Position numbers and translations under genes: made by a program. A stretch of DNA of 64,000 bases, filler included, from Stramenopiles sp. TOSAG23-3 (Eukaryota), in assembly GCA_900128585.1 (NCBI GenBank). It is 9 parts of 9 records of this genome, joined end to end, with 100 filler letters (N's around TTAATTAATTAA, not from the genome) between each part and the next. Parts side by side here need not be neighbours in the genome. Positions count along the whole stretch, not along the records: positions 7,246 to 14,388 come from LT643199.1; 8 more parts are not named here. The stretch is one strand, 5' to 3'. The notes under the pieces are model-generated. The model was given only the letters and a program-made list of their open reading frames with translations. It was not told where the DNA came from and did no database searches. Positions 1 to 64,000 of this stretch are shown in pieces (positions within the stretch are counted from its first letter, which is position 1; every line of letters starts with the position of its first letter).

Positions 1-1391
1 GTTTTGGGTTTCTTGGCTGCGGGCGACCCGCTGCTTTCGGCACCGCCAGCATCGTGAGGCCGTTTCTTGTTCTCCAGCGTGGAATCCTTGCACACGGGTT
101 CCAGCTCGGGCACCTCTGCGCCCGATTCATCTTCATCACTCACGTAGGACGAAACCTTAAGCACCAGCTCACGAACCGCACCTTCAAGCCGATTCAAAAC
201 TTGCCTTTCTTCTGCAATCAACTTTTTCACCATGCCAACTACCTGTCCCTCAGCGCCCTCATCTGGAGCAGCCCAATAACGGGCCGAGCAAGCCTCCACC
301 AATTCCACCAGCACTTGCGTTACATATACAGCTTGCTCAACATCCATAAACTCAATATCTAGCCCAATGCAATTGGCTTCTTTCCATTCCCAATACTCGG
401 TGTCTTCCATGCTCAGAACTTGTACACAGGTAAGCAAATCCACCGGTACTTTCTTCTCCTTCATGTCTATTACAAACATTTGGAGCATGTCCTTTTCTTT
501 CAGTTCATGCCGCCTACTGGCCAACATCTCATTGACTTCCTCGTGGTCCTCCATAAATTTTTTAAGGGTAGCGACCACTTCCTCTTGGGTGATAATAATT
601 TTGGAGTAAGGCGTTTCCTCGACGAAACCGTACTGTCGAAGCAGTGCTGCGGCACCATAATCACCGTACGAATTCAGCACCTCTTCGCCAGCCTTCATAT
701 CAACGTCTGCAAGCATTTGAAACGCCTGCGTCTCATTGACCCAGTTCAACGTAGTGTTCTTCAACTGTGAGCGGGACGTGTGATTGATCATGTCAAATAT
801 TGGAAGTAGTATTGGCCCGTGAAAGGGCACGTCCTTGCAAGCAGGTGGAAGCTCCATCAGCGCGCGCGAAAAAACCCACGCAAACGCGTCGAAGAATTTA
901 TTTTCCTGGATGGAGCTTTTGGGGAACAGGGCTGGGCCCAGCTCCTTCAACAAAGGCGCAATGTCCTTTTCGTAAATTTTGCAAAGGTTTAACAGCCCCT
1001 GGTTGGCGTCGTCTACAAACAGCGACGTCCCCTTTAAGTACTGTTTCTCGTCGTCGTTCCAGCAATGACCTATGCGAGGTGGGTTGGACGCAGAAAGGTA
1101 CTCAAAATAGGGAAGTTTTTTCGTTTCGACGTGAAGCCCGTGCATTGCCGTGAGGACAAGAGCAATCACATTCGAAATCTTCCCCTGCTCGCAGAACTGC
1201 TTGATCTTCCCGGACGGCGCAATTCCCAGTTGCAACGGAAACTTAAATATAACTTGGCCTCGTGGAATATTTTTCTTGGCAAACACTCCAAACCCTTTCT
1301 CCCCCCGCTGGACAAATTCTATCGCGTCACTTTCCCACCACGCCCCCTGCTTTCTGGCATGCGAAAGGATACCGTCAACCAAGGCGTCCAT
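1..1391 (-). CDS. SET-domain protein-lysine methyltransferase (Rubisco LSMT/SETD6-like class), 3' end cut by the window edge
   Basis: Not in the ORF track because it has no stop. My translation from ATG 1391 reads MDALVDG...GFGVFAKKNIPRGQVIFKFP...WNDDEKQYLKGTSL...FAWVFSRAL...LLPIFDMINH...GEEVLNSYG...LLRQYGFVE. These are the diagnostic LSMT-type SET motifs. Confidence 0.9.
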   Translation of the reverse strand, partial: MDALVDGILSHARKQGAWWESDAIEFVQRGEKGFGVFAKKNIPRGQVIFKFPLQLGIAPSGKIKQFCEQGKISNVIALVLTAMHGLHVETKKLPYFEYLSASNPPRIGHCWNDDEKQYLKGTSLFVDDANQGLLNLCKIYEKDIAPLLKELGPALFPKSSIQENKFFDAFAWVFSRALMELPPACKDVPFHGPILLPIFDMINHTSRSQLKNTTLNWVNETQAFQMLADVDMKAGEEVLNSYGDYGAAALLRQYGFVEETPYSKIIITQEEVVATLKKFMEDHEEVNEMLASRRHELKEKDMLQMFVIDMKEKKVPVDLLTCVQVLSMEDTEYWEWKEANCIGLDIEFMDVEQAVYVTQVLVELVEACSARYWAAPDEGAEGQVVGMVKKLIAEERQVLNRLEGAVRELVLKVSSYVSDEDESGAEVPELEPVCKDSTLENKKRPHDAGGAESSGSPAAKKPK

Positions 1392-2313
1392 CGGCTTTAC
1401 AAAAAATTGAAACCTCAACTCTTTCCCACCGCCGTCAAGAATAAAAATCATCTATTTAAAACCCACAACATCCTTTTTTTTTCAACATTCTTTTCACCTA
1501 TATTTATAATTTAAACAAAGGAGGACACAAATTTTAATAATAAATAATAAAAAAATAATACAGTAATTAAAAAAATAATAATTTATAATATAATAATTAT
1601 ATAAGAATCATCATCATCATATTATCCTCCTCCTCCTTTTCTTTTCTTCTTCTTCTTCTTCTTTATATTTTTATTATATTTTAATAAAGGAGGAAGAGAG
1701 AAGAGAGAAGAAGCGGGCGCCAACATAACAACCGCCGCCGCCGCCGCCGCATCACTCTGAACTTTGACTAATAACGGAACAGTGTTGGTGTTATATAGCT
1801 AATTAAAATAGTATTTCCTATGTTATGTCCTGTGTTGAGATATGATTTTATTAATTATTTTCTTCATCAATAAAATAACGGTTTAAGCGAAATATTTCGA
1901 TGCTATTTGCCACCTATTTTTTATTTTTATTATTTTTGCATTGTTTTATTGTTGAATAAAATGACGCATAAAAAGGAGAAGAGAACAACAGGACACAACA
2001 AAGAAAAACAAGGCAGAATAAAAAGAAGAAGAAAAAAAGAAGCGAGAAGAAGAAGAAGATGATCATCCATTATTATTATTATATTATGATTATTGATCGA
2101 GTTTTTTCAATTAAAAAATTTTATTTCAAGAAAATGAAACGTTTTCTTTTCTTTTCTTTTCCATCTCAAGTCGAACGACTAAAATTTAGAACGAACGAGC
2201 AGAGAAGGCGTATAAGAAAAATAAGTCATAATATATTGGAACAAGAGGTGCTGGAACTGAACCAAGGGATTGTACTCTACTAGTCCTCGTCGGCTTTGAA
2301 TAGACTATTGGCC

Positions 2314-5300
2314 ATGTTCCACCGGAGTCCGAAAAAGCCGAGCAAGGAAGTTCAAGAGTTGCAGAAAAAATGCGCGACGCTTCAGACAGAGTTGGATTTA
2401 TACACAGAGAAATCTGAAAGCTTTGAACGCTCGCTAGAAAAGGCCAATGCAGAACATATTGCGGCGGAAAACCGTGAAACGGAAACACAGGCCAAGCTAG
2501 CGCAGGTTCAACAACTCTACATGGAGGAGAAAAACAAGTTTACCAAGCTGAAAGAGGAGGAAGACAGTTCCACTTCACAGCTGCAAGAAAGAATAGAAAG
2601 TTTGCAAAAGGATTCCAACCAGCTCGCGAGCCTAAAAATAGAGAATGTTCGCCTGAAAGAGCAACTTTCTGGCCTTGAAAAACAGGAGGCGAAGCCTGCT
2701 GCCGATGACAACAACGACAGCAAGTTTTCTCGAATCAAGGCAGAGTTAGAACGTAAATACGAGGAAAAAATCGTCTCGCTCGAGAACGAGTTGGACCAAG
2801 CGGGGGAAGACAACCATCGGATGGCCACGGAAATACAGTCGTTGCAGGAGGTGGCAAAAGGGACGGTGGCTATGGAAATGAAGTTGAAGGCCGAAGAGTA
2901 CGAGCACAAGCTGCTGGAACAGATGGAGAAAAGCTACAAAATTGCGCAGCGGGTGCAGGACGAGAAGGTCCAGCGAGAAGAAGTCGAGCTGACCCTGGAA
3001 CGCACGCGGGAGCAGATGAAGAGTGCGACGCAACGGGCCGTTGACTTGACGCGGGTCATAGAGCAGGAGCGCAAGAACGTCCGCAGGCTTGAGATAGCCT
3101 TAGAGCGTTCAAAGGAGCACCGGATTGTGTACCGAAAGCCGAGTTTCAGCGGCGCAGCGGGGGAGTCAGAGGAAGACTACGACGACGGCTACTCTGACAA
3201 CGACTTTGAGGACGAAGACGCGGGCGCAGGGGGACCAGAGTCGAACGCCGGGACTTCCACGACCAGTCAGCGCAAGAAAAAAGGTGGGGGCAGCACGCGT
3301 GTAGAGGATGATAATACCCGTGATGGGAAACAAAAGAAAAAGAAGTCCACAAAGTCGAAGAAGAAGAAGTTGAAGCGTGCCCGGTCCATGTCAGTATCCG
3401 TCCGAGGGAAAACGGACCTTGAGGATAGCAGCCACCTGGCCAAAACCTTAGAGGGCAAATTGAAAAAGGCCAGGGGCAAGAACGTTGCCCTGTTTCGTCG
3501 GTTCGCCGACATCAAGCGTGCGAGGGACGCCGCGGAGACCAGAGACGTCGCGAAATCCGAACAGTTGATGGCCCTGTCGAACCATTTGGAGAAAATGATG
3601 GCCCTTCTTCGAGCAGAAGCGGCTGCGAAAGCCAGCGCCCAAGAGGCCGTCATAGACTTAGAAGACCAGCTCGCAGAGGCCAAAGCCAAAACGGTCCGAG
3701 TTTTAGAAGAGCATGCGGAGGAAGCGCGGGCGAAGAAGGACGAGGCTCGGCGAGAGACCATGCTCGCGAAGCAGCTGGAACTGATGGACGAAAAGTTCAA
3801 CGGGCTGATGAGAACGCACAACTTTCTTCGAAGCAAAACGGAGAAGGAACAGAAGAAGCTGAACACGGCCCTGCACGAAATGAGCGACAAGCTCTACTTT
3901 CAGACGAAACGGAACGATGGCATGCACGCCGCGAAGCAGAACATTTTTAATAATTTTCTCCGCATTGTGCAGAACTTCCGAATATTCAACCAGCTACCCC
4001 TACCGTCCGAGGTGAAAATGCCCCAAGAGCACTTGAAGCACAAGAATTGGGGTGTCAACCACATGCACTTTGATCTTCAAGACTGCAAGCTCAGGGACGA
4101 CGGGGCCCTCGCATTCATCAACGCGTTCAACTCGTACGCGATAGAGCAAGCTCGCGCCGACGTAGAGCTCGACGAGGTGATGGTGGCCAACAAACGGCAG
4201 ATCGAAAGCGGCATAGGGCTGGACTGGACGCGCCCTGTGAACAAAGTAATTGGCGCGCTATCCCTTGGAAAGCCGCAGGTAACTTTCTCGATCAATTTAA
4301 GTTTCAACGGAATCACCGATCGGGACAACGGCGCGGTGATTCGGACTTTGTGCCGCTCACTGGTTGCGTCAAACAAGATCTCCGAAGTAGACCTGCGGGG
4401 CAATCGCATCGGCCGAACGGGCTTGCGAATGATCCTGGACGCCCTTCAGTACAATCGTACCATAAAGGCCGTAGATCTGAGCGGTAACGACGTGACCGAC
4501 GCTCACCTCACGGAGTATCTGAACGACAGTGCGCGGGCAGCCGACAAGATGCCAGACTTGACCCTGATCGACGAGCCCGGGCGGATGAAGAAGCAGAAAA
4601 TTCCTTCGTTTGGGTCGGGATCGGCACACGGACCACAAGCGCGCCTCTTTCGACGCAACAACACGGGGGACAACAGGCCTTCCAGTGCCCCCCCTGCCCC
4701 GGGCCGGTCCGCCGCGGCCCCCTTCAGGGTCGACACTGTGCTGGGGAAAGTTCAGGGCCCGGATAGCGCGCAGCCCGCGGAGAAGCTCCAGATTAAGTTT
4801 CCCCCACGAATGTCGGCGGTGTCTGCGGTGCAACGCGTGATTACGGACAGCATGACGAAGGTAGTGGCGAAGAACCCGTTCCGTAAGCCCAAGAAGAGGG
4901 AAGATGCAATCGACTCCACACCGCTGCGCGTGAAGCAGGTGGACAAGGAGAACGGCGCGGAATCGGCACAGCGAAGCACGGCTCTTTCCGCAGTGAACGC
5001 GTTGCGGCCCAAGACGGCCGGCAACGTGCTTCAAAAAAGCGCCTCTGTAAAGTCAAACATCCGAGAACGCCGGCGGCTACCGCCGAAGCGACCGATATCC
5101 GCGGAAACCCACCGTAGAATGGGTTTGAAACCTGGGGAGAAGGAACGGAGAGAGGCGGAAGCGCGCCGCAAAAAAGAAGCGGCCGAGAAGAAACGAATCG
5201 CAGAGGAGATGCCCGCCGTGACCGAGGTGCAGGAAGGGGAGCGTCCAAAGTTTGGGGGGCAATATGCCAGCGAGATCCACTGGCACGCTTTTGCCAGAGC

Positions 5301-5913
5301 CCGCGCAGGGCGGTACAAGAGCATTCTGAAACTCTTGAAAGAGGGTTTGGACGTGGACGCGCGAGAGCCTGGCACGGGAGACACTATGCTGATGTCGTCC
5401 GTTGCGTCTGGGAACCCTATGGTGGTGAAGACGTTGTTGCGCCGAGGAGCAAAGGTCAATGCACGGAACAACCGGGGGTGGACGGCGCTGCACTGCGCCG
5501 TGGGGTCGGACGTGCCTCAGCCCGAAATTACCAATATTTTGATGGACAATGGCGCCAAGCTGGAGGGAAGGGACGCGATGGGCGTCACACCGCTGCAGTT
5601 GGCGGTTGAGCAAGCCTCCGACGACATCATTTGCCGGTTGATCGAAGGGGGTGCGGACATAAAGACACAGGACGACTACGGGCGTTCCGTCATGCACAGG
5701 GTAGCGGCGGTCGGTGACAAAGCAACGACGGATCTGATTTTGACTCTCGGTGCGCAGTCCATGCTCAACGTCCCGGATGTGGACGGCAGATGCCCTGCCT
5801 CGTACGCGGAAAGGCATGACCAGTTTGAGTTTCTCAAAATTTTGCAGAGTAAAGGGGCCATCATGGAAACGAAGGACATTTATTCCCCCAACAGCAGCTT
5901 GGGCAAAAAGTGA
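2314..5913 (+). CDS. Coiled-coil + leucine-rich-repeat + ankyrin-repeat protein (~1200 aa)
   Basis: First ATG at 2314. N-terminal heptad coiled coil, RI-like LRRs (INLSFNGI, VDLRGNRIG, VDLSGNDV) and C-terminal ankyrin repeats (GDTMLM, GWTALHCA, GVTPLQLA, GRSVMH). Confidence 0.85.
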   Translation: MFHRSPKKPSKEVQELQKKCATLQTELDLYTEKSESFERSLEKANAEHIAAENRETETQAKLAQVQQLYMEEKNKFTKLKEEEDSSTSQLQERIESLQKDSNQLASLKIENVRLKEQLSGLEKQEAKPAADDNNDSKFSRIKAELERKYEEKIVSLENELDQAGEDNHRMATEIQSLQEVAKGTVAMEMKLKAEEYEHKLLEQMEKSYKIAQRVQDEKVQREEVELTLERTREQMKSATQRAVDLTRVIEQERKNVRRLEIALERSKEHRIVYRKPSFSGAAGESEEDYDDGYSDNDFEDEDAGAGGPESNAGTSTTSQRKKKGGGSTRVEDDNTRDGKQKKKKSTKSKKKKLKRARSMSVSVRGKTDLEDSSHLAKTLEGKLKKARGKNVALFRRFADIKRARDAAETRDVAKSEQLMALSNHLEKMMALLRAEAAAKASAQEAVIDLEDQLAEAKAKTVRVLEEHAEEARAKKDEARRETMLAKQLELMDEKFNGLMRTHNFLRSKTEKEQKKLNTALHEMSDKLYFQTKRNDGMHAAKQNIFNNFLRIVQNFRIFNQLPLPSEVKMPQEHLKHKNWGVNHMHFDLQDCKLRDDGALAFINAFNSYAIEQARADVELDEVMVANKRQIESGIGLDWTRPVNKVIGALSLGKPQVTFSINLSFNGITDRDNGAVIRTLCRSLVASNKISEVDLRGNRIGRTGLRMILDALQYNRTIKAVDLSGNDVTDAHLTEYLNDSARAADKMPDLTLIDEPGRMKKQKIPSFGSGSAHGPQARLFRRNNTGDNRPSSAPPAPGRSAAAPFRVDTVLGKVQGPDSAQPAEKLQIKFPPRMSAVSAVQRVITDSMTKVVAKNPFRKPKKREDAIDSTPLRVKQVDKENGAESAQRSTALSAVNALRPKTAGNVLQKSASVKSNIRERRRLPPKRPISAETHRRMGLKPGEKERREAEARRKKEAAEKKRIAEEMPAVTEVQEGERPKFGGQYASEIHWHAFARARAGRYKSILKLLKEGLDVDAREPGTGDTMLMSSVASGNPMVVKTLLRRGAKVNARNNRGWTALHCAVGSDVPQPEITNILMDNGAKLEGRDAMGVTPLQLAVEQASDDIICRLIEGGADIKTQDDYGRSVMHRVAAVGDKATTDLILTLGAQSMLNVPDVDGRCPASYAERHDQFEFLKILQSKGAIMETKDIYSPNSSLGKK

Positions 5914-6116
5914 CAAACACCACCTCTGAAGACGTAAAAAGTTCTTATACGATATTTTGTAAAGTGTTTTATCATTTTCATTGTAATAGGTAGACAAACA
6001 TAAGGTGCATATTTCATTTTTCAATAGCTTGATGTATCACTTGGTCCCATTTTTATCCTCTGTGTGTGTTCCTCAGCAGGGCAGACTCAGAGAAATAATA
6101 ATTTTTTGTACTTTTT

Positions 6117-6650
6117 TTACAGGCGGTCGTGAATGGACGACATGCTGTTGACGTCAGGGCTGTTCTGTTTCGCCGTCCCAAGGCCGTTTGGATTGGAACA
6201 CGCAAACCAGACAATAGACACTACAAGAGAGATTGCTGACCACGACACATCAGCCCCACAAGTTTCATGCGCGCAAAGATCAAAATCTGGGGCGACAAAT
6301 GCAAAGAAAATAATCAGCACGGCCGAAACAATGATGAACAGCGACGAAATGCCAAAGTGGTAATACAACTTCTTTTTCCGTTCCTGCAGTGTATTCTCGT
6401 CGGTCGTCAGTTCGTACGATGCTGTTCTATGAAAGTTGTACACAGCAGAAGAGGAACCAATGCCCGAAAAAAACGAGAGGCTTACTAACGCCGCAGTCCC
6501 CCATCGTGGATCACCATTTCTCGCCAAGGGAGCCAGGAGGTACGCCATCGTGGCACAAAATGATGTTACTGTCCAACCCACCGGGACGGTTAATTTGAAA
6601 TAATCGCCGCAGGTGTTACCACAGCACACTTTCCTTTGCAAGATTCCCAT
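6117..6650 (-). CDS. Small multi-pass membrane protein of unknown function (177 aa)
   Basis: ATG-initiated ORF with about 4 hydrophobic segments; GC-richer than its flanks. Confidence 0.65.
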   Translation of the reverse strand: MGILQRKVCCGNTCGDYFKLTVPVGWTVTSFCATMAYLLAPLARNGDPRWGTAALVSLSFFSGIGSSSAVYNFHRTASYELTTDENTLQERKKKLYYHFGISSLFIIVSAVLIIFFAFVAPDFDLCAHETCGADVSWSAISLVVSIVWFACSNPNGLGTAKQNSPDVNSMSSIHDRL

Positions 6651-7070
6651 TGTAAAACAAAACAGCGAAAAAAGTCAAACGTAAAAGTAAATTTGCTCCC
6701 TGCGTTCTTAACGATCGACTGCCTCCAACATACAATTTATTTTTGATTCTTACAACTTATGGACTATTTCAATTGAAAAAAAATGTACAAAAAAAAACCT
6801 TTTTGTTGTTCTTCGAACACGTTTTTTTTTGTTTTGATGTGGTGGTGGTGATGTGTGGTGACGATGATGATGTTCCCAATAAATAATTAAATGAGAAGAA
6901 TCTGAAAAAAAAATCCAAAGCAGAGAAGAAGAGGAGGAGGAGGAGGAGAGAGAAGAATAATGTAGTATACTTTTGAAAACTACCTCCTAGTATAGTCTAT
7001 ATAGTATTTAATATACTAAAAAATGACATTTGTCTTAACTTATGCTTTTTTCTCCCTCCGGCTGTGCTTC

Positions 7071-7145
7071 TTTCTTTGTTTCTTTGTTTCTTTGTTTCTT
7101 TGTTTCTTTGTTTCTTTGTTTCTTTGTTTCTTTGTTTCTTTGTTT
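7071..7145. repeat. (TTTCTTTG)n microsatellite at contig end
   Basis: Direct 8-mer tandem repeat up to the N run. Confidence 0.9.
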
Positions 7146-7245
7146 NNNNNNNNNNNNNNNNNNNNNNNNNNNNNNNNNNNNNNNNNNNNTTAATTAATTA
7201 ANNNNNNNNNNNNNNNNNNNNNNNNNNNNNNNNNNNNNNNNNNNN
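7146..7245. other. Artificial contig-joining linker N44-TTAATTAATTAA-N44
   Basis: Identical 100-nt block with stops in all six frames. It recurs at 14389, 21630, 28849, 36067, 43275, 50476 and 57676. Confidence 0.97.
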
Positions 7246-7281
<36 letters not shown>

Positions 7282-7481
7282 GACTTGTTGCTTTTTTTAA
7301 TTTTTTTTATTCGTACCTCAACAGTTCCTACAATATACAAAAAAATCTGTATTTTCTTTAAAAGAATTTAAACATAGCGTTAAATGGATCAACTGCTCAT
7401 GCTCATACAGCATTGCCAAAAAGGCATTTCAATATCTGTATACATACGTCCTAAAGTGTTGTACAAAACGTTTTGTACAAA

Positions 7482-10400
7482 ATGTCGGGGGCGCCGCGAA
7501 CGGCCGGCAGGGCTTCCTTGGGGCCTGGCGTCGTCCCGCCGGCCCCGTCGACGTCGAACAAATTGTTGTCCCGGGCCGAGTCGAACTGGGGAAAGGTTAG
7601 GGACGTCGCAAAGACGAACGTTAAGGATTCGGGAACGTCGGTGCGCGTGGTGTGCCGCGTCCGACCGATGAACAGGAAGGAGTTGGACATGAAGACCACC
7701 CCGTGCGTGGTTGCCAAGGGCGGCACGAGCGTGGTGGTGAGCGAGGGGGACGCCAACTTTTCGGATAAGCGGCGGTTCAATTTTGACAAGGTGTACGGTT
7801 CTGAGAGCAAGCAGGGCGAAGTTTTTGATTTCTGCGGGAAACCGGTCGTCCTGGACGTTCTGAAGGGGTACAACGGGACCATTTTTGCATACGGACAGAC
7901 GGGCAGTGGGAAAACCTTCACCATGGAGGGCCCGGACGTGGAGAACCCGGAGACCCAAGGTATGATACCCCGCTGCATCGACACCATTTTTGAAGCCATC
8001 GAAGAGGCGGACCCGAGCTTGACGTTTACTATTTCAGTGTCCTACATTGAGATATACTTGGAAAAGATTCGAGACTTGCTGGACCCTCGAAAGGACAATT
8101 TGAAGATCAAAAAGAAGGATACTGTATATATCGACGGTGCGACGGAGACGTACATTTCGAGCGTGGACGAGATCATGGACGCGCTCCACTTGGGGGCCAC
8201 GAACCGGGCGACGTCCTCCACCCACATGAACGCGCAAAGCAGCCGGTCCCACAGCGTCTTTATCGTAACGATAACGCAGAAGAACGAAAAGAACGGCACG
8301 GTGATAAAGGGGAAGCTGTACCTCGTGGATTTGGCCGGCTCCGAGAAGATTCGAAAGACGGGGGCCAGCGGCACGCGCCTGGACGAGGCAAAGATGATCA
8401 ACACGTCGCTGTCCGCGCTGGGGCTCGTCATTAAGAAGCTGACGGAAGAGAAGTCTACCCACATCCCGTACCGGGACTCAAAGCTTACGCGCCTGCTGGA
8501 AGAGTCGCTCGGGGGGAACGCAAAGACGACGCTGGTCGTGTGCTGCAGCCCCAGCACGTTCAACCACGACGAGACGGTCTCCACGCTTCGGTTTGGGGAG
8601 CGTGCGAAGAAGGTGAAGAACAAGGCCAAGGTCAACCAAGAGCGCACGTCGGAGGAGCTGATGCGCCTGCTGCGCCAGGCCCAAAAAGCGATACTGCTCC
8701 TTGAAAAGCGGATTCACGTCCTGGAGAAAGAGTTAGAGACGTACAGGGATGGGCCCAAGCCGGCGCGCAAAAAGGGCGGTGACCGACGGCAGACCACGGG
8801 AAGCATTACCCCCCTGGGCACGATCGAGGACGTGGACGGCGGCACTTCCAGCGACGAGGAAAGCTCGTCGGAGGACGCGGGGGCGCCCGGGATCGCCGCT
8901 TCGCCTGAGGCGTTGGAGAAATTGGCAGCCGCAGAGGCCGCGTTGAGCGAGCTGAAGGACGAAGCCCTGGCCTTGAAGGAACAGCTGGAACACTACCAAC
9001 TAAAGACAAGCGAGCTGCAGCTACAGAACGCGAACATGGTGGGCGAGATTCAAGCGCTTCGCGAGAACGTAAAGGAGGGGGAGGAGAAAGTCATCATAGA
9101 AGCGGAAAAGAGCAGGGTTGCCATCAAACAGAGCGACGGGCTGAAGGCCCACGTTTCGGCGTTAGAGAGAGAAAAGAAAGAGCTGCAATCGCAATTCGAG
9201 AGTAATAGAAAGGGAAACCTGGCCATGCTGGAAGCAACCACGGAGCTGGAAGAGAAGCTGACGTCGGCGAAAGTAGAGCTGGAAGACCGGGAGGACCAAC
9301 TGAAAGAGTTGGAGTCGAAGCAGCGGGAAGGCCAGGTCAAGCGGGACGAGCTAGAGAAGCAAGTGCGGGAGGCGGAGAGTAAGATTGGGCACAACGAAAC
9401 CTTGATCACGAAGCTTCTGAACGAGGGACAAGAGCACGAAAACTCGAAGAGCGCGCTGGAGAATCGCCTGGAAGAAGCCTCGGTAGCAAAGCAGTCCCTG
9501 GAAAAGAACCAAGAATCCGAGCGCTTCAAGTACGTCGAGGAGTTGACAAAGCTGAAGTCGGAGCTGGAAGAAAAGCGGGAGAGGGAGAAAGAGCTGCGGG
9601 ACGAGGTCGAGCGCACCAAAAACTTCGAAGAAAAATGTAACGAGCTGGGGCGGAAGCTGGAGTTTGCAGAGAGGAAACACGAGTCTCGGCTGTCGACCAT
9701 GCAGTCAAAGCACACAAAATCGATCCAGGAGATTGCCCTTCGCGCGGCCCGCGCCGAGTCTTCCATCGCGCAGCTGGAGGAAAAGCTGAAAGGGGCAGAG
9801 TCAGACGCGACAAAAAAGGGAGAGGAAATTGCGTCCCTGAAACAGGCGGAGCGAGCGCTTCAGGAGGCCCACGAAGATGCGGTGAAGGAGATAAGCTCGA
9901 AAACCCTGCTCCAAAAGCAGAAATTCGAAGAGCTGCTTCAGACCGAGAAGGAAGAGCGGCGCAACGTGGCCAAGCAAGCGGAAGAGAAGGGCGCGGACCT
10001 GATGAAGCTGAAGAATGCAATGTCCGAAAGGGACAGTCGCATACAGGCCCTGAGCACTGAGCTGGAGCAAAGCAACCAAACGAAAGTGACCATGCAGGTC
10101 GAACATACCACCGAGAAGCTGCAGTTGACACAGGAAAAGGATGCGCTCTCGGAAACGGCAAAGGGCCTGGGACGTAAAATATCTGGTTTGGAGGAAAAGG
10201 TCAACGAAGGGGAAGTAGTGAAAGCGAAAGCAAAGGAGCTCGAGGAATCGCTGAACGCGCTGAAACAGACCCACAAGTCACAAATGGAGAAGCAAGACGC
10301 TGAGAGCAAGCAGTCCATAGCAGAGGTCGGGCAGAAGCTCGAAGTGTCAAAGGCAAACTACCTGCTTTTGCAAGAGCAGCTCAAACAAAAGACCGTCGAG

Positions 10401-13400
10401 GGCGACGAAACAGCGAAACAGTTGGCGGAACTGCGGTCGAGCAGCACGTCCAAGATGAACGAACACACGAAACGAATAGAGGGTTTAGAGAGGCACGTGT
10501 CCGCGGAGCAGGCAACAATAGAAGAACTAAAGCAGGAACTGAAGGGACAAATAGACGATGCTGCGGCAAAGCAGCAGGAGATTGACTCCAAACTACAGCT
10601 GAGCCTGGAGGAGGGCAGCAAACTAGCGAAGACCCACGAGGCCGCATCGGAGCAGGCGAAGAACGCGATTGCGAAACTGGAGCAGAAGTGCGAAGGGTAC
10701 GCTAAGAATATCAGCGACGTGGAGCAGAAGATGCACGAGCAAACCGTGAAACACAAAGAACGGTCGCTTAAAATGCAGGACGAGCACAAGACGGATCTGG
10801 AAACCATCAAGAAGTCCCATTCGCAGGAATTAAAAAGTAAGAACGATGAAATTAACGCACAATTCCGGTCTCAGAATGAACAGAACAGTGAACACGCGAA
10901 AGCGGTCGACGCGCTAAACTCCTCGCTCCGCACGGCGGAGGCCGAACTGGTACGATCGCAAGCGGCGGAGGAAAACCTACGAATTGCGATGTCTGAGCAG
11001 AAGGAAGCGGTGCAGACCGAACTGATGGGGCGTTTGGAAAATGCTCAGCGGGACGTTCAGCTTGCACAGGAAGAGTGCGGCACAGTGAAAGCACAGAGAG
11101 ACCGGGCCCAGGGCGATCTTGCAAAATCTCAGCACAGCCTTGCAGTACTGCAGGGCGCGCAGAAGGCCCTTGTGGAGCAGATGAAAGAACTTCAAGGGGT
11201 GAAGGAAGCGCTGCAAACGTCGAACGAAAAGGTCCAAGTGCTGGAGACCCGGCTGGAAGAAAAGGTAGGGGAAGCAAAGATGGAGAAAGACCGGGCCGTT
11301 CGGGCGGAGGAAATGCTGAAAACGGAAAAAAACGATTTTCAGATCCAGCTGCAGAGCCGCGCCGAGAGCGCGAAAGAAGAGCTGGACCTGGAGCGAAAGC
11401 AAGGAAAGGAGAACATTGCAAAGTTGGAGAACAAAATAGTCCAACTGAACACACAATTTGACAATGCGAAGGCGTTGCACGCGATCGACATCAAGGAGCT
11501 GAAGGAGTCGTTGGCGGCGAAAGGGAAGGAACACATCGACCTGGTGAAAACGAGCAAAAGCGATGCCGCTGCTCTCCAAGAGAAATTGGAGGCTGAGCGC
11601 GCAAGTGCAAACGAGCGCACGGACACACTCCGCGCGTCCGTCCAATCGTTGGAAACCAAAATCAGCGAACTTATCCTGAAGCACAGCGAAGACCGGAATT
11701 CCTGGGCCATGACGTCGAAGATTGAACAGTCCTACGCGATCGAGGAGGAGGAGAAGAAGCGATCGGAAGAGGTGCGGCGCTTGAAAGAAGAGCACGCGAC
11801 GAACCTCGCCACTGTTCGGGAAAAATTAAACGTGCAGAAGCAGGAGGCCCTGAACACCTGCATGCAAACGACGATGGGCGAAATGCAGAAAGCCCTGAAG
11901 GAAGCGTCGCAGGACAAAGAGGAGGCCGTCCTGAAAGTTCGCAACGAGTGGAAAGACAAGAACGCTGAGATTGTGCTGAAGCACTCCGAGGAGGTGCAGC
12001 AATTGAAGGGGGACTTTGCAGAAAAAGAAGCCGGACTGGAGAAAGAAATCTCGGTCCAAAAAGCTGAGCTGACCGCTTTTGGGCAGAAAGTACTGGAGCT
12101 GGAGACGAACGTGTCCAGCTCCCTCCGTGACCACGAGAAAGCCGCAGAGAATTTGGAAGCAAAGATGGCGTCCGAAAGAGAAGAATCAAGAAGGAAGCTG
12201 TCGTCCCTGGAAGAAAACCTGCAACAGGCCGAAATAAGGTACGGTGAGCAAGCGTCCAAGCATGCCGAGGAGCGGGAAAGGTGGTCCGCCCAGTCCGCGG
12301 CTGATCTGGAGAAGAGCGTTGAGGACGAGGCTGCGAAGAGGGAAAAGTGCATTTCCGACATGCGGGAAGAAAAGTCTCGGGCGCTCCTCGAACTGCGAGA
12401 GCAGCTGAGTGCGGAGAAGCAGCGCGCGATCAACACGTGCATGGAGACCACCATGGAGGAAATGCAGAAGGCCCTTCGGAAAGCGGCGGCGCAGAAAGAG
12501 GAGGCGCTGGAAAAGGTTCGCTTGGAGTGGCGAAGCAACTTGGCCGAACAGGCGAGGGTATCGAAGGCGGAGCTGGAACGAAGAATCGCACTATGCAGCG
12601 AAGAAACGGGGAAGGAGATAGCAAATGTTCGGGGAGAAGCTGCGGACGAGCTGAAGCGTCGGCTGGAACAACAGGGCGAAGAGCTGCGCCTGGAACGCGA
12701 ACGGGACGCGTTCGAGATCGAAGCCCGACACGAGGCCGAGATGGAAGTCCAAGAGCGGGAAATCCGAGAACAGCTCACGGACGAGTTCAAGCTCCAGCAG
12801 ACGTCCAGCTCGAACCAGACGAAACAGATGCTGTTCAAGCTCGGGCATGCAGACGCCAGCCGAAGGACCCAGGAGAGGGCGTCCGCGCAGAAGAAGAAGA
12901 AGAAGTTCTCTTGGCTGCCGTTCGGGCGCCAAAAGGAGAGCCTCGAGTCTTTGGATTCCCCTGGCTACCGCGCCCACGCCAGCTCCGTAAGTGGCGCAGT
13001 CAACGTCGTCATCGGGGGCGAATCGAACCCGTTTGCGGACCCCGACCTGCCAGATAAATACGCCGCGTCGTGCGAGACCGTGGCTGCGCTCATGGTGCAG
13101 GTCCAAGAGCACGCGGAGACGACAATGAAGAAGACGGAGGAGAACGAGAACTTGAAGGGCGAGGTCGACGCGCTTAGGAAGCAGGAGGCCCTGATGCAAA
13201 ACACGATCAACGCGTACAATGCCAAAATGAGCAAGCTGATCCTCGCGAACGACGACGACGAGACGGAGAGAATGAACAAGTTGACCAAATTGGAGAGCTC
13301 TTGCCAGGAGCTTCAATCGCTTGTTCGAACCGCAAACAAGGAAAACCAGCAACTGAAAATGGACTTGGAGCTGTTGGGCATCAAAGGCGCTCGAAAGGAC

Positions 13401-13772
13401 CAGCAAATATACGATCTGGAAGAAGCCTTGAAAGGCAAGTCCACCGAAAGCAGGCAACTTACCCGGGGCGACTCGAAGCAACGGCTGGTTCGACCCCTTC
13501 GGGGTGGTGGGGGGACATCGATCGACAATTCGTCCCCGAAAAGCCTTTCGGGCGGCGGCGGAAGGACCCGGCGGCGATCGTACAGTGGCCATGGGATGGC
13601 CGCGTCGCCGCTGGAGAGGACACGCAGCGACGGGGATGTCATCAGTGCCGGGGGGAGCTCCACCCCGTTTGCTTCGGAAATGATGTCACCCGCAGTCGAA
13701 ACGCCTAGCGCAACCCGCCTGTTCAATGAACAGCGCGGCGACGGCGACGACAACTACAGCCCGGGTATTTAG
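7482..13772 (+). CDS. Kinesin-1-like heavy chain with an extremely long coiled-coil stalk (~2096 aa)
   Basis: Motor motifs RVVCRVRP, GQTGSGKT, NAQSSRSH, DLAGSE and HIPYRDSKLTRLL; neck TLRFGERAKKVKNKAKVN; tail RLVRPLRGGGG resembles the kinesin-1 IAKPLRGG autoinhibitory motif. Confidence 0.93.
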   Translation: MSGAPRTAGRASLGPGVVPPAPSTSNKLLSRAESNWGKVRDVAKTNVKDSGTSVRVVCRVRPMNRKELDMKTTPCVVAKGGTSVVVSEGDANFSDKRRFNFDKVYGSESKQGEVFDFCGKPVVLDVLKGYNGTIFAYGQTGSGKTFTMEGPDVENPETQGMIPRCIDTIFEAIEEADPSLTFTISVSYIEIYLEKIRDLLDPRKDNLKIKKKDTVYIDGATETYISSVDEIMDALHLGATNRATSSTHMNAQSSRSHSVFIVTITQKNEKNGTVIKGKLYLVDLAGSEKIRKTGASGTRLDEAKMINTSLSALGLVIKKLTEEKSTHIPYRDSKLTRLLEESLGGNAKTTLVVCCSPSTFNHDETVSTLRFGERAKKVKNKAKVNQERTSEELMRLLRQAQKAILLLEKRIHVLEKELETYRDGPKPARKKGGDRRQTTGSITPLGTIEDVDGGTSSDEESSSEDAGAPGIAASPEALEKLAAAEAALSELKDEALALKEQLEHYQLKTSELQLQNANMVGEIQALRENVKEGEEKVIIEAEKSRVAIKQSDGLKAHVSALEREKKELQSQFESNRKGNLAMLEATTELEEKLTSAKVELEDREDQLKELESKQREGQVKRDELEKQVREAESKIGHNETLITKLLNEGQEHENSKSALENRLEEASVAKQSLEKNQESERFKYVEELTKLKSELEEKREREKELRDEVERTKNFEEKCNELGRKLEFAERKHESRLSTMQSKHTKSIQEIALRAARAESSIAQLEEKLKGAESDATKKGEEIASLKQAERALQEAHEDAVKEISSKTLLQKQKFEELLQTEKEERRNVAKQAEEKGADLMKLKNAMSERDSRIQALSTELEQSNQTKVTMQVEHTTEKLQLTQEKDALSETAKGLGRKISGLEEKVNEGEVVKAKAKELEESLNALKQTHKSQMEKQDAESKQSIAEVGQKLEVSKANYLLLQEQLKQKTVEGDETAKQLAELRSSSTSKMNEHTKRIEGLERHVSAEQATIEELKQELKGQIDDAAAKQQEIDSKLQLSLEEGSKLAKTHEAASEQAKNAIAKLEQKCEGYAKNISDVEQKMHEQTVKHKERSLKMQDEHKTDLETIKKSHSQELKSKNDEINAQFRSQNEQNSEHAKAVDALNSSLRTAEAELVRSQAAEENLRIAMSEQKEAVQTELMGRLENAQRDVQLAQEECGTVKAQRDRAQGDLAKSQHSLAVLQGAQKALVEQMKELQGVKEALQTSNEKVQVLETRLEEKVGEAKMEKDRAVRAEEMLKTEKNDFQIQLQSRAESAKEELDLERKQGKENIAKLENKIVQLNTQFDNAKALHAIDIKELKESLAAKGKEHIDLVKTSKSDAAALQEKLEAERASANERTDTLRASVQSLETKISELILKHSEDRNSWAMTSKIEQSYAIEEEEKKRSEEVRRLKEEHATNLATVREKLNVQKQEALNTCMQTTMGEMQKALKEASQDKEEAVLKVRNEWKDKNAEIVLKHSEEVQQLKGDFAEKEAGLEKEISVQKAELTAFGQKVLELETNVSSSLRDHEKAAENLEAKMASEREESRRKLSSLEENLQQAEIRYGEQASKHAEERERWSAQSAADLEKSVEDEAAKREKCISDMREEKSRALLELREQLSAEKQRAINTCMETTMEEMQKALRKAAAQKEEALEKVRLEWRSNLAEQARVSKAELERRIALCSEETGKEIANVRGEAADELKRRLEQQGEELRLERERDAFEIEARHEAEMEVQEREIREQLTDEFKLQQTSSSNQTKQMLFKLGHADASRRTQERASAQKKKKKFSWLPFGRQKESLESLDSPGYRAHASSVSGAVNVVIGGESNPFADPDLPDKYAASCETVAALMVQVQEHAETTMKKTEENENLKGEVDALRKQEALMQNTINAYNAKMSKLILANDDDETERMNKLTKLESSCQELQSLVRTANKENQQLKMDLELLGIKGARKDQQIYDLEEALKGKSTESRQLTRGDSKQRLVRPLRGGGGTSIDNSSPKSLSGGGGRTRRRSYSGHGMAASPLERTRSDGDVISAGGSSTPFASEMMSPAVETPSATRLFNEQRGDGDDNYSPGI

Positions 13773-13827
13773 AGAAGAGTTGGAATAGATGTCGATTGTA
13801 CAATATATAAAAAAAAAACTAAAAAAT

Positions 13828-14337
13828 GCGATAGTATGCACCTGTATTGTAAAGCGTTCAGTGTCCTTGGCGCGAAAAAAAATCCTACACGAATTTCAAA
13901 GTATGAAAGGGGATGGCCCTAAAACGACAAATGAAAGGAAGGAAGACGCCTAACTGCATAAGTTTAGACCAAGCCAGTCTTCCTTGCAGAATCCCCGGTC
14001 AATAACGAACGCTTATAAATTGTTTGCCTTCAATTGACTTGGAATTGTGGTTCCAAGGGACAATTTTTTGTGAAATGGACGATGTTACCTAAACGCCACC
14101 CAAACAATCACTTGTTGGTTTGTTAGCGTTGGTAAAATGAACCGCACGGGCATAATTTTGTACATCTCAAACTATTTCTCACCGTTTAATATTGTAAAAG
14201 TTATCTTTTGTTCACAAAGATCTCTTCGTTTGAAATAGTTAACACAAAGTCCTTTCCCAGTTTTCAATTCCGCGCCAAAGATAGTCGTCAATTGCAAATC
14301 GACGGTCTTTGTTTATACTAATGCTGTGTTTATATTG
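13828..14337 (+). repeat. Dispersed ~510-bp non-coding element, copy 1 (426-bp core 13860-14285 between imperfect inverted repeats)
   Basis: Colinear alignment to the reverse complement of 38882-39391; the core is gapless. Confidence 0.9.
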
Positions 14338-14388
14338 AAGTATAATACTATTAACATCTCAATAGCAGAGCAAAGTAGGCGATGATAA

Positions 14389-14488
14389 NNNNNNNNNNNN
14401 NNNNNNNNNNNNNNNNNNNNNNNNNNNNNNNNTTAATTAATTAANNNNNNNNNNNNNNNNNNNNNNNNNNNNNNNNNNNNNNNNNNNN
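14389..14488. other. Artificial contig linker
   Basis: N44-TTAATTAATTAA-N44. Confidence 0.97.
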
Positions 14489-14972
14489 AGTAAAGAAAGT
14501 TAAAGAAAGAAAGAAAAAGCCATTTTGCTTGTAGTCCTCGTAGTTGTAGTAATAAGTACATTCTATATAAAAATATTATACTACTTCATACTACCAGTAC
14601 CAAGGAAATAAGAGGAGGAGAGGGGTTATGAGGAGGTAATAATATAAATAAAAACAACAAACCGGTATTATTTTCTTTATTACACTGATGGGACCGTACC
14701 GGACCGGTTGTGAAGGAGGTGATAGTAGACAAGACTAACTCTACTAGATAATAAATATAATTATTTATTAGAATCGAATTATTCCATCGAACGAAGGGCG
14801 TGGAATAAAAATATTTAGAGATGTGAAAGTTAGATAGGGCACGTAGCATTAGTTTCAATGCATGATTTTTTTCTTTTTCATCTAACCAGACGATCAGCCA
14901 CCACTTTTAAATTTCAGAAGCCAGAGAAAAATTCATTTTCAGTAACCGAGTTGGACTCGAAAGAGCTTTGCA

Positions 14973-15641
14973 ATGGCGAACCGTAGGCCTCGCGCAAACG
15001 GCGCCATCACAGTGAGCATTGATTACTTGTCTGTCGTGCACGGGCAAAATTCAAATAAGAATCTCCGCGCACCACCATCGCCATCGTCTGCAGGCAATGT
15101 ACAGGTAGTAGGACGTCAGTTCGTTTCTATTGCGCCGCCCCATCAGTCGCGGCCCCATCAGCCGCCGCGCCATCAGTCGCCACGCCAGCCTGTTCTCCAA
15201 CGAAGAGCTGAGGCCGCCCCCTTCTCGATATACAACAATTTTGGAGCGTACCGGCCATACCAGGGCGCCGCACCGTACGGAATGATACAACAACAACAGA
15301 TCGGCAGGATACCAAACAATAGTAGGAACCCCGCAGCGATGTACGGCCCTAGACCAGGTACTGCACCTCCGTACCATTACGGTGGCGCAGGCTTCGCGCG
15401 CGTTCCCATTGGGCCTGGGGGCGTCCCCGTTGGGCCTGGGGGCGTCCCCATTGGGCCTGGGGGCGTCCCCATTGGGCCTGGGGGCGTCCCCGCGTCGAGG
15501 GACCCGCGCCTGCCTGCAGGCAACGAATTGCATCTTCCGCGGTACGGCAATTTTACGCACCAGAAAATTGATCCTCCCAAATCGTCAAAACGGCCCGAAC
15601 CTATTAGATTGGGGGAATCGGGCATGTCGAAGGAGCAGCAG

Positions 15642-15715
<74 letters not shown>

Positions 15716-18700
15716 CAAAAAACGAAAGAAGGAAATCGCTCAGAAATCACTGAACGACTCGCATCGCACACCAAGAAGAAATGTAGACGAAGACAAACCG
15801 GGGCGGGAGGTTGCAAACGAGGCACCCAAGGAATCCACTGTCACAATAATGGAATCTGTGACTGCGGACAGCGAGCCTGTTATGATCGAGTTTTCGACAG
15901 ACGCAGAGCTGGACCAGTACATCCCCCGCTCTTCGACACCAAAAGAAAATGGAGCGGGGGAGCAGGCGAGCGAGCCTGTTGCGAGGAGAACCAATGCTTC
16001 CAGCTCCTCGTCAACTTCTGGACGGACAGACTCTCCGAACTATCGCGGCCTAACGAAGGCGTCTGTTTTGAAGCGTCACCGGAACGTCAGTTGGCCCATA
16101 CATGTCATTCGGAAAATGATCAAGTTGCATGAGGCTGGCACATCCTTTGCTGCGATCGCTATTGCGCTGGACAAATCGGAAAAGTACGTTCGGTCCAAAT
16201 TCGATAGAATGCAACAAGAGTTGGGCGACTCTTTGGAAACGGGGGTGACAGACGAGGAGGAAGAGAGCGAGTCAGCCGAGTCCTCAAGCAGCGAAGAGTC
16301 AGAGAGCGAGGACGACGACGACGAGGAGGAGGAGGAGGAAGAGGAGGAGGTACCGAACAGGGCCAAAAAGAGACGGAGGTATGCGGACAGATATTCCCGG
16401 CGCGAAATTTATGAACTATTGAAGAAACGAGCTACATCCAGATTTACACTGCCGATTTTGTGGAAAATGTGCAGACAGAATTTGAATTATCCCCATGTAA
16501 AAGTGTTCTCCAATCTCGCAGCCTCGGTGGGAATACCAGCGGATGTTATGATGGGGAGATGGGATAGCCTACAAATCCAGCTCCCTCGCGCCTGTCGAGA
16601 ATTTCCCGGCACGGGCAGAAAGCTAGGGCAAAAATTTGAAGTGGAGGTGCTGCCCAGGGAGTCTAACCGAGTTTCGTCACGTGCGATTAGTCTGACACCA
16701 CTTGAAGCAAGTGCTGTGCAGAAGTATTTCAACAAAGACAAGTCATACGATTGGATAGCTCGCAAGCTGGGAAAGCCAGAGGCCTCGATACAGCACTTCA
16801 TCAAGGAGAAGATCTCCAAAGACTCCACTTTCTTAACAAACGACAAAGAAGAAAACTTGGAGATTGAAGAGGAACTTGTGCATTCTGATCTTCTGTATGG
16901 TGATGATCGTTATGCTGCGATGTGGGTGCCTACTGAGAAGTTTACGAGAAGCCACATTGAAACCCCAAGGTGGAATTGCGATCAACTCCGAGTGCTGTTA
17001 ACCCACACCAAAAATAATTCAACCGAAGCAGAGCTGTTACAGGCCTTGAGCAAAGTTGGGAAGCCGGTGTCGCTTGCGGGTGCGAAGCAGAAAGTTATGC
17101 GTATTGCAGAAAAGTTCCCCAAAATGTTTCGAGGACAGAACTTGGAGAGCCCGACTGCACCCCTAATACCAGAAGAAACCCATGAAACGTATAAAGTCCC
17201 CAAAGCTGTTTTCTTGGTACTGTCGAAGTATGTAAGCTCCAGGTGGAGCATTGGTGAGCTAAGCCAGGTTTTCAATTTGAGGAAAAGTGGCTATGACTAT
17301 GGCAACATTGCGGTAGAAATGGGCAGAACAGAGAGTGCATGCTTGTCGAAGTGGAGGCGGGTAGTTAAGGAAGAGCCAGATTTGATGGATGAAATCAGCC
17401 AGGCATTAGGCGAAGAGGGCAGCTTTCCTCCAGAAGTATTGCCGGAATCTTCTATCAGTATGACCAACGTCATTGTTGGGAAAAAACGAAATCGAAAACC
17501 AGCGAAGCCATTTGGTGCCCCTGGTATCACTTCAGGGTATGTTAAAAAAAGGGGCGACTCCAACCCGTTACCAGTGCAACCAAGAAATTCGCGTTCTGGG
17601 CCTTCGTCCTCGTCGTCCAAGGCAGAACCTGTAAAAGAGACAGCACCTGTTAAAACGGCAGAGCCTGTTAAAACGGCAGAGCCTGTTAAAAATGCAGAGC
17701 CTGTTAAAAATGCAGAGCCTGTTAAAAAGGCAGGACCTACAGCAGAAAGCAAAGAATTGGTAAAATACATTGGAATGTACGCCGAGTCTCCATTGGAAGT
17801 CGGCCAAATTATACACGCGCGTTTCCGTGGGTGCAAGTACCCAGCCTATCAGGAGCAGTATGAAGCAAAAATTTTGAAGGTTCGTGCCGACGGCAGTGTC
17901 AAGGTTGTTTTCACGGAAGGAAAATGGACTCAGTCGCAGGTGCGCCAGGGGGATATATTGGAGTGTTGTAGGAAAGTTCGTCTCCGTGACTTCAGGGACT
18001 TGGTGGGGGCCTACGTAAGTGTTCCGTACTTGGAAGACGGTTTAAGGACAACATCATTTTCTGGGCTTTATCCTGCCAAGGTTGTATCAGTCGACAGGCA
18101 CCGCAATATTATTAGCGCAGAAGTGGAGTATTACAATGATACTTCAGGTTTCCACCGGGAATTCATACCGCTGGGACAGGTCTATGCAGCAGACGTCGAC
18201 TTATCAAAGGAAAACCCAGTTTCGAACAATGAAAACGCATCCAGTTCAACAGGTTCACCAGAGAGCGAAAATTATGACGATGGAGCGGAAGGCCTACTCG
18301 GTCGGCTTACCCGAGGAATACACATTTGGAGCAAAAGTGATGTAGAAGATTCCGTGTCTCCCCAGTGGCCAGTGGAACTCCTTGTACGGCTTAGCGAATT
18401 ATTAGTAAGTGGAACGACGTATCCAAAATTGTCCAAGCTCCTTAAAAAGTCAAAGCAGGCAATAAATAATAAACTAGCGCGCCTCCGAGAAAAGAGGCCT
18501 CGTTTGTACAATGCGGCGAAAAGCACAGAGAAAAGCACAGAGAACGACGCAGTGAAGGATGCGGTGGACGCTGCAGTGGAGGATGCGGTGGACGCTGCTG
18601 CAGTGGAGGATGCGGTGGACGCTGCTGCAGTGGAGGATGCGGTGGACGCTGCTGCAGCGGAGGATGTGGCGGAAGATGCGGCGACGAAACGCGAGGACGG

Positions 18701-20159
18701 ACCTGAACCAGTTGAGCAGGAAGAAAGCGGATGGACCCGTGGGATAGCAGGGGTGCGAAAGTGGAACGCCGGCGAGTTGGGGCAGCATACATCCCAGCAG
18801 TGGTCTCGAGAGGCAATGCTGAAGCTGAACGAACTGATCCTGTCCGAATCTTCCATTGAAGCTGTGGCAACCCGGCTGAATAAGTCCCCTGCAGCGGTAG
18901 TGAATAAACTTGGTCGAATGAGACGGAAATCGGCCGGTTTATTCAAGCCTTTAGGGGAAGGAGCCGAGCCGGTTGGCTCAGAACAAGATCTCGAGTCCTT
19001 GTGGGATCGTGTAACTGAAGGCATCAGGGTGTGGACTGCTGATGAACTTGAAGTTGTCGAATCACGGAAGTGGCCTACCCGGCATGTCATTGCTATTTCA
19101 CGCGCGGTGGTGCTGCAGCAGCTCACTCTACCACAAATCGCCAAAAAGCTTGGGAGAACACCAGGTGCTATTAAAAGCAAACTAGCACGCATGCGGGAAA
19201 AACAGCCGTCATTGTTCACTGCGCACGGTAGAAAGAAAACCGGCGACATGCAATCTAGGGAGCTTGGAGACAATGTCGAACCCGAGAAACAGCTAGTTTC
19301 AGAGAACCAGCGCCTGCAATGGCTGACTCTGACGGATGGAATGATCCGCTGGACTGGCAAATCTCTGGACAATTTTATTTCTACTGCTTGGCAAAAAGAC
19401 ACGCTTCTTACATTGAACAGGCTGACGTTGCGGAAGAAACCGTTCGAAACGGTAATCAAGGCTGTGAACAAAAGCACTCGTGCGACGTTGAAAAAACTTT
19501 CGCGTATGCAAGAGTCTGTGCTACGGAACGAATTCTTTTCGGGAAAGAAGACCGGGACTTCTAAGAGAGAGCCGGAAGATAAGGTCGAAAAACTTGTCGA
19601 CAGGGGATGGACGCCCCATCAGTTGCACTTGTTGGTGTTGCATTACAAAAACGAAAATGCAGGAAGCCTTCAAAATCTTGCCAAGATCGTGGGAAGGAGC
19701 GCGACTGCATGCATACGTAAGCACAGCCGTTTAGGCGAACTGGAGAAGAAACGGTTGTTAAAGGAAGCGCAACGTGCTGGGGTAACTTTGCCAGGGCAAA
19801 GTAATCCCAAGAAGCGCAAGGCAGAATCCAAGCCTGCTGATGCTTCAGGCTCTGCAGATGAGCCATCCGAGAATGTAGTGTATATTCCAAGAAGGTACAA
19901 AGTAAGAAAAGCAGAGCAGAAACAGCTGGCACCATGCACGGGAAGGACATGGCCCCCGAATTCTGTCTATGTGTTAATCGAGATGTACCGCACGGGTTAC
20001 CCTTACAAATTTATTGCAAAGTCCTTTATGTTGTCAGTATCGGCCGTCGAGGTCAAATTGAGAAGAATTTTTGATATTGTCCCCGGATTTCGATTGGACA
20101 GGACTGAACGGCAGAAGAGATTCATTTCGCTACAACCGCCATCATATCTAAAAAGTTAA
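14973..20159 (+). CDS. Large nuclear protein: Pro/Gln-rich N-terminus, about 11 Myb/SANT-like HTH repeats and a tandem Tudor/Agenet-like pair (1728 aa)
   Basis: Repeated pattern W-x(15-20)-IAxxLG[KR][ST]xxAxxxK (e.g. WSIGELSQVFNLRKSGYDYGNIAVEMGRTESACLSKW). Tudor-like LEVGQIIHARF...YEAKILKV...VKVVF and VGAYVSV...LYPAKVVSV...VEYY. Also a polyQ tract, an acidic tract and basic NLS-like motifs. Confidence 0.75.
15634..15713 (+). repeat. CAG/CAA polyglutamine tract (coding)
   Basis: Visible trinucleotide run. The same CDS has coding minisatellites at ~15409-15490 (21 bp, PIGPGGV), ~17625-17730 (18 bp, AEPVKx) and ~18555-18680 (27 bp, EDAVDAAAV). Confidence 0.9.
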
Positions 20160-20220
20160 AAACAAAAAAAACAAAATGCGTAATATCATACGTCGTTTGA
20201 TTTTTAATAATCTTAAAAAA

Positions 20221-20284
20221 AAAACAAATTATATATAGTATCATATCATATGTTTTAAGACTCTCATTTTAAATCAATTACTAT
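20221..20284 (+). repeat. Short dispersed AT-rich repeat (AAACAAATTATATAGTA..TGTTTTAAGACTCTCATTTTAAATCAATTACTAT)
   Basis: Near-identical to 30861-30912; a 5' part also occurs at 51393-51411. Confidence 0.8.
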
Positions 20285-20494
20285 TTCAAATCCAACCCTG
20301 ATCCTATCTTGATTTTTTAATAAAATCTTATTAAGATCAAACTCAATACCGATCATTATTTCATTGAGCAGTACCACAGACAACGAGCCCCTTTAAAACA
20401 TTTATGCTGCCGCTGTGTACTTTTAACTTGGGGAGGATCTGCAATAGGAGGAGATATTGTTCTTGAACTGACACCTTCTTTTTTCTTTAATTTT

Positions 20495-20560
20495 AAAAAA
20501 CAAGAAAATTGGCTTTAATTTTAATTACTATAAAATAACAGCCAATTTTTCTTGTTTTTA
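20495..20560. repeat. Inverted pair of the motif AAAAACAAGAAAATTGGCTGTTATTT
   Basis: Forward copy 20495-20514 and reverse copy 20532-20560; further copies at 20632, 48982 and 56031. Confidence 0.8.
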
Positions 20561-20761
20561 AATAAAACCTATAGTGAAAAGTCAAAAAGTGTTTGATACG
20601 ACTCTTGTAATAAATATTATAAACTAAATCTAAAAACAAGAAAATTGGCCGTTAGTTTAAGTATATGATAATTAAAATTAATGTGTATCATACGTACTGC
20701 GAACTGATCTCTACTGTTGTTGTGATTTTAGTTTAATCTAAAAAAAAAAAACTTTTCATCC

Positions 20762-21385
20762 CTAAAGTTTAGGAAGCGACCCATGCTGCCCCACGGTCTC
20801 TGTTAAAAATAAATTTATCGATTGTTGCAAATCTGCCAAATTACCATTGTTTGTTATGGAAAAGTCCGATTTCTGTGCACAAACACGCAGGTTTTGCTTA
20901 AACTTTTCATTATTGTTCATTTCTATCCTCTCCTGCTCCAAAAACTCTTCATAACTAACGTTATCAGTTTCCGATTTCCGTGCTACTATGCGACTATATC
21001 TTATTTTTGGGTCTGCATCCACTGACAGTAAAAAAAATTTATTGGAACAAGCTAAGTTTCTCAGGGCATCAACTTCTGCCGGAACACGAACGCTTTCAAT
21101 TATAACCCGCGAAGCCGAGGTTTTCGTGGCTTGGGCGAAAAGAGTCTGTACAATGTAAGCAGGGGAATGTTTTCTCCGCAATTCATTGGCAATTTCACCC
21201 ATGGTATTTCGGTTCACATTTGGCAGATCTCTTCTACGGATTTCCTCCAAAAGAAACCCGCGTACACTCAAGTGCATAAATGCATATCTGTCAACAAGGT
21301 AGTCAACCACCGCACCTTTTCCAGCCCCAGCAGTGCCGGTTATCCCTATTACCACTTGCTGGGCCAACTTTGTACCCCGAACCAT
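20762..21385 (-). CDS. P-loop nucleotide/dephospho-CoA-kinase-like protein (prokaryote-type AAA kinase)
   Basis: VIGITGTAGAGKG Walker A, VIIESVR, VDADPKIRYSRIVARK lid and a C-terminal ITNNGNLADL; first ATG at 21385. Confidence 0.8.
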   Translation of the reverse strand: MVRGTKLAQQVVIGITGTAGAGKGAVVDYLVDRYAFMHLSVRGFLLEEIRRRDLPNVNRNTMGEIANELRRKHSPAYIVQTLFAQATKTSASRVIIESVRVPAEVDALRNLACSNKFFLLSVDADPKIRYSRIVARKSETDNVSYEEFLEQERIEMNNNEKFKQNLRVCAQKSDFSITNNGNLADLQQSINLFLTETVGQHGSLPKL

Positions 21386-21629
21386 TGATTGGTCCAACAC
21401 GCAGCTTTACTGCCGCCTAACTTATTCTTTATAATACAAATATCCAAGCTGATATATTACGATGGTACCATTGTTAAATAATTCAAACATTTTCTGTTCT
21501 TCATCACCATGTCGTCGCGTAATCATTTGTTTTATGAAATAATACCGCTACGGAAACCAAGGGGGGGGAGTCAATATATTATATGAAATGAATAATTGAT
21601 TCAATAATTCACTACTGTAGTACTCGTAC

Positions 21630-21729
21630 NNNNNNNNNNNNNNNNNNNNNNNNNNNNNNNNNNNNNNNNNNNNTTAATTAATTAANNNNNNNNNNNNNNN
21701 NNNNNNNNNNNNNNNNNNNNNNNNNNNNN
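21630..21729. other. Artificial contig linker
   Basis: N44-TTAATTAATTAA-N44. Confidence 0.97.
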
Positions 21730-21731
21730 TA

Positions 21732-21845
21732 CCTTCGACAATTTTGAACTACATCATTGCAAAAACCATTCCGACCGCGATGGCAAGCCTAGAAACCGCG
21801 TGTAAAAATTACGATGGATGGAAGAAGAAACGGGCGCAGCAATAG
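21732..21845 (+). CDS. 3' fragment of a START-domain (PCTP/STARD10-like) lipid-transfer protein
   Basis: My translation PSTILNYIIAKTIPTAMASLETACKNYDGWKKKRAQQ* resembles the C-terminal helix of START domains (PxWxxN...P...L..AC..Y..WK). 5' truncated by the contig edge. Confidence 0.55.
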   Translation, partial: PSTILNYIIAKTIPTAMASLETACKNYDGWKKKRAQQ

Positions 21846-22179
21846 TAGGGGGGGACTAAAAGCAGTTTGGAGTGGGAGGTTTATCATTTTTCTTAAAACC
21901 TAATTTTATAAGAGGGGTTCAAGCAGTGAACACTTCACTCACTCTTCGTAATTCATTTATTTTTTCCTAAAGAGTTCGCGTAAGTAGTACAAAGTACATG
22001 GGGGGATTCTGATCATTTTCTAGATTTCAACCCTTGAACAACTTTAACATACTATATATTTTGGTTTTTCAAAAGAAGAATGATGAAACAAGGAATGATA
22101 ATTACCATCACAACAAAATAAACAACTACACTTTAAAAAGAGTGAGTAAATTAGACGGACAAACGCACACTCAGTCTTT

Positions 22180-24444
22180 TTACAGCTGCAACGAAGGGGC
22201 ATCCCGACGAGTCAGGACAGCCAATCCTGAATCTGTACCGATCATCAAAATGCACATTCCGCCCGACCCCTTCGATACTCCCATTGCAGTTACACTATAC
22301 TGGTCCAGCGTATTTTCTCTGCCATGGCTTCTTGCATCTGTGGTTTGCCCCCAGACCAATGAAGTTGGGACTCGAAACGTGCAACCGTTTGTTCTACTGC
22401 TACCACACTCCATGATCATTGCGGACTCCACAAAAGTGTTTTTTTTGCCGTTGTGTACGAATCGATTGGGGCACCTGGACTGGAACGTCTGACCGTTTGC
22501 AGACGCGTACCAGAGAACGCACGTATCGCCGATGACTGTTCCTAAAACCGAAGTTACTTCCGATGAACTCTGCTGGGTCATGTCTGTGTTGGCTAGAAAT
22601 ATCCTCGGCGCCGGCGACTCCTTCTGCATCTCTTTTTCTAGATCAACGACAGAAAACCGCCCATCGCAGAATCCAACGGCCAGGATCGTGCGCGATACCC
22701 ATGCAACCGAGTTGACAGATGCAAAGACTCCCGATTGTCCCTGAAACCTGATCTCGTACAATGGCAAGTTTTTATCTTCTCGGGCATCCCAAATCCTAAT
22801 TTTACCTCCATTCGATGATCCCTCGACAAAGAAATTCTTATCTACCGGGCACCAAGCCAATGCGTTAATTCTTACACCTTCCCATATTCCTACACCGCTG
22901 GCAACGAAGGAAAACGCACTATTGTAAAACCCAACGGGAACAAAGTGCTCCTCTTGCTGCCTATATTCAAGGAGTTTAACCACCCCGCTTGACCCCCCCA
23001 CCAAAATCTGCCGTGGATCGTTTGGATTCCACTGCAAGGACTTGATCACTTCATCAAAGTTTATGGTGCACGCAGGGGGAGAATCGATTAGCGGCGCAAG
23101 CGACGCGGCCCAGTCCGCAGACTTGTATTTTTGTCCTGCACTATGCATATGTTTATCAGATGGAACGCTGTGAATCCGAACAGTCCCATCACCGTGGGCT
23201 ATGGCCAATAGTCCCATTCGACTCTCCACAGGTTCGCAAGGAGGGCACCAAGACATTGACCATGCGGCACCAAACTCGTGGGTGAGCACAAAGAGCAACT
23301 CCATGCACGTACCGCCAGGGGCACCACCTTGAGGAGGGTGACACTTCCAAATCTGTACAAAGGAGGAAAAATTCGATTTAAACACAGAGTTGAACACCAA
23401 AGTCGTGTCATTTGGCAAGATGGATACGGCAACGTATCTAGGGGCGTCTTTGGACGGGTTGCGATCGTTCCCACAAGGGCACCAGGCCAAGCTCTGCACT
23501 TTGCCCCCGCAGTTCATCACGTCAAAGTGGTCGCTGCCTCCATCACTAGTGGACATGGCCTTCCCGTAGCCGAGAGTGCCTTTGTCTATTCTCTTGGCAT
23601 TGATTTTTACACCGACCGTTGCACTCTGATCTATGGCTGTAGAAAATAGTTTGATACTTTTTGCATTGCAGTAATGCTCTTCCGTTACTTTAGCCGCCCA
23701 CCGTTTGCCAGTATATACACTCTCCCTAGCCTGCTCACTCGGACGACTCGCCTGCGTCTGTTCAAGATATTTTTGAAACGATTGCGGAACTGTTTCGGGC
23801 TTTATTTCGATCGGCGTTGTTGCCTTCCTCTTCTTTTGTGCGCATCTTTTAGCAGCTTCATTAGCTTCTTTCTCGGCCTGGGCCTTTTCTAACTTGATTT
23901 TTTTCTCAGCCCGGGCCTTTTCTAACTTGACATTTTTCTTAGCCCGGGCCTTGGCCTCCTTGGCTGCCTTGGCTGCCTTGGCTCGCGCAGCTTCTTTCTC
24001 AGCCCGGGCCTTCTTCGCTTGCGCAGCCTTTGCTTTTGCTGCTATCCTACGCAACGCCCCCTTTCGTTTAACTTCGGCCAGTTGTGCTTCTATTAGCTTC
24101 CTCCTTTCTCTGTTTTTGCATACAGAGTTTTTTATATGGTAATCTCTGCCGCGCAGGGAAGAGAACTCTTTGCCACAGACAGAGCAGGGTGGAATGCTTT
24201 CGTTAGTTGGCACTGCACTTTCTTCCGTGCCACACGATTTAGATTTCGTCGTGTGATAAGTGTGGCTCTGTCTGGACTTAAATTTCTTACCACACTTCTC
24301 GCAATCTGGGATAACAGGCGCGGAATTATACTGGAGCGCAATTATTTTAAGAGTCTTACACGAGACATCAATTTCCAAGTGCCGTTTCAGCGCGTCCTCG
24401 CTCGGGTACTTAAACTGGCAGAACTCACAGCTAACGAAAGGCAT
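22180..24444 (-). CDS. GTF3C2: TFIIIC subunit 2 (GTF3C2/Tfc6)-like WD40 protein with N-terminal C2H2/C2HC zinc fingers
   Basis: NCGGKVQSLAWCP...YVAVS...VQIW...HEFGAAWSMSWCP...RMGLLAIAHGDGTVRIHSVP matches my recollection of the GTF3C2 propeller. Three CxxC-x12-H fingers at the N-terminus; first ATG at 24444. Confidence 0.7.
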   Translation of the reverse strand: MPFVSCEFCQFKYPSEDALKRHLEIDVSCKTLKIIALQYNSAPVIPDCEKCGKKFKSRQSHTYHTTKSKSCGTEESAVPTNESIPPCSVCGKEFSSLRGRDYHIKNSVCKNRERRKLIEAQLAEVKRKGALRRIAAKAKAAQAKKARAEKEAARAKAAKAAKEAKARAKKNVKLEKARAEKKIKLEKAQAEKEANEAAKRCAQKKRKATTPIEIKPETVPQSFQKYLEQTQASRPSEQARESVYTGKRWAAKVTEEHYCNAKSIKLFSTAIDQSATVGVKINAKRIDKGTLGYGKAMSTSDGGSDHFDVMNCGGKVQSLAWCPCGNDRNPSKDAPRYVAVSILPNDTTLVFNSVFKSNFSSFVQIWKCHPPQGGAPGGTCMELLFVLTHEFGAAWSMSWCPPCEPVESRMGLLAIAHGDGTVRIHSVPSDKHMHSAGQKYKSADWAASLAPLIDSPPACTINFDEVIKSLQWNPNDPRQILVGGSSGVVKLLEYRQQEEHFVPVGFYNSAFSFVASGVGIWEGVRINALAWCPVDKNFFVEGSSNGGKIRIWDAREDKNLPLYEIRFQGQSGVFASVNSVAWVSRTILAVGFCDGRFSVVDLEKEMQKESPAPRIFLANTDMTQQSSSEVTSVLGTVIGDTCVLWYASANGQTFQSRCPNRFVHNGKKNTFVESAMIMECGSSRTNGCTFRVPTSLVWGQTTDARSHGRENTLDQYSVTAMGVSKGSGGMCILMIGTDSGLAVLTRRDAPSLQL

Positions 24445-24927
24445 CGTCACCCGTACCCCCTTCCTTCTCCAGCCCGTTGAACTGCACAAGATTGTTTGGT
24501 CTATAATTCAAATGTTGTTGGAGATGTACTTTCTTGATTGATACAAATGAATGGTTCTTTCTTCCTGGATCATCGATATGAAATTGATGGGTTATTTTTA
24601 CCCCTTTCTAATTGGTATTGACATTGTTTTATATCGGTGGTGGATGGTGAGTGATAATATTTATTATTATTATTTTACTTTTTTTTTATATTACTAGACC
24701 TACGTACTACTCCTCCTCCTCCTCTTCTTCTTCTCTTCTCTTCCTTTTTTTTTTTTTTTTTGGTGGAACGAAAGAAGTTGGTGGAGACTAGACGAAGAAA
24801 TATAACATAGACACACTACTATTAAATATTAATATAATAATAATAATAAAATATTACAATAATAATAATAGACACTAAATCCGCATATATATATCATACA
24901 GTATATTAATAGGATTTTTTAATTCTT

Positions 24928-26355
24928 TCAAAGCAAAAATCCTTTTTTAAAACCACTTGATGTAGTTGAAGAACCATCTCCTTCTTTTTTCTTTTTCTTC
25001 TTCTTTTTTTTCTTACTTGTTCCTGCGCTAGGAGGTGTTCCATCTTCTGCTTCTGATCCAGTTGACATTGTTGTGCCAAACATGGAAGATACATCCTGAC
25101 CCGGAAACATTTTCATATAATGGTTTACCATGGCATGTGTCATTCTACTGTAGCGTCCGTTACGCATTATGGCCTTCCTTAATGACTCTGGATACTTTGC
25201 CATTTCCTCGGGCGTTGGCTGTTCTCCATTTTTTGGCAATTTCTGCATTTCTGATGCAAATTGAGCAGCTACGTCGGTGGTAGGTTGATGCTCACTGCTG
25301 CGATTCATCGACTGATTATTATCCCCTTCTTTTTTTTTTACGTCGTCATTTTCTTTCCCTTTATCCTTTTTATGTATGCTTAAATCAACAATATCAAGGG
25401 CTATCACCAAAGGGTGTGATAAAAATGTCTTTTTTTTCCCCTCGATTTCATCTGTTGAAGGTGCATATTTTTCCCACACAGTCTTGGCTGTAACATGACA
25501 CTTACATGTTGCCGCAACAATGTCAAACAGATACGCAGTTAAAATTAATGGAAGAGGATCTCCATCCATGCCTCCTGCTTCAACAAATTCAAGTGCACGA
25601 AGATATAGCTCCACCACTCGTTTGACATATCCCTCAAATCTATCTGTCCCTGCCCATAAATCTAGAAAATCAATACGCTTTGGACAATCTTCATTGCTTG
25701 CTTCAGCTATGCATAGTATTATACTTGCAATTTGTCCGCCCCATATTAATAACATATTTAAATACGCCCGACAAGTTTGCATTGGTGTGTATTTATATTG
25801 ACGAGGGTATCCTTCACTGAAATCATCGTCGTAATTGTAACTTCGTACCATATCCTTCTCCAAGAATAATGGCGTATGCTCATAAAATTCTTGGTATCCA
25901 TGCATGGCACTCCCTATACTTTTACCTGGATATTTCAAAAAAGCATTGATGAAACTGTTCAAATGATCTTTTTCCATTTCAACTTTTTTAAACCCACTAT
26001 CATAAAGATATTTGCCGCAAATGCTTACGTCACCACCTCCTGCTAAACCTGTACCTGCCTTTGCATAATAACTGGACCATAGAAAAATTCCACCAAATGC
26101 AGATTGGCACTCCCAGTTATAAGCATGAAAATAATCTTCACATGAACCTGGAGTTACACTCCGAGCCAACTGTGATAATTGACCAGAAGCGCCCATTAAA
26201 CACGCCTCAGTGCCATCATCTGCAAGCAACCAAACAAATCCTTCAATATCTTTTTTTGGATTAAGTTTTATGCCTTTTCTCTGCTGCATTTTGTTTTCAA
26301 ACATTTGCATCCTCTTCATAGGATCCCGTTCAAATAATAAATTGTGGAGGTTCAT
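24928..26355 (-). CDS. Hypothetical protein (475 aa), Lys-rich C-terminus
   Basis: Long ATG-initiated ORF in an AT-richer segment; no family recognised. Confidence 0.7.
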   Translation of the reverse strand: MNLHNLLFERDPMKRMQMFENKMQQRKGIKLNPKKDIEGFVWLLADDGTEACLMGASGQLSQLARSVTPGSCEDYFHAYNWECQSAFGGIFLWSSYYAKAGTGLAGGGDVSICGKYLYDSGFKKVEMEKDHLNSFINAFLKYPGKSIGSAMHGYQEFYEHTPLFLEKDMVRSYNYDDDFSEGYPRQYKYTPMQTCRAYLNMLLIWGGQIASIILCIAEASNEDCPKRIDFLDLWAGTDRFEGYVKRVVELYLRALEFVEAGGMDGDPLPLILTAYLFDIVAATCKCHVTAKTVWEKYAPSTDEIEGKKKTFLSHPLVIALDIVDLSIHKKDKGKENDDVKKKEGDNNQSMNRSSEHQPTTDVAAQFASEMQKLPKNGEQPTPEEMAKYPESLRKAIMRNGRYSRMTHAMVNHYMKMFPGQDVSSMFGTTMSTGSEAEDGTPPSAGTSKKKKKKKKKKEGDGSSTTSSGFKKGFLL

Positions 26356-27162
26356 AGTACGAAAAATTTAAATTGATAATGTCGAAGTATGACGGAGTAA
26401 ATAATTTGGACTAACAAAAATATATCTGTCTATGACTATGAAAGAACTGATGAAGGTGATTGGCAAAATTTTCAGCTAAAATTTCAATGACCCATGTAAC
26501 AAATGTTATCACTAGTAGTGGATTTAGGTTTTACGAAAATACTAAACTAGGTCGTGTAAGAATGCAAACTACTATGGTAGTGCTGTTGCTAAACTACAAT
26601 CTGGAGGTATTCCTCAAGCAAAATTTGAATTATTAATTTGATTTCTATTTTTTACGATGATTGACACTTGCACACTTATGCTGTGTTTCGGAAATTTTTA
26701 ATCAAAATCTAAAAATTGACTTATGTAAATAAATTTATAATGGAATAGCAGGTAGAAAAACATATAACAATTAAGGAATATTGTAAATTATCATACTCCA
26801 GTTCACAAATCTCCATTCAATTAGTATATATATACCATTAGCAATCTCTTCTTCCCCCCCCTTCTTTTTCCTTTTCTTCTTTTTCTTCCTTAATTTGACT
26901 TATTTACATATTAACGCAACGCACCGAATATAGATTCAAATAGTGTTTTTTTCTTCGCTATGTGCCTATTAAAAAAAAACCTTCCTCTTCTTTGGCCTGG
27001 GACGGAAGAAGTAAAATTGACCTTGAAGAAGAAGAATGAATGTGATATTTATTATAAAATGTGGTGTGGTGATATTATGACACAGCAGCATGTGAGAGTT
27101 GAAAAAAAAGAAGAATAAATAAAATACAAAAAATAATTAACCGCTTCTTCTTCTTCTTCTTC

Positions 27163-27205
27163 NNNNNNNNNNNNNNNNNNNNNNNNNNNNNNNNNNNNNN
27201 NNNNN
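27163..27205. other. Internal scaffold gap (43 N, no linker)
   Basis: N run following a TTC microsatellite. Confidence 0.9.
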
Positions 27206-27219
27206 ATTTGTAAACGTGA

Positions 27220-28341
27220 TTGGAAAACAAGAAGCAAAAGCCTAAAGGGCTTGCAAATGGAATGAGTAAAGAGAGTGAACAAGGACGAACACCACACAGA
27301 GAGGTGCAGTGTGCGACGGCGGTGTGCAACGATTGCAGTTGCAGCTTGGTTGTCACTCTACACGAATTCTTCACGGTCAATCCATTTGATAAACCGTTTG
27401 GATATTTAATCCAACGCTATTTAAACTTTCATGAAGTTGTTCATTTAAACTTGTTATGCAAAGGTATCAAAATAATTGATGTAGTATGGCAATTTTGGTA
27501 TGAAAAAATATGGAAGCCGAGCGAATCATTGTTCGTACTGAAGTCCAGCTATGAAAACCAGCGAGACCGAATGAAGAGTAGGTGGGACGCAAAACGAACG
27601 GATCTCCTTTTAAATGTGTCAAACCCGAAAACGAAATATATTTTTGAGGGGTATTCAATGGACATAGTTTCTTGTAATATAACCCCCGCGACAGCGCACG
27701 TTACTGTTCGAGACGATTACCATTTCGATGGTCATATTAACATTCGCGCGGGAACGAATCATAATAAGGAAACTACGGGCAGTTGGACCCACGGCTTCAT
27801 CGGAGCAAACATAATAAGGAATGGGGGGAAACGGTATTTTCAATTGGAATGGAGAGAAATGCTGCCTACAAACAGGGGTTATTTTGAGTATATTGGTTAC
27901 TTAAGCAGAGATTGTAAATTTGTTTATGGTACCTTTTCTTGGTCAATGTTTCCAAGAAAGATCCAAGGCATCTTTGGGTTTCTCATAGTTGCACACTCAA
28001 TGGATGACGTTAACGCCAGGAACGAGGCTTCAAGCATCGTAGAGTATCGTCAACAAGTGCAGTCAGTTTACGACAGGTGCGTTTCTCAAGAAACCGGTGG
28101 AATTTCGTGGCTTAACTTGGAAATTTGCGACTTTTTAAAAGAAAATTACAAACGGAGAACCGCAGTTTTGCCAAGGTGCGTTATTGAAGAGACGGGCGTG
28201 AAAGTTCTGGTTGATATGATTGGAAAAAATCTTTTGTCCAATAACTGCAAATTGATAGAGCACGCAAAAGACTTCGGTGCAATGTTTATACCTTTAGTGC
28301 CACGGCACCTGCACATTTACGCAAGAGGAAGGGGGAAATAA
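27220..28341 (+). CDS. Hypothetical protein, possible divergent F-box-like N-terminal region; true start uncertain (abuts gap)
   Basis: 373-aa ORF; LIQRYLNFHEVVHLNLLCK...VWQFWYEKIW loosely resembles an F-box. Confidence 0.55.
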   Translation: MENKKQKPKGLANGMSKESEQGRTPHREVQCATAVCNDCSCSLVVTLHEFFTVNPFDKPFGYLIQRYLNFHEVVHLNLLCKGIKIIDVVWQFWYEKIWKPSESLFVLKSSYENQRDRMKSRWDAKRTDLLLNVSNPKTKYIFEGYSMDIVSCNITPATAHVTVRDDYHFDGHINIRAGTNHNKETTGSWTHGFIGANIIRNGGKRYFQLEWREMLPTNRGYFEYIGYLSRDCKFVYGTFSWSMFPRKIQGIFGFLIVAHSMDDVNARNEASSIVEYRQQVQSVYDRCVSQETGGISWLNLEICDFLKENYKRRTAVLPRCVIEETGVKVLVDMIGKNLLSNNCKLIEHAKDFGAMFIPLVPRHLHIYARGRGK

Positions 28342-28848
28342 TTTCGTGGGAAAAAGTGTTTCTCTGTGCAATCCGAGAAAAGTGTGTCAGAAAGAAGAAT
28401 TAGTGGGAGAGTCAGTAAACAAATATTAAGGACTTTTTGTTTTTATTTGGTCAATGTAACTTCAAAAATTATCATTTACAAAATAAGTATGATATGCATA
28501 TCTGTTTGTGATGAAAAATAAATGGCAACGTTAAATTTAAATAAAGTTAAAAGAGACACACACGAGCAGCAAAGAATTGCCCCAGCACTACAACGATGTA
28601 GTCTTATCAACCGATATTCCAATGCTTAATGCATTTTCAGAATCCGATATCATTTCGTAGTGAATGGGGGCACGAATTTTACACCCACTGCCCTTACTTT
28701 GCTTGCTCAAAGATATACGAAAGGTAGCACTGGGCAGCCAAAAAAAAAACTACGAACAGGAATGCCCTGCCTTGGCCCTCGGGTCCCTCTCTGATTGCCT
28801 TCGCACTTGGACTGCTGCCTAAAATCGGAATTCTCTGTGAATCTGCAG

Positions 28849-28948
28849 NNNNNNNNNNNNNNNNNNNNNNNNNNNNNNNNNNNNNNNNNNNNTTAATTAA
28901 TTAANNNNNNNNNNNNNNNNNNNNNNNNNNNNNNNNNNNNNNNNNNNN
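28849..28948. other. Artificial contig linker
   Basis: N44-TTAATTAATTAA-N44. Confidence 0.97.
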
Positions 28949-28978
28949 TATGTGAGTACATAACTATTTTACTCGTAG

Positions 28979-29106
28979 CTTCTTCTTCTTTTTTCTTCTT
29001 CTTCTTCTTCTTCTTCTTCTTCTTCTTTCTTCTTCTTTTTTCTGCTTCTTCTTCTTCTTTCTTCTTCTTTCTTCTTCTTTCTTCTTCTTTTTTCTTCTTC
29101 TTCTTC
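28979..29106. repeat. (TTC)n imperfect microsatellite
   Basis: Visible tandem run. Confidence 0.9.
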
Positions 29107-29745
29107 TAAATTAAAAAAAGTTCGAAGAACAAAAAGCAAAATAAAAGCGAAGTATTATTGGAATTATACTTCCATACACAGGATGCCTAATAAATCCAAT
29201 TAAAAGAATACGAAGAATATTTAATAAGTATAAAAGAGAAGGAAATGACACACACATACATAAACACACCATACTATCCAAAACTACCGTGCTTCTTCCC
29301 TCCTTGATCGATCCTTGATTTAAAATAAAATAAAATAGATTTTTTTGTTTTGTTTGTCATGTTGGTCCAGCTGCTGCTGTTGGTGTGTTGATCCTTCGGT
29401 AGTAAATATGAATACGCTTCCTCGTATTTATTAGATACTCCGGACTCCGGACTCCGGTTGTTTTGTTTTGTTTTGTTTTATTTAGGAGGAGAGGTTGAAG
29501 GATGGATCGATAATTTATTAATAATAACACAAAAATAATAAAATACTGTAGGTGGTGTGTAAAAAAAATTATAATAATATATAATACAATGATAAAAATA
29601 CGTGTTTGAACAATACGTGGTAAAAAAAATCTGCGTGTCGTATCGCTTCGTCAATATTTTCGGTTCTTTCGTTTTCCGCGTGTGTGTTATGACAGAGAAG
29701 ATATATATATATATATTTATATAATTTAAAAAAGAGATACTACAA

Positions 29746-30738
29746 ATGTCAAACCTGCCAGTCTCGGACTCGTTGCGGGGTCTGTTTGCTACCGCGTGCC
29801 AGGGGGGAGTGCGTGCTGTGAAAGCGAAGATCGAGGGGGAAACTATTGTGCCATTCGCATCGGATCCTACGGTTCCAGTGAAAGGAAGTTCGGAGGAAGA
29901 TTTTCAAGTGTTGGTGGAAGATGTGGCGTCCGATAAGTCCCCACGTTACTATCTGTACTGCTTGGACGGGAACGGCGAAGAGTTCATTCTGATAGCGTTT
30001 GTCCCGGAGGACTCGAACGTCCGTGACAAAATGCTGTACGCCTCGTCGCACACTGCGTTGGTGCGCCAACTTGGCCCAGACAAGTTTAAAAGCGAATGGT
30101 ACTGCAACGATGCCAGCGAACTGGCGTACAAAGGACTCATAGAACAACTTCGACACGACGAGACCGAAGCCCCTTTGACAGAGCAGGAGAAGTATGCGAA
30201 AAAAGAGCTCGAAGACGCGGTAGGGTTGGAGCAAAGCACCGGTATGATCTCGGGATCGCTTCCGTTCCAACCCACGAAGGAGCTGCTGGGCTCGTTGGAA
30301 CGGTTCAAGTCGAACGAAGTGAACTTTTTGGAGATCAAAGTGGAAGACAACGAGGACTTGGGGCTCGTCTCGGCTTTGAGTGTATCCAATGAATCAGAAA
30401 TCGATACCAATATCAAAGCAGACGACGGCCGCTTTTACGTGATCAAGTACAAACCAACTGCAGCGGACGGGAAGGTGTTTTTTGTGTTTTGCTGCCCGGA
30501 CGCCGTGTCCATAAAGACTCGAATGATTTTGGCCACCGTCAAAGGAACTGCTGTTGACATTTTTAAATCGAACGGTATCGAGTTCGCCAAAACCCTGGAG
30601 CTGTCGGACACAGATGTGCGCTCAGAGCTGGACAGCGAGGTGAAGTTGATGACAGAAACGCGCGAACTGACAAACAAAACTGCGTTCGCAAAACCGAAAC
30701 GCCCAGGACGCGGGAAAAGGAGGATGATCAAGAAGTAG
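29746..30738 (+). CDS. TWF1: Twinfilin (two ADF-H domains + capping-protein-binding tail)
   Basis: FVPEDSNVRDKMLYASS in ADF-H 1, FVFCCPDAVSIKTRMILAT in ADF-H 2, tail FAKPKRPGRGKRRM. Confidence 0.92.
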   Translation: MSNLPVSDSLRGLFATACQGGVRAVKAKIEGETIVPFASDPTVPVKGSSEEDFQVLVEDVASDKSPRYYLYCLDGNGEEFILIAFVPEDSNVRDKMLYASSHTALVRQLGPDKFKSEWYCNDASELAYKGLIEQLRHDETEAPLTEQEKYAKKELEDAVGLEQSTGMISGSLPFQPTKELLGSLERFKSNEVNFLEIKVEDNEDLGLVSALSVSNESEIDTNIKADDGRFYVIKYKPTAADGKVFFVFCCPDAVSIKTRMILATVKGTAVDIFKSNGIEFAKTLELSDTDVRSELDSEVKLMTETRELTNKTAFAKPKRPGRGKRRMIKK

Positions 30739-30860
30739 GATGAGAGAGCGGGCATGGTACGGGCGTTTGCCGTGGGCATCTCGGTGCCTGGATTGGCAGA
30801 GCGTTGTATGTAAAGCATGTACACAAAGTACAACGTATCCGAGAAGTGCAAAGATAAAAA

Positions 30861-30912
30861 AAAACAAATTATATAGTATGTTTTAAGACTCTCATTTTAA
30901 ATCAATTACTAT
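30861..30912 (+). repeat. Short dispersed AT-rich repeat (copy of 20221-20284)
   Basis: AAACAAATTATATAGTATGTTTTAAGACTCTCATTTTAAATCAATTACTAT. Confidence 0.8.
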
Positions 30913-31061
30913 CTTGCAAAGATAATATACTGATGTACTACACGGAAACCCGTAAGAATCACAATTCCAACAATTTATAATGTCATCCACCGCGTTTACA
31001 CCAAATTGTGAACAATTCCGCGAACAAAGGCCTGTTTTGTCCAATGTACCGTTACAGCCCT

Positions 31062-31640
31062 TCATAATACACGACGTCCCCTGTGGTACGGGAGTGATAA
31101 GCCGTTGTGCGCCATTGCCTCAATGCATGCTAGGAATAGACAGTGTCCGTCTCTCGGGACGTCCATTACCCGATAGCCCTGGGGGGCATGACTAGGCGGC
31201 CTTGGCTTTGGTGATTCCAGTGATTTCCGCGTTGATAAATACAGGTCCCCGATCTCCATCAGGGTGTCCTCTGCTGCAAAATTCCTGATGTTCACGTCGG
31301 TGCATATTTCCATGCGGCATTGTGTCAGCCCCACGTGTAGGATGGCAATGTACCAGTGATAGTTTTGTACGTTGATCGGCAAGATGATTGACCGAAGTTG
31401 TGCCGTCCTTGCCTCCTTTGAGCGGCGCCACAGTGCTCTCCATAAACGGTCTGTTCGTTCTGGCCCTGTTATTTGCGATAGTAGCGTATTGAATACGTAC
31501 TGACCTGTGGGCGGTTTGTACTGAAGTGCGTTAAGCGAGAGATGGATGGCGTCCCCAGATAGGTACTGGTCTGGCCGGAGTGTGGAGAGTGCCTTGTGCT
31601 TGTCTTGCTCTGCTACCGTTTTGCCGGCGCTGATTTTAAA
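31062..31640 (-). pseudogene. Ulp1/C48-type protease fragment fused to an OTU-like Cys-box fragment; no ATG upstream of the Ulp1 motifs
   Basis: Frame extended upstream of the ORF track: LSTLRPDQYLSGDAIHLSLNAL...YVFNTLL...IILPINVQNYHWYIAIL (Ulp1 N-half with catalytic His), then YRVMDVPRDGHCLFLAC (OTU-type DGxCLF), then an early stop. Confidence 0.65.
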
Positions 31641-31745
31641 CCAAAGAATATATAATATAGATATCGTTTTTGATTTGACTAATTTGAATTATATCCTTTC
31701 TTACTTTGTATACTGGCTTTATCTTTAACTTTCTCTGCTCTAATT

Positions 31746-32270
31746 TTAGGAACTTGTTAGCAAGCGTTTCATTGCAGCACTAGGAACATCGGGGGATATG
31801 AGTTCATCGTCGGGCAAATTTGACAGTTTATCCTGGAAGAAAGGTAGCTCTGACTGCTTTATTCTCTTAAACTTCTTACGGATACATTCTTTCTTTGCTG
31901 CTTTTATCGCCACCGCACGGTCACCGCTCGATACAGTGCAGTAGAATTTACAAAAGTAATGTTCAAAGTACAACTTCTGATTCTCCAGTTCGGTCATGGC
32001 GTTCAAATATTCACGAACATAATCTTTGCAGGACTGAAGAAACCTTTCGGCGTTTTGTTCGCTTTCGTCACAGCTCTCGCTCCATTCTTCAAACTCGGAC
32101 AACACTATGTCAAACATGGTACTTCTATCACCGCCTTTACTTTCTTCGAACAATCGACATTTTGATTTCCTCTTCTCGAACAATGCATTGGTTTCGTCCC
32201 TTATCCTTCGGTCCTCTTTTCTCTTCTCGGCCCGCTCCCTCTCCTTTTCCGCCTTTTCTTCCGCCGTCAT
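31746..32270 (-). CDS. Charged helical ORF (174 aa), possibly the frameshifted C-terminus of the upstream helicase
   Basis: Starts 13 nt after the helicase stop; the frame reads RKKRREMTAEEK across that stop. Confidence 0.55.
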   Translation of the reverse strand: MTAEEKAEKERERAEKRKEDRRIRDETNALFEKRKSKCRLFEESKGGDRSTMFDIVLSEFEEWSESCDESEQNAERFLQSCKDYVREYLNAMTELENQKLYFEHYFCKFYCTVSSGDRAVAIKAAKKECIRKKFKRIKQSELPFFQDKLSNLPDDELISPDVPSAAMKRLLTSS

Positions 32271-32283
32271 CTCCCTTCTCTTC

Positions 32284-35200
32284 TTACGTGCACTCGTTCA
32301 GCTCGCTTCGGGCAAACATCTGGGCCCCGCCCTCCTCCTTCAATCGCTGCAACCATTTCGTTAAGTTTTCCCGTGCTTTTCCGGGGCTAAACTCGGCAAG
32401 CTTCTTCGCGCTTGCAGGAAATTCTCCGTCCACTGCAGCGTCCGAAATTTGTCCTTTTCGTCGAATACGGTTCCAGTCTAGATCGTCTTCCGAATAACAT
32501 TGCGAATCAGACCCTTCTTTTCGGACGTACGTCATTGGAATAATTATTCGAACTTTTTCGTCCTGCCCGATTCGTAACAGGCGCCCCCTTAGTTGCTTGT
32601 ACTCGGCGTGTGTCATTGGTAGAAGGTTGATGATCATGGTGTGGCACCCTTCTTGAAGGTCGTCGACTCCCGTTGCTACTGCTTGAGACCCGATCATGAC
32701 GTCGTACTCTCCTGCGATGAATTTTGTTTTGTACTGGTCGCGCTTGTTTGCGTTGGCCCCTGTGTACGTGCACACATTTAAGCCCGCACCTTTAAGCCCG
32801 TCAAGGAGAGTTTTCAGCACACCACCCCCGTAATTGTGCGTGTAAACGAGGACGCGTTCCTTGCGTGCTTTGCATGCTAAGCACTCTTCCACAACACGCC
32901 CTAGCTTTGCTTTCGTTCGAGCAAGGGCACTCTCCAGTCGAGTTGGGTTTCGTAATGAACCGTTTCGTTTTCGCTTTTGTTTCGTCGCGCCTTTGTCGCT
33001 CTTCTCTATTTCATTATACATGTGCATGTACTCCTGCGTTGCGTCGATTCGTTCGTTGGCGCCCAACCCTTCCACTGGCTTTGCACCGACGTATTCGGAC
33101 AAAAATCGGACGCCGTGAATATGGAGTTCACGGTGCACTGCCATAACATCGTCCAGTGTTGGTTTGTTCGGGCAGTTCAAGCGGCTGAAATCTTTGCCCG
33201 ATACGATACATAGCAAGCTTTGGGCCTCTTTCAGATTATTCACTACTGGGGTGGCGGTAAGCCCGAGGGTACGAATCTTCTTGTTTGCTTTGCGCGCCCG
33301 AGTCACAACATTTAGTACAACTTCTCTCCGTCTGCTCAAGTAACCGTCTTTCAGTTTCAAAGCCTTCTCTGCTTCAATCGAATCGCCTAATTCTTCGTCG
33401 ATTTCTTTGCCGTGCGCGCTTTCCTCGTCGTCGGAGTCGGCTGCTTCGACGCGTCCACTGCTGGGATTCTTTCGAAGCTTGACCATGTGCAGCTCGTCCA
33501 AGACAATCATGTCGAGGGATCCGTTCATTTGAGTGAGCAAGTTGTACATTTTATTTTGCGAGTTTGGCTTGGACAGCTTAGCGTAGTTGATTATAACGAC
33601 TCTCGGGCGCGTTCGTGTCTCCGATGCCCAATTGACCTTCCCGTCGGACGGTAATTTTTTCAAAACAATGACCTCGAAAACACCGCTAAAGGCCGCTTCG
33701 ATCTTTACTTTCCACTGCTTTGCAACGCTCAGGGGGCATATCACAACAGTCGTTCGACACCCAAGGTGGGCCATGCTGAGAACGGCCGATAACGTCTTCC
33801 CGCTTCCCGTGTCGGACCAATTTCCCAGCCCCGGGCAACCTTCCTCCTTGAGCCGCGATGCCACGAGTAATTGCATCAACGTCGGCGGCGCGTCTGCACG
33901 ATCGTTATCCGTGAACGTGTACCCGTCTGGAAGGTTGTCGCCAAGGGCTTTTGCGGCGTCGTACTGTTGTAGAAACAACGATCGAGTGAGGCCTACGTAG
34001 GTGTGGGCGTCGGCTGCTACCTTATACTCCCGTGCTGCCTGCACGGTCTCCCGCTCGGTTTCTTTATGCAATGCACTTTTCCACAATTTTGCAACAGCCG
34101 AGTGTTTGAGGAATTCGGCTGCCCAGTTGTCTGCTGTGCGGCGAGTGGTTGAGTATTTTGCCAGTGCTGTCAGGCTATGGTCAAGGGTTTGCAATGTGGT
34201 GTGGGTGGATTGGGACTGTGGTGATTGGCCAAGCGAAGACTGTTCTTGGGCAGTAGAAGGGTTTGTGTTGGCCGGGGTGGTCTGGTCGTTCGATGCAGCC
34301 GAGCCTTGCGACGGCTCCGGCAAGGACAGGCTATCGATTGCATCGTCCGGGTCTTCGCCGGCGTTTACTTTCTCGATGATGGCTTCGCACACTCCTCGCT
34401 CGCCGTTGGCGAATTTTCTTACCTCGTCATGGGGCACTCTGTGAAGGCCTTTGAGGAGTGAAACGCCCATGCTGTGGCTGGAGGAGACTCCGGTCTGGTG
34501 AAATATCGTGTGGAGCTCGGCCTGGTTGAGCTGCAAACGGTCGGCCTCGTCTAGAAGGGACTTGACAAGGGCGCGAAGCCGGGGAATGGTCCATCCGGAG
34601 CAGGCAGTGCAGTTGGTGCCGCCGTTGACCCATGACTGAATTTTTAGGGTATACGGTTGGTTATGTGTTGAGCATTTCCATCCAACTACAGTAGCAGATC
34701 CTGTCAGTTTGTTTTCCACAACCTCTTTTGTTAGATTGTTGTTTATGTTGTGTTGAGATGTAGGATCGAATTCGTTTTCAAAGCGAGTTTTAATGGCCTC
34801 GTCGGCGTCCTTGATTTTTGGATTAGTTGATCGTTTGGCTCGTCTCTCTTGTCTGCACTTGGGGCAATTTATTTGTTTCGCCCAACTTTGAATCTGTTGC
34901 TCGCACGTTTCGTTATGTGTTGAGCATTTCCATCCAACTATAGTGTTAGATCCTGTCGTTAAGTTTTCCACATCCTCTTTCGTTAGATTGCTTTCCATGT
35001 TGTGTTTTGACGTAGGATTGAATTCGTTTTCAAAGCGAGTTTTAATGGTCTCGTCGGCGTTCTTGATTTGTGGGTTACTTGATCGTTTGGCCCGTCTCTC
35101 TTGTTTGCACTTGGGGCACTTTATTCCATTTTCCGCCCAACCTTGAATCTGTTGCTCGCACGTTTCGTTATGTGTTGGGCATTTCCATCCAACTACAGTA

Positions 35201-36066
35201 GCAGATCCTGTCGTTAAGTTTTCCACATCCTCTTTCGTTATATTGTTGTTTATGTTGTGTTGAGATGCAGGATCGAATTCGTTTTCAAAGCGAGTTTTAA
35301 TGGTCTCGTCGGCATTCTTGATTTGTGGCTTAAATGATCGTTTGGCATGTCTCTCTTGTTTGCACTGAAGGCACTTTATTCTAGATCTCACCCACTCCAT
35401 AATCGATTTTTCCGATTTTTCGCCATGTCTTGGGCATTTCCACCCAACTTTTATAGTGTTAGATCCTGTCGTCATGTTTCCAACAATCTCTTTTGTTAAT
35501 CCATTCTTGATATTGTGTTCTGACGTAGGATCATATTCGTTTTCAAAAAGGGTTTGGATGTCTTTTGAAGCATTCTTAATTTTTGGACGACTTAATCTTT
35601 TGGCTCGCTTCTCTTGTTTGCACTTAGAGCACGTAACTCCTCGGTCCACCCAATGCTGAATCTTTTTTTCAAACTTTTCGCCGTGTCTTGGGCATTTCCA
35701 TCCAACTATAACATTAGACCCTACCGATGTGTTTGCAATGCTCTCTTTTGTTAATCCATTTTTGATATTGTGTTCTGACGTAGGATCATATTCGTTTTCA
35801 AAACGGAGTTGGATCTCTTTTGAAGCATTTTTGATTTGTGGGACACCTGATGTTTTGGATCGCTTCTCATGCCTGCACTTAGAGCACTGTATTCCATATT
35901 TTACCCAACCCCTAATCATTTGCTCACACATTTCACCGTGTCTTGGGCATTTCCACCCAACTTTTATAGTGTGAGACCCTGTCGTCATGTTTCCAACAAT
36001 CTCTTTTGTTAATCCATTCTTGATATTGTGTTCTGACGTAGGATCATATTCCTTTTCAAAGCGGAG
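32284..36066 (-). CDS. Tandem zinc-ribbon (DUF4379-like) repeat protein fused to a superfamily-2 (SNF2/ResIII-like) helicase/ATPase; 5' truncated
   Basis: Frame is open to the contig edge at 36066. Six ~85-aa units with GS...VGWKCxxH...I..W...CxxC. Helicase motifs: I GNWSDTGSGKT, Ia VICPLS, II IVLDELH, III GLTATP, V ATGVDDLQ, VI QLRGRLLRIGQ. Confidence 0.88.
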   Translation of the reverse strand, partial: LRFEKEYDPTSEHNIKNGLTKEIVGNMTTGSHTIKVGWKCPRHGEMCEQMIRGWVKYGIQCSKCRHEKRSKTSGVPQIKNASKEIQLRFENEYDPTSEHNIKNGLTKESIANTSVGSNVIVGWKCPRHGEKFEKKIQHWVDRGVTCSKCKQEKRAKRLSRPKIKNASKDIQTLFENEYDPTSEHNIKNGLTKEIVGNMTTGSNTIKVGWKCPRHGEKSEKSIMEWVRSRIKCLQCKQERHAKRSFKPQIKNADETIKTRFENEFDPASQHNINNNITKEDVENLTTGSATVVGWKCPTHNETCEQQIQGWAENGIKCPKCKQERRAKRSSNPQIKNADETIKTRFENEFNPTSKHNMESNLTKEDVENLTTGSNTIVGWKCSTHNETCEQQIQSWAKQINCPKCRQERRAKRSTNPKIKDADEAIKTRFENEFDPTSQHNINNNLTKEVVENKLTGSATVVGWKCSTHNQPYTLKIQSWVNGGTNCTACSGWTIPRLRALVKSLLDEADRLQLNQAELHTIFHQTGVSSSHSMGVSLLKGLHRVPHDEVRKFANGERGVCEAIIEKVNAGEDPDDAIDSLSLPEPSQGSAASNDQTTPANTNPSTAQEQSSLGQSPQSQSTHTTLQTLDHSLTALAKYSTTRRTADNWAAEFLKHSAVAKLWKSALHKETERETVQAAREYKVAADAHTYVGLTRSLFLQQYDAAKALGDNLPDGYTFTDNDRADAPPTLMQLLVASRLKEEGCPGLGNWSDTGSGKTLSAVLSMAHLGCRTTVVICPLSVAKQWKVKIEAAFSGVFEVIVLKKLPSDGKVNWASETRTRPRVVIINYAKLSKPNSQNKMYNLLTQMNGSLDMIVLDELHMVKLRKNPSSGRVEAADSDDEESAHGKEIDEELGDSIEAEKALKLKDGYLSRRREVVLNVVTRARKANKKIRTLGLTATPVVNNLKEAQSLLCIVSGKDFSRLNCPNKPTLDDVMAVHRELHIHGVRFLSEYVGAKPVEGLGANERIDATQEYMHMYNEIEKSDKGATKQKRKRNGSLRNPTRLESALARTKAKLGRVVEECLACKARKERVLVYTHNYGGGVLKTLLDGLKGAGLNVCTYTGANANKRDQYKTKFIAGEYDVMIGSQAVATGVDDLQEGCHTMIINLLPMTHAEYKQLRGRLLRIGQDEKVRIIIPMTYVRKEGSDSQCYSEDDLDWNRIRRKGQISDAAVDGEFPASAKKLAEFSPGKARENLTKWLQRLKEEGGAQMFARSELNECT
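34600..36066 (-). repeat. Coding tandem repeat, ~255-bp unit, at least 6 copies
   Basis: Recurrent blocks such as GGGCATTTCCATCCAAC and GGATCATATTCGTTTTCAAA; the contig breaks inside the array. Confidence 0.9.
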
Positions 36067-36166
36067 NNNNNNNNNNNNNNNNNNNNNNNNNNNNNNNNNN
36101 NNNNNNNNNNTTAATTAATTAANNNNNNNNNNNNNNNNNNNNNNNNNNNNNNNNNNNNNNNNNNNN
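36067..36166. other. Artificial contig linker
   Basis: N44-TTAATTAATTAA-N44. Confidence 0.97.
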
Positions 36167-36942
36167 TTTATCTACTAAAAAAACTTATTATTTCCTTATT
36201 TCCTTATTTTCATCTATTTCGTTATTTTGATCTTTGGTCCCTGGTTAGTGTCAGCAGGGAATATCAGGTATAAATAAAGGTAGGCACACCGCCATATATT
36301 AATATATCAATAATACACTATATAATAATATAAAACAACTTACTAGTCGTGGTCTAGACTATCAAATCCTCGTAATTAGTATTCAGTTCTCTTCCTATCA
36401 CAATTGTTTTGCTTGTTTTTTGTTGTTGTTGTTAACCGTTATTAGGACGACTATTACGATGCGTATTCCTATTATGATACGAGGAATGGGAATATTTTAT
36501 TCTTCTTCTATGAAATATTGTACAATGCAAAAGCTTCACCACTTTAAAAGGATGAATGACTTTTTCGTTCTTCCAATTTTTTTAATTATTCTTTCATTAT
36601 AATTATAGACATATTTCTATTGTTGACTATTTAACCGTTTCTCTGATCCGTACCGTACCCCCCAAAGGACCACAGCATCACCAACAACACCGTCATATTT
36701 TTTTTAATATTTCTATATTATATACATTCGCGCAACTCACTTGTCCAATAGATAATAATAATGAAATAAAACAACGCAGCACATCATCAGCAAAGAAGCA
36801 AAAAGGCGCATCGCAAACAAACAAGCAAGCGAAACACGCATCTGTCCCCAAGAATTTATTGTATACGGACTTTATCTTTTCAGTGACACAACACCCTACT
36901 GGTCATTCTTGCAACAAAACTTACTAGGACGGAACGGAGAAT

Positions 36943-38691
36943 ATGCTGCGCACCCACTCACAGGGGCATAACGCTGAGGACGGTCCTGGGCTTGTTGTTC
37001 GAACTATATGCAATGGGTCAGAATTTCTGATACGGGTTGGGGATGGAAGCCAAAGCACTCGCTGGCTTGCGGTAGTCCTTTCGCATCGCGTGAAAAACGA
37101 TAAAGAAACGCATGGGCGCCTGCAACAGCGACAGCGAATGTGCACGAACGATGGCAGAAAATGTTGCCTCCCGATTCCATTGGCCGTAACTTTCGGGGAA
37201 AACAGAGAGTTTTGTGATCCCCAAATGAAGATCAAGGATTTGCTGACCAAGTATGGACACGATTTGGAGTTCCAGGTTCAGATGGGATTCGACATAAAGC
37301 CTGAGGAGGATGGAGGGGTTTTGCTCAGGCAAGACTTTGTGGAAAAGCCCAAGGGTCTGAAACAGTTCAGGATCGACAATGTTTTTGTCTGTGGTGACAG
37401 GGTATCGTCCACTGCATCGAAAGGGAATGGCAATTCCATTTACGTGGCAAAGAAGAACAAGCTGCTGGCAAAAGCATACCCCTCGGATGACCTCGACAAT
37501 TGGATGGAAATGCCCAGCGGGCCGTCTTGGGCAGACCTTGCATTTAATAGAGAGGGAAGGAAACGTTACGACAAGTACATTGCTGCCGAGAGAAAGATCC
37601 GGAAGCTGAACGAGATAGAACGGAAGAAGCTCAAACCTTCAGAAGGGGGAGAGGACAGTGCACAGGTTTCTGAATTCGGCCAGATCATGGCAGGCATTAA
37701 CTTGACAGACCTGCTGCCGCTAGAGGCTGGGGACCAGATTACCTGCAGAACAAAGCTGGAAGCGCTTCTGCGAGTAAATTATGGCATGTTGTCGAAAATC
37801 TTCGAGCATTTCACATTCAAGGAGCTTGTCTCCGAACTTCCGGACGCAGGACAACTGTATTTGGTGGACCTTTTGCACTTTTGCCTTCAGAGCAAGATAT
37901 ATGGGCCCGCAGACGAAGGATCGGAGCGCCTGGAGGAGATCCTGAAGACCATTGGAAACGAAGAGCGGGAAAAGTGCATAAAAAAGAAACAGGGACAGGC
38001 CGAACAGAAAAAGGCCGAGAAGACAGAGGATGCCCCTGGCAGACTTAAATACCTCGACGATGGCCTGCCGAAAGCAAAGTTTATCGAATCCCTTATTCGA
38101 ATTTCTTGTGCGGGGTACAGAAAGAAGAACAACCTTAAACCAAGCAACAGGATGACAACGCAGCAAATAGTATCCGAGATGCGCCAGTTGTTGTCGAACG
38201 TTATTCCGTTGTTTGAACGCAGAAACAACATAAAGACGAGGAGGCTGGTGAATACAGAAGAGATAAGGTCCATTATTTTCGAAAACTACGAAGCGCTGCA
38301 GCAAGTCTTCAACTTGTACGGGTCTGCCGATGCGAACAAGGACGAATCATTACACACAAGCAAACATTCGTTGAATTTTCGAGAGTTTATGCTGCTAACC
38401 ACGGACTCGCTACTGCTTGGTGAATGTCCTGGAGATACCAACGAGGATACACAGAAAGCGAGCGATGCAGCGTTCATTGGTGGCCAAGCTCGCGACGAGG
38501 CCCATGCTGTCAACGCGGCCAACCTGTCGGAAGCACAGCGGATGGTGGATGGGTTCATGCCGGAGATAGTCTTTTCAGAATTTATAGAGGCAGTGGTACG
38601 GGTTGCGTTAAAGAAGTGGGATGATCCAGGTATCTCGAACAGCGACAAAATTCAACTTGCTCTAGAAGCCATTGCGGTGCTCAGTCAGTGA
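36943..38691 (+). CDS. Protein with a Par3/HAL-N-like ubiquitin-fold domain and degenerate EF-hand-like helical repeats (582 aa)
   Basis: IRVGDGSQSTRWLAVVLSHR...PQMKIKDLL at the N-terminus; two units ending KFIESLIRIS and EFIEAVVRVA. Confidence 0.7.
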   Translation: MLRTHSQGHNAEDGPGLVVRTICNGSEFLIRVGDGSQSTRWLAVVLSHRVKNDKETHGRLQQRQRMCTNDGRKCCLPIPLAVTFGENREFCDPQMKIKDLLTKYGHDLEFQVQMGFDIKPEEDGGVLLRQDFVEKPKGLKQFRIDNVFVCGDRVSSTASKGNGNSIYVAKKNKLLAKAYPSDDLDNWMEMPSGPSWADLAFNREGRKRYDKYIAAERKIRKLNEIERKKLKPSEGGEDSAQVSEFGQIMAGINLTDLLPLEAGDQITCRTKLEALLRVNYGMLSKIFEHFTFKELVSELPDAGQLYLVDLLHFCLQSKIYGPADEGSERLEEILKTIGNEEREKCIKKKQGQAEQKKAEKTEDAPGRLKYLDDGLPKAKFIESLIRISCAGYRKKNNLKPSNRMTTQQIVSEMRQLLSNVIPLFERRNNIKTRRLVNTEEIRSIIFENYEALQQVFNLYGSADANKDESLHTSKHSLNFREFMLLTTDSLLLGECPGDTNEDTQKASDAAFIGGQARDEAHAVNAANLSEAQRMVDGFMPEIVFSEFIEAVVRVALKKWDDPGISNSDKIQLALEAIAVLSQ

Positions 38692-38881
38692 ATGCCTGGG
38701 AACCGGTGCTTGTGGGCACGCCCAACACGTTTCTAGATAATTAGCGCGATAGTCTAGCTAATCGTCTATTTCATCATGCCGCCTGTATTTTTATTTTTAT
38801 TCTTACGACGAAGCAACTCATCATCATTATTTTCTTTAATCGTTGATGACGCTGTGTTAGTGTATAATTTTTTGTTTACAT

Positions 38882-39391
38882 TAATATATACACAGCATTA
38901 ATTTAAAACAGAGCGTCGCGCCCTTCGGAAAATAGTATCTGTGGCGCGGAATTGAAAAATGGCAAAGGACTTTGTGTTAACTATTTGAAACGAAGAGATC
39001 ATTGTAAAAAAACAATAGTTTTTAAAAATTTAAAACGTCAAACATAGTTTGAGATACATAAAATTGTGCCTGTACGATTTATCTTTCTAATACACTCAAA
39101 GGAATACGCGTTTGTTCGGGTAGCGTTTGGTCCAATTCGTCCATTTCACAAAAAATTGTCCCTTGGAACCGCAATTCCAAGTCAATGGAGGGCGAACAAT
39201 TTACAAGCGTTCGTTGGGGGCCGGGCATCGCGGCCGGAACAGTCATCTGATCTAAACTTATGACTTTAGGCGTTTTCCGTTCTTTCTTTTATTTTTTTCT
39301 TGCCAAATTCTTTCATACTTTGAAATTCGAGTCGGATTTTTTTTCGCGCCAAGGACACTGAACACTTGAAAGTACAGCTGTCTATCATCGC
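38882..39391 (-). repeat. Dispersed ~510-bp non-coding element, copy 2 (core 38934-39359)
   Basis: Reverse-complement match to 13828-14337; the core is gapless. Confidence 0.9.
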
Positions 39392-39512
39392 CTTTTACTT
39401 CAAGAAAAACAACGACGGTCGTCTTTTTATTTATTTTATTTAACGGAACAAATTACATAGGGATAGCACGTAAATAATTTTTAATGATAAAAGATATATG
39501 GCCTCCAGTCGT

Positions 39513-42500
39513 CTATTTTTTCTTTCCAAACATGCCGGCAAATCCTCCTGCGCCTTTCTTCTTCCCACCACCGAACATTGAAGATAGTACATTGGACTGC
39601 GTCTTCTTGGCATCTTCAAACAGCAACGCGAGAAGACCTTCAAGCTTTTCTGCGATAGAGTCTCCTGAAACTCGAGGGTGGATCCATGCAATGCGACACA
39701 ATGCCTCGAGAAATTCTACCAACGTCATGGTTTCGTGAGAATCTCTTCGTTTGTCCTTCGTGTCCCTTTTCTGCTCGTCAAGTGTCATCATTTGACTCTG
39801 CGCAAAAGCATGTATTGCTTTGACAGGTTTAAAGTCTTTCTTGCTGATTATCTTGACTTTCCTTAGGATACCCATGAACTCCTTCAAAGACATCAACTCT
39901 ACGTAGTCCTCCTTCGGTCCGTCGCTTGCCGCGGCCTCCTTGTACAGCTTCTTGATTGCAATAATTCTTTTGTAAAACACTTGGTGCACCGCTTCTGTGT
40001 ACAGGTGTTCTTCTCTGAACTTCTGAATTGCCCATAGAGGATCCACGCAAGCAATTATATGCTTCTCAATGAACGCCCTCAGCTTGTCTGGACCGGTGGA
40101 CAATGTGCGGTACCGCCGCTGAGACAATCGGACAACGGCTTCTATGAATTCGAATCTTGTCAACGCTTTCGAATGATTCTGGTCTACGCCCCTAGTTTGA
40201 GCGTTTACTTTCACAAACACTTGATCAATATCCCTGATGCGGCAGTTCCGCTTGTCAATTATGGATGCATCGGAGCACCATTTGGAAAATGAGTTCCACG
40301 AAATCATGAAATAGCCGTTCTGCTTTTCATCGCAGCAGTACTTGCGAAACGTTTCCGAAAGCGTCAGGTAGTTGTCCTGAAGGATAGATTGGCAGATTCC
40401 AAAGTCGTTTCTATCAAACAGACCTTTTATTCGATGGGCGTGTTTGATGTCCTCGAGCAGCGCCTTGCGCAGCATGTCTGGGGTCTCGTAGTAATCTTGT
40501 GAATCTGCTTCCATCTTTCTTTCCGCAAACACTGATGAGTCGAGCTGGAACGACTTGTCTTCCTCTTTTACACGCTCTCTTTTGAACTTTTTTCCGATTT
40601 CTGGTTTGCAACGAATCTCTCCTGTGTTTTCGTACACGTCAAAGTGTATCAGGGGGCGACGGTGATCCTCGTCCAGCATTTTTTGTATACGTTCAAACAT
40701 ATCAGCAAACTCTTCGTAGTCTATTTCACCGTCTCCCGACTCGTCCCATATGGTCAACATTTTTTGAAACTGTTCCTCCGACAACTCGATCCCAATGTCA
40801 TCAAACCCTTCTCTCAGTTCGTCGTGGTCAATCGTCCCCCCCCCGTCGTCGTCGAAATCTTCGAAAATCTGTACAATTGTTTTTCCGTCCTCCTCTTGCA
40901 GTCTCTTAAACCTCTGGGCTATTTGCACCTGAATTTTCACCTCTTCTTCCCGGCACAACCGCCTCAGCCATCTCCGGTTCGCGTCGACAGCCTTCTGTTC
41001 CTTCAACAACTGGGTCAACCCAGCGATCACATTTTTTGCCTTTTTGTTCTGAAACTGAACCCATATGTGGTCCCCGTCTTGGAGGATGTCTCGCACTTTC
41101 GTCCGTCCGTTCACCTTTGACATGAGGGGGTGCGGGGGCGCTCCCAACTTGTCCGTGCCTGGTGGCAGCTGAGTGAACATGTTGTACGGCGTCAGCGTTC
41201 CTTGCTGAACATGGTGCAGCCCACTCTCGCGCGAACGAACACGCCCTCGAGGCTTTAGAAATCGATCGTACCTTGCCGTGACGACATTCGCCAACCATTT
41301 GAAGTCGGGGTCGGTTGCGCATATCTTGAGCGGGAACGATTTGCTGGACCACTCGTCAACAGCATGGACCTGAAACATCAGGTCGTTTTCGCGCTCTTCC
41401 TCGTTCGCTTTCTCGACCGCAATTCTTTCGTCCTCTTTCGCGATCAGTGCTTTGGGGACTAACAGGGTACCTGTCAGACGAACTTCCCCGGACATGTCTT
41501 CCGGTTCAACCTCACCCTCCATGTCCTCGTGGTACTCCAGCTTGTACCAATCGTCAAATTCGAATCTATGAAAGCCCTCATTTTTGTAACCGTCGCCGTA
41601 CTCGTCCTCGTCGCCCTGAACAATTCTGGTGGTGACGTACACCGTGCCGGACACTCTCTCGAAGCGGTTCATATGCCCAGGGCGTTTTTCCAGAGGCCAG
41701 CGACGTCCGTACTCCATTGCAGACTTTTTGGTAATATCCTTCCGTGCGGCTTCGCCTAGACTAATGTACGCTTCGCCGAGAAAATCGTCGTCTCCCACGG
41801 CGTCGCAGTCCCAAATACTGACGCGCAGGTCTGGGGGATTTATATTTACACGCACGATCCCCTCAGGGTTCGGCTTCGTTAGGTTGGGTTCGATGAGCTC
41901 GTCGATCAACATTTCTATCTGTTTCGCGGGGTCCTTCAGTGTGCGGTACCGCAGTCCCGACAGGTACAGAAGGCACTCCATGAACTCCCCCCGCTCCAAC
42001 TGCGTGTCTCCCTGGGTACGAAACTGCCCGCCGTCGCCGTCGCCCCCGCCTGCCGGTTCCGTCTCCGTGTTTACCCGCCTGAATATCTCCTTCAAAGTCC
42101 TTCTTGATATCCCTAATTTCTTGTTTAATATTTTTGTATCGTCACAAAAAGCAATGAACTCCTTGAACGATATCGTCTCCGCTTCTTCGCCATCGTCCGT
42201 CTGAGCCCAGGAGGGCTTTGCGCAGCGTAACTGCGCGGCGTAGTCCTCGTCTAAATCTTCTGCCTCTAAATCAGCAAGCATACTGTACACCCGGAAGGCC
42301 TCGCAAAGCAATTCAAAGCTGTCGCTCATTATGACCTTCACCCTTCGCTCCGTCTTCCTTCCAGCCCTCAAAATGGCTGGCGTCATCTCCATCTCCCTCC
42401 AATCGGTCTCGAAAGACAGTCTCAAATCTTGCTCTTTGGGTATTGGAAACCAGTAGTCGGCCTCGTCAAATTCGGGGCACAGGGTCCTCTTGTGAACCTG

Positions 42501-43181
42501 GGTTGCACAGGACATTCCTGAAAACTCAAGCTTGGCATACGGGTCACTGAAGCCGTCTGCGTCTCCCGCTTGAATTCCCAAAGCCCTGTGCACTGTGACG
42601 CGCAAGTACTTCTGTTCAGGGTCTACTGGTTTCCTGTTCTTTACTAAATCCATGATGTTCCAGCTAAAGGTACCGATTGGGTCGTCCTCTGAAAGAAGGT
42701 CCTTGTCAAATACAGTCACCGTAAAGTCTACGTCCGTGATGGAAGTGTTCCAAAGAAGCTCTTGGCACGTGCACACAATTCGTTGGTCCCACTTTGGGTT
42801 CAGATTTTTTATTATATGCCTAGTTTGAACCGGTTCGCCATCACCGATCTGTATTTCTAATAGAGGATCACTGGCAGCGTACCCGTCCAACAAGTTTACA
42901 TCTGTCGCCACTAGGTCCCTCGCTTCTCGCGCCCATACCCGTGCATATATTTTGTCTGGATCTTTCCTCTCCTTCTTTTTTGCAGGGGCATGGGGGCGTA
43001 AGGCTAACTGGGATTGTTCACTAACCCTCCCCAGGGAGATTTTATCAATTTGCGTGGAAAAATAATCATGCGCAGTGTGTTTCTTCATTCTCTTTTTCAA
43101 TTCATGGTAGTACTTCCACGACGTCTGACGACTTTGCACCGCAACCCCATCGTCGTTGTCAGAGTCTTCACCAGAAGACAT
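39513..43181 (-). CDS. C2-domain + EF-hand calcium-binding protein (~1220 aa)
   Basis: C2 motifs ARDLVATD...SDP...KNLNPKW...VFDKDLLSEDDPIG and DADGFSDPY...WDCDAVGDDDFLG; canonical EF-hands DDDGGGTIDHDEL and DESGDGEIDYEEF; repeats ending EFMECLLYLS, EFIEAVVRLS and EFLEALCRIA. Confidence 0.85.
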   Translation of the reverse strand: MSSGEDSDNDDGVAVQSRQTSWKYYHELKKRMKKHTAHDYFSTQIDKISLGRVSEQSQLALRPHAPAKKKERKDPDKIYARVWAREARDLVATDVNLLDGYAASDPLLEIQIGDGEPVQTRHIIKNLNPKWDQRIVCTCQELLWNTSITDVDFTVTVFDKDLLSEDDPIGTFSWNIMDLVKNRKPVDPEQKYLRVTVHRALGIQAGDADGFSDPYAKLEFSGMSCATQVHKRTLCPEFDEADYWFPIPKEQDLRLSFETDWREMEMTPAILRAGRKTERRVKVIMSDSFELLCEAFRVYSMLADLEAEDLDEDYAAQLRCAKPSWAQTDDGEEAETISFKEFIAFCDDTKILNKKLGISRRTLKEIFRRVNTETEPAGGGDGDGGQFRTQGDTQLERGEFMECLLYLSGLRYRTLKDPAKQIEMLIDELIEPNLTKPNPEGIVRVNINPPDLRVSIWDCDAVGDDDFLGEAYISLGEAARKDITKKSAMEYGRRWPLEKRPGHMNRFERVSGTVYVTTRIVQGDEDEYGDGYKNEGFHRFEFDDWYKLEYHEDMEGEVEPEDMSGEVRLTGTLLVPKALIAKEDERIAVEKANEEERENDLMFQVHAVDEWSSKSFPLKICATDPDFKWLANVVTARYDRFLKPRGRVRSRESGLHHVQQGTLTPYNMFTQLPPGTDKLGAPPHPLMSKVNGRTKVRDILQDGDHIWVQFQNKKAKNVIAGLTQLLKEQKAVDANRRWLRRLCREEEVKIQVQIAQRFKRLQEEDGKTIVQIFEDFDDDGGGTIDHDELREGFDDIGIELSEEQFQKMLTIWDESGDGEIDYEEFADMFERIQKMLDEDHRRPLIHFDVYENTGEIRCKPEIGKKFKRERVKEEDKSFQLDSSVFAERKMEADSQDYYETPDMLRKALLEDIKHAHRIKGLFDRNDFGICQSILQDNYLTLSETFRKYCCDEKQNGYFMISWNSFSKWCSDASIIDKRNCRIRDIDQVFVKVNAQTRGVDQNHSKALTRFEFIEAVVRLSQRRYRTLSTGPDKLRAFIEKHIIACVDPLWAIQKFREEHLYTEAVHQVFYKRIIAIKKLYKEAAASDGPKEDYVELMSLKEFMGILRKVKIISKKDFKPVKAIHAFAQSQMMTLDEQKRDTKDKRRDSHETMTLVEFLEALCRIAWIHPRVSGDSIAEKLEGLLALLFEDAKKTQSNVLSSMFGGGKKKGAGGFAGMFGKKK

Positions 43182-43274
43182 TCTCACTCGGCCAGACCCG
43201 CACGAATTTGGGCTTAACTACTCACCCACGCACGCTGCAGTAAAACACTTTGATTTCCTTGCTTAAATGTCTTT

Positions 43275-43374
43275 NNNNNNNNNNNNNNNNNNNNNNNNNN
43301 NNNNNNNNNNNNNNNNNNTTAATTAATTAANNNNNNNNNNNNNNNNNNNNNNNNNNNNNNNNNNNNNNNNNNNN
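43275..43374. other. Artificial contig linker
   Basis: N44-TTAATTAATTAA-N44. Confidence 0.97.
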
Positions 43375-44120
43375 ACCCCCTCCACCGGGAAGAACGAGTG
43401 GGCCTCCGCCGCCGCCAGGAGCAGCTGCGAAGAAAGCAAGGGGAGCACCCCCTGCGCCAGGAAGATCGAGTGGGCCTCCTCCGCCGCCAGGAGCAGCAGC
43501 GAAAAAGGCAAGAGGTCCACCGCCTCCACCTGGAAGAACGAGCGGGCCTCCGCCGCCGCCAGGAGCAGCTGCGAAGAAAGCAATGGGAGCACCCCCACCA
43601 CCGGGAAGAACGAGCGGGCCTCCTCCGCCGCCAGGAGCAGCAGCGAAAAAGGCAAGAGGTCCACCGCCTCCACCGGGAGCTGCCCAGAGTACAAGAGGGT
43701 CACCGCCTCCACCGGGAGCCACCAAAAGCGCAAGGGGACCACCGCCTCCACCGGGAGCTGCCAAGAAAACAAGAGGGCCACCGCCTCCACCGGGAGCCGC
43801 AAAAAGCGCAAGAGGGCCACCGCCTCCACCGGGAGCTGCCCAGACAGCAAGAGGGCCACCGCCTCCACCGGGAGCTGTCAACAAAACACCGCCTCCACCG
43901 GGAGCTGTCAACAAAACAAGAGGGCCACCGCCTCCACCGGGAGCCGCCAAAAGCGCAAGAGGGCCACCGCCTCCACCGGGAGCCGCGGCGAAGAAAGGAC
44001 CACCTCCCCCGCCCCCAGCTGCCACAAAACGAAAGTCCAAAGCGAAGAACAAGCCGCCGCCGCCGCCGCCGAGAGGACCAAAACGCGCGGGGAAAAAGCC
44101 GCCGCCGCCCCCGCCGCGTA
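43375..44120 (+). repeat. Coding proline-rich minisatellite (~45-bp unit)
   Basis: Recurrent AGAGGGCCACCGCCTCCACCGGGAGC. Confidence 0.9.
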
Positions 44121-47100
44121 AGGCCAAGAAATCCCAGCAAGCTGTTTTGGCTACTCCTAAATCTATGCAAGCTAGCAGTAAGGCAGTGCCTGCACGGCCA
44201 TCACACCTTGCTATTGGGAAAATTCCGCCCAGCAGCGGCATAGCGGCGAAATCCGCCCCACCCCCTGTCCCCCCACCGACCGCGAAACGTGGACCCCCAC
44301 CGATTCACAAATCGAAGGCCCTGCCACCCCCGATTCCTGCTGCGAAAGCAAAACGCGGGCCGCCCCCAATTCCTACTGCAAAAGTGAGACCCGTGCCGCC
44401 CCCAATTCCTGCTGCAAAAGCGAAACGAGGGCCACCACCAATTCCGGCTTCAAAAGCAAAGGGAGGGGCTTCACTAAAAAAGAAAGGTGTCCCACCACCA
44501 GTTCCGTCCAAGATCAAGGCCGCTGCGAGCGGCAAGAAATCCCCGCCCCCCCGTCCTTCAGCGGCCAAGAAGGAATTGGAAAAGGTATTGTCCGACGGAG
44601 CCAGCATTGAAAGTACGCCGAAGCGGATGACATTAAGGAAAAAAAAAGACGCAGAATCCGAAGAACACAAAAAAACTGTAGAAAAGCGAAGAGTGGGTAG
44701 CACGCGCCGTCGATCTTTGAAAATTGAACCAACCGACAAGAAAACTGAGTCCAAAACCTCGGAGGGTGAAGAAAAAGATGATTCTTTTGATATCAATGAC
44801 TTTCAGCAAAAAATGAATAATAAAGGAGGCGATCTAGACAATGATGCGGACAGGAAAAAGGCGGGGAGGGAACAGGATGATGTCAAGAAGTTGGAAGAAA
44901 AGATACAGAGTTTGCACAAACGGCACAGTCAAGTGATAATGGTGGACGAAGAAAAGTCAGACGCGCCCTCAGCACTTGGCAAGAACGCAAAACAAGCACT
45001 TGGGAAATCTGGGGAGATAGAACTATCGATCGAAGAAAAATTAATGCGATCGGAAAAAGAGAAATCAGAGGTATTAAAAGCCCTAGCTTTGCTCGTGGGC
45101 AAGGACCGTATTGCAGACGTGCTAAAAGATAAGGTTGTGCCCGAGACCAGGTTGGCAAAATACAACAGACGAAGTTTGGTAGAGGCATCATCGGAGGGCT
45201 TGTGGAAGAAGAGAATGGAACGCGATAGAAACGCTCAAAGTGCGCGATTGAAACGCATGATTCATGGAGAAAAACACGCAAGGCACCCGAAACGATGGGG
45301 ACAGTCAAACGCGGTGTCTATGAAACGATCCCCGACCAAAAAGGGCAAAAAGGGATCTTCCCCGACCGCGCGCCAATATACAGAGAAATCGTTGAACATA
45401 TCCCTGTACGATGCACTGAAACGTTCTCAACTCTCCCAGGCATACTCGACAGATCGTATCGATAGGATCAAAGACTGGGCAATAAGCCTGCTCCAGATGA
45501 CTGGTGAAACCCCGTCAAATTTGGTGAAAATGCTCGAGCAGGTAGACTCTAGCCAGATCAGGACCGAACAGGAGCGCAGTCCACGCGCGGTGTCTCCTCA
45601 GCAGAGGTCGCCGATGGCATCAATTCCTTCCTCGAAGCAAAAGAAAGTAGGCGGGGGAGCACGCCGAAAGCCACGTGGACCCGCAAAGTTTCGCTCGCGA
45701 ATAGACGAATACCATCTAAACCACCAGTTTGAGGCGCATCGTAGAACGGCGGGGACATTGAATCCGCGTGGGAAAAGTACGCACCACCACCACAATGCTG
45801 TTACAAAAGCTTCCCCAAACAGGAAGACAAAGCACCGACCAGCGAAGAAGCCCCGGAGTATTGCAGACCCGCTGTCGCCCCGGGTCATGACGGCACCGCC
45901 GTTGTCTACTCCCACGTCCGGTATATTGCGCATGCTACGAGGGGCAATCGAAAGCAGGCGCACCCTTTATGGGCATACTATAGAAGACACAAGGTCGTTA
46001 TTTCAGGCTGTAGACACGTCTGGCAGCGGTAGGATCGACGCGGAAGACGTCCAGTATGCGCTTCAACGCTTGGGAATTGGGATAACGCCACTGCAAGCGG
46101 AGGACTTGGTCAGCTCAATGTCGGAGTATAACGACGGATACGTAAACTACGTTGAATTTTCAAACGCTTTGCACGAACGAGATGCGTACGTGCCAGACGT
46201 GCAGCTGGGTTCGTCCTTTGGGAAAATGCCAATGCGCCCCGCCGCAAAAGGAAAGGGGCGTGGTTTTCAAATTATGGGAGACAAAGCAAGACCACGGATG
46301 ATAAAGAATGTGCCACAATTGGAATCCACGGCGCTGAAGCCGGGAAAGTTGGGGGTCGCCACGACGTTAACTACGGAAAGGGGCGAGGGGGGCATGCAGC
46401 TGCAATGCTGCATTCAGATCAATAACTTAAACTGCACTGAGATCTCTTTGGATCTTAGTCTCTTCGGTACAAACCGCCCGCTTGTAGCTTCGGTCGACGT
46501 CGGGTTTCCTGATGTCCAAGAAAAGGTACTCGCGAAGTTGGACGCAAAGACTAGAGCCCAGCACTTAGATTTGCTGTCCCGGTTTTTGTCCGACTCGACG
46601 TCCACTTCACCCGCAATGCACTGGGTTTCGCGAGACGAGCTAACGTTTTTCGGTAATGAAGCTGTGACGTTTTTGACAGAGTCATTAGAGTACGTAGACA
46701 ACGAAGGCCAAGCGGCCAAAATATTGAACGGCTTGCTGTCCGAAGGAATTTTGAAGGTCGTCAAGGATGTTGTCGTTGAAAAAACGAAAAAATCCCCTGT
46801 CGACGGCGATAAGAAGAAAAAGAACGTCCCCCCACCCACGCCTGCCCAATTAAAAGCAACTGCGCAGGCAACTTTCCACCCCAGTGCAATTTATGCCTGT
46901 GCAAACTATTCGTGGGTGAGCTTGGGAGAAACCGAAGTTGTGCGCGGCCCTGACTACATCCCAAGACGCACCATTCCAATTCAATTTCGAGGAGACCCTC
47001 GTATATCTTCGTATTGCGACGGCCTTGTTGTTGCTGCAAATGTAAGGACATTGGACAAAGAGATGGCTGGGACCGGGCCTTCAAGCCCAAGGTCTCCAGT

Positions 47101-48874
47101 TTCTGCCAGGAACAACTTGCTATGTTCCGTCCGGGTCGCGCTGAGCGACGTATTGAACACGAAGGCGAAGGGGGCGAAGAAAGACACCGTGGGCACATCT
47201 ACCGGCACCTTGTATGCTGGGATGTCTGAAACTCGCCTGGTGGGGTTCCGAGCCTCTGCTCCGCTCAGTGACATCTCCCCGACGGAGAAGGACCCCGGGC
47301 AGGACTCATCGCACGCGTCCTATGACTACTCTTCTGCTTTAAGGACGTTTAAGCTCTACGAAACGATGCACCCACACGTGCTACCATCTATGTCGATCCC
47401 ATCACAAATGCTTGGTATGTACATCGATAGAATCAGAGAGCTTTTGCGGATTTATGGCAATGAAGCAGACCCTGCATCGCTGGAACAACAGCGGGAGCTG
47501 CTGGGGAATTACTTGGCGTTTGAAGGGCAGCTGATCCCATCGATCCAGAAACAAAACGTGCGAAAGTCAGCCCAATTGATGGCGGATGTGAGCCGGCAGT
47601 TCGAGGCGACAAATCTCCACAGGTATTGCGTCAAGGCAATTGAAACAAGCCCGGAGTCCGATGGCGCCCGTGTGACTGGGTACGAAACGATCACAATGGG
47701 GATGCCCGCGGCCCACTCGGTTGGGTTTCACCAAGGAGGCCTTTCCCGCTTGCAAGAGAACTACTTGGCACTACGCCGGAAAGCCGTCGACGGGTACATT
47801 CAAAAGTCCGAGGAACAGTACATGGAGCGCCTGGGGCTTCAAATTGATATGCGAAAGGACATTTGCCTGTCGCAAGCGATATCTGGCCTCACAAACGCTT
47901 TCATCGGCAGCTGCAGGCAGCACGCATTTGGCAACAAAAACGTGGAGCCGAAATTATTACGCGAGGACAAATTCAAGTGGTGGTCGCAGTTGTACAAGGC
48001 TGGCTTTTTGGCGCATTTTGAGTGCTTGTCCGGGACGGGCGACAAAGAAGGCGTCGTGGAGGATGCCATTGTTGCGATCAGGGCGCTGGACCGTGTGGTG
48101 TTTACGATTGTGCAGGACAGGGCGAAAGAGGACCTTGGCGGGCTTGTTGACGCTTCTGGGGCATGCGTGCGATTAAAGAGGGTTCAGATTATTCCTGCTG
48201 AAAACGAAGAGCACTTTGGTGGGGGGGTTGGAAAGATTCATGTCGAAGTGTACCTTGGGAGCAACTTTGACTACACTGCGTTGCCACAAGCAATAACAGA
48301 GGGGCAGTTTATCCCTGTCCGCCCAGTGATGACATGCCAAACCTTGGATACTGCTTCAGCGCCGTTGATGGCGCAAGAGTTGGCGAACGCAGAGGGTTTG
48401 GAGAAAATCATTTACTACTGCTCTTTGCGAAGGAGGGCCATGGGTGCCTCAGCGGACGAAAACGAAGTAGATGAACTGATCAATGCACTCGAGGAGTGCC
48501 ATCGGAAACAGCACGGTGTGCGGGATGTCTCTGACATTTACACGTGGCTGCTTGTTTCCGAACGTATCGCCCGCCTTCTAGGAGGTGCCCGTATAACGTG
48601 CTGTAGCGATGGGAAAGATCTTTCCGTCATGGCGTCAACATTGGAAATTGCTGTCCTGATGCGCGACAACCACAAGCTGAACCAAGTCGAGAACGTTGCA
48701 AATGCGCTGCGAACAGCGGGTGCTTCTCTGCTCAATCAACAGCAGAACACATTTAAAAATTTGTACAAAATTTCGCGGACAAACATGCCACGATTGTACC
48801 GACCACCGATGCATTTACAAGGGTTAGCACCAGCGGTGAGGGTTTCAAGCCCCCAAGGGTTCGGCGACATGTGA
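43376..48874 (+). CDS. Polyproline-repeat + EF-hand + DEP + inositol polyphosphate 4-phosphatase (INPP4)-like protein; 5' truncated
   Basis: Frame open from the contig edge. GPPPPPGAA repeats; EF-hand DTSGSGRIDAEDV; DEP-like FFGNEAVTFL...QAAKILNGLLSEGIL; INPP4 motifs FEATNLH, TITMGMPAAHSVGF, DICLSQA, GFLAHFECL and GARITCCSDGKDLSVMASTLE. Confidence 0.82.
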   Translation, partial: PPPPGRTSGPPPPPGAAAKKARGAPPAPGRSSGPPPPPGAAAKKARGPPPPPGRTSGPPPPPGAAAKKAMGAPPPPGRTSGPPPPPGAAAKKARGPPPPPGAAQSTRGSPPPPGATKSARGPPPPPGAAKKTRGPPPPPGAAKSARGPPPPPGAAQTARGPPPPPGAVNKTPPPPGAVNKTRGPPPPPGAAKSARGPPPPPGAAAKKGPPPPPPAATKRKSKAKNKPPPPPPRGPKRAGKKPPPPPPRKAKKSQQAVLATPKSMQASSKAVPARPSHLAIGKIPPSSGIAAKSAPPPVPPPTAKRGPPPIHKSKALPPPIPAAKAKRGPPPIPTAKVRPVPPPIPAAKAKRGPPPIPASKAKGGASLKKKGVPPPVPSKIKAAASGKKSPPPRPSAAKKELEKVLSDGASIESTPKRMTLRKKKDAESEEHKKTVEKRRVGSTRRRSLKIEPTDKKTESKTSEGEEKDDSFDINDFQQKMNNKGGDLDNDADRKKAGREQDDVKKLEEKIQSLHKRHSQVIMVDEEKSDAPSALGKNAKQALGKSGEIELSIEEKLMRSEKEKSEVLKALALLVGKDRIADVLKDKVVPETRLAKYNRRSLVEASSEGLWKKRMERDRNAQSARLKRMIHGEKHARHPKRWGQSNAVSMKRSPTKKGKKGSSPTARQYTEKSLNISLYDALKRSQLSQAYSTDRIDRIKDWAISLLQMTGETPSNLVKMLEQVDSSQIRTEQERSPRAVSPQQRSPMASIPSSKQKKVGGGARRKPRGPAKFRSRIDEYHLNHQFEAHRRTAGTLNPRGKSTHHHHNAVTKASPNRKTKHRPAKKPRSIADPLSPRVMTAPPLSTPTSGILRMLRGAIESRRTLYGHTIEDTRSLFQAVDTSGSGRIDAEDVQYALQRLGIGITPLQAEDLVSSMSEYNDGYVNYVEFSNALHERDAYVPDVQLGSSFGKMPMRPAAKGKGRGFQIMGDKARPRMIKNVPQLESTALKPGKLGVATTLTTERGEGGMQLQCCIQINNLNCTEISLDLSLFGTNRPLVASVDVGFPDVQEKVLAKLDAKTRAQHLDLLSRFLSDSTSTSPAMHWVSRDELTFFGNEAVTFLTESLEYVDNEGQAAKILNGLLSEGILKVVKDVVVEKTKKSPVDGDKKKKNVPPPTPAQLKATAQATFHPSAIYACANYSWVSLGETEVVRGPDYIPRRTIPIQFRGDPRISSYCDGLVVAANVRTLDKEMAGTGPSSPRSPVSARNNLLCSVRVALSDVLNTKAKGAKKDTVGTSTGTLYAGMSETRLVGFRASAPLSDISPTEKDPGQDSSHASYDYSSALRTFKLYETMHPHVLPSMSIPSQMLGMYIDRIRELLRIYGNEADPASLEQQRELLGNYLAFEGQLIPSIQKQNVRKSAQLMADVSRQFEATNLHRYCVKAIETSPESDGARVTGYETITMGMPAAHSVGFHQGGLSRLQENYLALRRKAVDGYIQKSEEQYMERLGLQIDMRKDICLSQAISGLTNAFIGSCRQHAFGNKNVEPKLLREDKFKWWSQLYKAGFLAHFECLSGTGDKEGVVEDAIVAIRALDRVVFTIVQDRAKEDLGGLVDASGACVRLKRVQIIPAENEEHFGGGVGKIHVEVYLGSNFDYTALPQAITEGQFIPVRPVMTCQTLDTASAPLMAQELANAEGLEKIIYYCSLRRRAMGASADENEVDELINALEECHRKQHGVRDVSDIYTWLLVSERIARLLGGARITCCSDGKDLSVMASTLEIAVLMRDNHKLNQVENVANALRTAGASLLNQQQNTFKNLYKISRTNMPRLYRPPMHLQGLAPAVRVSSPQGFGDM

Positions 48875-49057
48875 ATTACAAAACGGAAAAGAGGGAGAGG
48901 GGTTGATAACGGCTATTGTTAAGAAAGTAAAGTCTCTCATCTCAAGCTAAGATTCTTAAGCTTCTTTTAGTATCATATGATAAAAAACAAGAAAATTGGC
49001 TGTTATTTTTAAAGTAATTAAATTTAGCTTCCTCATACCCTAATCCTAACTTGATAT

Positions 49058-50029
49058 TTAATTGTTTTCTTCATGATCCCCTTCCATCATCTGTGGATCC
49101 ATCAAACACATGCAACTATGAAGTCCCGAAAACTGGCAAACAAGAATAAAGGGGGCAAAAAGAACCGAGAATACCATTTTGGTGACCCTGGTACATTTTC
49201 CATCTCTTCGCTGGGTATGGTCAAGCGGTGGTATTATTGGGTCTGGCTGCACATTTGTGGGCTTTGGGTTGCCTTCTTTCTTTGCAGCAGCATCATTGCC
49301 CTCTTCCATGGGTGTTTCTTCGCCATCTGCTGTGATGGCAAGGCAGCAACAAAACGGCACACAAGCGACACACGAGGCAAGGTACAGCAATGCCAACGGG
49401 AGCCAAAAACACGTAGAAAAGCACAAGCACCGTCGGACCTCAGGGGTGTGGAGGTGATCAATAAATTCGCGATTGCATTTCCCGCACTTTCGAAGGTATG
49501 TCCCGCTCACGCACGGTTCACCACATCTAAAACAAAAATCAGTCCCGCACAAAGGGCAACGAAGGTGGTCGCAACCACTTTTTTTCTCGATTGGGGTACG
49601 GCACTTTGGGCACGGCTTTGAGTTTTTGAGAGAATGCTTCAAAGCCCCGTCTTCCATTAATTCTAAGTCGGCCATGGGGTGTTCTAAAATGGGCTCAGTA
49701 GATAGTTTTTTCCACCGCTTGTACTTTTCCACGTCTTCCTCGTTTTCCATGACACTAAAGACAAAGTCATCGGACATTTCTGTCGTACAAAAATCGTTCG
49801 GTGGTATCTTAAATGGGCAAAGCATTTTACCAGAGTGAAGTCTCATCTGAACTTTGTGGTGCATGTACGTCTGAAGGCACGCTCTGCAAAAACTCCCATG
49901 CTCGCATGGCTGCACAATCAACATATTTGACTGTTCCTCCTGGCATATCAAACACGCCAGTTCTTCTGACGGCCGTTCTATTTCTTCCTTACCCAGCTCG
50001 ATCTCAACAGTAGTATCAGGCGCATCCAT
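49058..50029 (-). CDS. RBR-like E3 ubiquitin ligase (RING1 + Rcat/RING2) with C-terminal hydrophobic Cys-rich segments
   Basis: CLIC...[11 protein letters not shown]...CP RING1; [33 protein letters not shown] Rcat; hydrophobic tail. Start uncertain (ATG 50029 or upstream). Confidence 0.8.
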
Positions 50030-50475
50030 CGCAAACCACTGTGTATGTATTATATGATGGCAAGTAAGTTCTCTTCCACAATCCCTTTGGCGCAAAGGCA
50101 TTTCAATACCAAAACTAAAAGAAAATATACCCAACACCGTACAATTACTACTCAATAGTTATATATAATATTATAGAAAACAAAACAATTATTCAAAAAA
50201 AATAATCTCCTCCTCTTTTTTTTTATAATAAATAATTTTATTATTATTATTTCATCTACCTTGGTACCGTACCGGTATTAATACTATTACTTGGTACGTA
50301 CCACTATAATATTAATAAATAATAAAAACAACAACTACACTACTACCGTACCGGTGTACCGGTACCAGGTATTGTACTTTGCACGATTAGTGCACAGGGG
50401 GGGGGGTACCTCTCGGCGTGCACACACCTTTTTTTCACATTTTTTACCAACTTGTTTAATGCTGTGTGTATATTC

Positions 50476-50575
50476 NNNNNNNNNNNNNNNNNNNNNNNNN
50501 NNNNNNNNNNNNNNNNNNNTTAATTAATTAANNNNNNNNNNNNNNNNNNNNNNNNNNNNNNNNNNNNNNNNNNNN
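50476..50575. other. Artificial contig linker
   Basis: N44-TTAATTAATTAA-N44. Confidence 0.97.
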
Positions 50576-50576
50576 A

Positions 50577-51293
50577 AGGAGGACAGGGGAGGCGAATCCA
50601 CCTTATAACCACAAGGAAACGGTGACTGTTGAGCATGGTAAGACAAAGGAGCTGGAGTTGGGTGTATGGTGCTATAGACTAAGGGGCAGAAGAGCACAGT
50701 TGAGCCAAGAGCAAAGGGAGAAACTGGAAAAGATTGGTGTTCGTCTTGACGAGTTGGTGGTTTGTGAGCCGAGCGAGGAAAAGAGGAAACACCTCGGGCC
50801 GTTGCAGTCAAATCCACTGATACGGAAACGAGTGTGTGTGAGGCGAGACGCGATGGTGCGATGGGGCGACACACAACGACGAAAATATGGGAATATTAAA
50901 GTAAAGAATTGTGCAACGGGAACCCGGTACCTAGCGAAGATAATGAAAAACAAGGTCGTTTACAGAAAAACATTCGCCGACAGGGATGCGGCAGAACATT
51001 GGTTAACGGAAGTCGGCGAAGGTCGATTGGTTCCAGTCGTTGTTCGGTCCCCAATGCCAATGTACTTTACGCCCAACGAGGAAGAAGAAGAGTCCAGCGA
51101 GGAAGAAGAAGAGTCCAGCGAGGCAGGGCCGAAACGACGAAAATATGGGCATTGTGAAGAAAAGAAGACTGCAAAGGGAACCCAATACCGCGCGAAGATA
51201 ATCGGGGATAAAGTCGGTTACAGAAAAACATTCGACGACAAGGATGCGGCAGCTCGCGAAAGGAAGAGTGCGTTTAGACTTTGTAATCAATAA
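50577..51293 (+). CDS. 3' part of a protein with a helicase-associated (HA) domain and two AP2/integrase-arm-like DNA-binding repeats; 5' truncated
   Basis: Open from the contig edge: TGEANPPYNHKE...LGVWCYRLRGRRAQLSQEQREKLEKIGV (HA pattern). Then RRKYGNI...GTRYLAKI...YRKTFADRDAAEHW and RRKYGHC...GTQYRAKI...YRKTFDDKDAA. Confidence 0.7.
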   Translation, partial: RRTGEANPPYNHKETVTVEHGKTKELELGVWCYRLRGRRAQLSQEQREKLEKIGVRLDELVVCEPSEEKRKHLGPLQSNPLIRKRVCVRRDAMVRWGDTQRRKYGNIKVKNCATGTRYLAKIMKNKVVYRKTFADRDAAEHWLTEVGEGRLVPVVVRSPMPMYFTPNEEEEESSEEEEESSEAGPKRRKYGHCEEKKTAKGTQYRAKIIGDKVGYRKTFDDKDAAARERKSAFRLCNQ

Positions 51294-51522
51294 ATACCCC
51301 TCATCCGATGTGTTATTATTGTGCTGCATTTTCTTTAAAAGAAACAAATTATTTTAGCCCAGCAATCATTAAAAGTATATAGTATTTTTTTAAAACAAAT
51401 TATATAGTATGCTTAATAGTAAAATTAAATCCTAGAAGAAGAAGAGGAGGACTTTCAATTCTCTTATATATATATATTTTTTTTTTCTTCCTCTTTTGTC
51501 CTATAAACCCATGAATTTTCTT

Positions 51523-52506
51523 TCATGGTCCACCACACTCTCCACACCATTTAATGCAATAGAATTTAGTGTAGGCCATTATTTTCCCGGCCACTCCACG
51601 GTGTTTAATGTCTGGCAATGGGTTGATGAAAGCGGGGTCTTTCAAGTTCTCCCTCCGTGTAATGTTCCCCCCGACGCAGCAGAGCAGCCAGACTATGAGA
51701 GCAATGATGAGCCAGGACTGCATGAATGGAAAGAACTTCCTTTCGGAAAATTCGTTGATGGCGTCATCGCACGTCTTGAACACAAATATGGCCCATCCCA
51801 AAAACAACAGCATGAAGAGTTGGAAGAAATTTAAAGCGCGGTTGATGGAGGGGAAGAACTTGACCAAGCAGCCGACCAGCTTGCTCGTAACGCTCATCTT
51901 CAACCAATCGTCTTCGTACATCCCAGAGAACCGCCCTGACCCGAGCCCAGCTATGATACAACCGACTCCTTGAATCACGTAGATCACCGCAACCCCCAAG
52001 GTCAACGGGGATATCTGCCCCCGAAGGCCTATGTCTGGCTCGGGGGTGAAGGGGATGTCTCGCGTGTTCGCGGCCTTCCTCGTCCCGGCATTCGCTATGA
52101 CGGCAGGTTGAAAGTTCGGGGGGGTGGCGCCCGAGCACTGCGATATGGTGTTTATGTCGTTGCAACTTGCGGATTTCGAATACTTCGAACTCGGCACTTT
52201 TTCCACATACTTTTCGCAAGGCTCACACGGTTCCAGCAGCACGGTGGACGACGGGCTCTCGCACACAAAGCAAGACGCGTTGTCAAACGATACCCACGCG
52301 TTTCTGTACCCTTCTAGCGAATCCCATTTCACTGGCCCCAATGCACACTCCCACTTCTTCCACTCTCTATCTGGAAAGGCCAAAGGACACCGCGACTTGC
52401 AAGTATTCAAGGCTTCCATTTGCCCAAGCGGGACGCTCCCCACGATAATGTACACGGCCCCAAGCGCCAAGTAGTACGTCTTGTAAAACGCACTCCCAAC
52501 CCCCAT
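51523..52506 (-). CDS. Four-TM membrane protein with a Cys-rich extracellular loop (327 aa)
   Basis: N-terminal hydrophobic helix, Cys-rich loop, then three more hydrophobic segments. Confidence 0.7.
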   Translation of the reverse strand: MGVGSAFYKTYYLALGAVYIIVGSVPLGQMEALNTCKSRCPLAFPDREWKKWECALGPVKWDSLEGYRNAWVSFDNASCFVCESPSSTVLLEPCEPCEKYVEKVPSSKYSKSASCNDINTISQCSGATPPNFQPAVIANAGTRKAANTRDIPFTPEPDIGLRGQISPLTLGVAVIYVIQGVGCIIAGLGSGRFSGMYEDDWLKMSVTSKLVGCLVKFFPSINRALNFFQLFMLLFLGWAIFVFKTCDDAINEFSERKFFPFMQSWLIIALIVWLLCCVGGNITRRENLKDPAFINPLPDIKHRGVAGKIMAYTKFYCIKWCGECGGP

Positions 52507-53169
52507 CTTTTTTTTCTATGTTGGTATTGCAACGAGAAAACAAGGGAAAGACGCAACAGTTGAAACACTTGAACCTTGCGTTTCTATTAATGTTTTTTTT
52601 TTAAATTCTAATCTTTATATATAATTGAATTGAAAGTGAAAGATCATTTTCATTATAAGACATTCAAGTGTATTTAAAAAGTGTTCAAGTTCACTCATCA
52701 TCATCATCTTTTTATGAAATCATTTTATAATTAAGGATGATTATGTATATACCTTCAACTAATAAAATATTATTTGTTGTTAAAAGGGAAAGATCTAAAT
52801 CCCTAAATACTTAATTATTAATACAGACTTCAGGATCAGCGGATATTACATTAATTATTGTTGGTTTGGATTCTGAATTCTACTTATATGGGATTCCATT
52901 TATATAGGAATATAGTTTTTAGAATACATAATAATTGTATTTAAATTTTATTTACTAAGGAGAGGAGGAGGGGGACGACGGAGGAGAGGAGTTTTTTGTT
53001 GTTGGCGATTGTTGTTCAATTCAAAATTCTTTAAAATGTATATATTGAGAAATCTTTTAAGTTATACAATACAATACGAACGTCTTATTTGCAACAAATT
53101 AAAAGTAGAGAGACCAAAGTGTGGACGGAAAGTTTTTTCTCTTTTTTCTGATTGCTTGCTGCTTGTGAC

Positions 53170-53727
53170 ATGCCGAAGAAAACTACGTACCTTGAAAAGG
53201 TTTGCACGGCCATCCGCGCACTGAAAGATCCTAAGGGAAGCTCTCGAGCCGCGATCAAAGCTTACATTTCAAAGAATTTTGAGAACTCATTCAATGCGAA
53301 TGCCCTGAAGAAAGCCTTGAAGGATGGGATTAAAAAGAAGAAGTTAGAAAACGGCGAATCGTCTCAACGGTTTAAAATTTCTGGGGAGGCCTACAAAGCA
53401 AAAGACGATGGATTCAGAATGAAAGACGTCACTAGCGGCGACGCGGGGGGAGACGTCGCAAAGGTCGGCGACCGTGTTGTTATGAAGTACAAAGGTACGC
53501 TCCAGTCGGATGGGTACGTTTTTGACCAAGCAAATCGTTTCGAGTTTGTCTTGGGTGCGGGGGATGTAATCAAAGGCTGGGACCGGGGGATCGTCGGCAT
53601 GGTCGTTGGGATGAAGCGAGAGCTGGTCTGCCCACCAGCGTTAGCTTACGGGAAACGAGGCTCCCCCCCGGACATACCAGCGAATTCCACTCTCTGCTTC
53701 ACGGTAACGTTGAAAGCAATAAAATGA
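53170..53727 (+). CDS. Linker-histone H1 globular domain fused to an FKBP-type peptidyl-prolyl isomerase
   Basis: TYLEKVCTAIRALKDPKGSSRAAIKAYI...LKKALK...QRFKI (H15 domain); GDRVVMKYKGTL...VFD...FEFVLGAGDVIKGWDRGIVGMVVGMKRELVCPPALAYGKRGSPPDIPANSTLCFTVTL (FKBP). Confidence 0.93.
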   Translation: MPKKTTYLEKVCTAIRALKDPKGSSRAAIKAYISKNFENSFNANALKKALKDGIKKKKLENGESSQRFKISGEAYKAKDDGFRMKDVTSGDAGGDVAKVGDRVVMKYKGTLQSDGYVFDQANRFEFVLGAGDVIKGWDRGIVGMVVGMKRELVCPPALAYGKRGSPPDIPANSTLCFTVTLKAIK

Positions 53728-54323
53728 AATGTCCCCGTGCTAAGAATGGAAAAAGGCGGTGGGCGGGAGGTTTGCAGTGCTTTGGTTTATGAACATAAAA
53801 CAAACGATCCCGCTAAATTTTTTAATTGAAGGAGGCATGAATACATATACAAAATCAAATTATTATTGATTTTTTGTTTGTCGATCTCTTCTTCTTTTCT
53901 TTTTTTGTTTGTCGATCTCTTCTTCTTCTTTTCTTTTTCTTCTTCCGTCCTATCGATTTTATATTAGAATACGAATGGTACAACAAATCCGTTTCTAAAA
54001 CACTTTTTTGATTTGCTTGGTGCTGCGGGGGGGAGGGGGGGGGCGATGATTCTTTTTTTGTGTATTATATATATTTAGACGACTAATATATGCAACATAG
54101 CATCAGGAGGTAGCACAGTCGTTTTATTATTATTTCTTCTCCTCAGTTTGCCCACTATTCTAAAAAATTACAAGCTGTGTTCGCCGCGTTACTCTATATG
54201 TAGTGAGTGACACTTTCACAAACATTCAATTTTAATCCCACATCGCAACATGCAGGTGTATTTCCAGGTACACTGTCGCAAGAGGAATGCAGTTGAGGGA
54301 CGGGAGCCTTTACACGCATCAGA

Positions 54324-55955
54324 ATGTCCGAGGAAAGTGTTGAGGAAGGAAACGAGCGAAGGGGGAACGGCGAAATATCCAGCCTTTATGACTGGAACGG
54401 TTGGCGCACCAGCACTTTAGGTCGTATCGTTAGTTTGGTCGAAGAGACGCCCGGCGCTCTTTTTGAAAGGGGGGGTACTCCCCAATGGTATCCCATTGCC
54501 TTTGCTGTAAATAATGGGGTGGGGGTAGAAAATTTTGTGTGGATGTGGGAGCAGCCAGACGTAGCCGACTCGGTGAAACGGTGGAAGGATTCAAATGGAA
54601 AGACACTGCTCCATATTGCAGCCAGCACCAACCAGGAGCATCTTATTCCCGAACTTTTGAGTAGAATGGATAGGTATATGGTAAATGTGGAAGATCAGAG
54701 TGGCAACGTGCCGTTATCTTACGCGATCTGGAGGGGGGGCAGTGTAGAAACGGTGGAGTCTATCAGTGATTTTATGGGGGAAGCGCTTGTGGGACGCTGG
54801 AGAAACAGGTACAAACGGACGTTTCTGAACTATGCCGCGTACAATGATCGCGTCGACCTTGTGCGCCTGTTCAGCAAATTGCAGCCCGATGCGCTCACTG
54901 TCAAAGACAGCGAAGGCAACATTCCTCTGGCCTACCTCGTTTTGCGAGGGGCCCCGCTCGCAGTGATTACAGAAATGATTGAAAACATGGGGATTGAAAA
55001 TGTAAAAAAGTGGCGCGACAAATATGAACGAACGGTCTTGCACTGCGCTTGCTATCGTCGCAACGTCAAGCTGCAACTCCTCCGGTACCTTTTTGAAATG
55101 TTCCCTGAAGCAGTCAGCATAAAAGATAATTTGGGAAATTTCCCAATTTCATACGCAATTTGGAAAGGATGCGATGAGGAAACAATTGAGTTCCTCGCAC
55201 AGAAAACTGGGATTAATACGTTGAAAGAGTACAGGAGCAACGTTGCGAAAGGGACCATGCTGCACGATGCAACTCGGCACAACCGTCCCCATTTGATTCC
55301 GTACATTATGTCTGTGCACCCTGAATCGTGCGGTGTAAGGGATGGGGTGTACGACGAGACGCCCCTTGATAATGCAAAAAGCCTTGGTTTTAAATTGTGC
55401 GGCGAACTCCTTGCTGACCCAGAGAGGACGATCCTGGAATTTCAGCACAAACATTTTCAAAATATCCCTTTCAAAGACATGGTGCAGGACTTGCACCAGT
55501 CCGACAGCAAATGGGCTTCTACCTCGTTGGTCCATGCGAGACACCTTGTGGAATTAAACCCTGGCGCACTAACTTCTAAGAAGGAAGAAGGGTTGGAAGG
55601 TCACAAAATAAAGAAGGGTTACATTCCAATATTTTATGCTTGCACAAAAGGTGCAAATTTTGACGTCTTTCGCCATTTGTGCGAGGAAACCGGCCATAAC
55701 GTCGTCAGAAAGTTTAGAAACCAAGACGGCGGCTCGTTGCTGCACGATGCAGCGTTTTACAATCGTTTCCACATTGTCCCCTACCTTTTGCATTTGATGG
55801 GGCCCGAGAGTGCAAAAGTGCCAGATGAAATGTTCGGAGAAACTCCTTTGAAGAAAGCAGAGCAAAACAACCATAAGAAAATTATTAAAATGCTGCAAAA
55901 CCCAGAGCACACAATCAAGGTTTTTGAGATGAAGCTTGCCGAAGGGGTATTGTAG
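54324..55955 (+). CDS. Ankyrin-repeat protein (543 aa)
   Basis: Repeated ~70-aa double units: GKTLLHIAA / GNVPLSYAI, RTVLHCAC / GNFPISYAI, GSLLHDAA / GETPLKKA. Confidence 0.85.
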   Translation: MSEESVEEGNERRGNGEISSLYDWNGWRTSTLGRIVSLVEETPGALFERGGTPQWYPIAFAVNNGVGVENFVWMWEQPDVADSVKRWKDSNGKTLLHIAASTNQEHLIPELLSRMDRYMVNVEDQSGNVPLSYAIWRGGSVETVESISDFMGEALVGRWRNRYKRTFLNYAAYNDRVDLVRLFSKLQPDALTVKDSEGNIPLAYLVLRGAPLAVITEMIENMGIENVKKWRDKYERTVLHCACYRRNVKLQLLRYLFEMFPEAVSIKDNLGNFPISYAIWKGCDEETIEFLAQKTGINTLKEYRSNVAKGTMLHDATRHNRPHLIPYIMSVHPESCGVRDGVYDETPLDNAKSLGFKLCGELLADPERTILEFQHKHFQNIPFKDMVQDLHQSDSKWASTSLVHARHLVELNPGALTSKKEEGLEGHKIKKGYIPIFYACTKGANFDVFRHLCEETGHNVVRKFRNQDGGSLLHDAAFYNRFHIVPYLLHLMGPESAKVPDEMFGETPLKKAEQNNHKKIIKMLQNPEHTIKVFEMKLAEGVL

Positions 55956-56253
55956 CGCGCGCTGTATAAAAATGAAAAAAATACAAAAAGAACTTTAAAC
56001 TTTAGACTTACGTAAGAGAGGATTTGAATTAAAACAAGAAAATTGGCTGTTATTTAAGCTTTAAAAAAATCTTTACGGTGTTTAAAAATTTGAAAAGACG
56101 ACAAAACAGCTAAGAAGTACTTCTTCTTTTTAATATTTTTAGAAAAGTAATTTCATGACAGAAACCGTGAAATTATTTTTTTAAGATATAAATTGTGAAC
56201 ACCAAACCATTCCCGCCGATTGTTTTGAACGTAAAGATGTGTTCCCTTTAACC

Positions 56254-57633
56254 TTATGCGTTTTCCAACTCTGCATTTGCCCCTTCGCTTTGTTTTTTCT
56301 CGTAGGCTTCTTTTTGGTCGCTCCAAAAATCGTACCGAAGAATAGTATTCGAGTTCGTATACAAAATGAAATTTTCGCAGGGGCTGAACGTAACTGACAG
56401 GCCCTGTCCCTTTACGCGCTTGTAATAGTAATCCCCCAGCGTTTCTCCTGTGCCCACATCCTTCACGAAAATCGAGCCTTCGTCGTCTCCCCCACAAACA
56501 AAATTCCCATCCTTGGATACCGACATCTTGCAAAGGCCACACTCGTCTTCGATTAGCAACGACGTAACTTGATCAAGCGCATAAGGGGCTATCTTAGAAC
56601 TTTTCCCCTTCTTCTTAGAGGTCACTTTCCACTTGGTCACATTGCCCTTTTCTGTTTTTCCGAGCAGAAAGAGGTCCCCCGTGTACGCCTCTTCGTAAGC
56701 GCCCCCTGGGATCACCAATTGGTTAAACCTCTTCTGCTTCTTCAACGTCGAATCACAAAACGGGTCAAAAACAACAGACGCTTTTGAAAAAGGAATTTCT
56801 TTCGAAGAAAATTTCCCCTGGAACGCAGGGGCGGATTCTACTTTCTTTGCCTCCGGGCGCAATTCTTTTTCTGAAGGGATGGCCAGGGCGTACACGAAGC
56901 CTCGGCCATCGCTGGCGAAGAAGTGCTTCCCGTCCGGCAGCACTGCCAGCGAAGTAAAGCAGTTCTCCTTGCCTCCCACCTCCGACTGGTACTCACGAAC
57001 GCACGACTCCGTGACAATGTCCCACAGGCGGATCGTCCCATCGTCCGATCTGGACAGCAAGAGGCCTGGTCGCGTCCGCACAGGGGCTAAAACGGTTACC
57101 GAACTAGTATGACCTTTCAAGAGAAACTCTGCGCAAGACCGAACGTGGCTGATCACGACGATTTCCCCGCTGTCCCCGGCCACCGCGAGGCAGGCGTCCT
57201 TCAAGCCTTTTAGGGATACCCAGCAGCACGTGGTGAGGGCCCCGCCTTTTACGTGCTCGGAGGTCTCATTCACATAGTTGCACATGATGTCGCAGTGGTT
57301 CCCAAGGTGCTGGTTGTCGTATATACTGGCCTGGTTTCCCCCCACCGTGGCAAAGACGTTGTCGTGTACCGAGTGAAACTGTAAGTCGGCAATGTTCCCT
57401 TTGTGGTTTTCTCTAAGTATTACGTGCAAGTTCATGTACTTTGCTTTATCAGCGATAGACAAGGCAGCGTTGCTTTCTTCAACGTCGCTGGAAGTTGCCT
57501 CGTTGGACGTGTTTTCGCCATTCGAAGCCGATACTTTAGGGACTTTTTTCGCTGCCGAAGCCCACGCTGGGACAGGGGATTTTTTGCGCTTGGAAGTCTT
57601 CTTTCCCGCACGGGCTTTCGTGGACTTTGTCAT
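56254..57633 (-). CDS. WD40 protein related to EED/ESC/FIE (or LRWD1)
   Basis: LRENH...QFH...VFATVGGNQASIYD...TCCW...LAVAGDSG...GHTSSV...LLLSRSDDGTIRLWD parallels the EED N-terminal blades; basic NLS-like N-terminus. Confidence 0.7.
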   Translation of the reverse strand: MTKSTKARAGKKTSKRKKSPVPAWASAAKKVPKVSASNGENTSNEATSSDVEESNAALSIADKAKYMNLHVILRENHKGNIADLQFHSVHDNVFATVGGNQASIYDNQHLGNHCDIMCNYVNETSEHVKGGALTTCCWVSLKGLKDACLAVAGDSGEIVVISHVRSCAEFLLKGHTSSVTVLAPVRTRPGLLLSRSDDGTIRLWDIVTESCVREYQSEVGGKENCFTSLAVLPDGKHFFASDGRGFVYALAIPSEKELRPEAKKVESAPAFQGKFSSKEIPFSKASVVFDPFCDSTLKKQKRFNQLVIPGGAYEEAYTGDLFLLGKTEKGNVTKWKVTSKKKGKSSKIAPYALDQVTSLLIEDECGLCKMSVSKDGNFVCGGDDEGSIFVKDVGTGETLGDYYYKRVKGQGLSVTFSPCENFILYTNSNTILRYDFWSDQKEAYEKKQSEGANAELENA

Positions 57634-57675
57634 GGTATATAATGCAGTATGGCCTCTCTCTCTCTCTCTCTCTCT

Positions 57676-57775
57676 NNNNNNNNNNNNNNNNNNNNNNNNN
57701 NNNNNNNNNNNNNNNNNNNTTAATTAATTAANNNNNNNNNNNNNNNNNNNNNNNNNNNNNNNNNNNNNNNNNNNN
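57676..57775. other. Artificial contig linker
   Basis: N44-TTAATTAATTAA-N44. Confidence 0.97.
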
Positions 57776-57776
57776 C

Positions 57777-59015
57777 CCTTTCGTAGTATACGTCAACGAC
57801 GGGGCGGTCGCAGCGGGTCGCAGTTCCGCTTGGGGCATTGGCCTCGTCCATTCCACCGCCGGCTTCACCGCGCTGTTCTACATACAGGCACGGGATCACG
57901 CCCTCAACAATCGAACTGCGATAGACACGCTCTCCTTCGAAATGCTCAGCACGGAGCCGGAGTATAATGGCTACAAAGTAAGCGCTGAAATCAAAGAAGT
58001 GAACGTGGACGGGAGCATAGCGACGGCGACTTCCGGTATCATTCGGCATATAGGCCGTGGCCTCTACCGCTGCAATTACAACGCGACCACGCGGGGAAAC
58101 TTTTCCCTGTCGGTCAAGATTGGCGGTTCGCACATCATCAATAGCCCCTTTGAGGCGTACGTGTCCCCCTCGTACGCGTATGCGGGCGAAACAAGCATCG
58201 GGGGCGCCGGAATTGTGTCTGCAGCAGGCTCTGCTAACCTGGACGCCGACACGATAATCTTCAACAAGGAGCCCATGGGCACCGCAAATTTTACGGTCGT
58301 CGCACGGGATCGTTACGGAAATAGACTCGACCGAGGCGGCGACAACTTCCTTGTTCGGTTGGACGGTCCGACCCATGTCCACGTGGTGATGAAAGATTTG
58401 GGGGCGGCGAAGTACCGGGCCGAGTACATCGTGCCGTTCAATGGAACCTACCGTCTGACCGTGGCCCTCGTCGAAGGCCAATTGACCTCTACGGGTGGGG
58501 GACTTCGCGGCGAGTACTTTTCACGCCACGACTTGAGCGTTGCCCCAGACTATTCCAAACTTGATCGGACCGTTGACACGGAGCTGGGTATAGATATTGC
58601 CGCGGTTCGCTGGCGAGGCCTGATCATCCCCCCGCACAATGGATTGTGGAAATTCTTTGTGGAGGTAGGGGGAACGTCATCGTTGGGTGGGCACGTGTTG
58701 CTTTTAATTAACGGCAAGACCATTGTCAAAGGCGGCGTGGACTCAGGCGCTTCTATCAACGGGAGCCTGCCGATGATTGGCGCTGTCCCGTACAATATCA
58801 CCATGGAATGGATGCGCTACGGGGAAGGGACTCGGACGGTCGCGCTGCAATGGTTTGGCCCGAGCACCAGCTTAACGTCTCACGTGCCCGTTCCCACATT
58901 TCCTACAGAGCGCACGGTGATCCCAGCCTCATGCCTGGCAGAACGGGCGACGCACCTGCCAGGCAGCCCGTTCTTGGTCAACAATACGGACAGAGGCTCA
59001 GGCAGCGAGTATTAG
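57777..59015 (+). CDS. 3' part of a filamin-repeat + PA14-domain protein; 5' truncated
   Basis: Open from the contig edge. FYIQARD..NN, HIINSPF and FTVVARDRYGNR..GGDNF (filamin Ig repeats); GGLRGEYF...AVRWRGLIIPP...WKF (PA14). Confidence 0.85.
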   Translation, partial: PFVVYVNDGAVAAGRSSAWGIGLVHSTAGFTALFYIQARDHALNNRTAIDTLSFEMLSTEPEYNGYKVSAEIKEVNVDGSIATATSGIIRHIGRGLYRCNYNATTRGNFSLSVKIGGSHIINSPFEAYVSPSYAYAGETSIGGAGIVSAAGSANLDADTIIFNKEPMGTANFTVVARDRYGNRLDRGGDNFLVRLDGPTHVHVVMKDLGAAKYRAEYIVPFNGTYRLTVALVEGQLTSTGGGLRGEYFSRHDLSVAPDYSKLDRTVDTELGIDIAAVRWRGLIIPPHNGLWKFFVEVGGTSSLGGHVLLLINGKTIVKGGVDSGASINGSLPMIGAVPYNITMEWMRYGEGTRTVALQWFGPSTSLTSHVPVPTFPTERTVIPASCLAERATHLPGSPFLVNNTDRGSGSEY

Positions 59016-59325
59016 AGTTAGCTTGAAAAAGGACAAAACATCTCTTCACAAAAATACCGAATGTTTAGAAACTATTTATGATCAGAGAAGCACGCTTAAT
59101 CACAGGAGCAAGAAGTAAAGAACTTATGCTAAAAGAAATTTATAAAAACAAAATAATGTTCTTATCATACAGCTATCATATATGCATGATTTTTATGATA
59201 ATTGTTTTTACAAAATAATGTTCGGAAGTTACTCGTACGTAGTATGAAGTACGTTAATATAAAAATATTTTATTTTTACGAACAAAACGAAACTACTTTA
59301 GATACAACACCCTCACAGCTTTCGG

Positions 59326-60129
59326 TCAGTACCGCTGCCCCATGAACGGGAAGAGCTGTGGCACTGCCTTCGTGTACGCAAGCCACTTCGGGTCCTTCCC
59401 CCACTTCTTCCTTGCCAACTTATCCAGAAGAGGAATACCCGACGCACGCGTCAACAAAAAGTACACTAACATGGGTGAAAGGGCAGTGACGGCAGTATCC
59501 GTGGTAGTCATGTGCTGTTGGCAGTTCAGCCACATTGCAATCCACATTAATATGTCCCCCATGTAATTCGGGTGCTGGGATATCGACCAAAGCCCTGTTG
59601 TGATGAACTTCCCAGAATTGGCAGTGTCCATTTTGAAGACACGCTTCTGTCTATCCGCAATCACCTCGCACGCAAACCCTACCCCCCACAGAAGCCAAGT
59701 GGCCAAATCGGTCGTGGTAAACTGCTCGTTGTCCTTGTCTGAACTTGATAATATCGCATAAACCGGAAGAGCAGTTATAAGGCACCATATGGACTGTACG
59801 GCCCAATACTTCAACTGCCTTAACGGAAAGTCCCGCACTCCTTTCCAGCGCTTGTCGACCGAGTCTTGTTGAATTCTGGAGAACAAAAACGTACTCAGCC
59901 TCCCAGACCATGTGAGCGTTAGCACAGAGTTAACAGCTTGCCTTGGCGAAATATCCCCGCTTCGACCATAAAGGGCGCTTACCACGCAGGCCCAGTAGGT
60001 AATACCCCCGACAAGGTCAAAATACTTTTCATTCCTTATAATAAATGCGGCGTGAAACCAGGCCAACCCGTTCACAAGAGCGTCTATGGCAAAGACTCTA
60101 CCAATCTGCGCAGAAAAGAAAATCCCCAT
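59326..60129 (-). CDS. DUF1295 / steroid 5-alpha-reductase-like membrane protein
   Basis: EKYFDLVG, WSGRL..FL..RI....DKRW, EVIADRQKRVFK, FITTGLWSISQHPNYMGDI, SGIPLL. Confidence 0.9.
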   Translation of the reverse strand: MGIFFSAQIGRVFAIDALVNGLAWFHAAFIIRNEKYFDLVGGITYWACVVSALYGRSGDISPRQAVNSVLTLTWSGRLSTFLFSRIQQDSVDKRWKGVRDFPLRQLKYWAVQSIWCLITALPVYAILSSSDKDNEQFTTTDLATWLLWGVGFACEVIADRQKRVFKMDTANSGKFITTGLWSISQHPNYMGDILMWIAMWLNCQQHMTTTDTAVTALSPMLVYFLLTRASGIPLLDKLARKKWGKDPKWLAYTKAVPQLFPFMGQRY

Positions 60130-60707
60130 TATTAGTATGTAGTAGTCAAAGAATTAAAATCCTGTGGTGGGTCTTAAATAATAGTTGCATCCAATAAAAG
60201 GGGTTGCTTTCGGTGAGTTTTTTTTTGTCCGTTACTTGTCGAAAGGGGTGTATAAAACATGCATGTACACATTACATATCAAGAAATATAATTCAAATTA
60301 ATAACTGTTGTTTTTCTGTCTGTTGTGTCTGTCGTCTTTTTTTATTATTATTATTATTTTTTATTACTGCTGTATGTTGTTGTTGTTTTTTTTTTTATTA
60401 TTTATTCCGTCTGTGGTTCTATGTTCTCGTCTTCGCCAACATCATTGTCGTAATAGCATGGGCAGTGTGGTGGCCATGCTGAGCAGATAAGGTTATTATA
60501 AAATAATAATAAAATAATGTGAGAAAAAGTGTTTGTAATAACGTCACTTGTATAATAATAGACTACAAAACGAAAAAATTGTATTGAAGAAGATTTACGC
60601 ATTGTGTGCTTTTAAAAGATGGTGGATTGATTTTAATAATCGTGACATTTTGAAAAACGGCCCTGGATATATCGTACGTGAAAGTTGCACACTCGAGAAG
60701 AAGAAAA

Positions 60708-61910
60708 ATGGTGGACGGTTTCCAGACACAGTTGACGAGGAAGTTGGGGATTAAATACCCAATTATGTGTGCAGGAATGGGGCACGTCACGGGGGCCGAA
60801 TTGGCGGCCGCGGTTTCGAATGCCGGTGGTATCGGGACTATCGGTGCGATTGGTCTGTCTCCGGATGGCTGTCGCCAAGAAATTCGACGGTTGAAATCCA
60901 TGCTTCATAAAGGCAACTCTATTGCCGGAACCGTTCCGTTCGGCGTCGATTTGTTGCTTCCGAAACTCGGTGGCAACGCTCGAAAAACTAACAAGGACTA
61001 TACCGGTGGTCAGTTGGGTGCATTGGTCGATGTTATGGTGGAGGAGAAGGTCCCGCTGTTTGTGTGCGCAGTGGGTGTCCCTCCCCAGTGGGTCTCCGAC
61101 AAGCTGCACGAACACGGCATAGTGATCATGAACATGGCGGGTGCCCCCAAACACGTTAAAAAAGCCCTTTCAGTTGGGGTGGATATCATCTGCGCCACCG
61201 GGGGCGAGGGGGGTGCCCATTCCGGCGATATCAGCTCCATGGTCCTGATCCCACAGTGCGCGGACATTTGCAAGGCCCACAACGCTATTTTGGTCGGTGG
61301 AGGTGGCATCTTTGACGGCCGCGGGATAGCCGCCTGCATGGCCTTGGGGGCCCAGGGCGTCTGGGTTGGCACTCGCTTCCTCTCGTCCCTCGAAGCAAAC
61401 TGCAACGTTGGCTGGCACAAAGCGATTCTTCAAGCCACCAGCAATGATACTCGAAGGATTGAAATCTACACTGGCCGCCCTTTGCGTGTGATCAAAAACA
61501 AGTACAACAACGATTGGGCAAGGAGGGAGCCCGAGATGAGGGCCCTTTTGGCAAAAGGGACGATTCCTGTGTACCAAGACATGGCAGACGGAAAGTTGGA
61601 TCCGAAGAAATTCTTTGGTGGGCCACTCTCGAGGCACGCCCAAGGCATTGGGAAACGGCCAGAGCAAGGGTACTGGAACGATGTCAGGGAGGACAAAGCG
61701 TGGCAAGAGGATATTGACTGTGCCCAAGCAGGCCAGGCAATTGGTGCGATCCATTCCATTCCCCCAGCAGCGGCGCTCGTCAAGAGCATGATGGAAGAGC
61801 TTGTCGCCGCACTGCAAACGCTTGGTAAACTCGGTGGTCAGGTACCGCCCAGCCCAAACTTCAAAATAGCAGTCCCGCCCATTGCACCGTTGACCCTTAG
61901 CCGTCTGTGA
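60708..61910 (+). CDS. Nitronate monooxygenase / 2-nitropropane dioxygenase-family flavoprotein
   Basis: LGIKYPIMCAGM...ELAAAVSNAGGIG, GGEGGAH, GGGIFDGRGIAACMALGAQGVWVGTRF, AGQAIGAI. Confidence 0.93.
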   Translation: MVDGFQTQLTRKLGIKYPIMCAGMGHVTGAELAAAVSNAGGIGTIGAIGLSPDGCRQEIRRLKSMLHKGNSIAGTVPFGVDLLLPKLGGNARKTNKDYTGGQLGALVDVMVEEKVPLFVCAVGVPPQWVSDKLHEHGIVIMNMAGAPKHVKKALSVGVDIICATGGEGGAHSGDISSMVLIPQCADICKAHNAILVGGGGIFDGRGIAACMALGAQGVWVGTRFLSSLEANCNVGWHKAILQATSNDTRRIEIYTGRPLRVIKNKYNNDWARREPEMRALLAKGTIPVYQDMADGKLDPKKFFGGPLSRHAQGIGKRPEQGYWNDVREDKAWQEDIDCAQAGQAIGAIHSIPPAAALVKSMMEELVAALQTLGKLGGQVPPSPNFKIAVPPIAPLTLSRL

Positions 61911-62648
61911 GGGGGAAATTAAAATGAGAAAAAAAGAGTGGCAAAGTTTACTATATTTGTGCCTAGTTCACGTTTTCGAACAGAAGGGGTGTAAAAGAAA
62001 TACATCCCCTCCGAACACACACAACGCTGTATGAAACTTCGTAAAATTGAACAAAAAAGAATAAGATCTTATGATACTAAATTCATAAGAATTTAGCACT
62101 GTTTTTTTGTCAAAATTATTTGTATAATAAATAAACACAGAGCACAGCTAGACAAACACACACAGTAATTTTTGATTATAAAATATAGTCGTCTAATAGT
62201 GCAGGAGAATAGTTTCTATTTTTTTTTGGTTCTTCTTCTTCGCGATATTTATATCATTGTCTTTCTTTCTTCGTCACATTTTTAATCGCATCATTCATCA
62301 TCATAAAAATATTATTATTCTTCTCCTACATATACTAGTTAAGTATTATAGACTACCACCTGTATTAATATTAATACCTGTACAATAGGTACCTACTTAG
62401 TCTATATATATATTATCTAAAATATTAGCTAACTATTACTCCTCTACTCTACTCATATTTTTTTTGTACGATTTTCCACAATTTGTAAAATTAAATGATA
62501 AACAAAACAAATTAGAAAACTTGTTGGATGTTCCACATATTTTTTTGCATCCAGCAGTCCTTGCAGTTTCACCCTCATCTTCGCTCTAGTACTTCGCTCT
62601 AGTATTGACAAAACATAAATAGTAGCATTGTATTTTACGAGACAAGAA

Positions 62649-63302
62649 ATGAAACGGTTTTGTTTTGCATCGGCGACGGCGGCCTTCTTCATGGGTGGCC
62701 TTGGGGTAGTAGACGGGGACAGACATTTGATCACTGCCGTGCAGGAAGGCACAATTCATCATATCAAGCACCATGTGGAAAACTTGGACAAGGATGTCAA
62801 CCATGCGGATCAATGGAACCACCACGTCATCAAGCATGCGGCGCACCGCGGGGACACGGAGATTGCCCAATACCTTATCGAGAAAGGCGCAGATCCGCAC
62901 GTCAGAACGCAGGAGGGCCGAACGACGCTGCACGCCGCAGCCCACCAAGGACGCCATAAAATGGTCGAGTACCTTTTAACACATGGAGTCAACGTTGACA
63001 TGGTGGACGATACGTTCGGATACACGGCTCTGATGATGGCAATTACGGAATTGCACCATCGCCACATGGACAAGGACCACGAAAGCGTGATGAAGGTGTT
63101 GGTAGAAGCGGGCACAGATCTGATAAACATTCGCGGCAAGAAAAACGGGAAGAATGCCCTTGATATTATGGAAAAGAAAAGGCTGTTCCACCCAAAACTG
63201 CACAAGTGGTTGCACCAAAAAGCCGACGAACAGAAGAAACGAGAGGCGTTGGAGGAGCAGAAAGCCAAAGAAAACGGGGAAGATGACAAGGCGGAGTTGT
63301 AA
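62649..63302 (+). CDS. Ankyrin-repeat protein with a putative signal peptide and C-terminal KAEL
   Basis: MKRFCFASATAAFFMGGLGVVDG leader; GRTTLHAAA and GYTALMMAI repeats; ends DDKAEL*. Confidence 0.82.
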   Translation: MKRFCFASATAAFFMGGLGVVDGDRHLITAVQEGTIHHIKHHVENLDKDVNHADQWNHHVIKHAAHRGDTEIAQYLIEKGADPHVRTQEGRTTLHAAAHQGRHKMVEYLLTHGVNVDMVDDTFGYTALMMAITELHHRHMDKDHESVMKVLVEAGTDLINIRGKKNGKNALDIMEKKRLFHPKLHKWLHQKADEQKKREALEEQKAKENGEDDKAEL

Positions 63303-63404
63303 GAGTTGTTTGAATTTACCCTAAAAATTAAGAATCACATTTTTAGTAATTTATGATACAAGGCAGCACATCACAAAGGAGTTCTGCCCGTTTTATTTCT
63401 GCAT

Positions 63405-64000
63405 TTATCCCGGTTTTGCTTTGCATGTTCTGCACCTGGTACTATCTGGGAAATTGGAACGGTGGCACTCGGTGCATACCCACGGCAGTTTGTTGCCCCC
63501 CCCGCGCCGGACAGTCGTTCTACGCCTGTCTATGTCCACTACGTATGCTTTTGTTTTCTTCTCCTGGCGGTTTCTCTTCATCAATAGTAGATTTCTTCGC
63601 GGGTCGTTGGCATCGATGTTATCACTGGTCTTTTGCTTTACCACAGTGCCCGCAAACATCTTTCCGATGATACCCTTCTTCTGGTATTCTTTGACCTGCT
63701 CCTTCTCTGCTTTTCTCTTTGCCATCTTCCGGTCCTGCTTTAGTTGTTTTTTAATCTTTTCTTTCAGTTTCTTTTTGTCCTCTGCCCGATTCTCCTCCTC
63801 TGAAGCGCGGGATTTCGACGCCCGTTTGTTGTTGTTCTTCTTCTTTTTCCCGCTCAGAGTTTCGATTTTGTTTCTAACACTTTTCCCAGGAGGCCGGCGC
63901 CTGCCCACTGGTCGCGCTTTCGGCGGGTCGGGATCTATGTCCAGCTCGGGCGCATCCTGCTCCACTCCGTGAAAAACGTCCTGCTCCCCCCCCCCCCAAT
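63405..64000 (-). CDS. 3' part of a Lys-rich protein ending in a RanBP2-type zinc finger; 5' truncated
   Basis: Frame open to the window edge; WVCTECHRSNFPDSTRCRTC matches W-x-C-x2-C-x3-N-x6-C-x2-C. Confidence 0.75.
   Translation of the reverse strand, partial: WGGGEQDVFHGVEQDAPELDIDPDPPKARPVGRRRPPGKSVRNKIETLSGKKKKNNNKRASKSRASEEENRAEDKKKLKEKIKKQLKQDRKMAKRKAEKEQVKEYQKKGIIGKMFAGTVVKQKTSDNIDANDPRRNLLLMKRNRQEKKTKAYVVDIDRRRTTVRRGGGNKLPWVCTECHRSNFPDSTRCRTCKAKPG

Follow-up and report, generated by a model that had tools for sequence, protein, structure and literature searches.

A family of intergenic non-coding units with a locked core length in Stramenopiles sp. TOSAG23-3

The window analyzed here is a stretch of 64,000 nucleotides that contains nine contigs of ~7.1 kb each with N spacers between them. 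Two copies of a non-coding element are found in the window, copy A on contig 2 and copy B on contig 6, and the question raised by this locus is what holds the length of such an element constant while its sequence diverges. The exact length is kept through ~22% divergence in every copy found, which is rare for a non-coding element, and therefore something measures the DNA or the RNA. The features of the two copies and of the frames beside them are listed below.

13823..14342: whole unit of copy A; the family HMM matches 14340-13823 on the minus strand, model positions 3-520 of ~555, E = 4e-159
13860..14285: length-locked core of copy A, 426 bp; 92/426 mismatches to copy B, gapless
13860..13877: left terminal-inverted-repeat arm of copy A, AGTGTCCTTGGCGCGAAA; the TTGGCGCG portion is invariant in the family
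14268..14285: right terminal-inverted-repeat arm of copy A, TTCCGCGCCAAAGATAGT
14038..14057: central dyad of copy A, CTTGGAA-N6-TTCCAAG; lies within the longest invariant block, the source of the 22-24-mer scan words
14320..14333, minus strand: TATA-like motif of copy A, ATAAACACAGCATT; ends 41 nt before the core
38879..39431: whole unit of copy B; the family HMM matches on the plus strand, model positions 3-555, E = 1e-171
38934..39359: length-locked core of copy B; gapless alignment to copy A
38886..38899, plus strand: TATA-like motif of copy B, ATATACACAGCATT; ends 41 nt before the core
39412..39423: outer dyad of copy B, GACGACCGTCGT; flanked by an A-run and a T-run, at the far end of the unit
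39162..39181: central dyad of copy B
7473..13772, plus strand: intronless kinesin frame of 2099 aa; Kinesin motor E = 4e-113; ends 51 nt before copy A
39513..43187, minus strand: C2/EF-hand/p25-alpha frame of 1224 aa; ends ~80 nt before the dyad of copy B
36943..38691, plus strand: frame of 582 aa, convergent with the C2 gene

The plus strand of 13860-14285 was aligned with the reverse complement of 38934-39359. The alignment contains 92 mismatches in 426 positions (78.4% identity) and no gaps, in agreement with the original prediction of a gapless core. The mismatches comprise 41 transitions and 51 transversions, and their spread over the three codon phases is even (32/29/31), as had also been proposed. 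The gapped BLASTN match between the two copies reaches 13823-14342 with E = 1e-113. Chance is excluded by this value together with the eight further full-length copies found elsewhere. The flanks had been described as colinear on both sides of the core. The left extension is indeed gapless, but the extension beyond 14285 requires 8 gap positions, so that "colinear" is only roughly true on the right. The identity profile of copy A against copy B in 20-nt windows reproduces the blocky conservation that had been noted. The central dyad was found at the predicted position (14038-14057), and the imperfect terminal inverted repeat of copy A was counted at the predicted 14/18. The element had been called non-coding, and no frame is open across all copies; the variability of the columns is without 3-base periodicity. 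A coding exon was considered separately and rejected, with stops in all six frames in several copies, a phase entropy of 70.3/62.5/67.8 and no local periodicity. No third copy or fragment was found in the 64-kb window using BLASTN and the family HMM.

Further copies were sought by an exact search of a metagenome collection of 241 million records with an invariant 24-mer. Nine loci (L001-L009) were obtained, seven of which carry one assembly prefix. L001 is the copy B locus in another strain, with 99.46% identity along 7 kb. The other eight loci, L002-L009, each carry a further copy, and the frames beside these copies are mutually unrelated; the expectation that more than two copies exist is thereby borne out. 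The number of distinct copies is 10 (two in the window and eight in metagenome loci, with the L001 ortholog not counted), and all 10 are intact. The pairwise identity of the nine full copies ranges from 74.7 to 84.9% with a mean of 77.9%; the relationship is star-like and without a close pair. The family HMM was run over the window and all loci (~141 kb) and gave 11 matches, each of which is complete except where a contig end truncates it, and no fragments or extra copies in these ~141 kb. None of the contigs of the window and loci carries a second copy. Three scans of viral contigs, each with a different conserved block, and one exact scan of a genome contig collection returned 0 matches.

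One of the two window copies was re-found among the seven loci with the common assembly prefix, and a rough capture-recapture calculation would give a copy number of 11-14. The loci L006 and L008 suggest that the true number is maybe somewhat higher. The original prediction of a large genome-wide family thus stands as to the existence of the family, with its 10 distinct copies, but the evidence speaks against a large size. A small family is probable, probably with some tens of copies per genome, which would be of the order of the chromosome number of a picoeukaryote. The presence of two copies in one window cannot be used for an estimate of density, because their co-occurrence is the reason why the finding exists.

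The cores of the nine full copies align without a gap in 423 columns, 201 of them invariant and 222 variable. On a star tree, at least 532 substitutions are required in these columns against 0 indels. For calibration, the non-coding DNA of the copy-B contig differs between two strains by 13 substitutions and 3 indels; one of the three indels falls within the unit, outside the core. The number of core indels expected from this ratio would be ~120, and even at 1 indel per 20 substitutions ~27 would be expected. The length is under strong selection, since no core indel is seen where tens would be expected if the sequence were neutral, and the earlier suggestion that the spacing is selected is strongly supported. 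Up to ~35 consecutive invariant columns adjoin columns that are near-random. These invariant blocks beside near-random columns, in combination with the lack of indels, are incompatible with neutral decay after insertion.

The two strains also provide a view of the core at a short time scale. Between the window and L001, 6 of the 426 bp of the copy B core are substituted, as compared with 6 in ~1100 bp of the remaining intergenic DNA and 16 in 5424 bp of coding sequence. Of the six core changes, two fall in columns where all other copies agree. The constraint is therefore not visible at this time scale, and within the species the core gives no sign of slow evolution; the numbers are small. In addition, one RNA-library contig that aligns on 13852-14083 has 66 letters between two conserved blocks where copy A has 127, and another contig on the same segment is without ~22 nt beside the central dyad. 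Relatives with other spacings exist somewhere, perhaps in other species. The strict length may hold within this genome only, because these metatranscriptome relatives differ in spacing.

The conserved region is larger than the core, and its order is best described on the strand opposite to the plus strand of copy A. The unit begins with the TATA-like motif, followed by a spacer, a body of 415 nt, a conserved tail, and an A-run/dyad/T-run. The motif, ATA(T/C/A)ACACAGCAT(T), is present in 9/10 copies. The spacer between motif and core is variable in sequence and has a length of 41 nt in six of nine copies and of 40, 38, and 30 nt in the other three. The body is bounded by TTGGCGCG...CGCGCCAA and is 415 nt long in 9/9 copies. 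These two boundary sequences are invariant in all copies, and the terminal inverted repeat to which they belong matches at 15/18 positions in the consensus. The seven pairs of the central dyad are invariant except for one G-U change in one copy. The outer dyad GACGACCGTCGT starts 57 nt past the body in four copies. It has at most one mismatch in five distinct copies, is degenerate in two and is absent in two (copy A and L002); copy A is without the far-left A-run/dyad/T-run that most copies carry. The length from dyad to motif is 538 bp in 5/5 copies in which both anchors are matched, copy B among them. In L006, a deficit of 11 nt in one arm is offset by an insertion of 10-13 nt in the other arm, so the distance between the outer motifs is kept within ~2 nt. 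The A+T content of the variable stretches is ~78% in the richest and 42-65% in the others. The ~538-bp unit with conserved arms and its promoter-like motif are points beyond the original prediction, as is the result, described below, that a position after the kinesin stop codon is no general rule.

The score for A/T dinucleotide periodicity at 10.25 bp was reached by 11/1000 column shuffles, and its mean is 1.56 for the element copies vs 0.57 for 27 control intergenic windows. The signal has p = 0.01 in the invariant columns, p = 0.58 in the highly variable columns and p = 0.19 when all periods are considered. The periodicity is real at the period chosen a priori and agrees with a cis-acting DNA platform, but it counts for little: helical phasing is a weak hint, since only invariant columns carry the signal and significance is lost when all periods are considered.

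The motif was also found standing alone, as ATA(T/C)ACACAGCAT(T/A), at 50458-50471 of the window, at ~5204 of L002, and at ~10455 of L005. In 3/3 cases an unrelated ORF follows on the same strand, with its first ATG 338-370 nt downstream of the motif, a nearly constant distance. Judged from these positions, ATA(T/C)ACACAGCAT(T/A) may be a general core-promoter motif of the organism.

The contigs of the window carry long intronless eukaryotic frames on both strands, with kinesin, C2/EF-hand/p25-alpha, SNF2, SET, ankyrin, and WD40 among the identified domains; the host genome is the compact, intron-poor genome of an uncultured marine eukaryote. For two of the encoded proteins, searches returned relatives from metagenomes only. 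The unit lies between convergent frames at copy B and its ortholog L001 and at L004, L005, and L007, and between divergent frames at L003 and L006. The unit of copy A follows the kinesin stop codon at a place where the contig ends, and most of the 821 bp that separate the stop codons of the 582-aa and C2 frames are taken up by copy B. No similarity among the flanking frames was found across the loci, the strain ortholog L001 excepted. The unit is thus free-standing and intergenic rather than part of a 3'UTR, because it is found between convergent or divergent frames.

These positions bear on the idea that the unit belongs to the 3'UTR of the gene before it and is a regulatory element there, comparable to the degenerate retroposons in the 3'UTRs of trypanosomatids. 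Both window copies start 51-80 nt past a stop codon in the same orientation as that gene (kinesin and C2), as such an element would. At L003 and L006, however, the unit is placed between the 5' ends of divergent frames, and convergent arrangements are uninformative on orientation. RNA-library contigs cover the 3' part of the kinesin frame and stop at 13779 (two runs) or 13815 (one run), before the unit is reached. None of the RNA-library contigs seen bridges kinesin into the unit, which is a weak hint, as these are assembled contigs without a DNA run for comparison. A 3'UTR element of this kind is regarded as very improbable. A 3'UTR retroposon of the SIDER type was rejected on the same divergent-gene sites in L003 and L006 and on the full length and freedom from indels of the copies. 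As a separate observation, the kinesin RNA contigs end 7-43 nt past the stop codon (13772-13815), beside an A-run preceded by TGTAC, which suggests very short 3'UTRs in this organism.

An intron was also considered, and splice-like motifs are visible by eye on the plus strand. No spliced joint is present in the RNA-library contigs, the units are intergenic, and the intron reading was rejected. Introner elements of marine algae are fixed-length transposons that generate introns, and the present units resemble them as fixed-length, non-coding, multi-copy families of compact marine protist genomes. They differ in that the units stand between genes and not within them, no spliced joint is seen in the RNA-library contigs and the copies are old and diverged.

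The inverted repeats that bound the core (14/18 in copy A, 15/18 in the consensus) raise the possibility of a non-autonomous DNA transposon, or MITE, with imperfect 18-bp terminal inverted repeats, each copy being either domesticated or derived from one of many diverged master lineages. The core size of 426 bp (~430 bp is MITE-like), the non-coding sequence, and the dispersed intergenic sites in both orientations are shared with MITEs. In L002, unrelated sequence replaces the left arm outside the repeat, and the border of the core is therefore sharp in this copy. Against this origin, there is no target-site duplication at the borders of the core or of the unit. In no copy do the two flanks at the core borders match; on the left the flank is itself conserved (..GTGTTC), and on the right it varies. 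The longest common strings at the unit borders are 4-5 nt and A/T-rich. Most copies are conserved for ~60-100 bp outside the inverted repeats, in which the family differs from MITEs. Young copies are absent, with no pair of copies closer than 85% (maximum 84.9%), and no fragments are present in ~141 kb. The blocks are invariant beside near-random columns, and there are no indels despite ~22% divergence. None of the loci holds a longer copy with a transposase-like frame, and the exact scan of the metagenome collection found few copies. The transposon named in the original prediction thus fails on target-site duplications, fragments, and close copies, and this explanation is considered unlikely.

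According to another explanation, the units are an unknown family of non-coding RNA genes of ~0.5 kb with RNA polymerase II as their polymerase. The TATA-like motif would act as the promoter and set a start site ~25 nt ahead of the core, and the RNA would lie on the minus strand of the window for copy A and on the plus strand for copy B. A panhandle of 14 bp would form between its 5' and 3' parts, leaving the conserved central hairpin exposed, and transcription would stop at the A-run/dyad/T-run. Several observations agree with this arrangement, which is possible but doubtful. The motif ends 41 nt before the core in 6/9 copies, the same motif is sense-oriented upstream of three ORFs at 338-370 nt from their starts, and the far end of the unit is terminator-like. 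The strand read from the motif folds better than its shuffles, with a mean z of ~-2.7 vs ~-0.9 for the other strand (10 sequences, 40 shuffles each). The 14-bp terminal stem and the central hairpin are predicted in all nine single-copy folds. For the RNA (minus strand of copy A), the predicted mean pair probability of the terminal stem is 0.5-1.0 in the nine copies. The G-U pairs of this stem would be A-C mismatches on the opposite strand, and the one-sided changes in predicted pairs on the motif-read strand are mostly G-C/G-U or A-U/G-U. Two of four RNA libraries contain contigs of other family members, at a depth like that of the kinesin mRNA contigs; such contigs show neither strand, ends, nor level. 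At ≥90% likeness, no contig from the four RNA libraries covers copy A (13816-14388), and missing cover proves nothing. One of the RNA-library contigs need not be a unit-length transcript, because it extends ~100 nt beyond the unit border.

Covariation does not support an RNA structure. At 0.099, the covariation score is no different from the mean of the shuffles, 275/500 of which reach it; changes on both sides occur in 3/70 predicted pairs, and the RNAalifold covariation terms are near zero on both strands (-0.32 and +1.88 kcal/mol). A search of all column pairs on both strands gave no helix with convincing compensatory changes. The structured RNA among the original candidates is thus without covariation support. 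The single-copy folds have only two helices in common; both are almost invariant, and for this reason they are untestable by covariation. The variable stretches are without consistent pairing. Rfam 15 gave 0 matches at the gathering score for the window and the nine loci, and only scattered, non-recurrent matches at E ≤ 10. The loops of RNA families normally accept indels, and none is seen in the core. Copies of a trans-acting gene are redundant, so that some decay would be expected, but 10/10 copies are intact. RNA polymerase III is excluded for the whole unit because T runs of 5-8 occur on both strands. No tRNA was found in the window, and a BLASTN search of the whole window with copy A as the query (word size 7), made to look for guide-like pairing, returned no more than short matches at the level of chance.

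Among the closest known counterparts are snRNA-type genes, which encode non-coding RNAs, are dispersed in multiple copies and have external promoters. Features in common with the unit are a TATA-like motif that stands upstream at a fixed distance, a conserved element downstream and, as predicted here, a terminal stem and a hairpin. The unit differs from them in its size of ~0.5 kb, in the absence of an Rfam match and of covariation, and in that the family is without variation of loop length and its copies are deeply diverged, not homogenized. If the units are RNA genes, they would constitute a new family of RNAs, ~0.5 kb in size and unusual in architecture.

The explanation tentatively preferred here is that the element is a cis-acting chromosomal DNA element, bound by proteins, with locked spacing; its probability is judged to fall somewhat short of even. 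The two TTGGCGCG/CGCGCCAA ends, the central TTGGAA-N6-TTCCAA dyad together with the sequence on either side of it, the outer TATA-like motif and the outer dyad are the invariant blocks to which sequence-specific proteins would bind. Between the blocks, spacers would be free in sequence and fixed in exact length, by which the bound proteins would keep their distance and rotational setting, and these proteins may form one higher-order complex on the unit. A function local to each chromosomal site would keep every copy intact. The chromosomal function may be centromere-like as a first guess, with a boundary or an origin as a second. A cis-acting DNA platform is simpler than an RNA because the blocks are invariant, the free spacers are of fixed length, covariation is absent, and all copies are intact. 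The cis-element or centromere-like reading fits best among the candidates originally offered. Against it, the unit looks like a gene, with the TATA-like motif in 9/10 copies at one end and the A-run/dyad/T-run at the other.

A specific form of the cis-acting element is that the units are point-like, sequence-defined centromeres of an uncultured marine picoeukaryote, with about one per chromosome and hypothetical binding of CENH3; a low probability is assigned to this form. The 538-bp unit would serve as a platform on which invariant blocks for kinetochore proteins are held at locked spacing, and the promoter-like motif would give centromeric transcription. The point centromeres of budding yeasts have a CDEI-CDEII-CDEIII layout in which CDEII is a very A+T-rich central spacer. 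The present units are like them in being short and intergenic, with conserved blocks that are putative protein-binding sites here and spacers that are free in sequence and constrained in length (201 invariant and 222 variable columns, no indel). Each copy, as in point centromeres, occupies a unique locus, is intact and is unrelated to the neighboring genes, and the family is small and star-like. The units differ in size, since ~538 bp is several times larger, and the organism is not a yeast. A very A+T-rich central spacer was not found, as the spacers are not extremely A+T-rich and the variable stretches contain ~42-78% A+T. For budding yeasts, one account reports centromeres of 17-200 bp with a defined motif, as well as centromeres built on inverted repeats (PMC12711049). 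For a picoeukaryotic green alga, another paper states the choice between point and short regional centromeres as open (PMC11092101).

No published description of such an element in marine picoeukaryotes was found in the full-text literature, which was searched by words. If the units are cis-acting, no large sequence-defined chromosomal element would have been described before them in a marine picoeukaryote, and they would be an obvious candidate on which to build stable episomes or artificial chromosomes for organisms of this kind. If the centromere reading is true, a centromere that is genetically defined would exist outside the budding yeasts. Under either the DNA or the RNA reading, the family HMM is a specific marker of this uncultured lineage in metagenomes. 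The public runs that contain at least half of the sampled words of 13300-14388 have a marine metagenome label or a coded organism name.

Four other observations were made in the window. A gap of 43 N at 27163-27205 is located in the fourth contig, lacks the linker that stands between contigs and is probably a scaffold gap. An FIE/EED-like WD40 protein and a SET-domain protein are encoded on the minus strand at 56254-57633 and 3-1451, respectively, and the organism may possess chromatin machinery of the Polycomb type. The Atlas neighbors of the FIE/EED-like WD40 protein are mostly plant or green-algal clusters, a weak lead on the lineage. The frame of 1728 aa at 14973-20159 on the plus strand matches the models for Sigma-70 region 4 (bacterial-type) and HTH_38, a combination that is unusual in a eukaryotic protein and may be transposase-derived.

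What the first reader, a model, noticed from the sequence alone, without database searches (positions are those of the whole stretch)
32284..36066. Modular zinc-ribbon repeat array fused to an intact SF2 helicase: candidate repeat-guided DNA-targeting ATPase
Seen: at least six ~85-aa units with a constant scaffold (IKNA...FENE[YF]DP...N..LTKE.V.N..TGS...VGWKCxxH). The segment between the zinc ligands varies strongly (EQMIRGWVKYG, EKKIQHWVDRG, EKSIMEWVRSR, EQQIQGWAENG, EQQIQSWAKQ, TLKIQSWVNGG). A helical linker and a helicase with recognisable motifs I-III, V and VI follow. Established: WxCxxH...CxxC repeats resemble the DUF4379 zinc ribbon, mostly known from bacterial and viral proteins. From memory, unverified, the GNWSxTGxGKTLSA / LxATPVxNNL helicase type looks bacterial. 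Inference: a horizontally acquired, repeat-expanding nucleic-acid recognition array coupled to a translocase, serving defence or a mobile element. The near-identical DNA units indicate recent expansion.
Basis: partly seen in the sequence, partly recalled or inferred. Interest (0 to 1): 0.8.

Follow-up and report, generated by a model that had tools for sequence, protein, structure and literature searches.

The report
Zinc-module array on an SNF2-type motor
An uncultured marine protist carries a gene for a DNA-motor protein with at least six zinc-binding modules in a row; the design is common in bacteria and large viruses but uncharacterised, so this copy is a real yet fairly ordinary eukaryotic offshoot.

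Summary
Window 34600-36066 (minus strand) encodes six complete 84-86-aa units, each a Pfam DUF4379 zinc module plus a basic spacer. A connector and an SNF2-fold ATPase with intact motifs follow.

The units are not near-identical: nucleotide identity is 64-89%. The window is a chain of unrelated ~7.1-kb contigs, and the gene runs off its contig end inside the array. The stop at 32284 belongs to this assembly only. Contigs of three other runs carry 32 extra bases that keep the frame open through the next ORF, to 31746.

The design is not unique. The helicase has 1104 representative relatives. Of the top 40, 21 carry DUF4379 modules and 23 carry an Rrp8-like methyltransferase tail. Arrays of 5-7 modules are common in bacteria, archaea and large viral contigs.

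Prokaryotic copies have no conserved partner gene, and known defence genes are more frequent beside them than in control regions. The eukaryote-like copies, one from a haptophyte, form one well-supported clade that lacks the methyltransferase.

Best reading: an old, ameliorated acquisition of a nucleic-acid-targeted SNF2 translocase. Its target and its function in the protist are inferred, not shown.

The parts
34600..36066 (-). Array of six complete DUF4379 zinc modules. Each has W-x-C-x2-H ... C-x2-C and, in units 1-5, a ~25-aa K/R-rich spacer. Unit frames: u1 35803-36060, u2 35548-35802, u3 35290-35547, u4 35035-35289, u5 34783-35034, u6 34528-34782. The frame is open at the contig end, so more units may exist upstream.
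   Evidence: Pfam PF14311 E 5.4e-15; invariant W/C/C/C over 60 units; AF2 unit model pLDDT 84; 6sga_Fd Z 6.7
34072..34599 (-). Family-specific connector. It begins with the G-W that directly follows the last CxxC and includes a low-complexity S/Q/T-rich stretch (34282-34311).
   Evidence: The consensus 'C-x2-C-x3-W-T...R-x-F-x2-S-L...E-L' is shared with bacterial relatives. Last units of bacterial arrays also end in G-W.
32289..34071 (-). SNF2-fold SF2 ATPase core. Motif I 33793-33807, motif II 33487-33498, acidic insert 33418-33447, motif III 33247-33258, motif VI 32563-32595.
   Evidence: Pfam SNF2-rel_dom 3.2e-13 and Helicase_C 6.9e-9; phrog_62 2e-35; invariant columns; AF2 pLDDT 74.7; all 49 listed Foldseek PDB hits are SNF2-family ATPases
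32284..32288 (-). Assembly-specific frame break. Contigs of runs X3, X4 and X15 carry 32 further bases between 32288 and 32289. With them the frame runs on; without them a TAA stop follows at 32284-32286.
   Evidence: tables 5, 5c and 8; P0001 (99% identical) reads through with 11 extra residues
31746..32283 (-). C-terminal tail of about 190 aa in the intact form. It starts with a basic cluster (PPPRKKRRE in P0001). No recognised domain. Annotated here as a separate 174-aa ORF (31746-32270).
   Evidence: no Pfam family at E<=0.01 and none above its cut-off at E<=1; no Atlas hit; no similarity to the tails of P0010 or P0011

Best explanation
This is a gene of an uncultured marine protist. It is intact in other samples and present in RNA libraries. 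It belongs to a eukaryote-like clade of a large, undescribed family of single-protein systems from bacteria, archaea and large viruses. The family layout is: an array of small nucleic-acid-binding modules (usually DUF4379 zinc modules), then a conserved connector, then an SNF2-type motor, then usually a C-terminal effector (an Rrp8-like methyltransferase).

Shown: the domain identities, the intact ATPase motifs, the family and its architecture, the single eukaryote-like clade without the methyltransferase, and the continuous reading frame in other samples.

Inferred: the zinc modules hold or aim the protein on double-stranded DNA, as the related modules of homing endonucleases are thought to do. 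The SNF2 motor then translocates along the duplex to displace or remodel what is bound there. In this lineage the methyltransferase has been replaced by a ~190-aa tail that begins with a nuclear-localisation-like basic cluster, so the protein would act on nuclear DNA. The ancestral role in prokaryotes is probably defence or conflict. The present role in the protist is unknown.
For: Domains: Pfam DUF4379, SNF2-rel_dom and Helicase_C all exceed their cut-offs. The unit model matches solved DUF4379 proteins only (Z 6.7, 5.8, 5.3, 5.1; next hit 2.4). The helicase model matches SNF2 ATPases in all 49 listed rows, E 9e-16 to 1e-12.

Family: 1104 representatives at E<=1e-3 and 251 at E<=1e-30. Among the top 40, DUF4379 occurs in 21, Methyltransf_8 in 23, INT_rpt in 3 and Sigma70_r4 in 3. 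Of 253 members with a full core, 101 have at least one strict zinc motif, 24 have six and 15 have seven. Of the same 253, 162 have a methyltransferase-like tail.

Distribution: 277 of 398 candidate stretches were confirmed in GTDB genomes across many phyla, and 46 of 100 in IMG/VR contigs.

Eukaryote-like clade: 12 of 253 rows, support 100, and 6 of 58 rows, SH-aLRT 100. It includes a Pavlovales protein. Of the 13 long non-methyltransferase tails, 11 belong to this clade.

Gene state: the frame is continuous in 3 of 3 runs that cover the site. Contigs of a polyA and a PCR metatranscriptome library lie on the gene. GC and GC3 of the helicase core (0.520/0.585) resemble twinfilin (0.519/0.639).

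Prokaryotic context: only the gene itself is shared among 103 loci, and it is single-copy in 5 of 5 genomes. PADLOC hits occur in 23 of 119 neighbouring ORFs against 10 of 129 control ORFs, p=0.009. At E<=1e-40 the counts are 14 against 2, p=0.001.

DNA-binding lead: related CapR/DUF4379/DUF723 arrays sit on Vsr-type homing endonucleases (PMC12350094, passages) and on a marseillevirus restriction-like endonuclease (PMC5513546, passage).
Against: No experiment shows what DUF4379 binds. The only solved examples sit in kinetoplastid mitoribosomes, and one of them contacts rRNA (PMC8784144, passages). The usual effector domain is most like the rRNA methyltransferase RRP8 (2zfu, 1e-35).

The window's modules differ from the family consensus. 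They have W where a near-invariant R stands, a shorter Cys-His knuckle, no H-E-W tryptophan, and an added basic spacer.

The defence-island control is small. It covers 5 genomes, and many PADLOC models also match housekeeping relatives. Counted per locus the difference is not significant: 12 of 18 against 7 of 20, p=0.10.

The tree is unrooted, so the direction of transfer is not shown. The nuclear-localisation reading rests on one basic motif recognised by eye. RNA-library contigs do not prove transcription. Among the 30 listed population differences that I scored, 13 are synonymous and 17 are not (122 further differences were not listed). That is only mild evidence of constraint.
Confidence: 0.55

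Rival explanations
1. The family acts on RNA or ribonucleoprotein. The zinc modules grip structured RNA such as rRNA, the motor remodels the particle, and the ancestral effector methylates RNA. The protist copy would be an RNP remodeller.
For: All solved DUF4379 folds that match the unit model are mitoribosome or assembly-factor chains. mt-SAF33 binds immature h22/h23 of 9S rRNA (PMC8784144, passages). The family's methyltransferase tail matches human RRP8 at 1e-35.
Against: The motor is SNF2-fold in all 49 listed structural hits, and SNF2 enzymes are duplex-DNA translocases (established knowledge). The same module types decorate DNA endonucleases (PMC12350094, PMC5513546). An HNH nuclease ends the sister lineage P0003/P0004. 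The other N-terminal modules in the family are ones I take from recall to be DNA-binding, such as Sigma70_r4 and INT_rpt.
Confidence: 0.15
2. It is the working gene of a selfish or mobile element in the protist genome, for example a homing-type or transposon-borne helicase, rather than a domesticated host gene.
For: Distribution is sporadic across all domains and large viruses. The closest lineage carries HNH. The array diverges much faster than the motor between two variants: 17 differences in 90 aa against 9 in 770 aa. A stretch just downstream (31089-31650) is matched mainly by contigs about 90% alike. GC3 of the array (0.417) differs from the rest of the gene.
Against: No nuclease, integrase or transposase domain is present in this protein. 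No second copy lies in the 64-kb window. No clear terminal repeats were found. The gene is single-copy in the bacterial genomes checked. The helicase is 99% conserved between variants.
Confidence: 0.12
3. The gene is bacterial or viral DNA wrongly joined to a eukaryotic contig, or a very recent transfer.
For: The assembly is highly fragmented. The helicase type is prokaryotic or viral.
Against: Composition matches twinfilin. Acidic and S/Q-rich low-complexity inserts are present. The nearest relatives are a haptophyte protein, a EukProt entry and unnamed environmental proteins, which together form a separate clade on a stem of 0.44-0.50. Contigs of a polyA-selected library lie on the gene. No bacterial genome gave more than 33% identity.
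Confidence: 0.05
4. It is a decaying pseudogene, as the premature stop in this assembly suggests.
For: In the window the frame breaks at 32284, which splits off the tail.
Against: The 32 missing bases are present in 3 of 3 other runs that cover the site and in P0001. A 3.7-kb frame is open. All invariant ATPase residues are kept.
Confidence: 0.05

Closest known systems
Defence-associated bacterial SNF2-like helicases (DISARM DrmD, BREX BrxH, Zorya ZorD, Dpd DpdE)
   Same: SNF2-type motor. Weak profile matches to DrmD (E 4e-10), BrxHI and DrmA, and ZorD appears among the fold hits. Prokaryotic relatives lie beside defence genes.
   Different: Scores are far below the family cut-offs (38.7 against 610 bits). 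There are no partner genes. The N-terminal zinc-module array, the connector and the methyltransferase tail are not features of those families as I recall them (from recall, not from a call).
Homing or restriction-like endonucleases with tandem CapR/DUF4379/DUF723 modules (phage group II intron HEGs, PMC12350094; marseillevirus ORF, PMC5513546)
   Same: Three to five or more tandem ~60-aa zinc modules of the same Pfam family, placed N-terminal to an enzymatic domain and proposed there to be DNA-binding. phrog_681 'endonuclease' matches the array at 6e-18.
   Different: The catalytic partner here is an SNF2 motor, not a Vsr/EDxHD nuclease. This protein has no nuclease domain.
Eukaryotic SNF2 chromatin remodellers (Snf2/Sth1, ISWI, Chd1, Ino80, DDM1, Rad54, Mot1, CSB)
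   Same: Same two-lobe ATPase fold (TM about 0.5, probability 1.00) and the same helicase motifs.
   Different: Only 12-18% identity. phmmer against the PDB finds nothing at E<=0.01. No subfamily stands out. The accessory domains are unrelated. The nearest sequence relatives are prokaryotic or viral.
Kinetoplastid mitoribosomal DUF4379 proteins (mt-SAF33 and others; 6sga_Fd, 6hiv_DS, 7ane_at, 6yxx_E2)
   Same: The only solved structures with the fold of the repeat unit (Z 5.1-6.7).
   Different: Those are ribosomal or assembly-factor proteins, not fused to a motor as far as the entry titles show (domain counts not checked here), and one of them binds rRNA.

Membership tests
Pfam DUF4379 (PF14311), probable treble-clef zinc finger | Profile score above the gathering cut-off | tested here: met
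   55.8 bits against 24.5, with 3 stretches passing on their own
Pfam DUF4379 (PF14311), probable treble-clef zinc finger | Ligand pattern W-x-C...H...C-x2-C in every unit | tested here: met
   Present in all 6 units. W35, C37, C58 and C61 are invariant over 60 aligned units from the window and 15 bacterial or viral loci.
Pfam DUF4379 (PF14311), probable treble-clef zinc finger | Fold like solved family members | tested here: met
   AF2 unit model pLDDT 84. 6sga_Fd Z 6.7, rmsd 2.2 A over 62 residues. The four hits with Z>=5 are all kinetoplastid mitoribosome chains (6sga_Fd is deposited as a DUF4379 protein) and the next hit is 2.4. Foldseek E-values are weak, 0.08-0.26.
Pfam DUF4379 (PF14311), probable treble-clef zinc finger | Binds zinc | not testable with these tools
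   Needs metal analysis of purified protein
SNF2 family of SF2 ATPases | SNF2-related N-lobe and Helicase_C profiles above cut-off | tested here: met
   49.9 against 24.9 bits, but only profile positions 25-141 of 290 are covered. Helicase_C scores 36.4 against 23.5.
SNF2 family of SF2 ATPases | Catalytic motifs I, II, III and VI intact | tested here: met
   GSGKT, DELH, TATP and QLRGRLLRIGQ, on invariant family columns
SNF2 family of SF2 ATPases | SNF2-type two-lobe fold | tested here: met
   All 49 listed PDB hits are SNF2-family ATPases, E 9e-16 to 1e-12, TM about 0.45-0.54. Model pLDDT 74.7.
SNF2 family of SF2 ATPases | DNA-dependent ATPase and duplex translocation | not testable with these tools
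   Biochemical assay needed
Conserved eukaryotic SNF2 subfamilies (Rad54, ISWI, CHD, Ino80, Mot1 and others) | Closest sequence relatives belong to one such subfamily | tested here: not met
   The best 150 of 1104 hits are the zinc-array/methyltransferase helicase family. No PDB chain at E<=0.01 by phmmer. The profile reaches Fft3 and CHD1L only at about 1e-7.
DISARM DrmD | NCBIfam equivalog cut-off | tested here: not met
   38.7 bits against a cut-off of 610
DUF4379/CapR-array homing endonucleases | C-terminal EDxHD/Vsr or other nuclease domain | tested here: not met
   No nuclease family in Pfam for the helicase ORF or the tail. HNH is present only in relatives P0003 and P0004.
Undescribed 'zinc-array - connector - SNF2-like motor - methyltransferase' family (defined here) | Full-length match to the family core profile, including the connector that starts with G-W after the last CxxC | tested here: met
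   The window is one of 253 rows with a full core. Connector consensus. Bacterial last units also end in G-W.
Undescribed 'zinc-array - connector - SNF2-like motor - methyltransferase' family (defined here) | C-terminal Methyltransf_8 domain | tested here: not met
   The tail has no methyltransferase match. The domain is absent from the whole eukaryote-like clade.

The most novel reading that the evidence does not exclude
Across this family the zinc modules may form a natural modular code. Each module would read a few base pairs, so the array would steer an SNF2 motor carrying a swappable effector (methyltransferase, HNH, or none) to chosen DNA sites. That would be a targeting principle comparable to TALE or C2H2 arrays. 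The protist copy would be a domesticated, rapidly re-tuned reader, which would fit an array that changes about 15 times faster than the motor between variants.
Probability: 0.08. Interest if true: 0.85.

Novelty: new variant of a known kind. Interest (0 to 1): 0.42.

Why it matters
The parts are known: SNF2 motors, and DUF4379 modules as found on homing endonucleases. Their combination is not. It is a family of more than a thousand sequence clusters in bacteria, archaea and large viruses, and I found no description of it in the searched literature and no curated model for it. Prokaryotic members look like single-gene defence or conflict systems.

The window shows that an offshoot without the methyltransferase lives on, apparently intact and represented in RNA libraries, in marine protists and at least one haptophyte. 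It adds a case of a prokaryote-type conflict gene kept in eukaryotes. It also points to a tractable family in which to test whether tandem treble-clef modules can target a motor to nucleic acid. The window's gene itself is an incomplete, ordinary member of that family.

Tried and rejected
- No whole genome is held for the window, so paralogues and repeat-number variation could not be counted. Within the 64-kb window there is no second copy.
- tblastn against 50,697 isolated phage records found nothing.
- An NCLDV capsid search in 5 viral records found nothing, and the control also found nothing anywhere, so it is uninformative. The type of the large viral contigs stays open. Their neighbour genes include deoxyhypusine synthase, R2K ATP-grasp, radical SAM, DNA ligase and UvdE.
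- Rfam on the contig found nothing.
- An OTU-protease-like motif that I thought I saw in ORFs at 31062-31443 has no Pfam support and was dropped.
- The tail (ORF174) has no Pfam family above cut-off, no Atlas hit, and no similarity to the tails of P0010 or P0011.
- A search with the array alone, restricted to near-length proteins, gave no hit at E<=1e-5.
- Twinfilin junction: among the listed pieces of the four runs, none with few mismatches spans 30884 to 31693. One X3 contig joins 30906 to 31649 with only 31 letters on one side, at an imperfect 16-nt direct repeat. The twinfilin-helicase link is therefore neither confirmed nor refuted by independent data.
- Positive selection on the segment between the ligands: mean dN/dS is 0.65 and no pair is clearly above 1. 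Not supported.
- Literature searches found no description of the fusion: 'DUF4379' (7 papers); 'treble clef / SNF2 / methyltransferase / zinc ribbon'; 'Methyltransf_8 + helicase' (0 papers); 'PF14311 / PF05148 / INT_rpt / integrase repeat'.


Full report
**Setting.** The 64-kb window is not one stretch of genome. N runs recur about every 7.2 kb in the form N44-TTAATTAATTAA-N44, and the pieces between them shrink steadily from 7145 to 7100 bases. It is therefore a chain of unplaced contigs sorted by length. The finding lies on the piece 28949-36066. That piece holds:
- a twinfilin gene (29746-30738, plus strand, two ADF-H domains);
- an AT-rich spacer;
- a 174-aa ORF (31746-32270, minus strand);
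- the long minus-strand frame of the finding, open from 32284 up to the contig end at 36066.

Everything beyond 36066 belongs to another contig. No whole genome is held for the window.

**The repeats.** Translating from 36066 gives six complete units of 84-86 aa, with GWKC anchors at residues 37, 122, 208, 293, 378 and 462. Before them come the last two residues of an earlier spacer, so the array is cut by the contig end and may be longer. TRF finds period 255, 5.5 copies and 80% matches.

The units are not near-identical. Pairwise nucleotide identity is 64-89% (best pair u4/u5), dS is 0.11-1.15 and dN/dS is 0.23-1.09. The stretch between the His and the CxxC is the most variable part (mean dN 0.55), but its dN/dS is 0.65. 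That indicates relaxed constraint, not demonstrated positive selection. The same columns are about as variable in 54 units from bacterial and viral relatives.

**What the units are.** Pfam places them in DUF4379, 'probable treble clef zinc finger' (55.8 bits against 24.5). In an alignment of the six units with 54 units from relatives, W35, C37, C58 and C61 are invariant.

An AlphaFold model of one unit, built on that alignment, has pLDDT 84. It shows a beta-hairpin followed by helices, the last one starting at the CxxC. Against about 48,000 PDB representatives, the only matches with Z>=5 are four kinetoplastid mitoribosome chains that carry DUF4379: 6sga_Fd at 6.7 (rmsd 2.2 A over 62 residues), 6hiv_DS at 5.8, 7ane_at at 5.3 and 6yxx_E2 at 5.1. 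The next hit, a PHD finger, scores 2.4. Foldseek ranks the same chains first, with weak E-values.

The window's units depart from the family consensus. The Cys-His knuckle is shorter. The H-E-W tryptophan is missing. W stands where a near-invariant R does. Units 1-5 carry a ~25-aa K/R-rich spacer that bacterial arrays lack.

**The motor.** Downstream come a connector and an ATPase. The ATPase scores above cut-off for SNF2-rel_dom (N-lobe only) and Helicase_C, and 2e-35 to the generic phage family phrog_62. Motifs I, II, III and VI are intact and sit on invariant family columns.

By sequence alone no PDB chain matches at E<=0.01. A family profile reaches SNF2 remodellers only at about 1e-7. An AlphaFold model of the 595-aa core (pLDDT 74.7, pTM 0.73) matches SNF2-family ATPases in all 49 listed Foldseek rows: Sth1, DDM1, Ino80, SMARCAD1, Mot1, ISWI, Chd1, Rad54, CSB and ZorD. 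These have E 9e-16 to 1e-12, TM about 0.5 and 12-18% identity. The fold is SNF2-type, but the protein belongs to none of the conserved eukaryotic subfamilies. DrmD, BrxH and similar models match weakly and far below cut-off.

**True gene end.** A 99%-identical environmental protein, P0001, reads past the window's stop through 11 extra residues into the 174-aa ORF. I laid contigs of four public runs on 28949-34700. Runs X3 and X4 (DNA) and X15 (an RNA library) each have a contig carrying the same 32 extra bases between 32288 and 32289. The fourth run, X19, has no listed piece over that site.

With those bases the frame is continuous from the array to 31746. The window's stop is therefore a deletion or an error of this assembly. 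The restored junction encodes a basic cluster (PPPRKKRRE in P0001). I read it, by eye and from general knowledge only, as a possible nuclear localisation signal. The ~190-aa tail has no recognisable domain.

Contigs of a polyA-selected metatranscriptome (X19) and a PCR metatranscriptome (X15) lie on the helicase with 0-5 mismatches each. This is consistent with expression but does not prove it.

**Host.** The best relatives of the twinfilin are unnamed environmental and EukProt proteins at 53-55% identity. The best named one is fungal at 33%. Runs X4, X15 and X19, which hold the stretch, are labelled marine or marine eukaryotic metagenomes; X3 carries no organism label. I take the host to be an uncultured marine protist of unresolved position. 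GC and GC3 of the helicase core (0.520/0.585) are close to twinfilin (0.519/0.639). The array is lower (0.419/0.417).

**The family.** A full HMMER scan of 1.84 billion representatives with the 595-aa core gives 1104 hits at E<=1e-3, 547 at 1e-10 and 251 at 1e-30. Among representatives P0009-P0048, DUF4379 occurs in 21 of 40, a C-terminal Methyltransf_8 domain in 23 of 40, and INT_rpt and Sigma70_r4 in 3 each. The methyltransferase matches human RRP8 (2zfu) at 1e-35.

Pattern scans confirmed 277 of 398 candidate stretches in GTDB species genomes. The phyla include Planctomycetota, Verrucomicrobiota, Chlamydiota, Cyanobacteriota, Myxococcota, Chloroflexota and Nitrososphaerota, among others. 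They also confirmed 46 of 100 candidates in IMG/VR contigs of up to 379 kb. The viral copies have the same architecture.

I collected 253 proteins with a complete core. Of these:
- 101 have at least one strict zinc motif N-terminal to the motor;
- 24 have six such motifs, 15 have seven, and the maximum is 14;
- 162 have a methyltransferase-like tail.

In bacterial arrays the last module ends in C-x2-C-x2-G-W, as here, and runs into the same connector. The 'zinc-array fused to a helicase' is therefore the ancestral design of a large family, not an invention of this genome.

**Eukaryote-like clade.** In a FastTree of all 253 cores the window sits in a 12-row clade with support 100 and a stem of 0.50. 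The clade contains:
- P0001;
- P0009;
- the P0010 cluster (six rows);
- P0011, a Pavlovales haptophyte protein;
- P0003 and P0004, which end in an HNH nuclease.

An IQ-TREE quick search on 58 rows gives the six distinct lineages as one side of a branch with SH-aLRT 100. The window pairs with the HNH pair at 93, and unnamed metagenome proteins are the nearest outsiders. I left out P0001 and five cluster mates of P0010 as near-duplicates, and I sampled 10 viral, 22 bacterial and 18 metagenomic rows from the rest. The tree is unrooted.

Eleven of the 13 long tails without a methyltransferase belong to this clade. P0002 (EukProt, 66-71% identical motor) has DUF4116 and ankyrin repeats in place of the array.

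**Prokaryotic context.** Clustering all ORFs of 100 aa or more from 103 loci finds nothing shared except the gene itself and its antisense frames. The gene is single-copy in 5 of 5 genomes.

PADLOC at E<=1e-10 hits 23 of 119 neighbouring ORFs in 12 of 18 loci. Examples are Dsr1 directly adjacent in L065, a type I R-M system with NucC and SoFic around the gene in L104, a CBASS phospholipase in L113, and PD-T4-6 in L067.

As a control I took 20 regions lying 100-400 kb away in five of the same genomes. There, 10 of 129 ORFs in 7 of 20 regions hit. Fisher's exact test gives p=0.009 for ORFs, p=0.001 at E<=1e-40 (14 against 2), and p=0.10 counted per locus. The control is small, and several PADLOC models also match housekeeping proteins. 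I call this a moderate defence-island association.

**Mechanism.** Shown: domain identities, intact ATPase motifs, the conserved architecture, and the continuous frame.

Inferred: the modules tether or aim the protein on nucleic acid. I favour duplex DNA for three reasons. SNF2 motors track duplex DNA (established knowledge). The same module types precede Vsr-type homing endonucleases, where they are proposed to be NUMOD-like DNA binders (PMC12350094, passages), and precede a marseillevirus restriction-like endonuclease (PMC5513546, passage). The sister lineage ends in HNH.

Against this, the solved DUF4379 proteins sit on mitoribosomes, one of them on rRNA (PMC8784144, passages), and the usual effector resembles an rRNA methyltransferase. 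An RNA or RNP target therefore remains a serious rival.

Between the window and P0001 the last module and its spacer differ at 17 of 90 residues, against 9 of 770 in the rest of the protein. This fits fast change or gene conversion in the array, or mixing of units during metagenome assembly.

**Novelty.** I found no paper describing the fusion. I saw listings and abstracts, plus the cited passages of four papers. Supplements were not consulted. No NCBIfam or PADLOC model reaches its cut-off. The family is an undescribed variant of SNF2-type conflict helicases. The window's gene is an incomplete member of its eukaryote-like branch. The claims of uniqueness, recent expansion and 'repeat-guided targeting' are respectively wrong, wrong and untested.

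Noticed in passing
window 7146-57775 (N runs about every 7.2 kb): The window is a chain of ~7.1-kb contigs in falling order of length, joined by N44-TTAATTAATTAA-N44 linkers. Neighbouring pieces are not genomic neighbours.
   Followed up: yes
window 30856-31650: Between twinfilin and the helicase tail, 30869-31060 draws very many metagenome contigs (summed word depth about 5900-6000). 31089-31650 is matched mostly by contigs about 90% alike. One X3 contig skips 30907-31648 at an imperfect 16-nt direct repeat (30891 and 31630). This could be low complexity plus a multi-copy insertion, an indel polymorphism, or a mapping artefact. ORFs there have no Pfam hit.
   Followed up: partly
window 34528-34800 compared with P0001: Between two variants whose motors are 99% identical, the last zinc module and its spacer differ at 17 of 90 residues, against 9 of 770 elsewhere. 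Several of the underlying DNA changes are synonymous.
   Followed up: partly
window 34528-36060: GC3 of the array (0.417) is well below that of the helicase core (0.585) and twinfilin (0.639).
   Followed up: no
P0002 (EukProt relative): Its motor is 66-71% identical, but DUF4116 and ankyrin repeats replace the zinc array, and the protein ends in a bile-acid symporter-like fragment. This is either a real domain swap or a fused gene model.
   Followed up: no
L065:8042-11749 and L104:198-10980: In a Parachlamydiaceae MAG a full-length Dsr1 defence gene lies directly beside the family member. In a Verrucomicrobiae MAG the family member sits between a type I methyltransferase plus NucC and a type I restriction subunit.
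   Followed up: partly
G007:C1:936159-937604 (locus L097): The Parachlamydiaceae copy shows one in-frame TAA inside the helicase match, so it may be broken.
   Followed up: no
L001, L003 (IMG/VR contigs of 379 and 266 kb): Besides the helicase, neighbouring ORFs also carry INT_rpt modules, and one carries an ART-PolyVal domain. The N-terminal module types seem to be shared among several genes of these large viruses.
   Followed up: no
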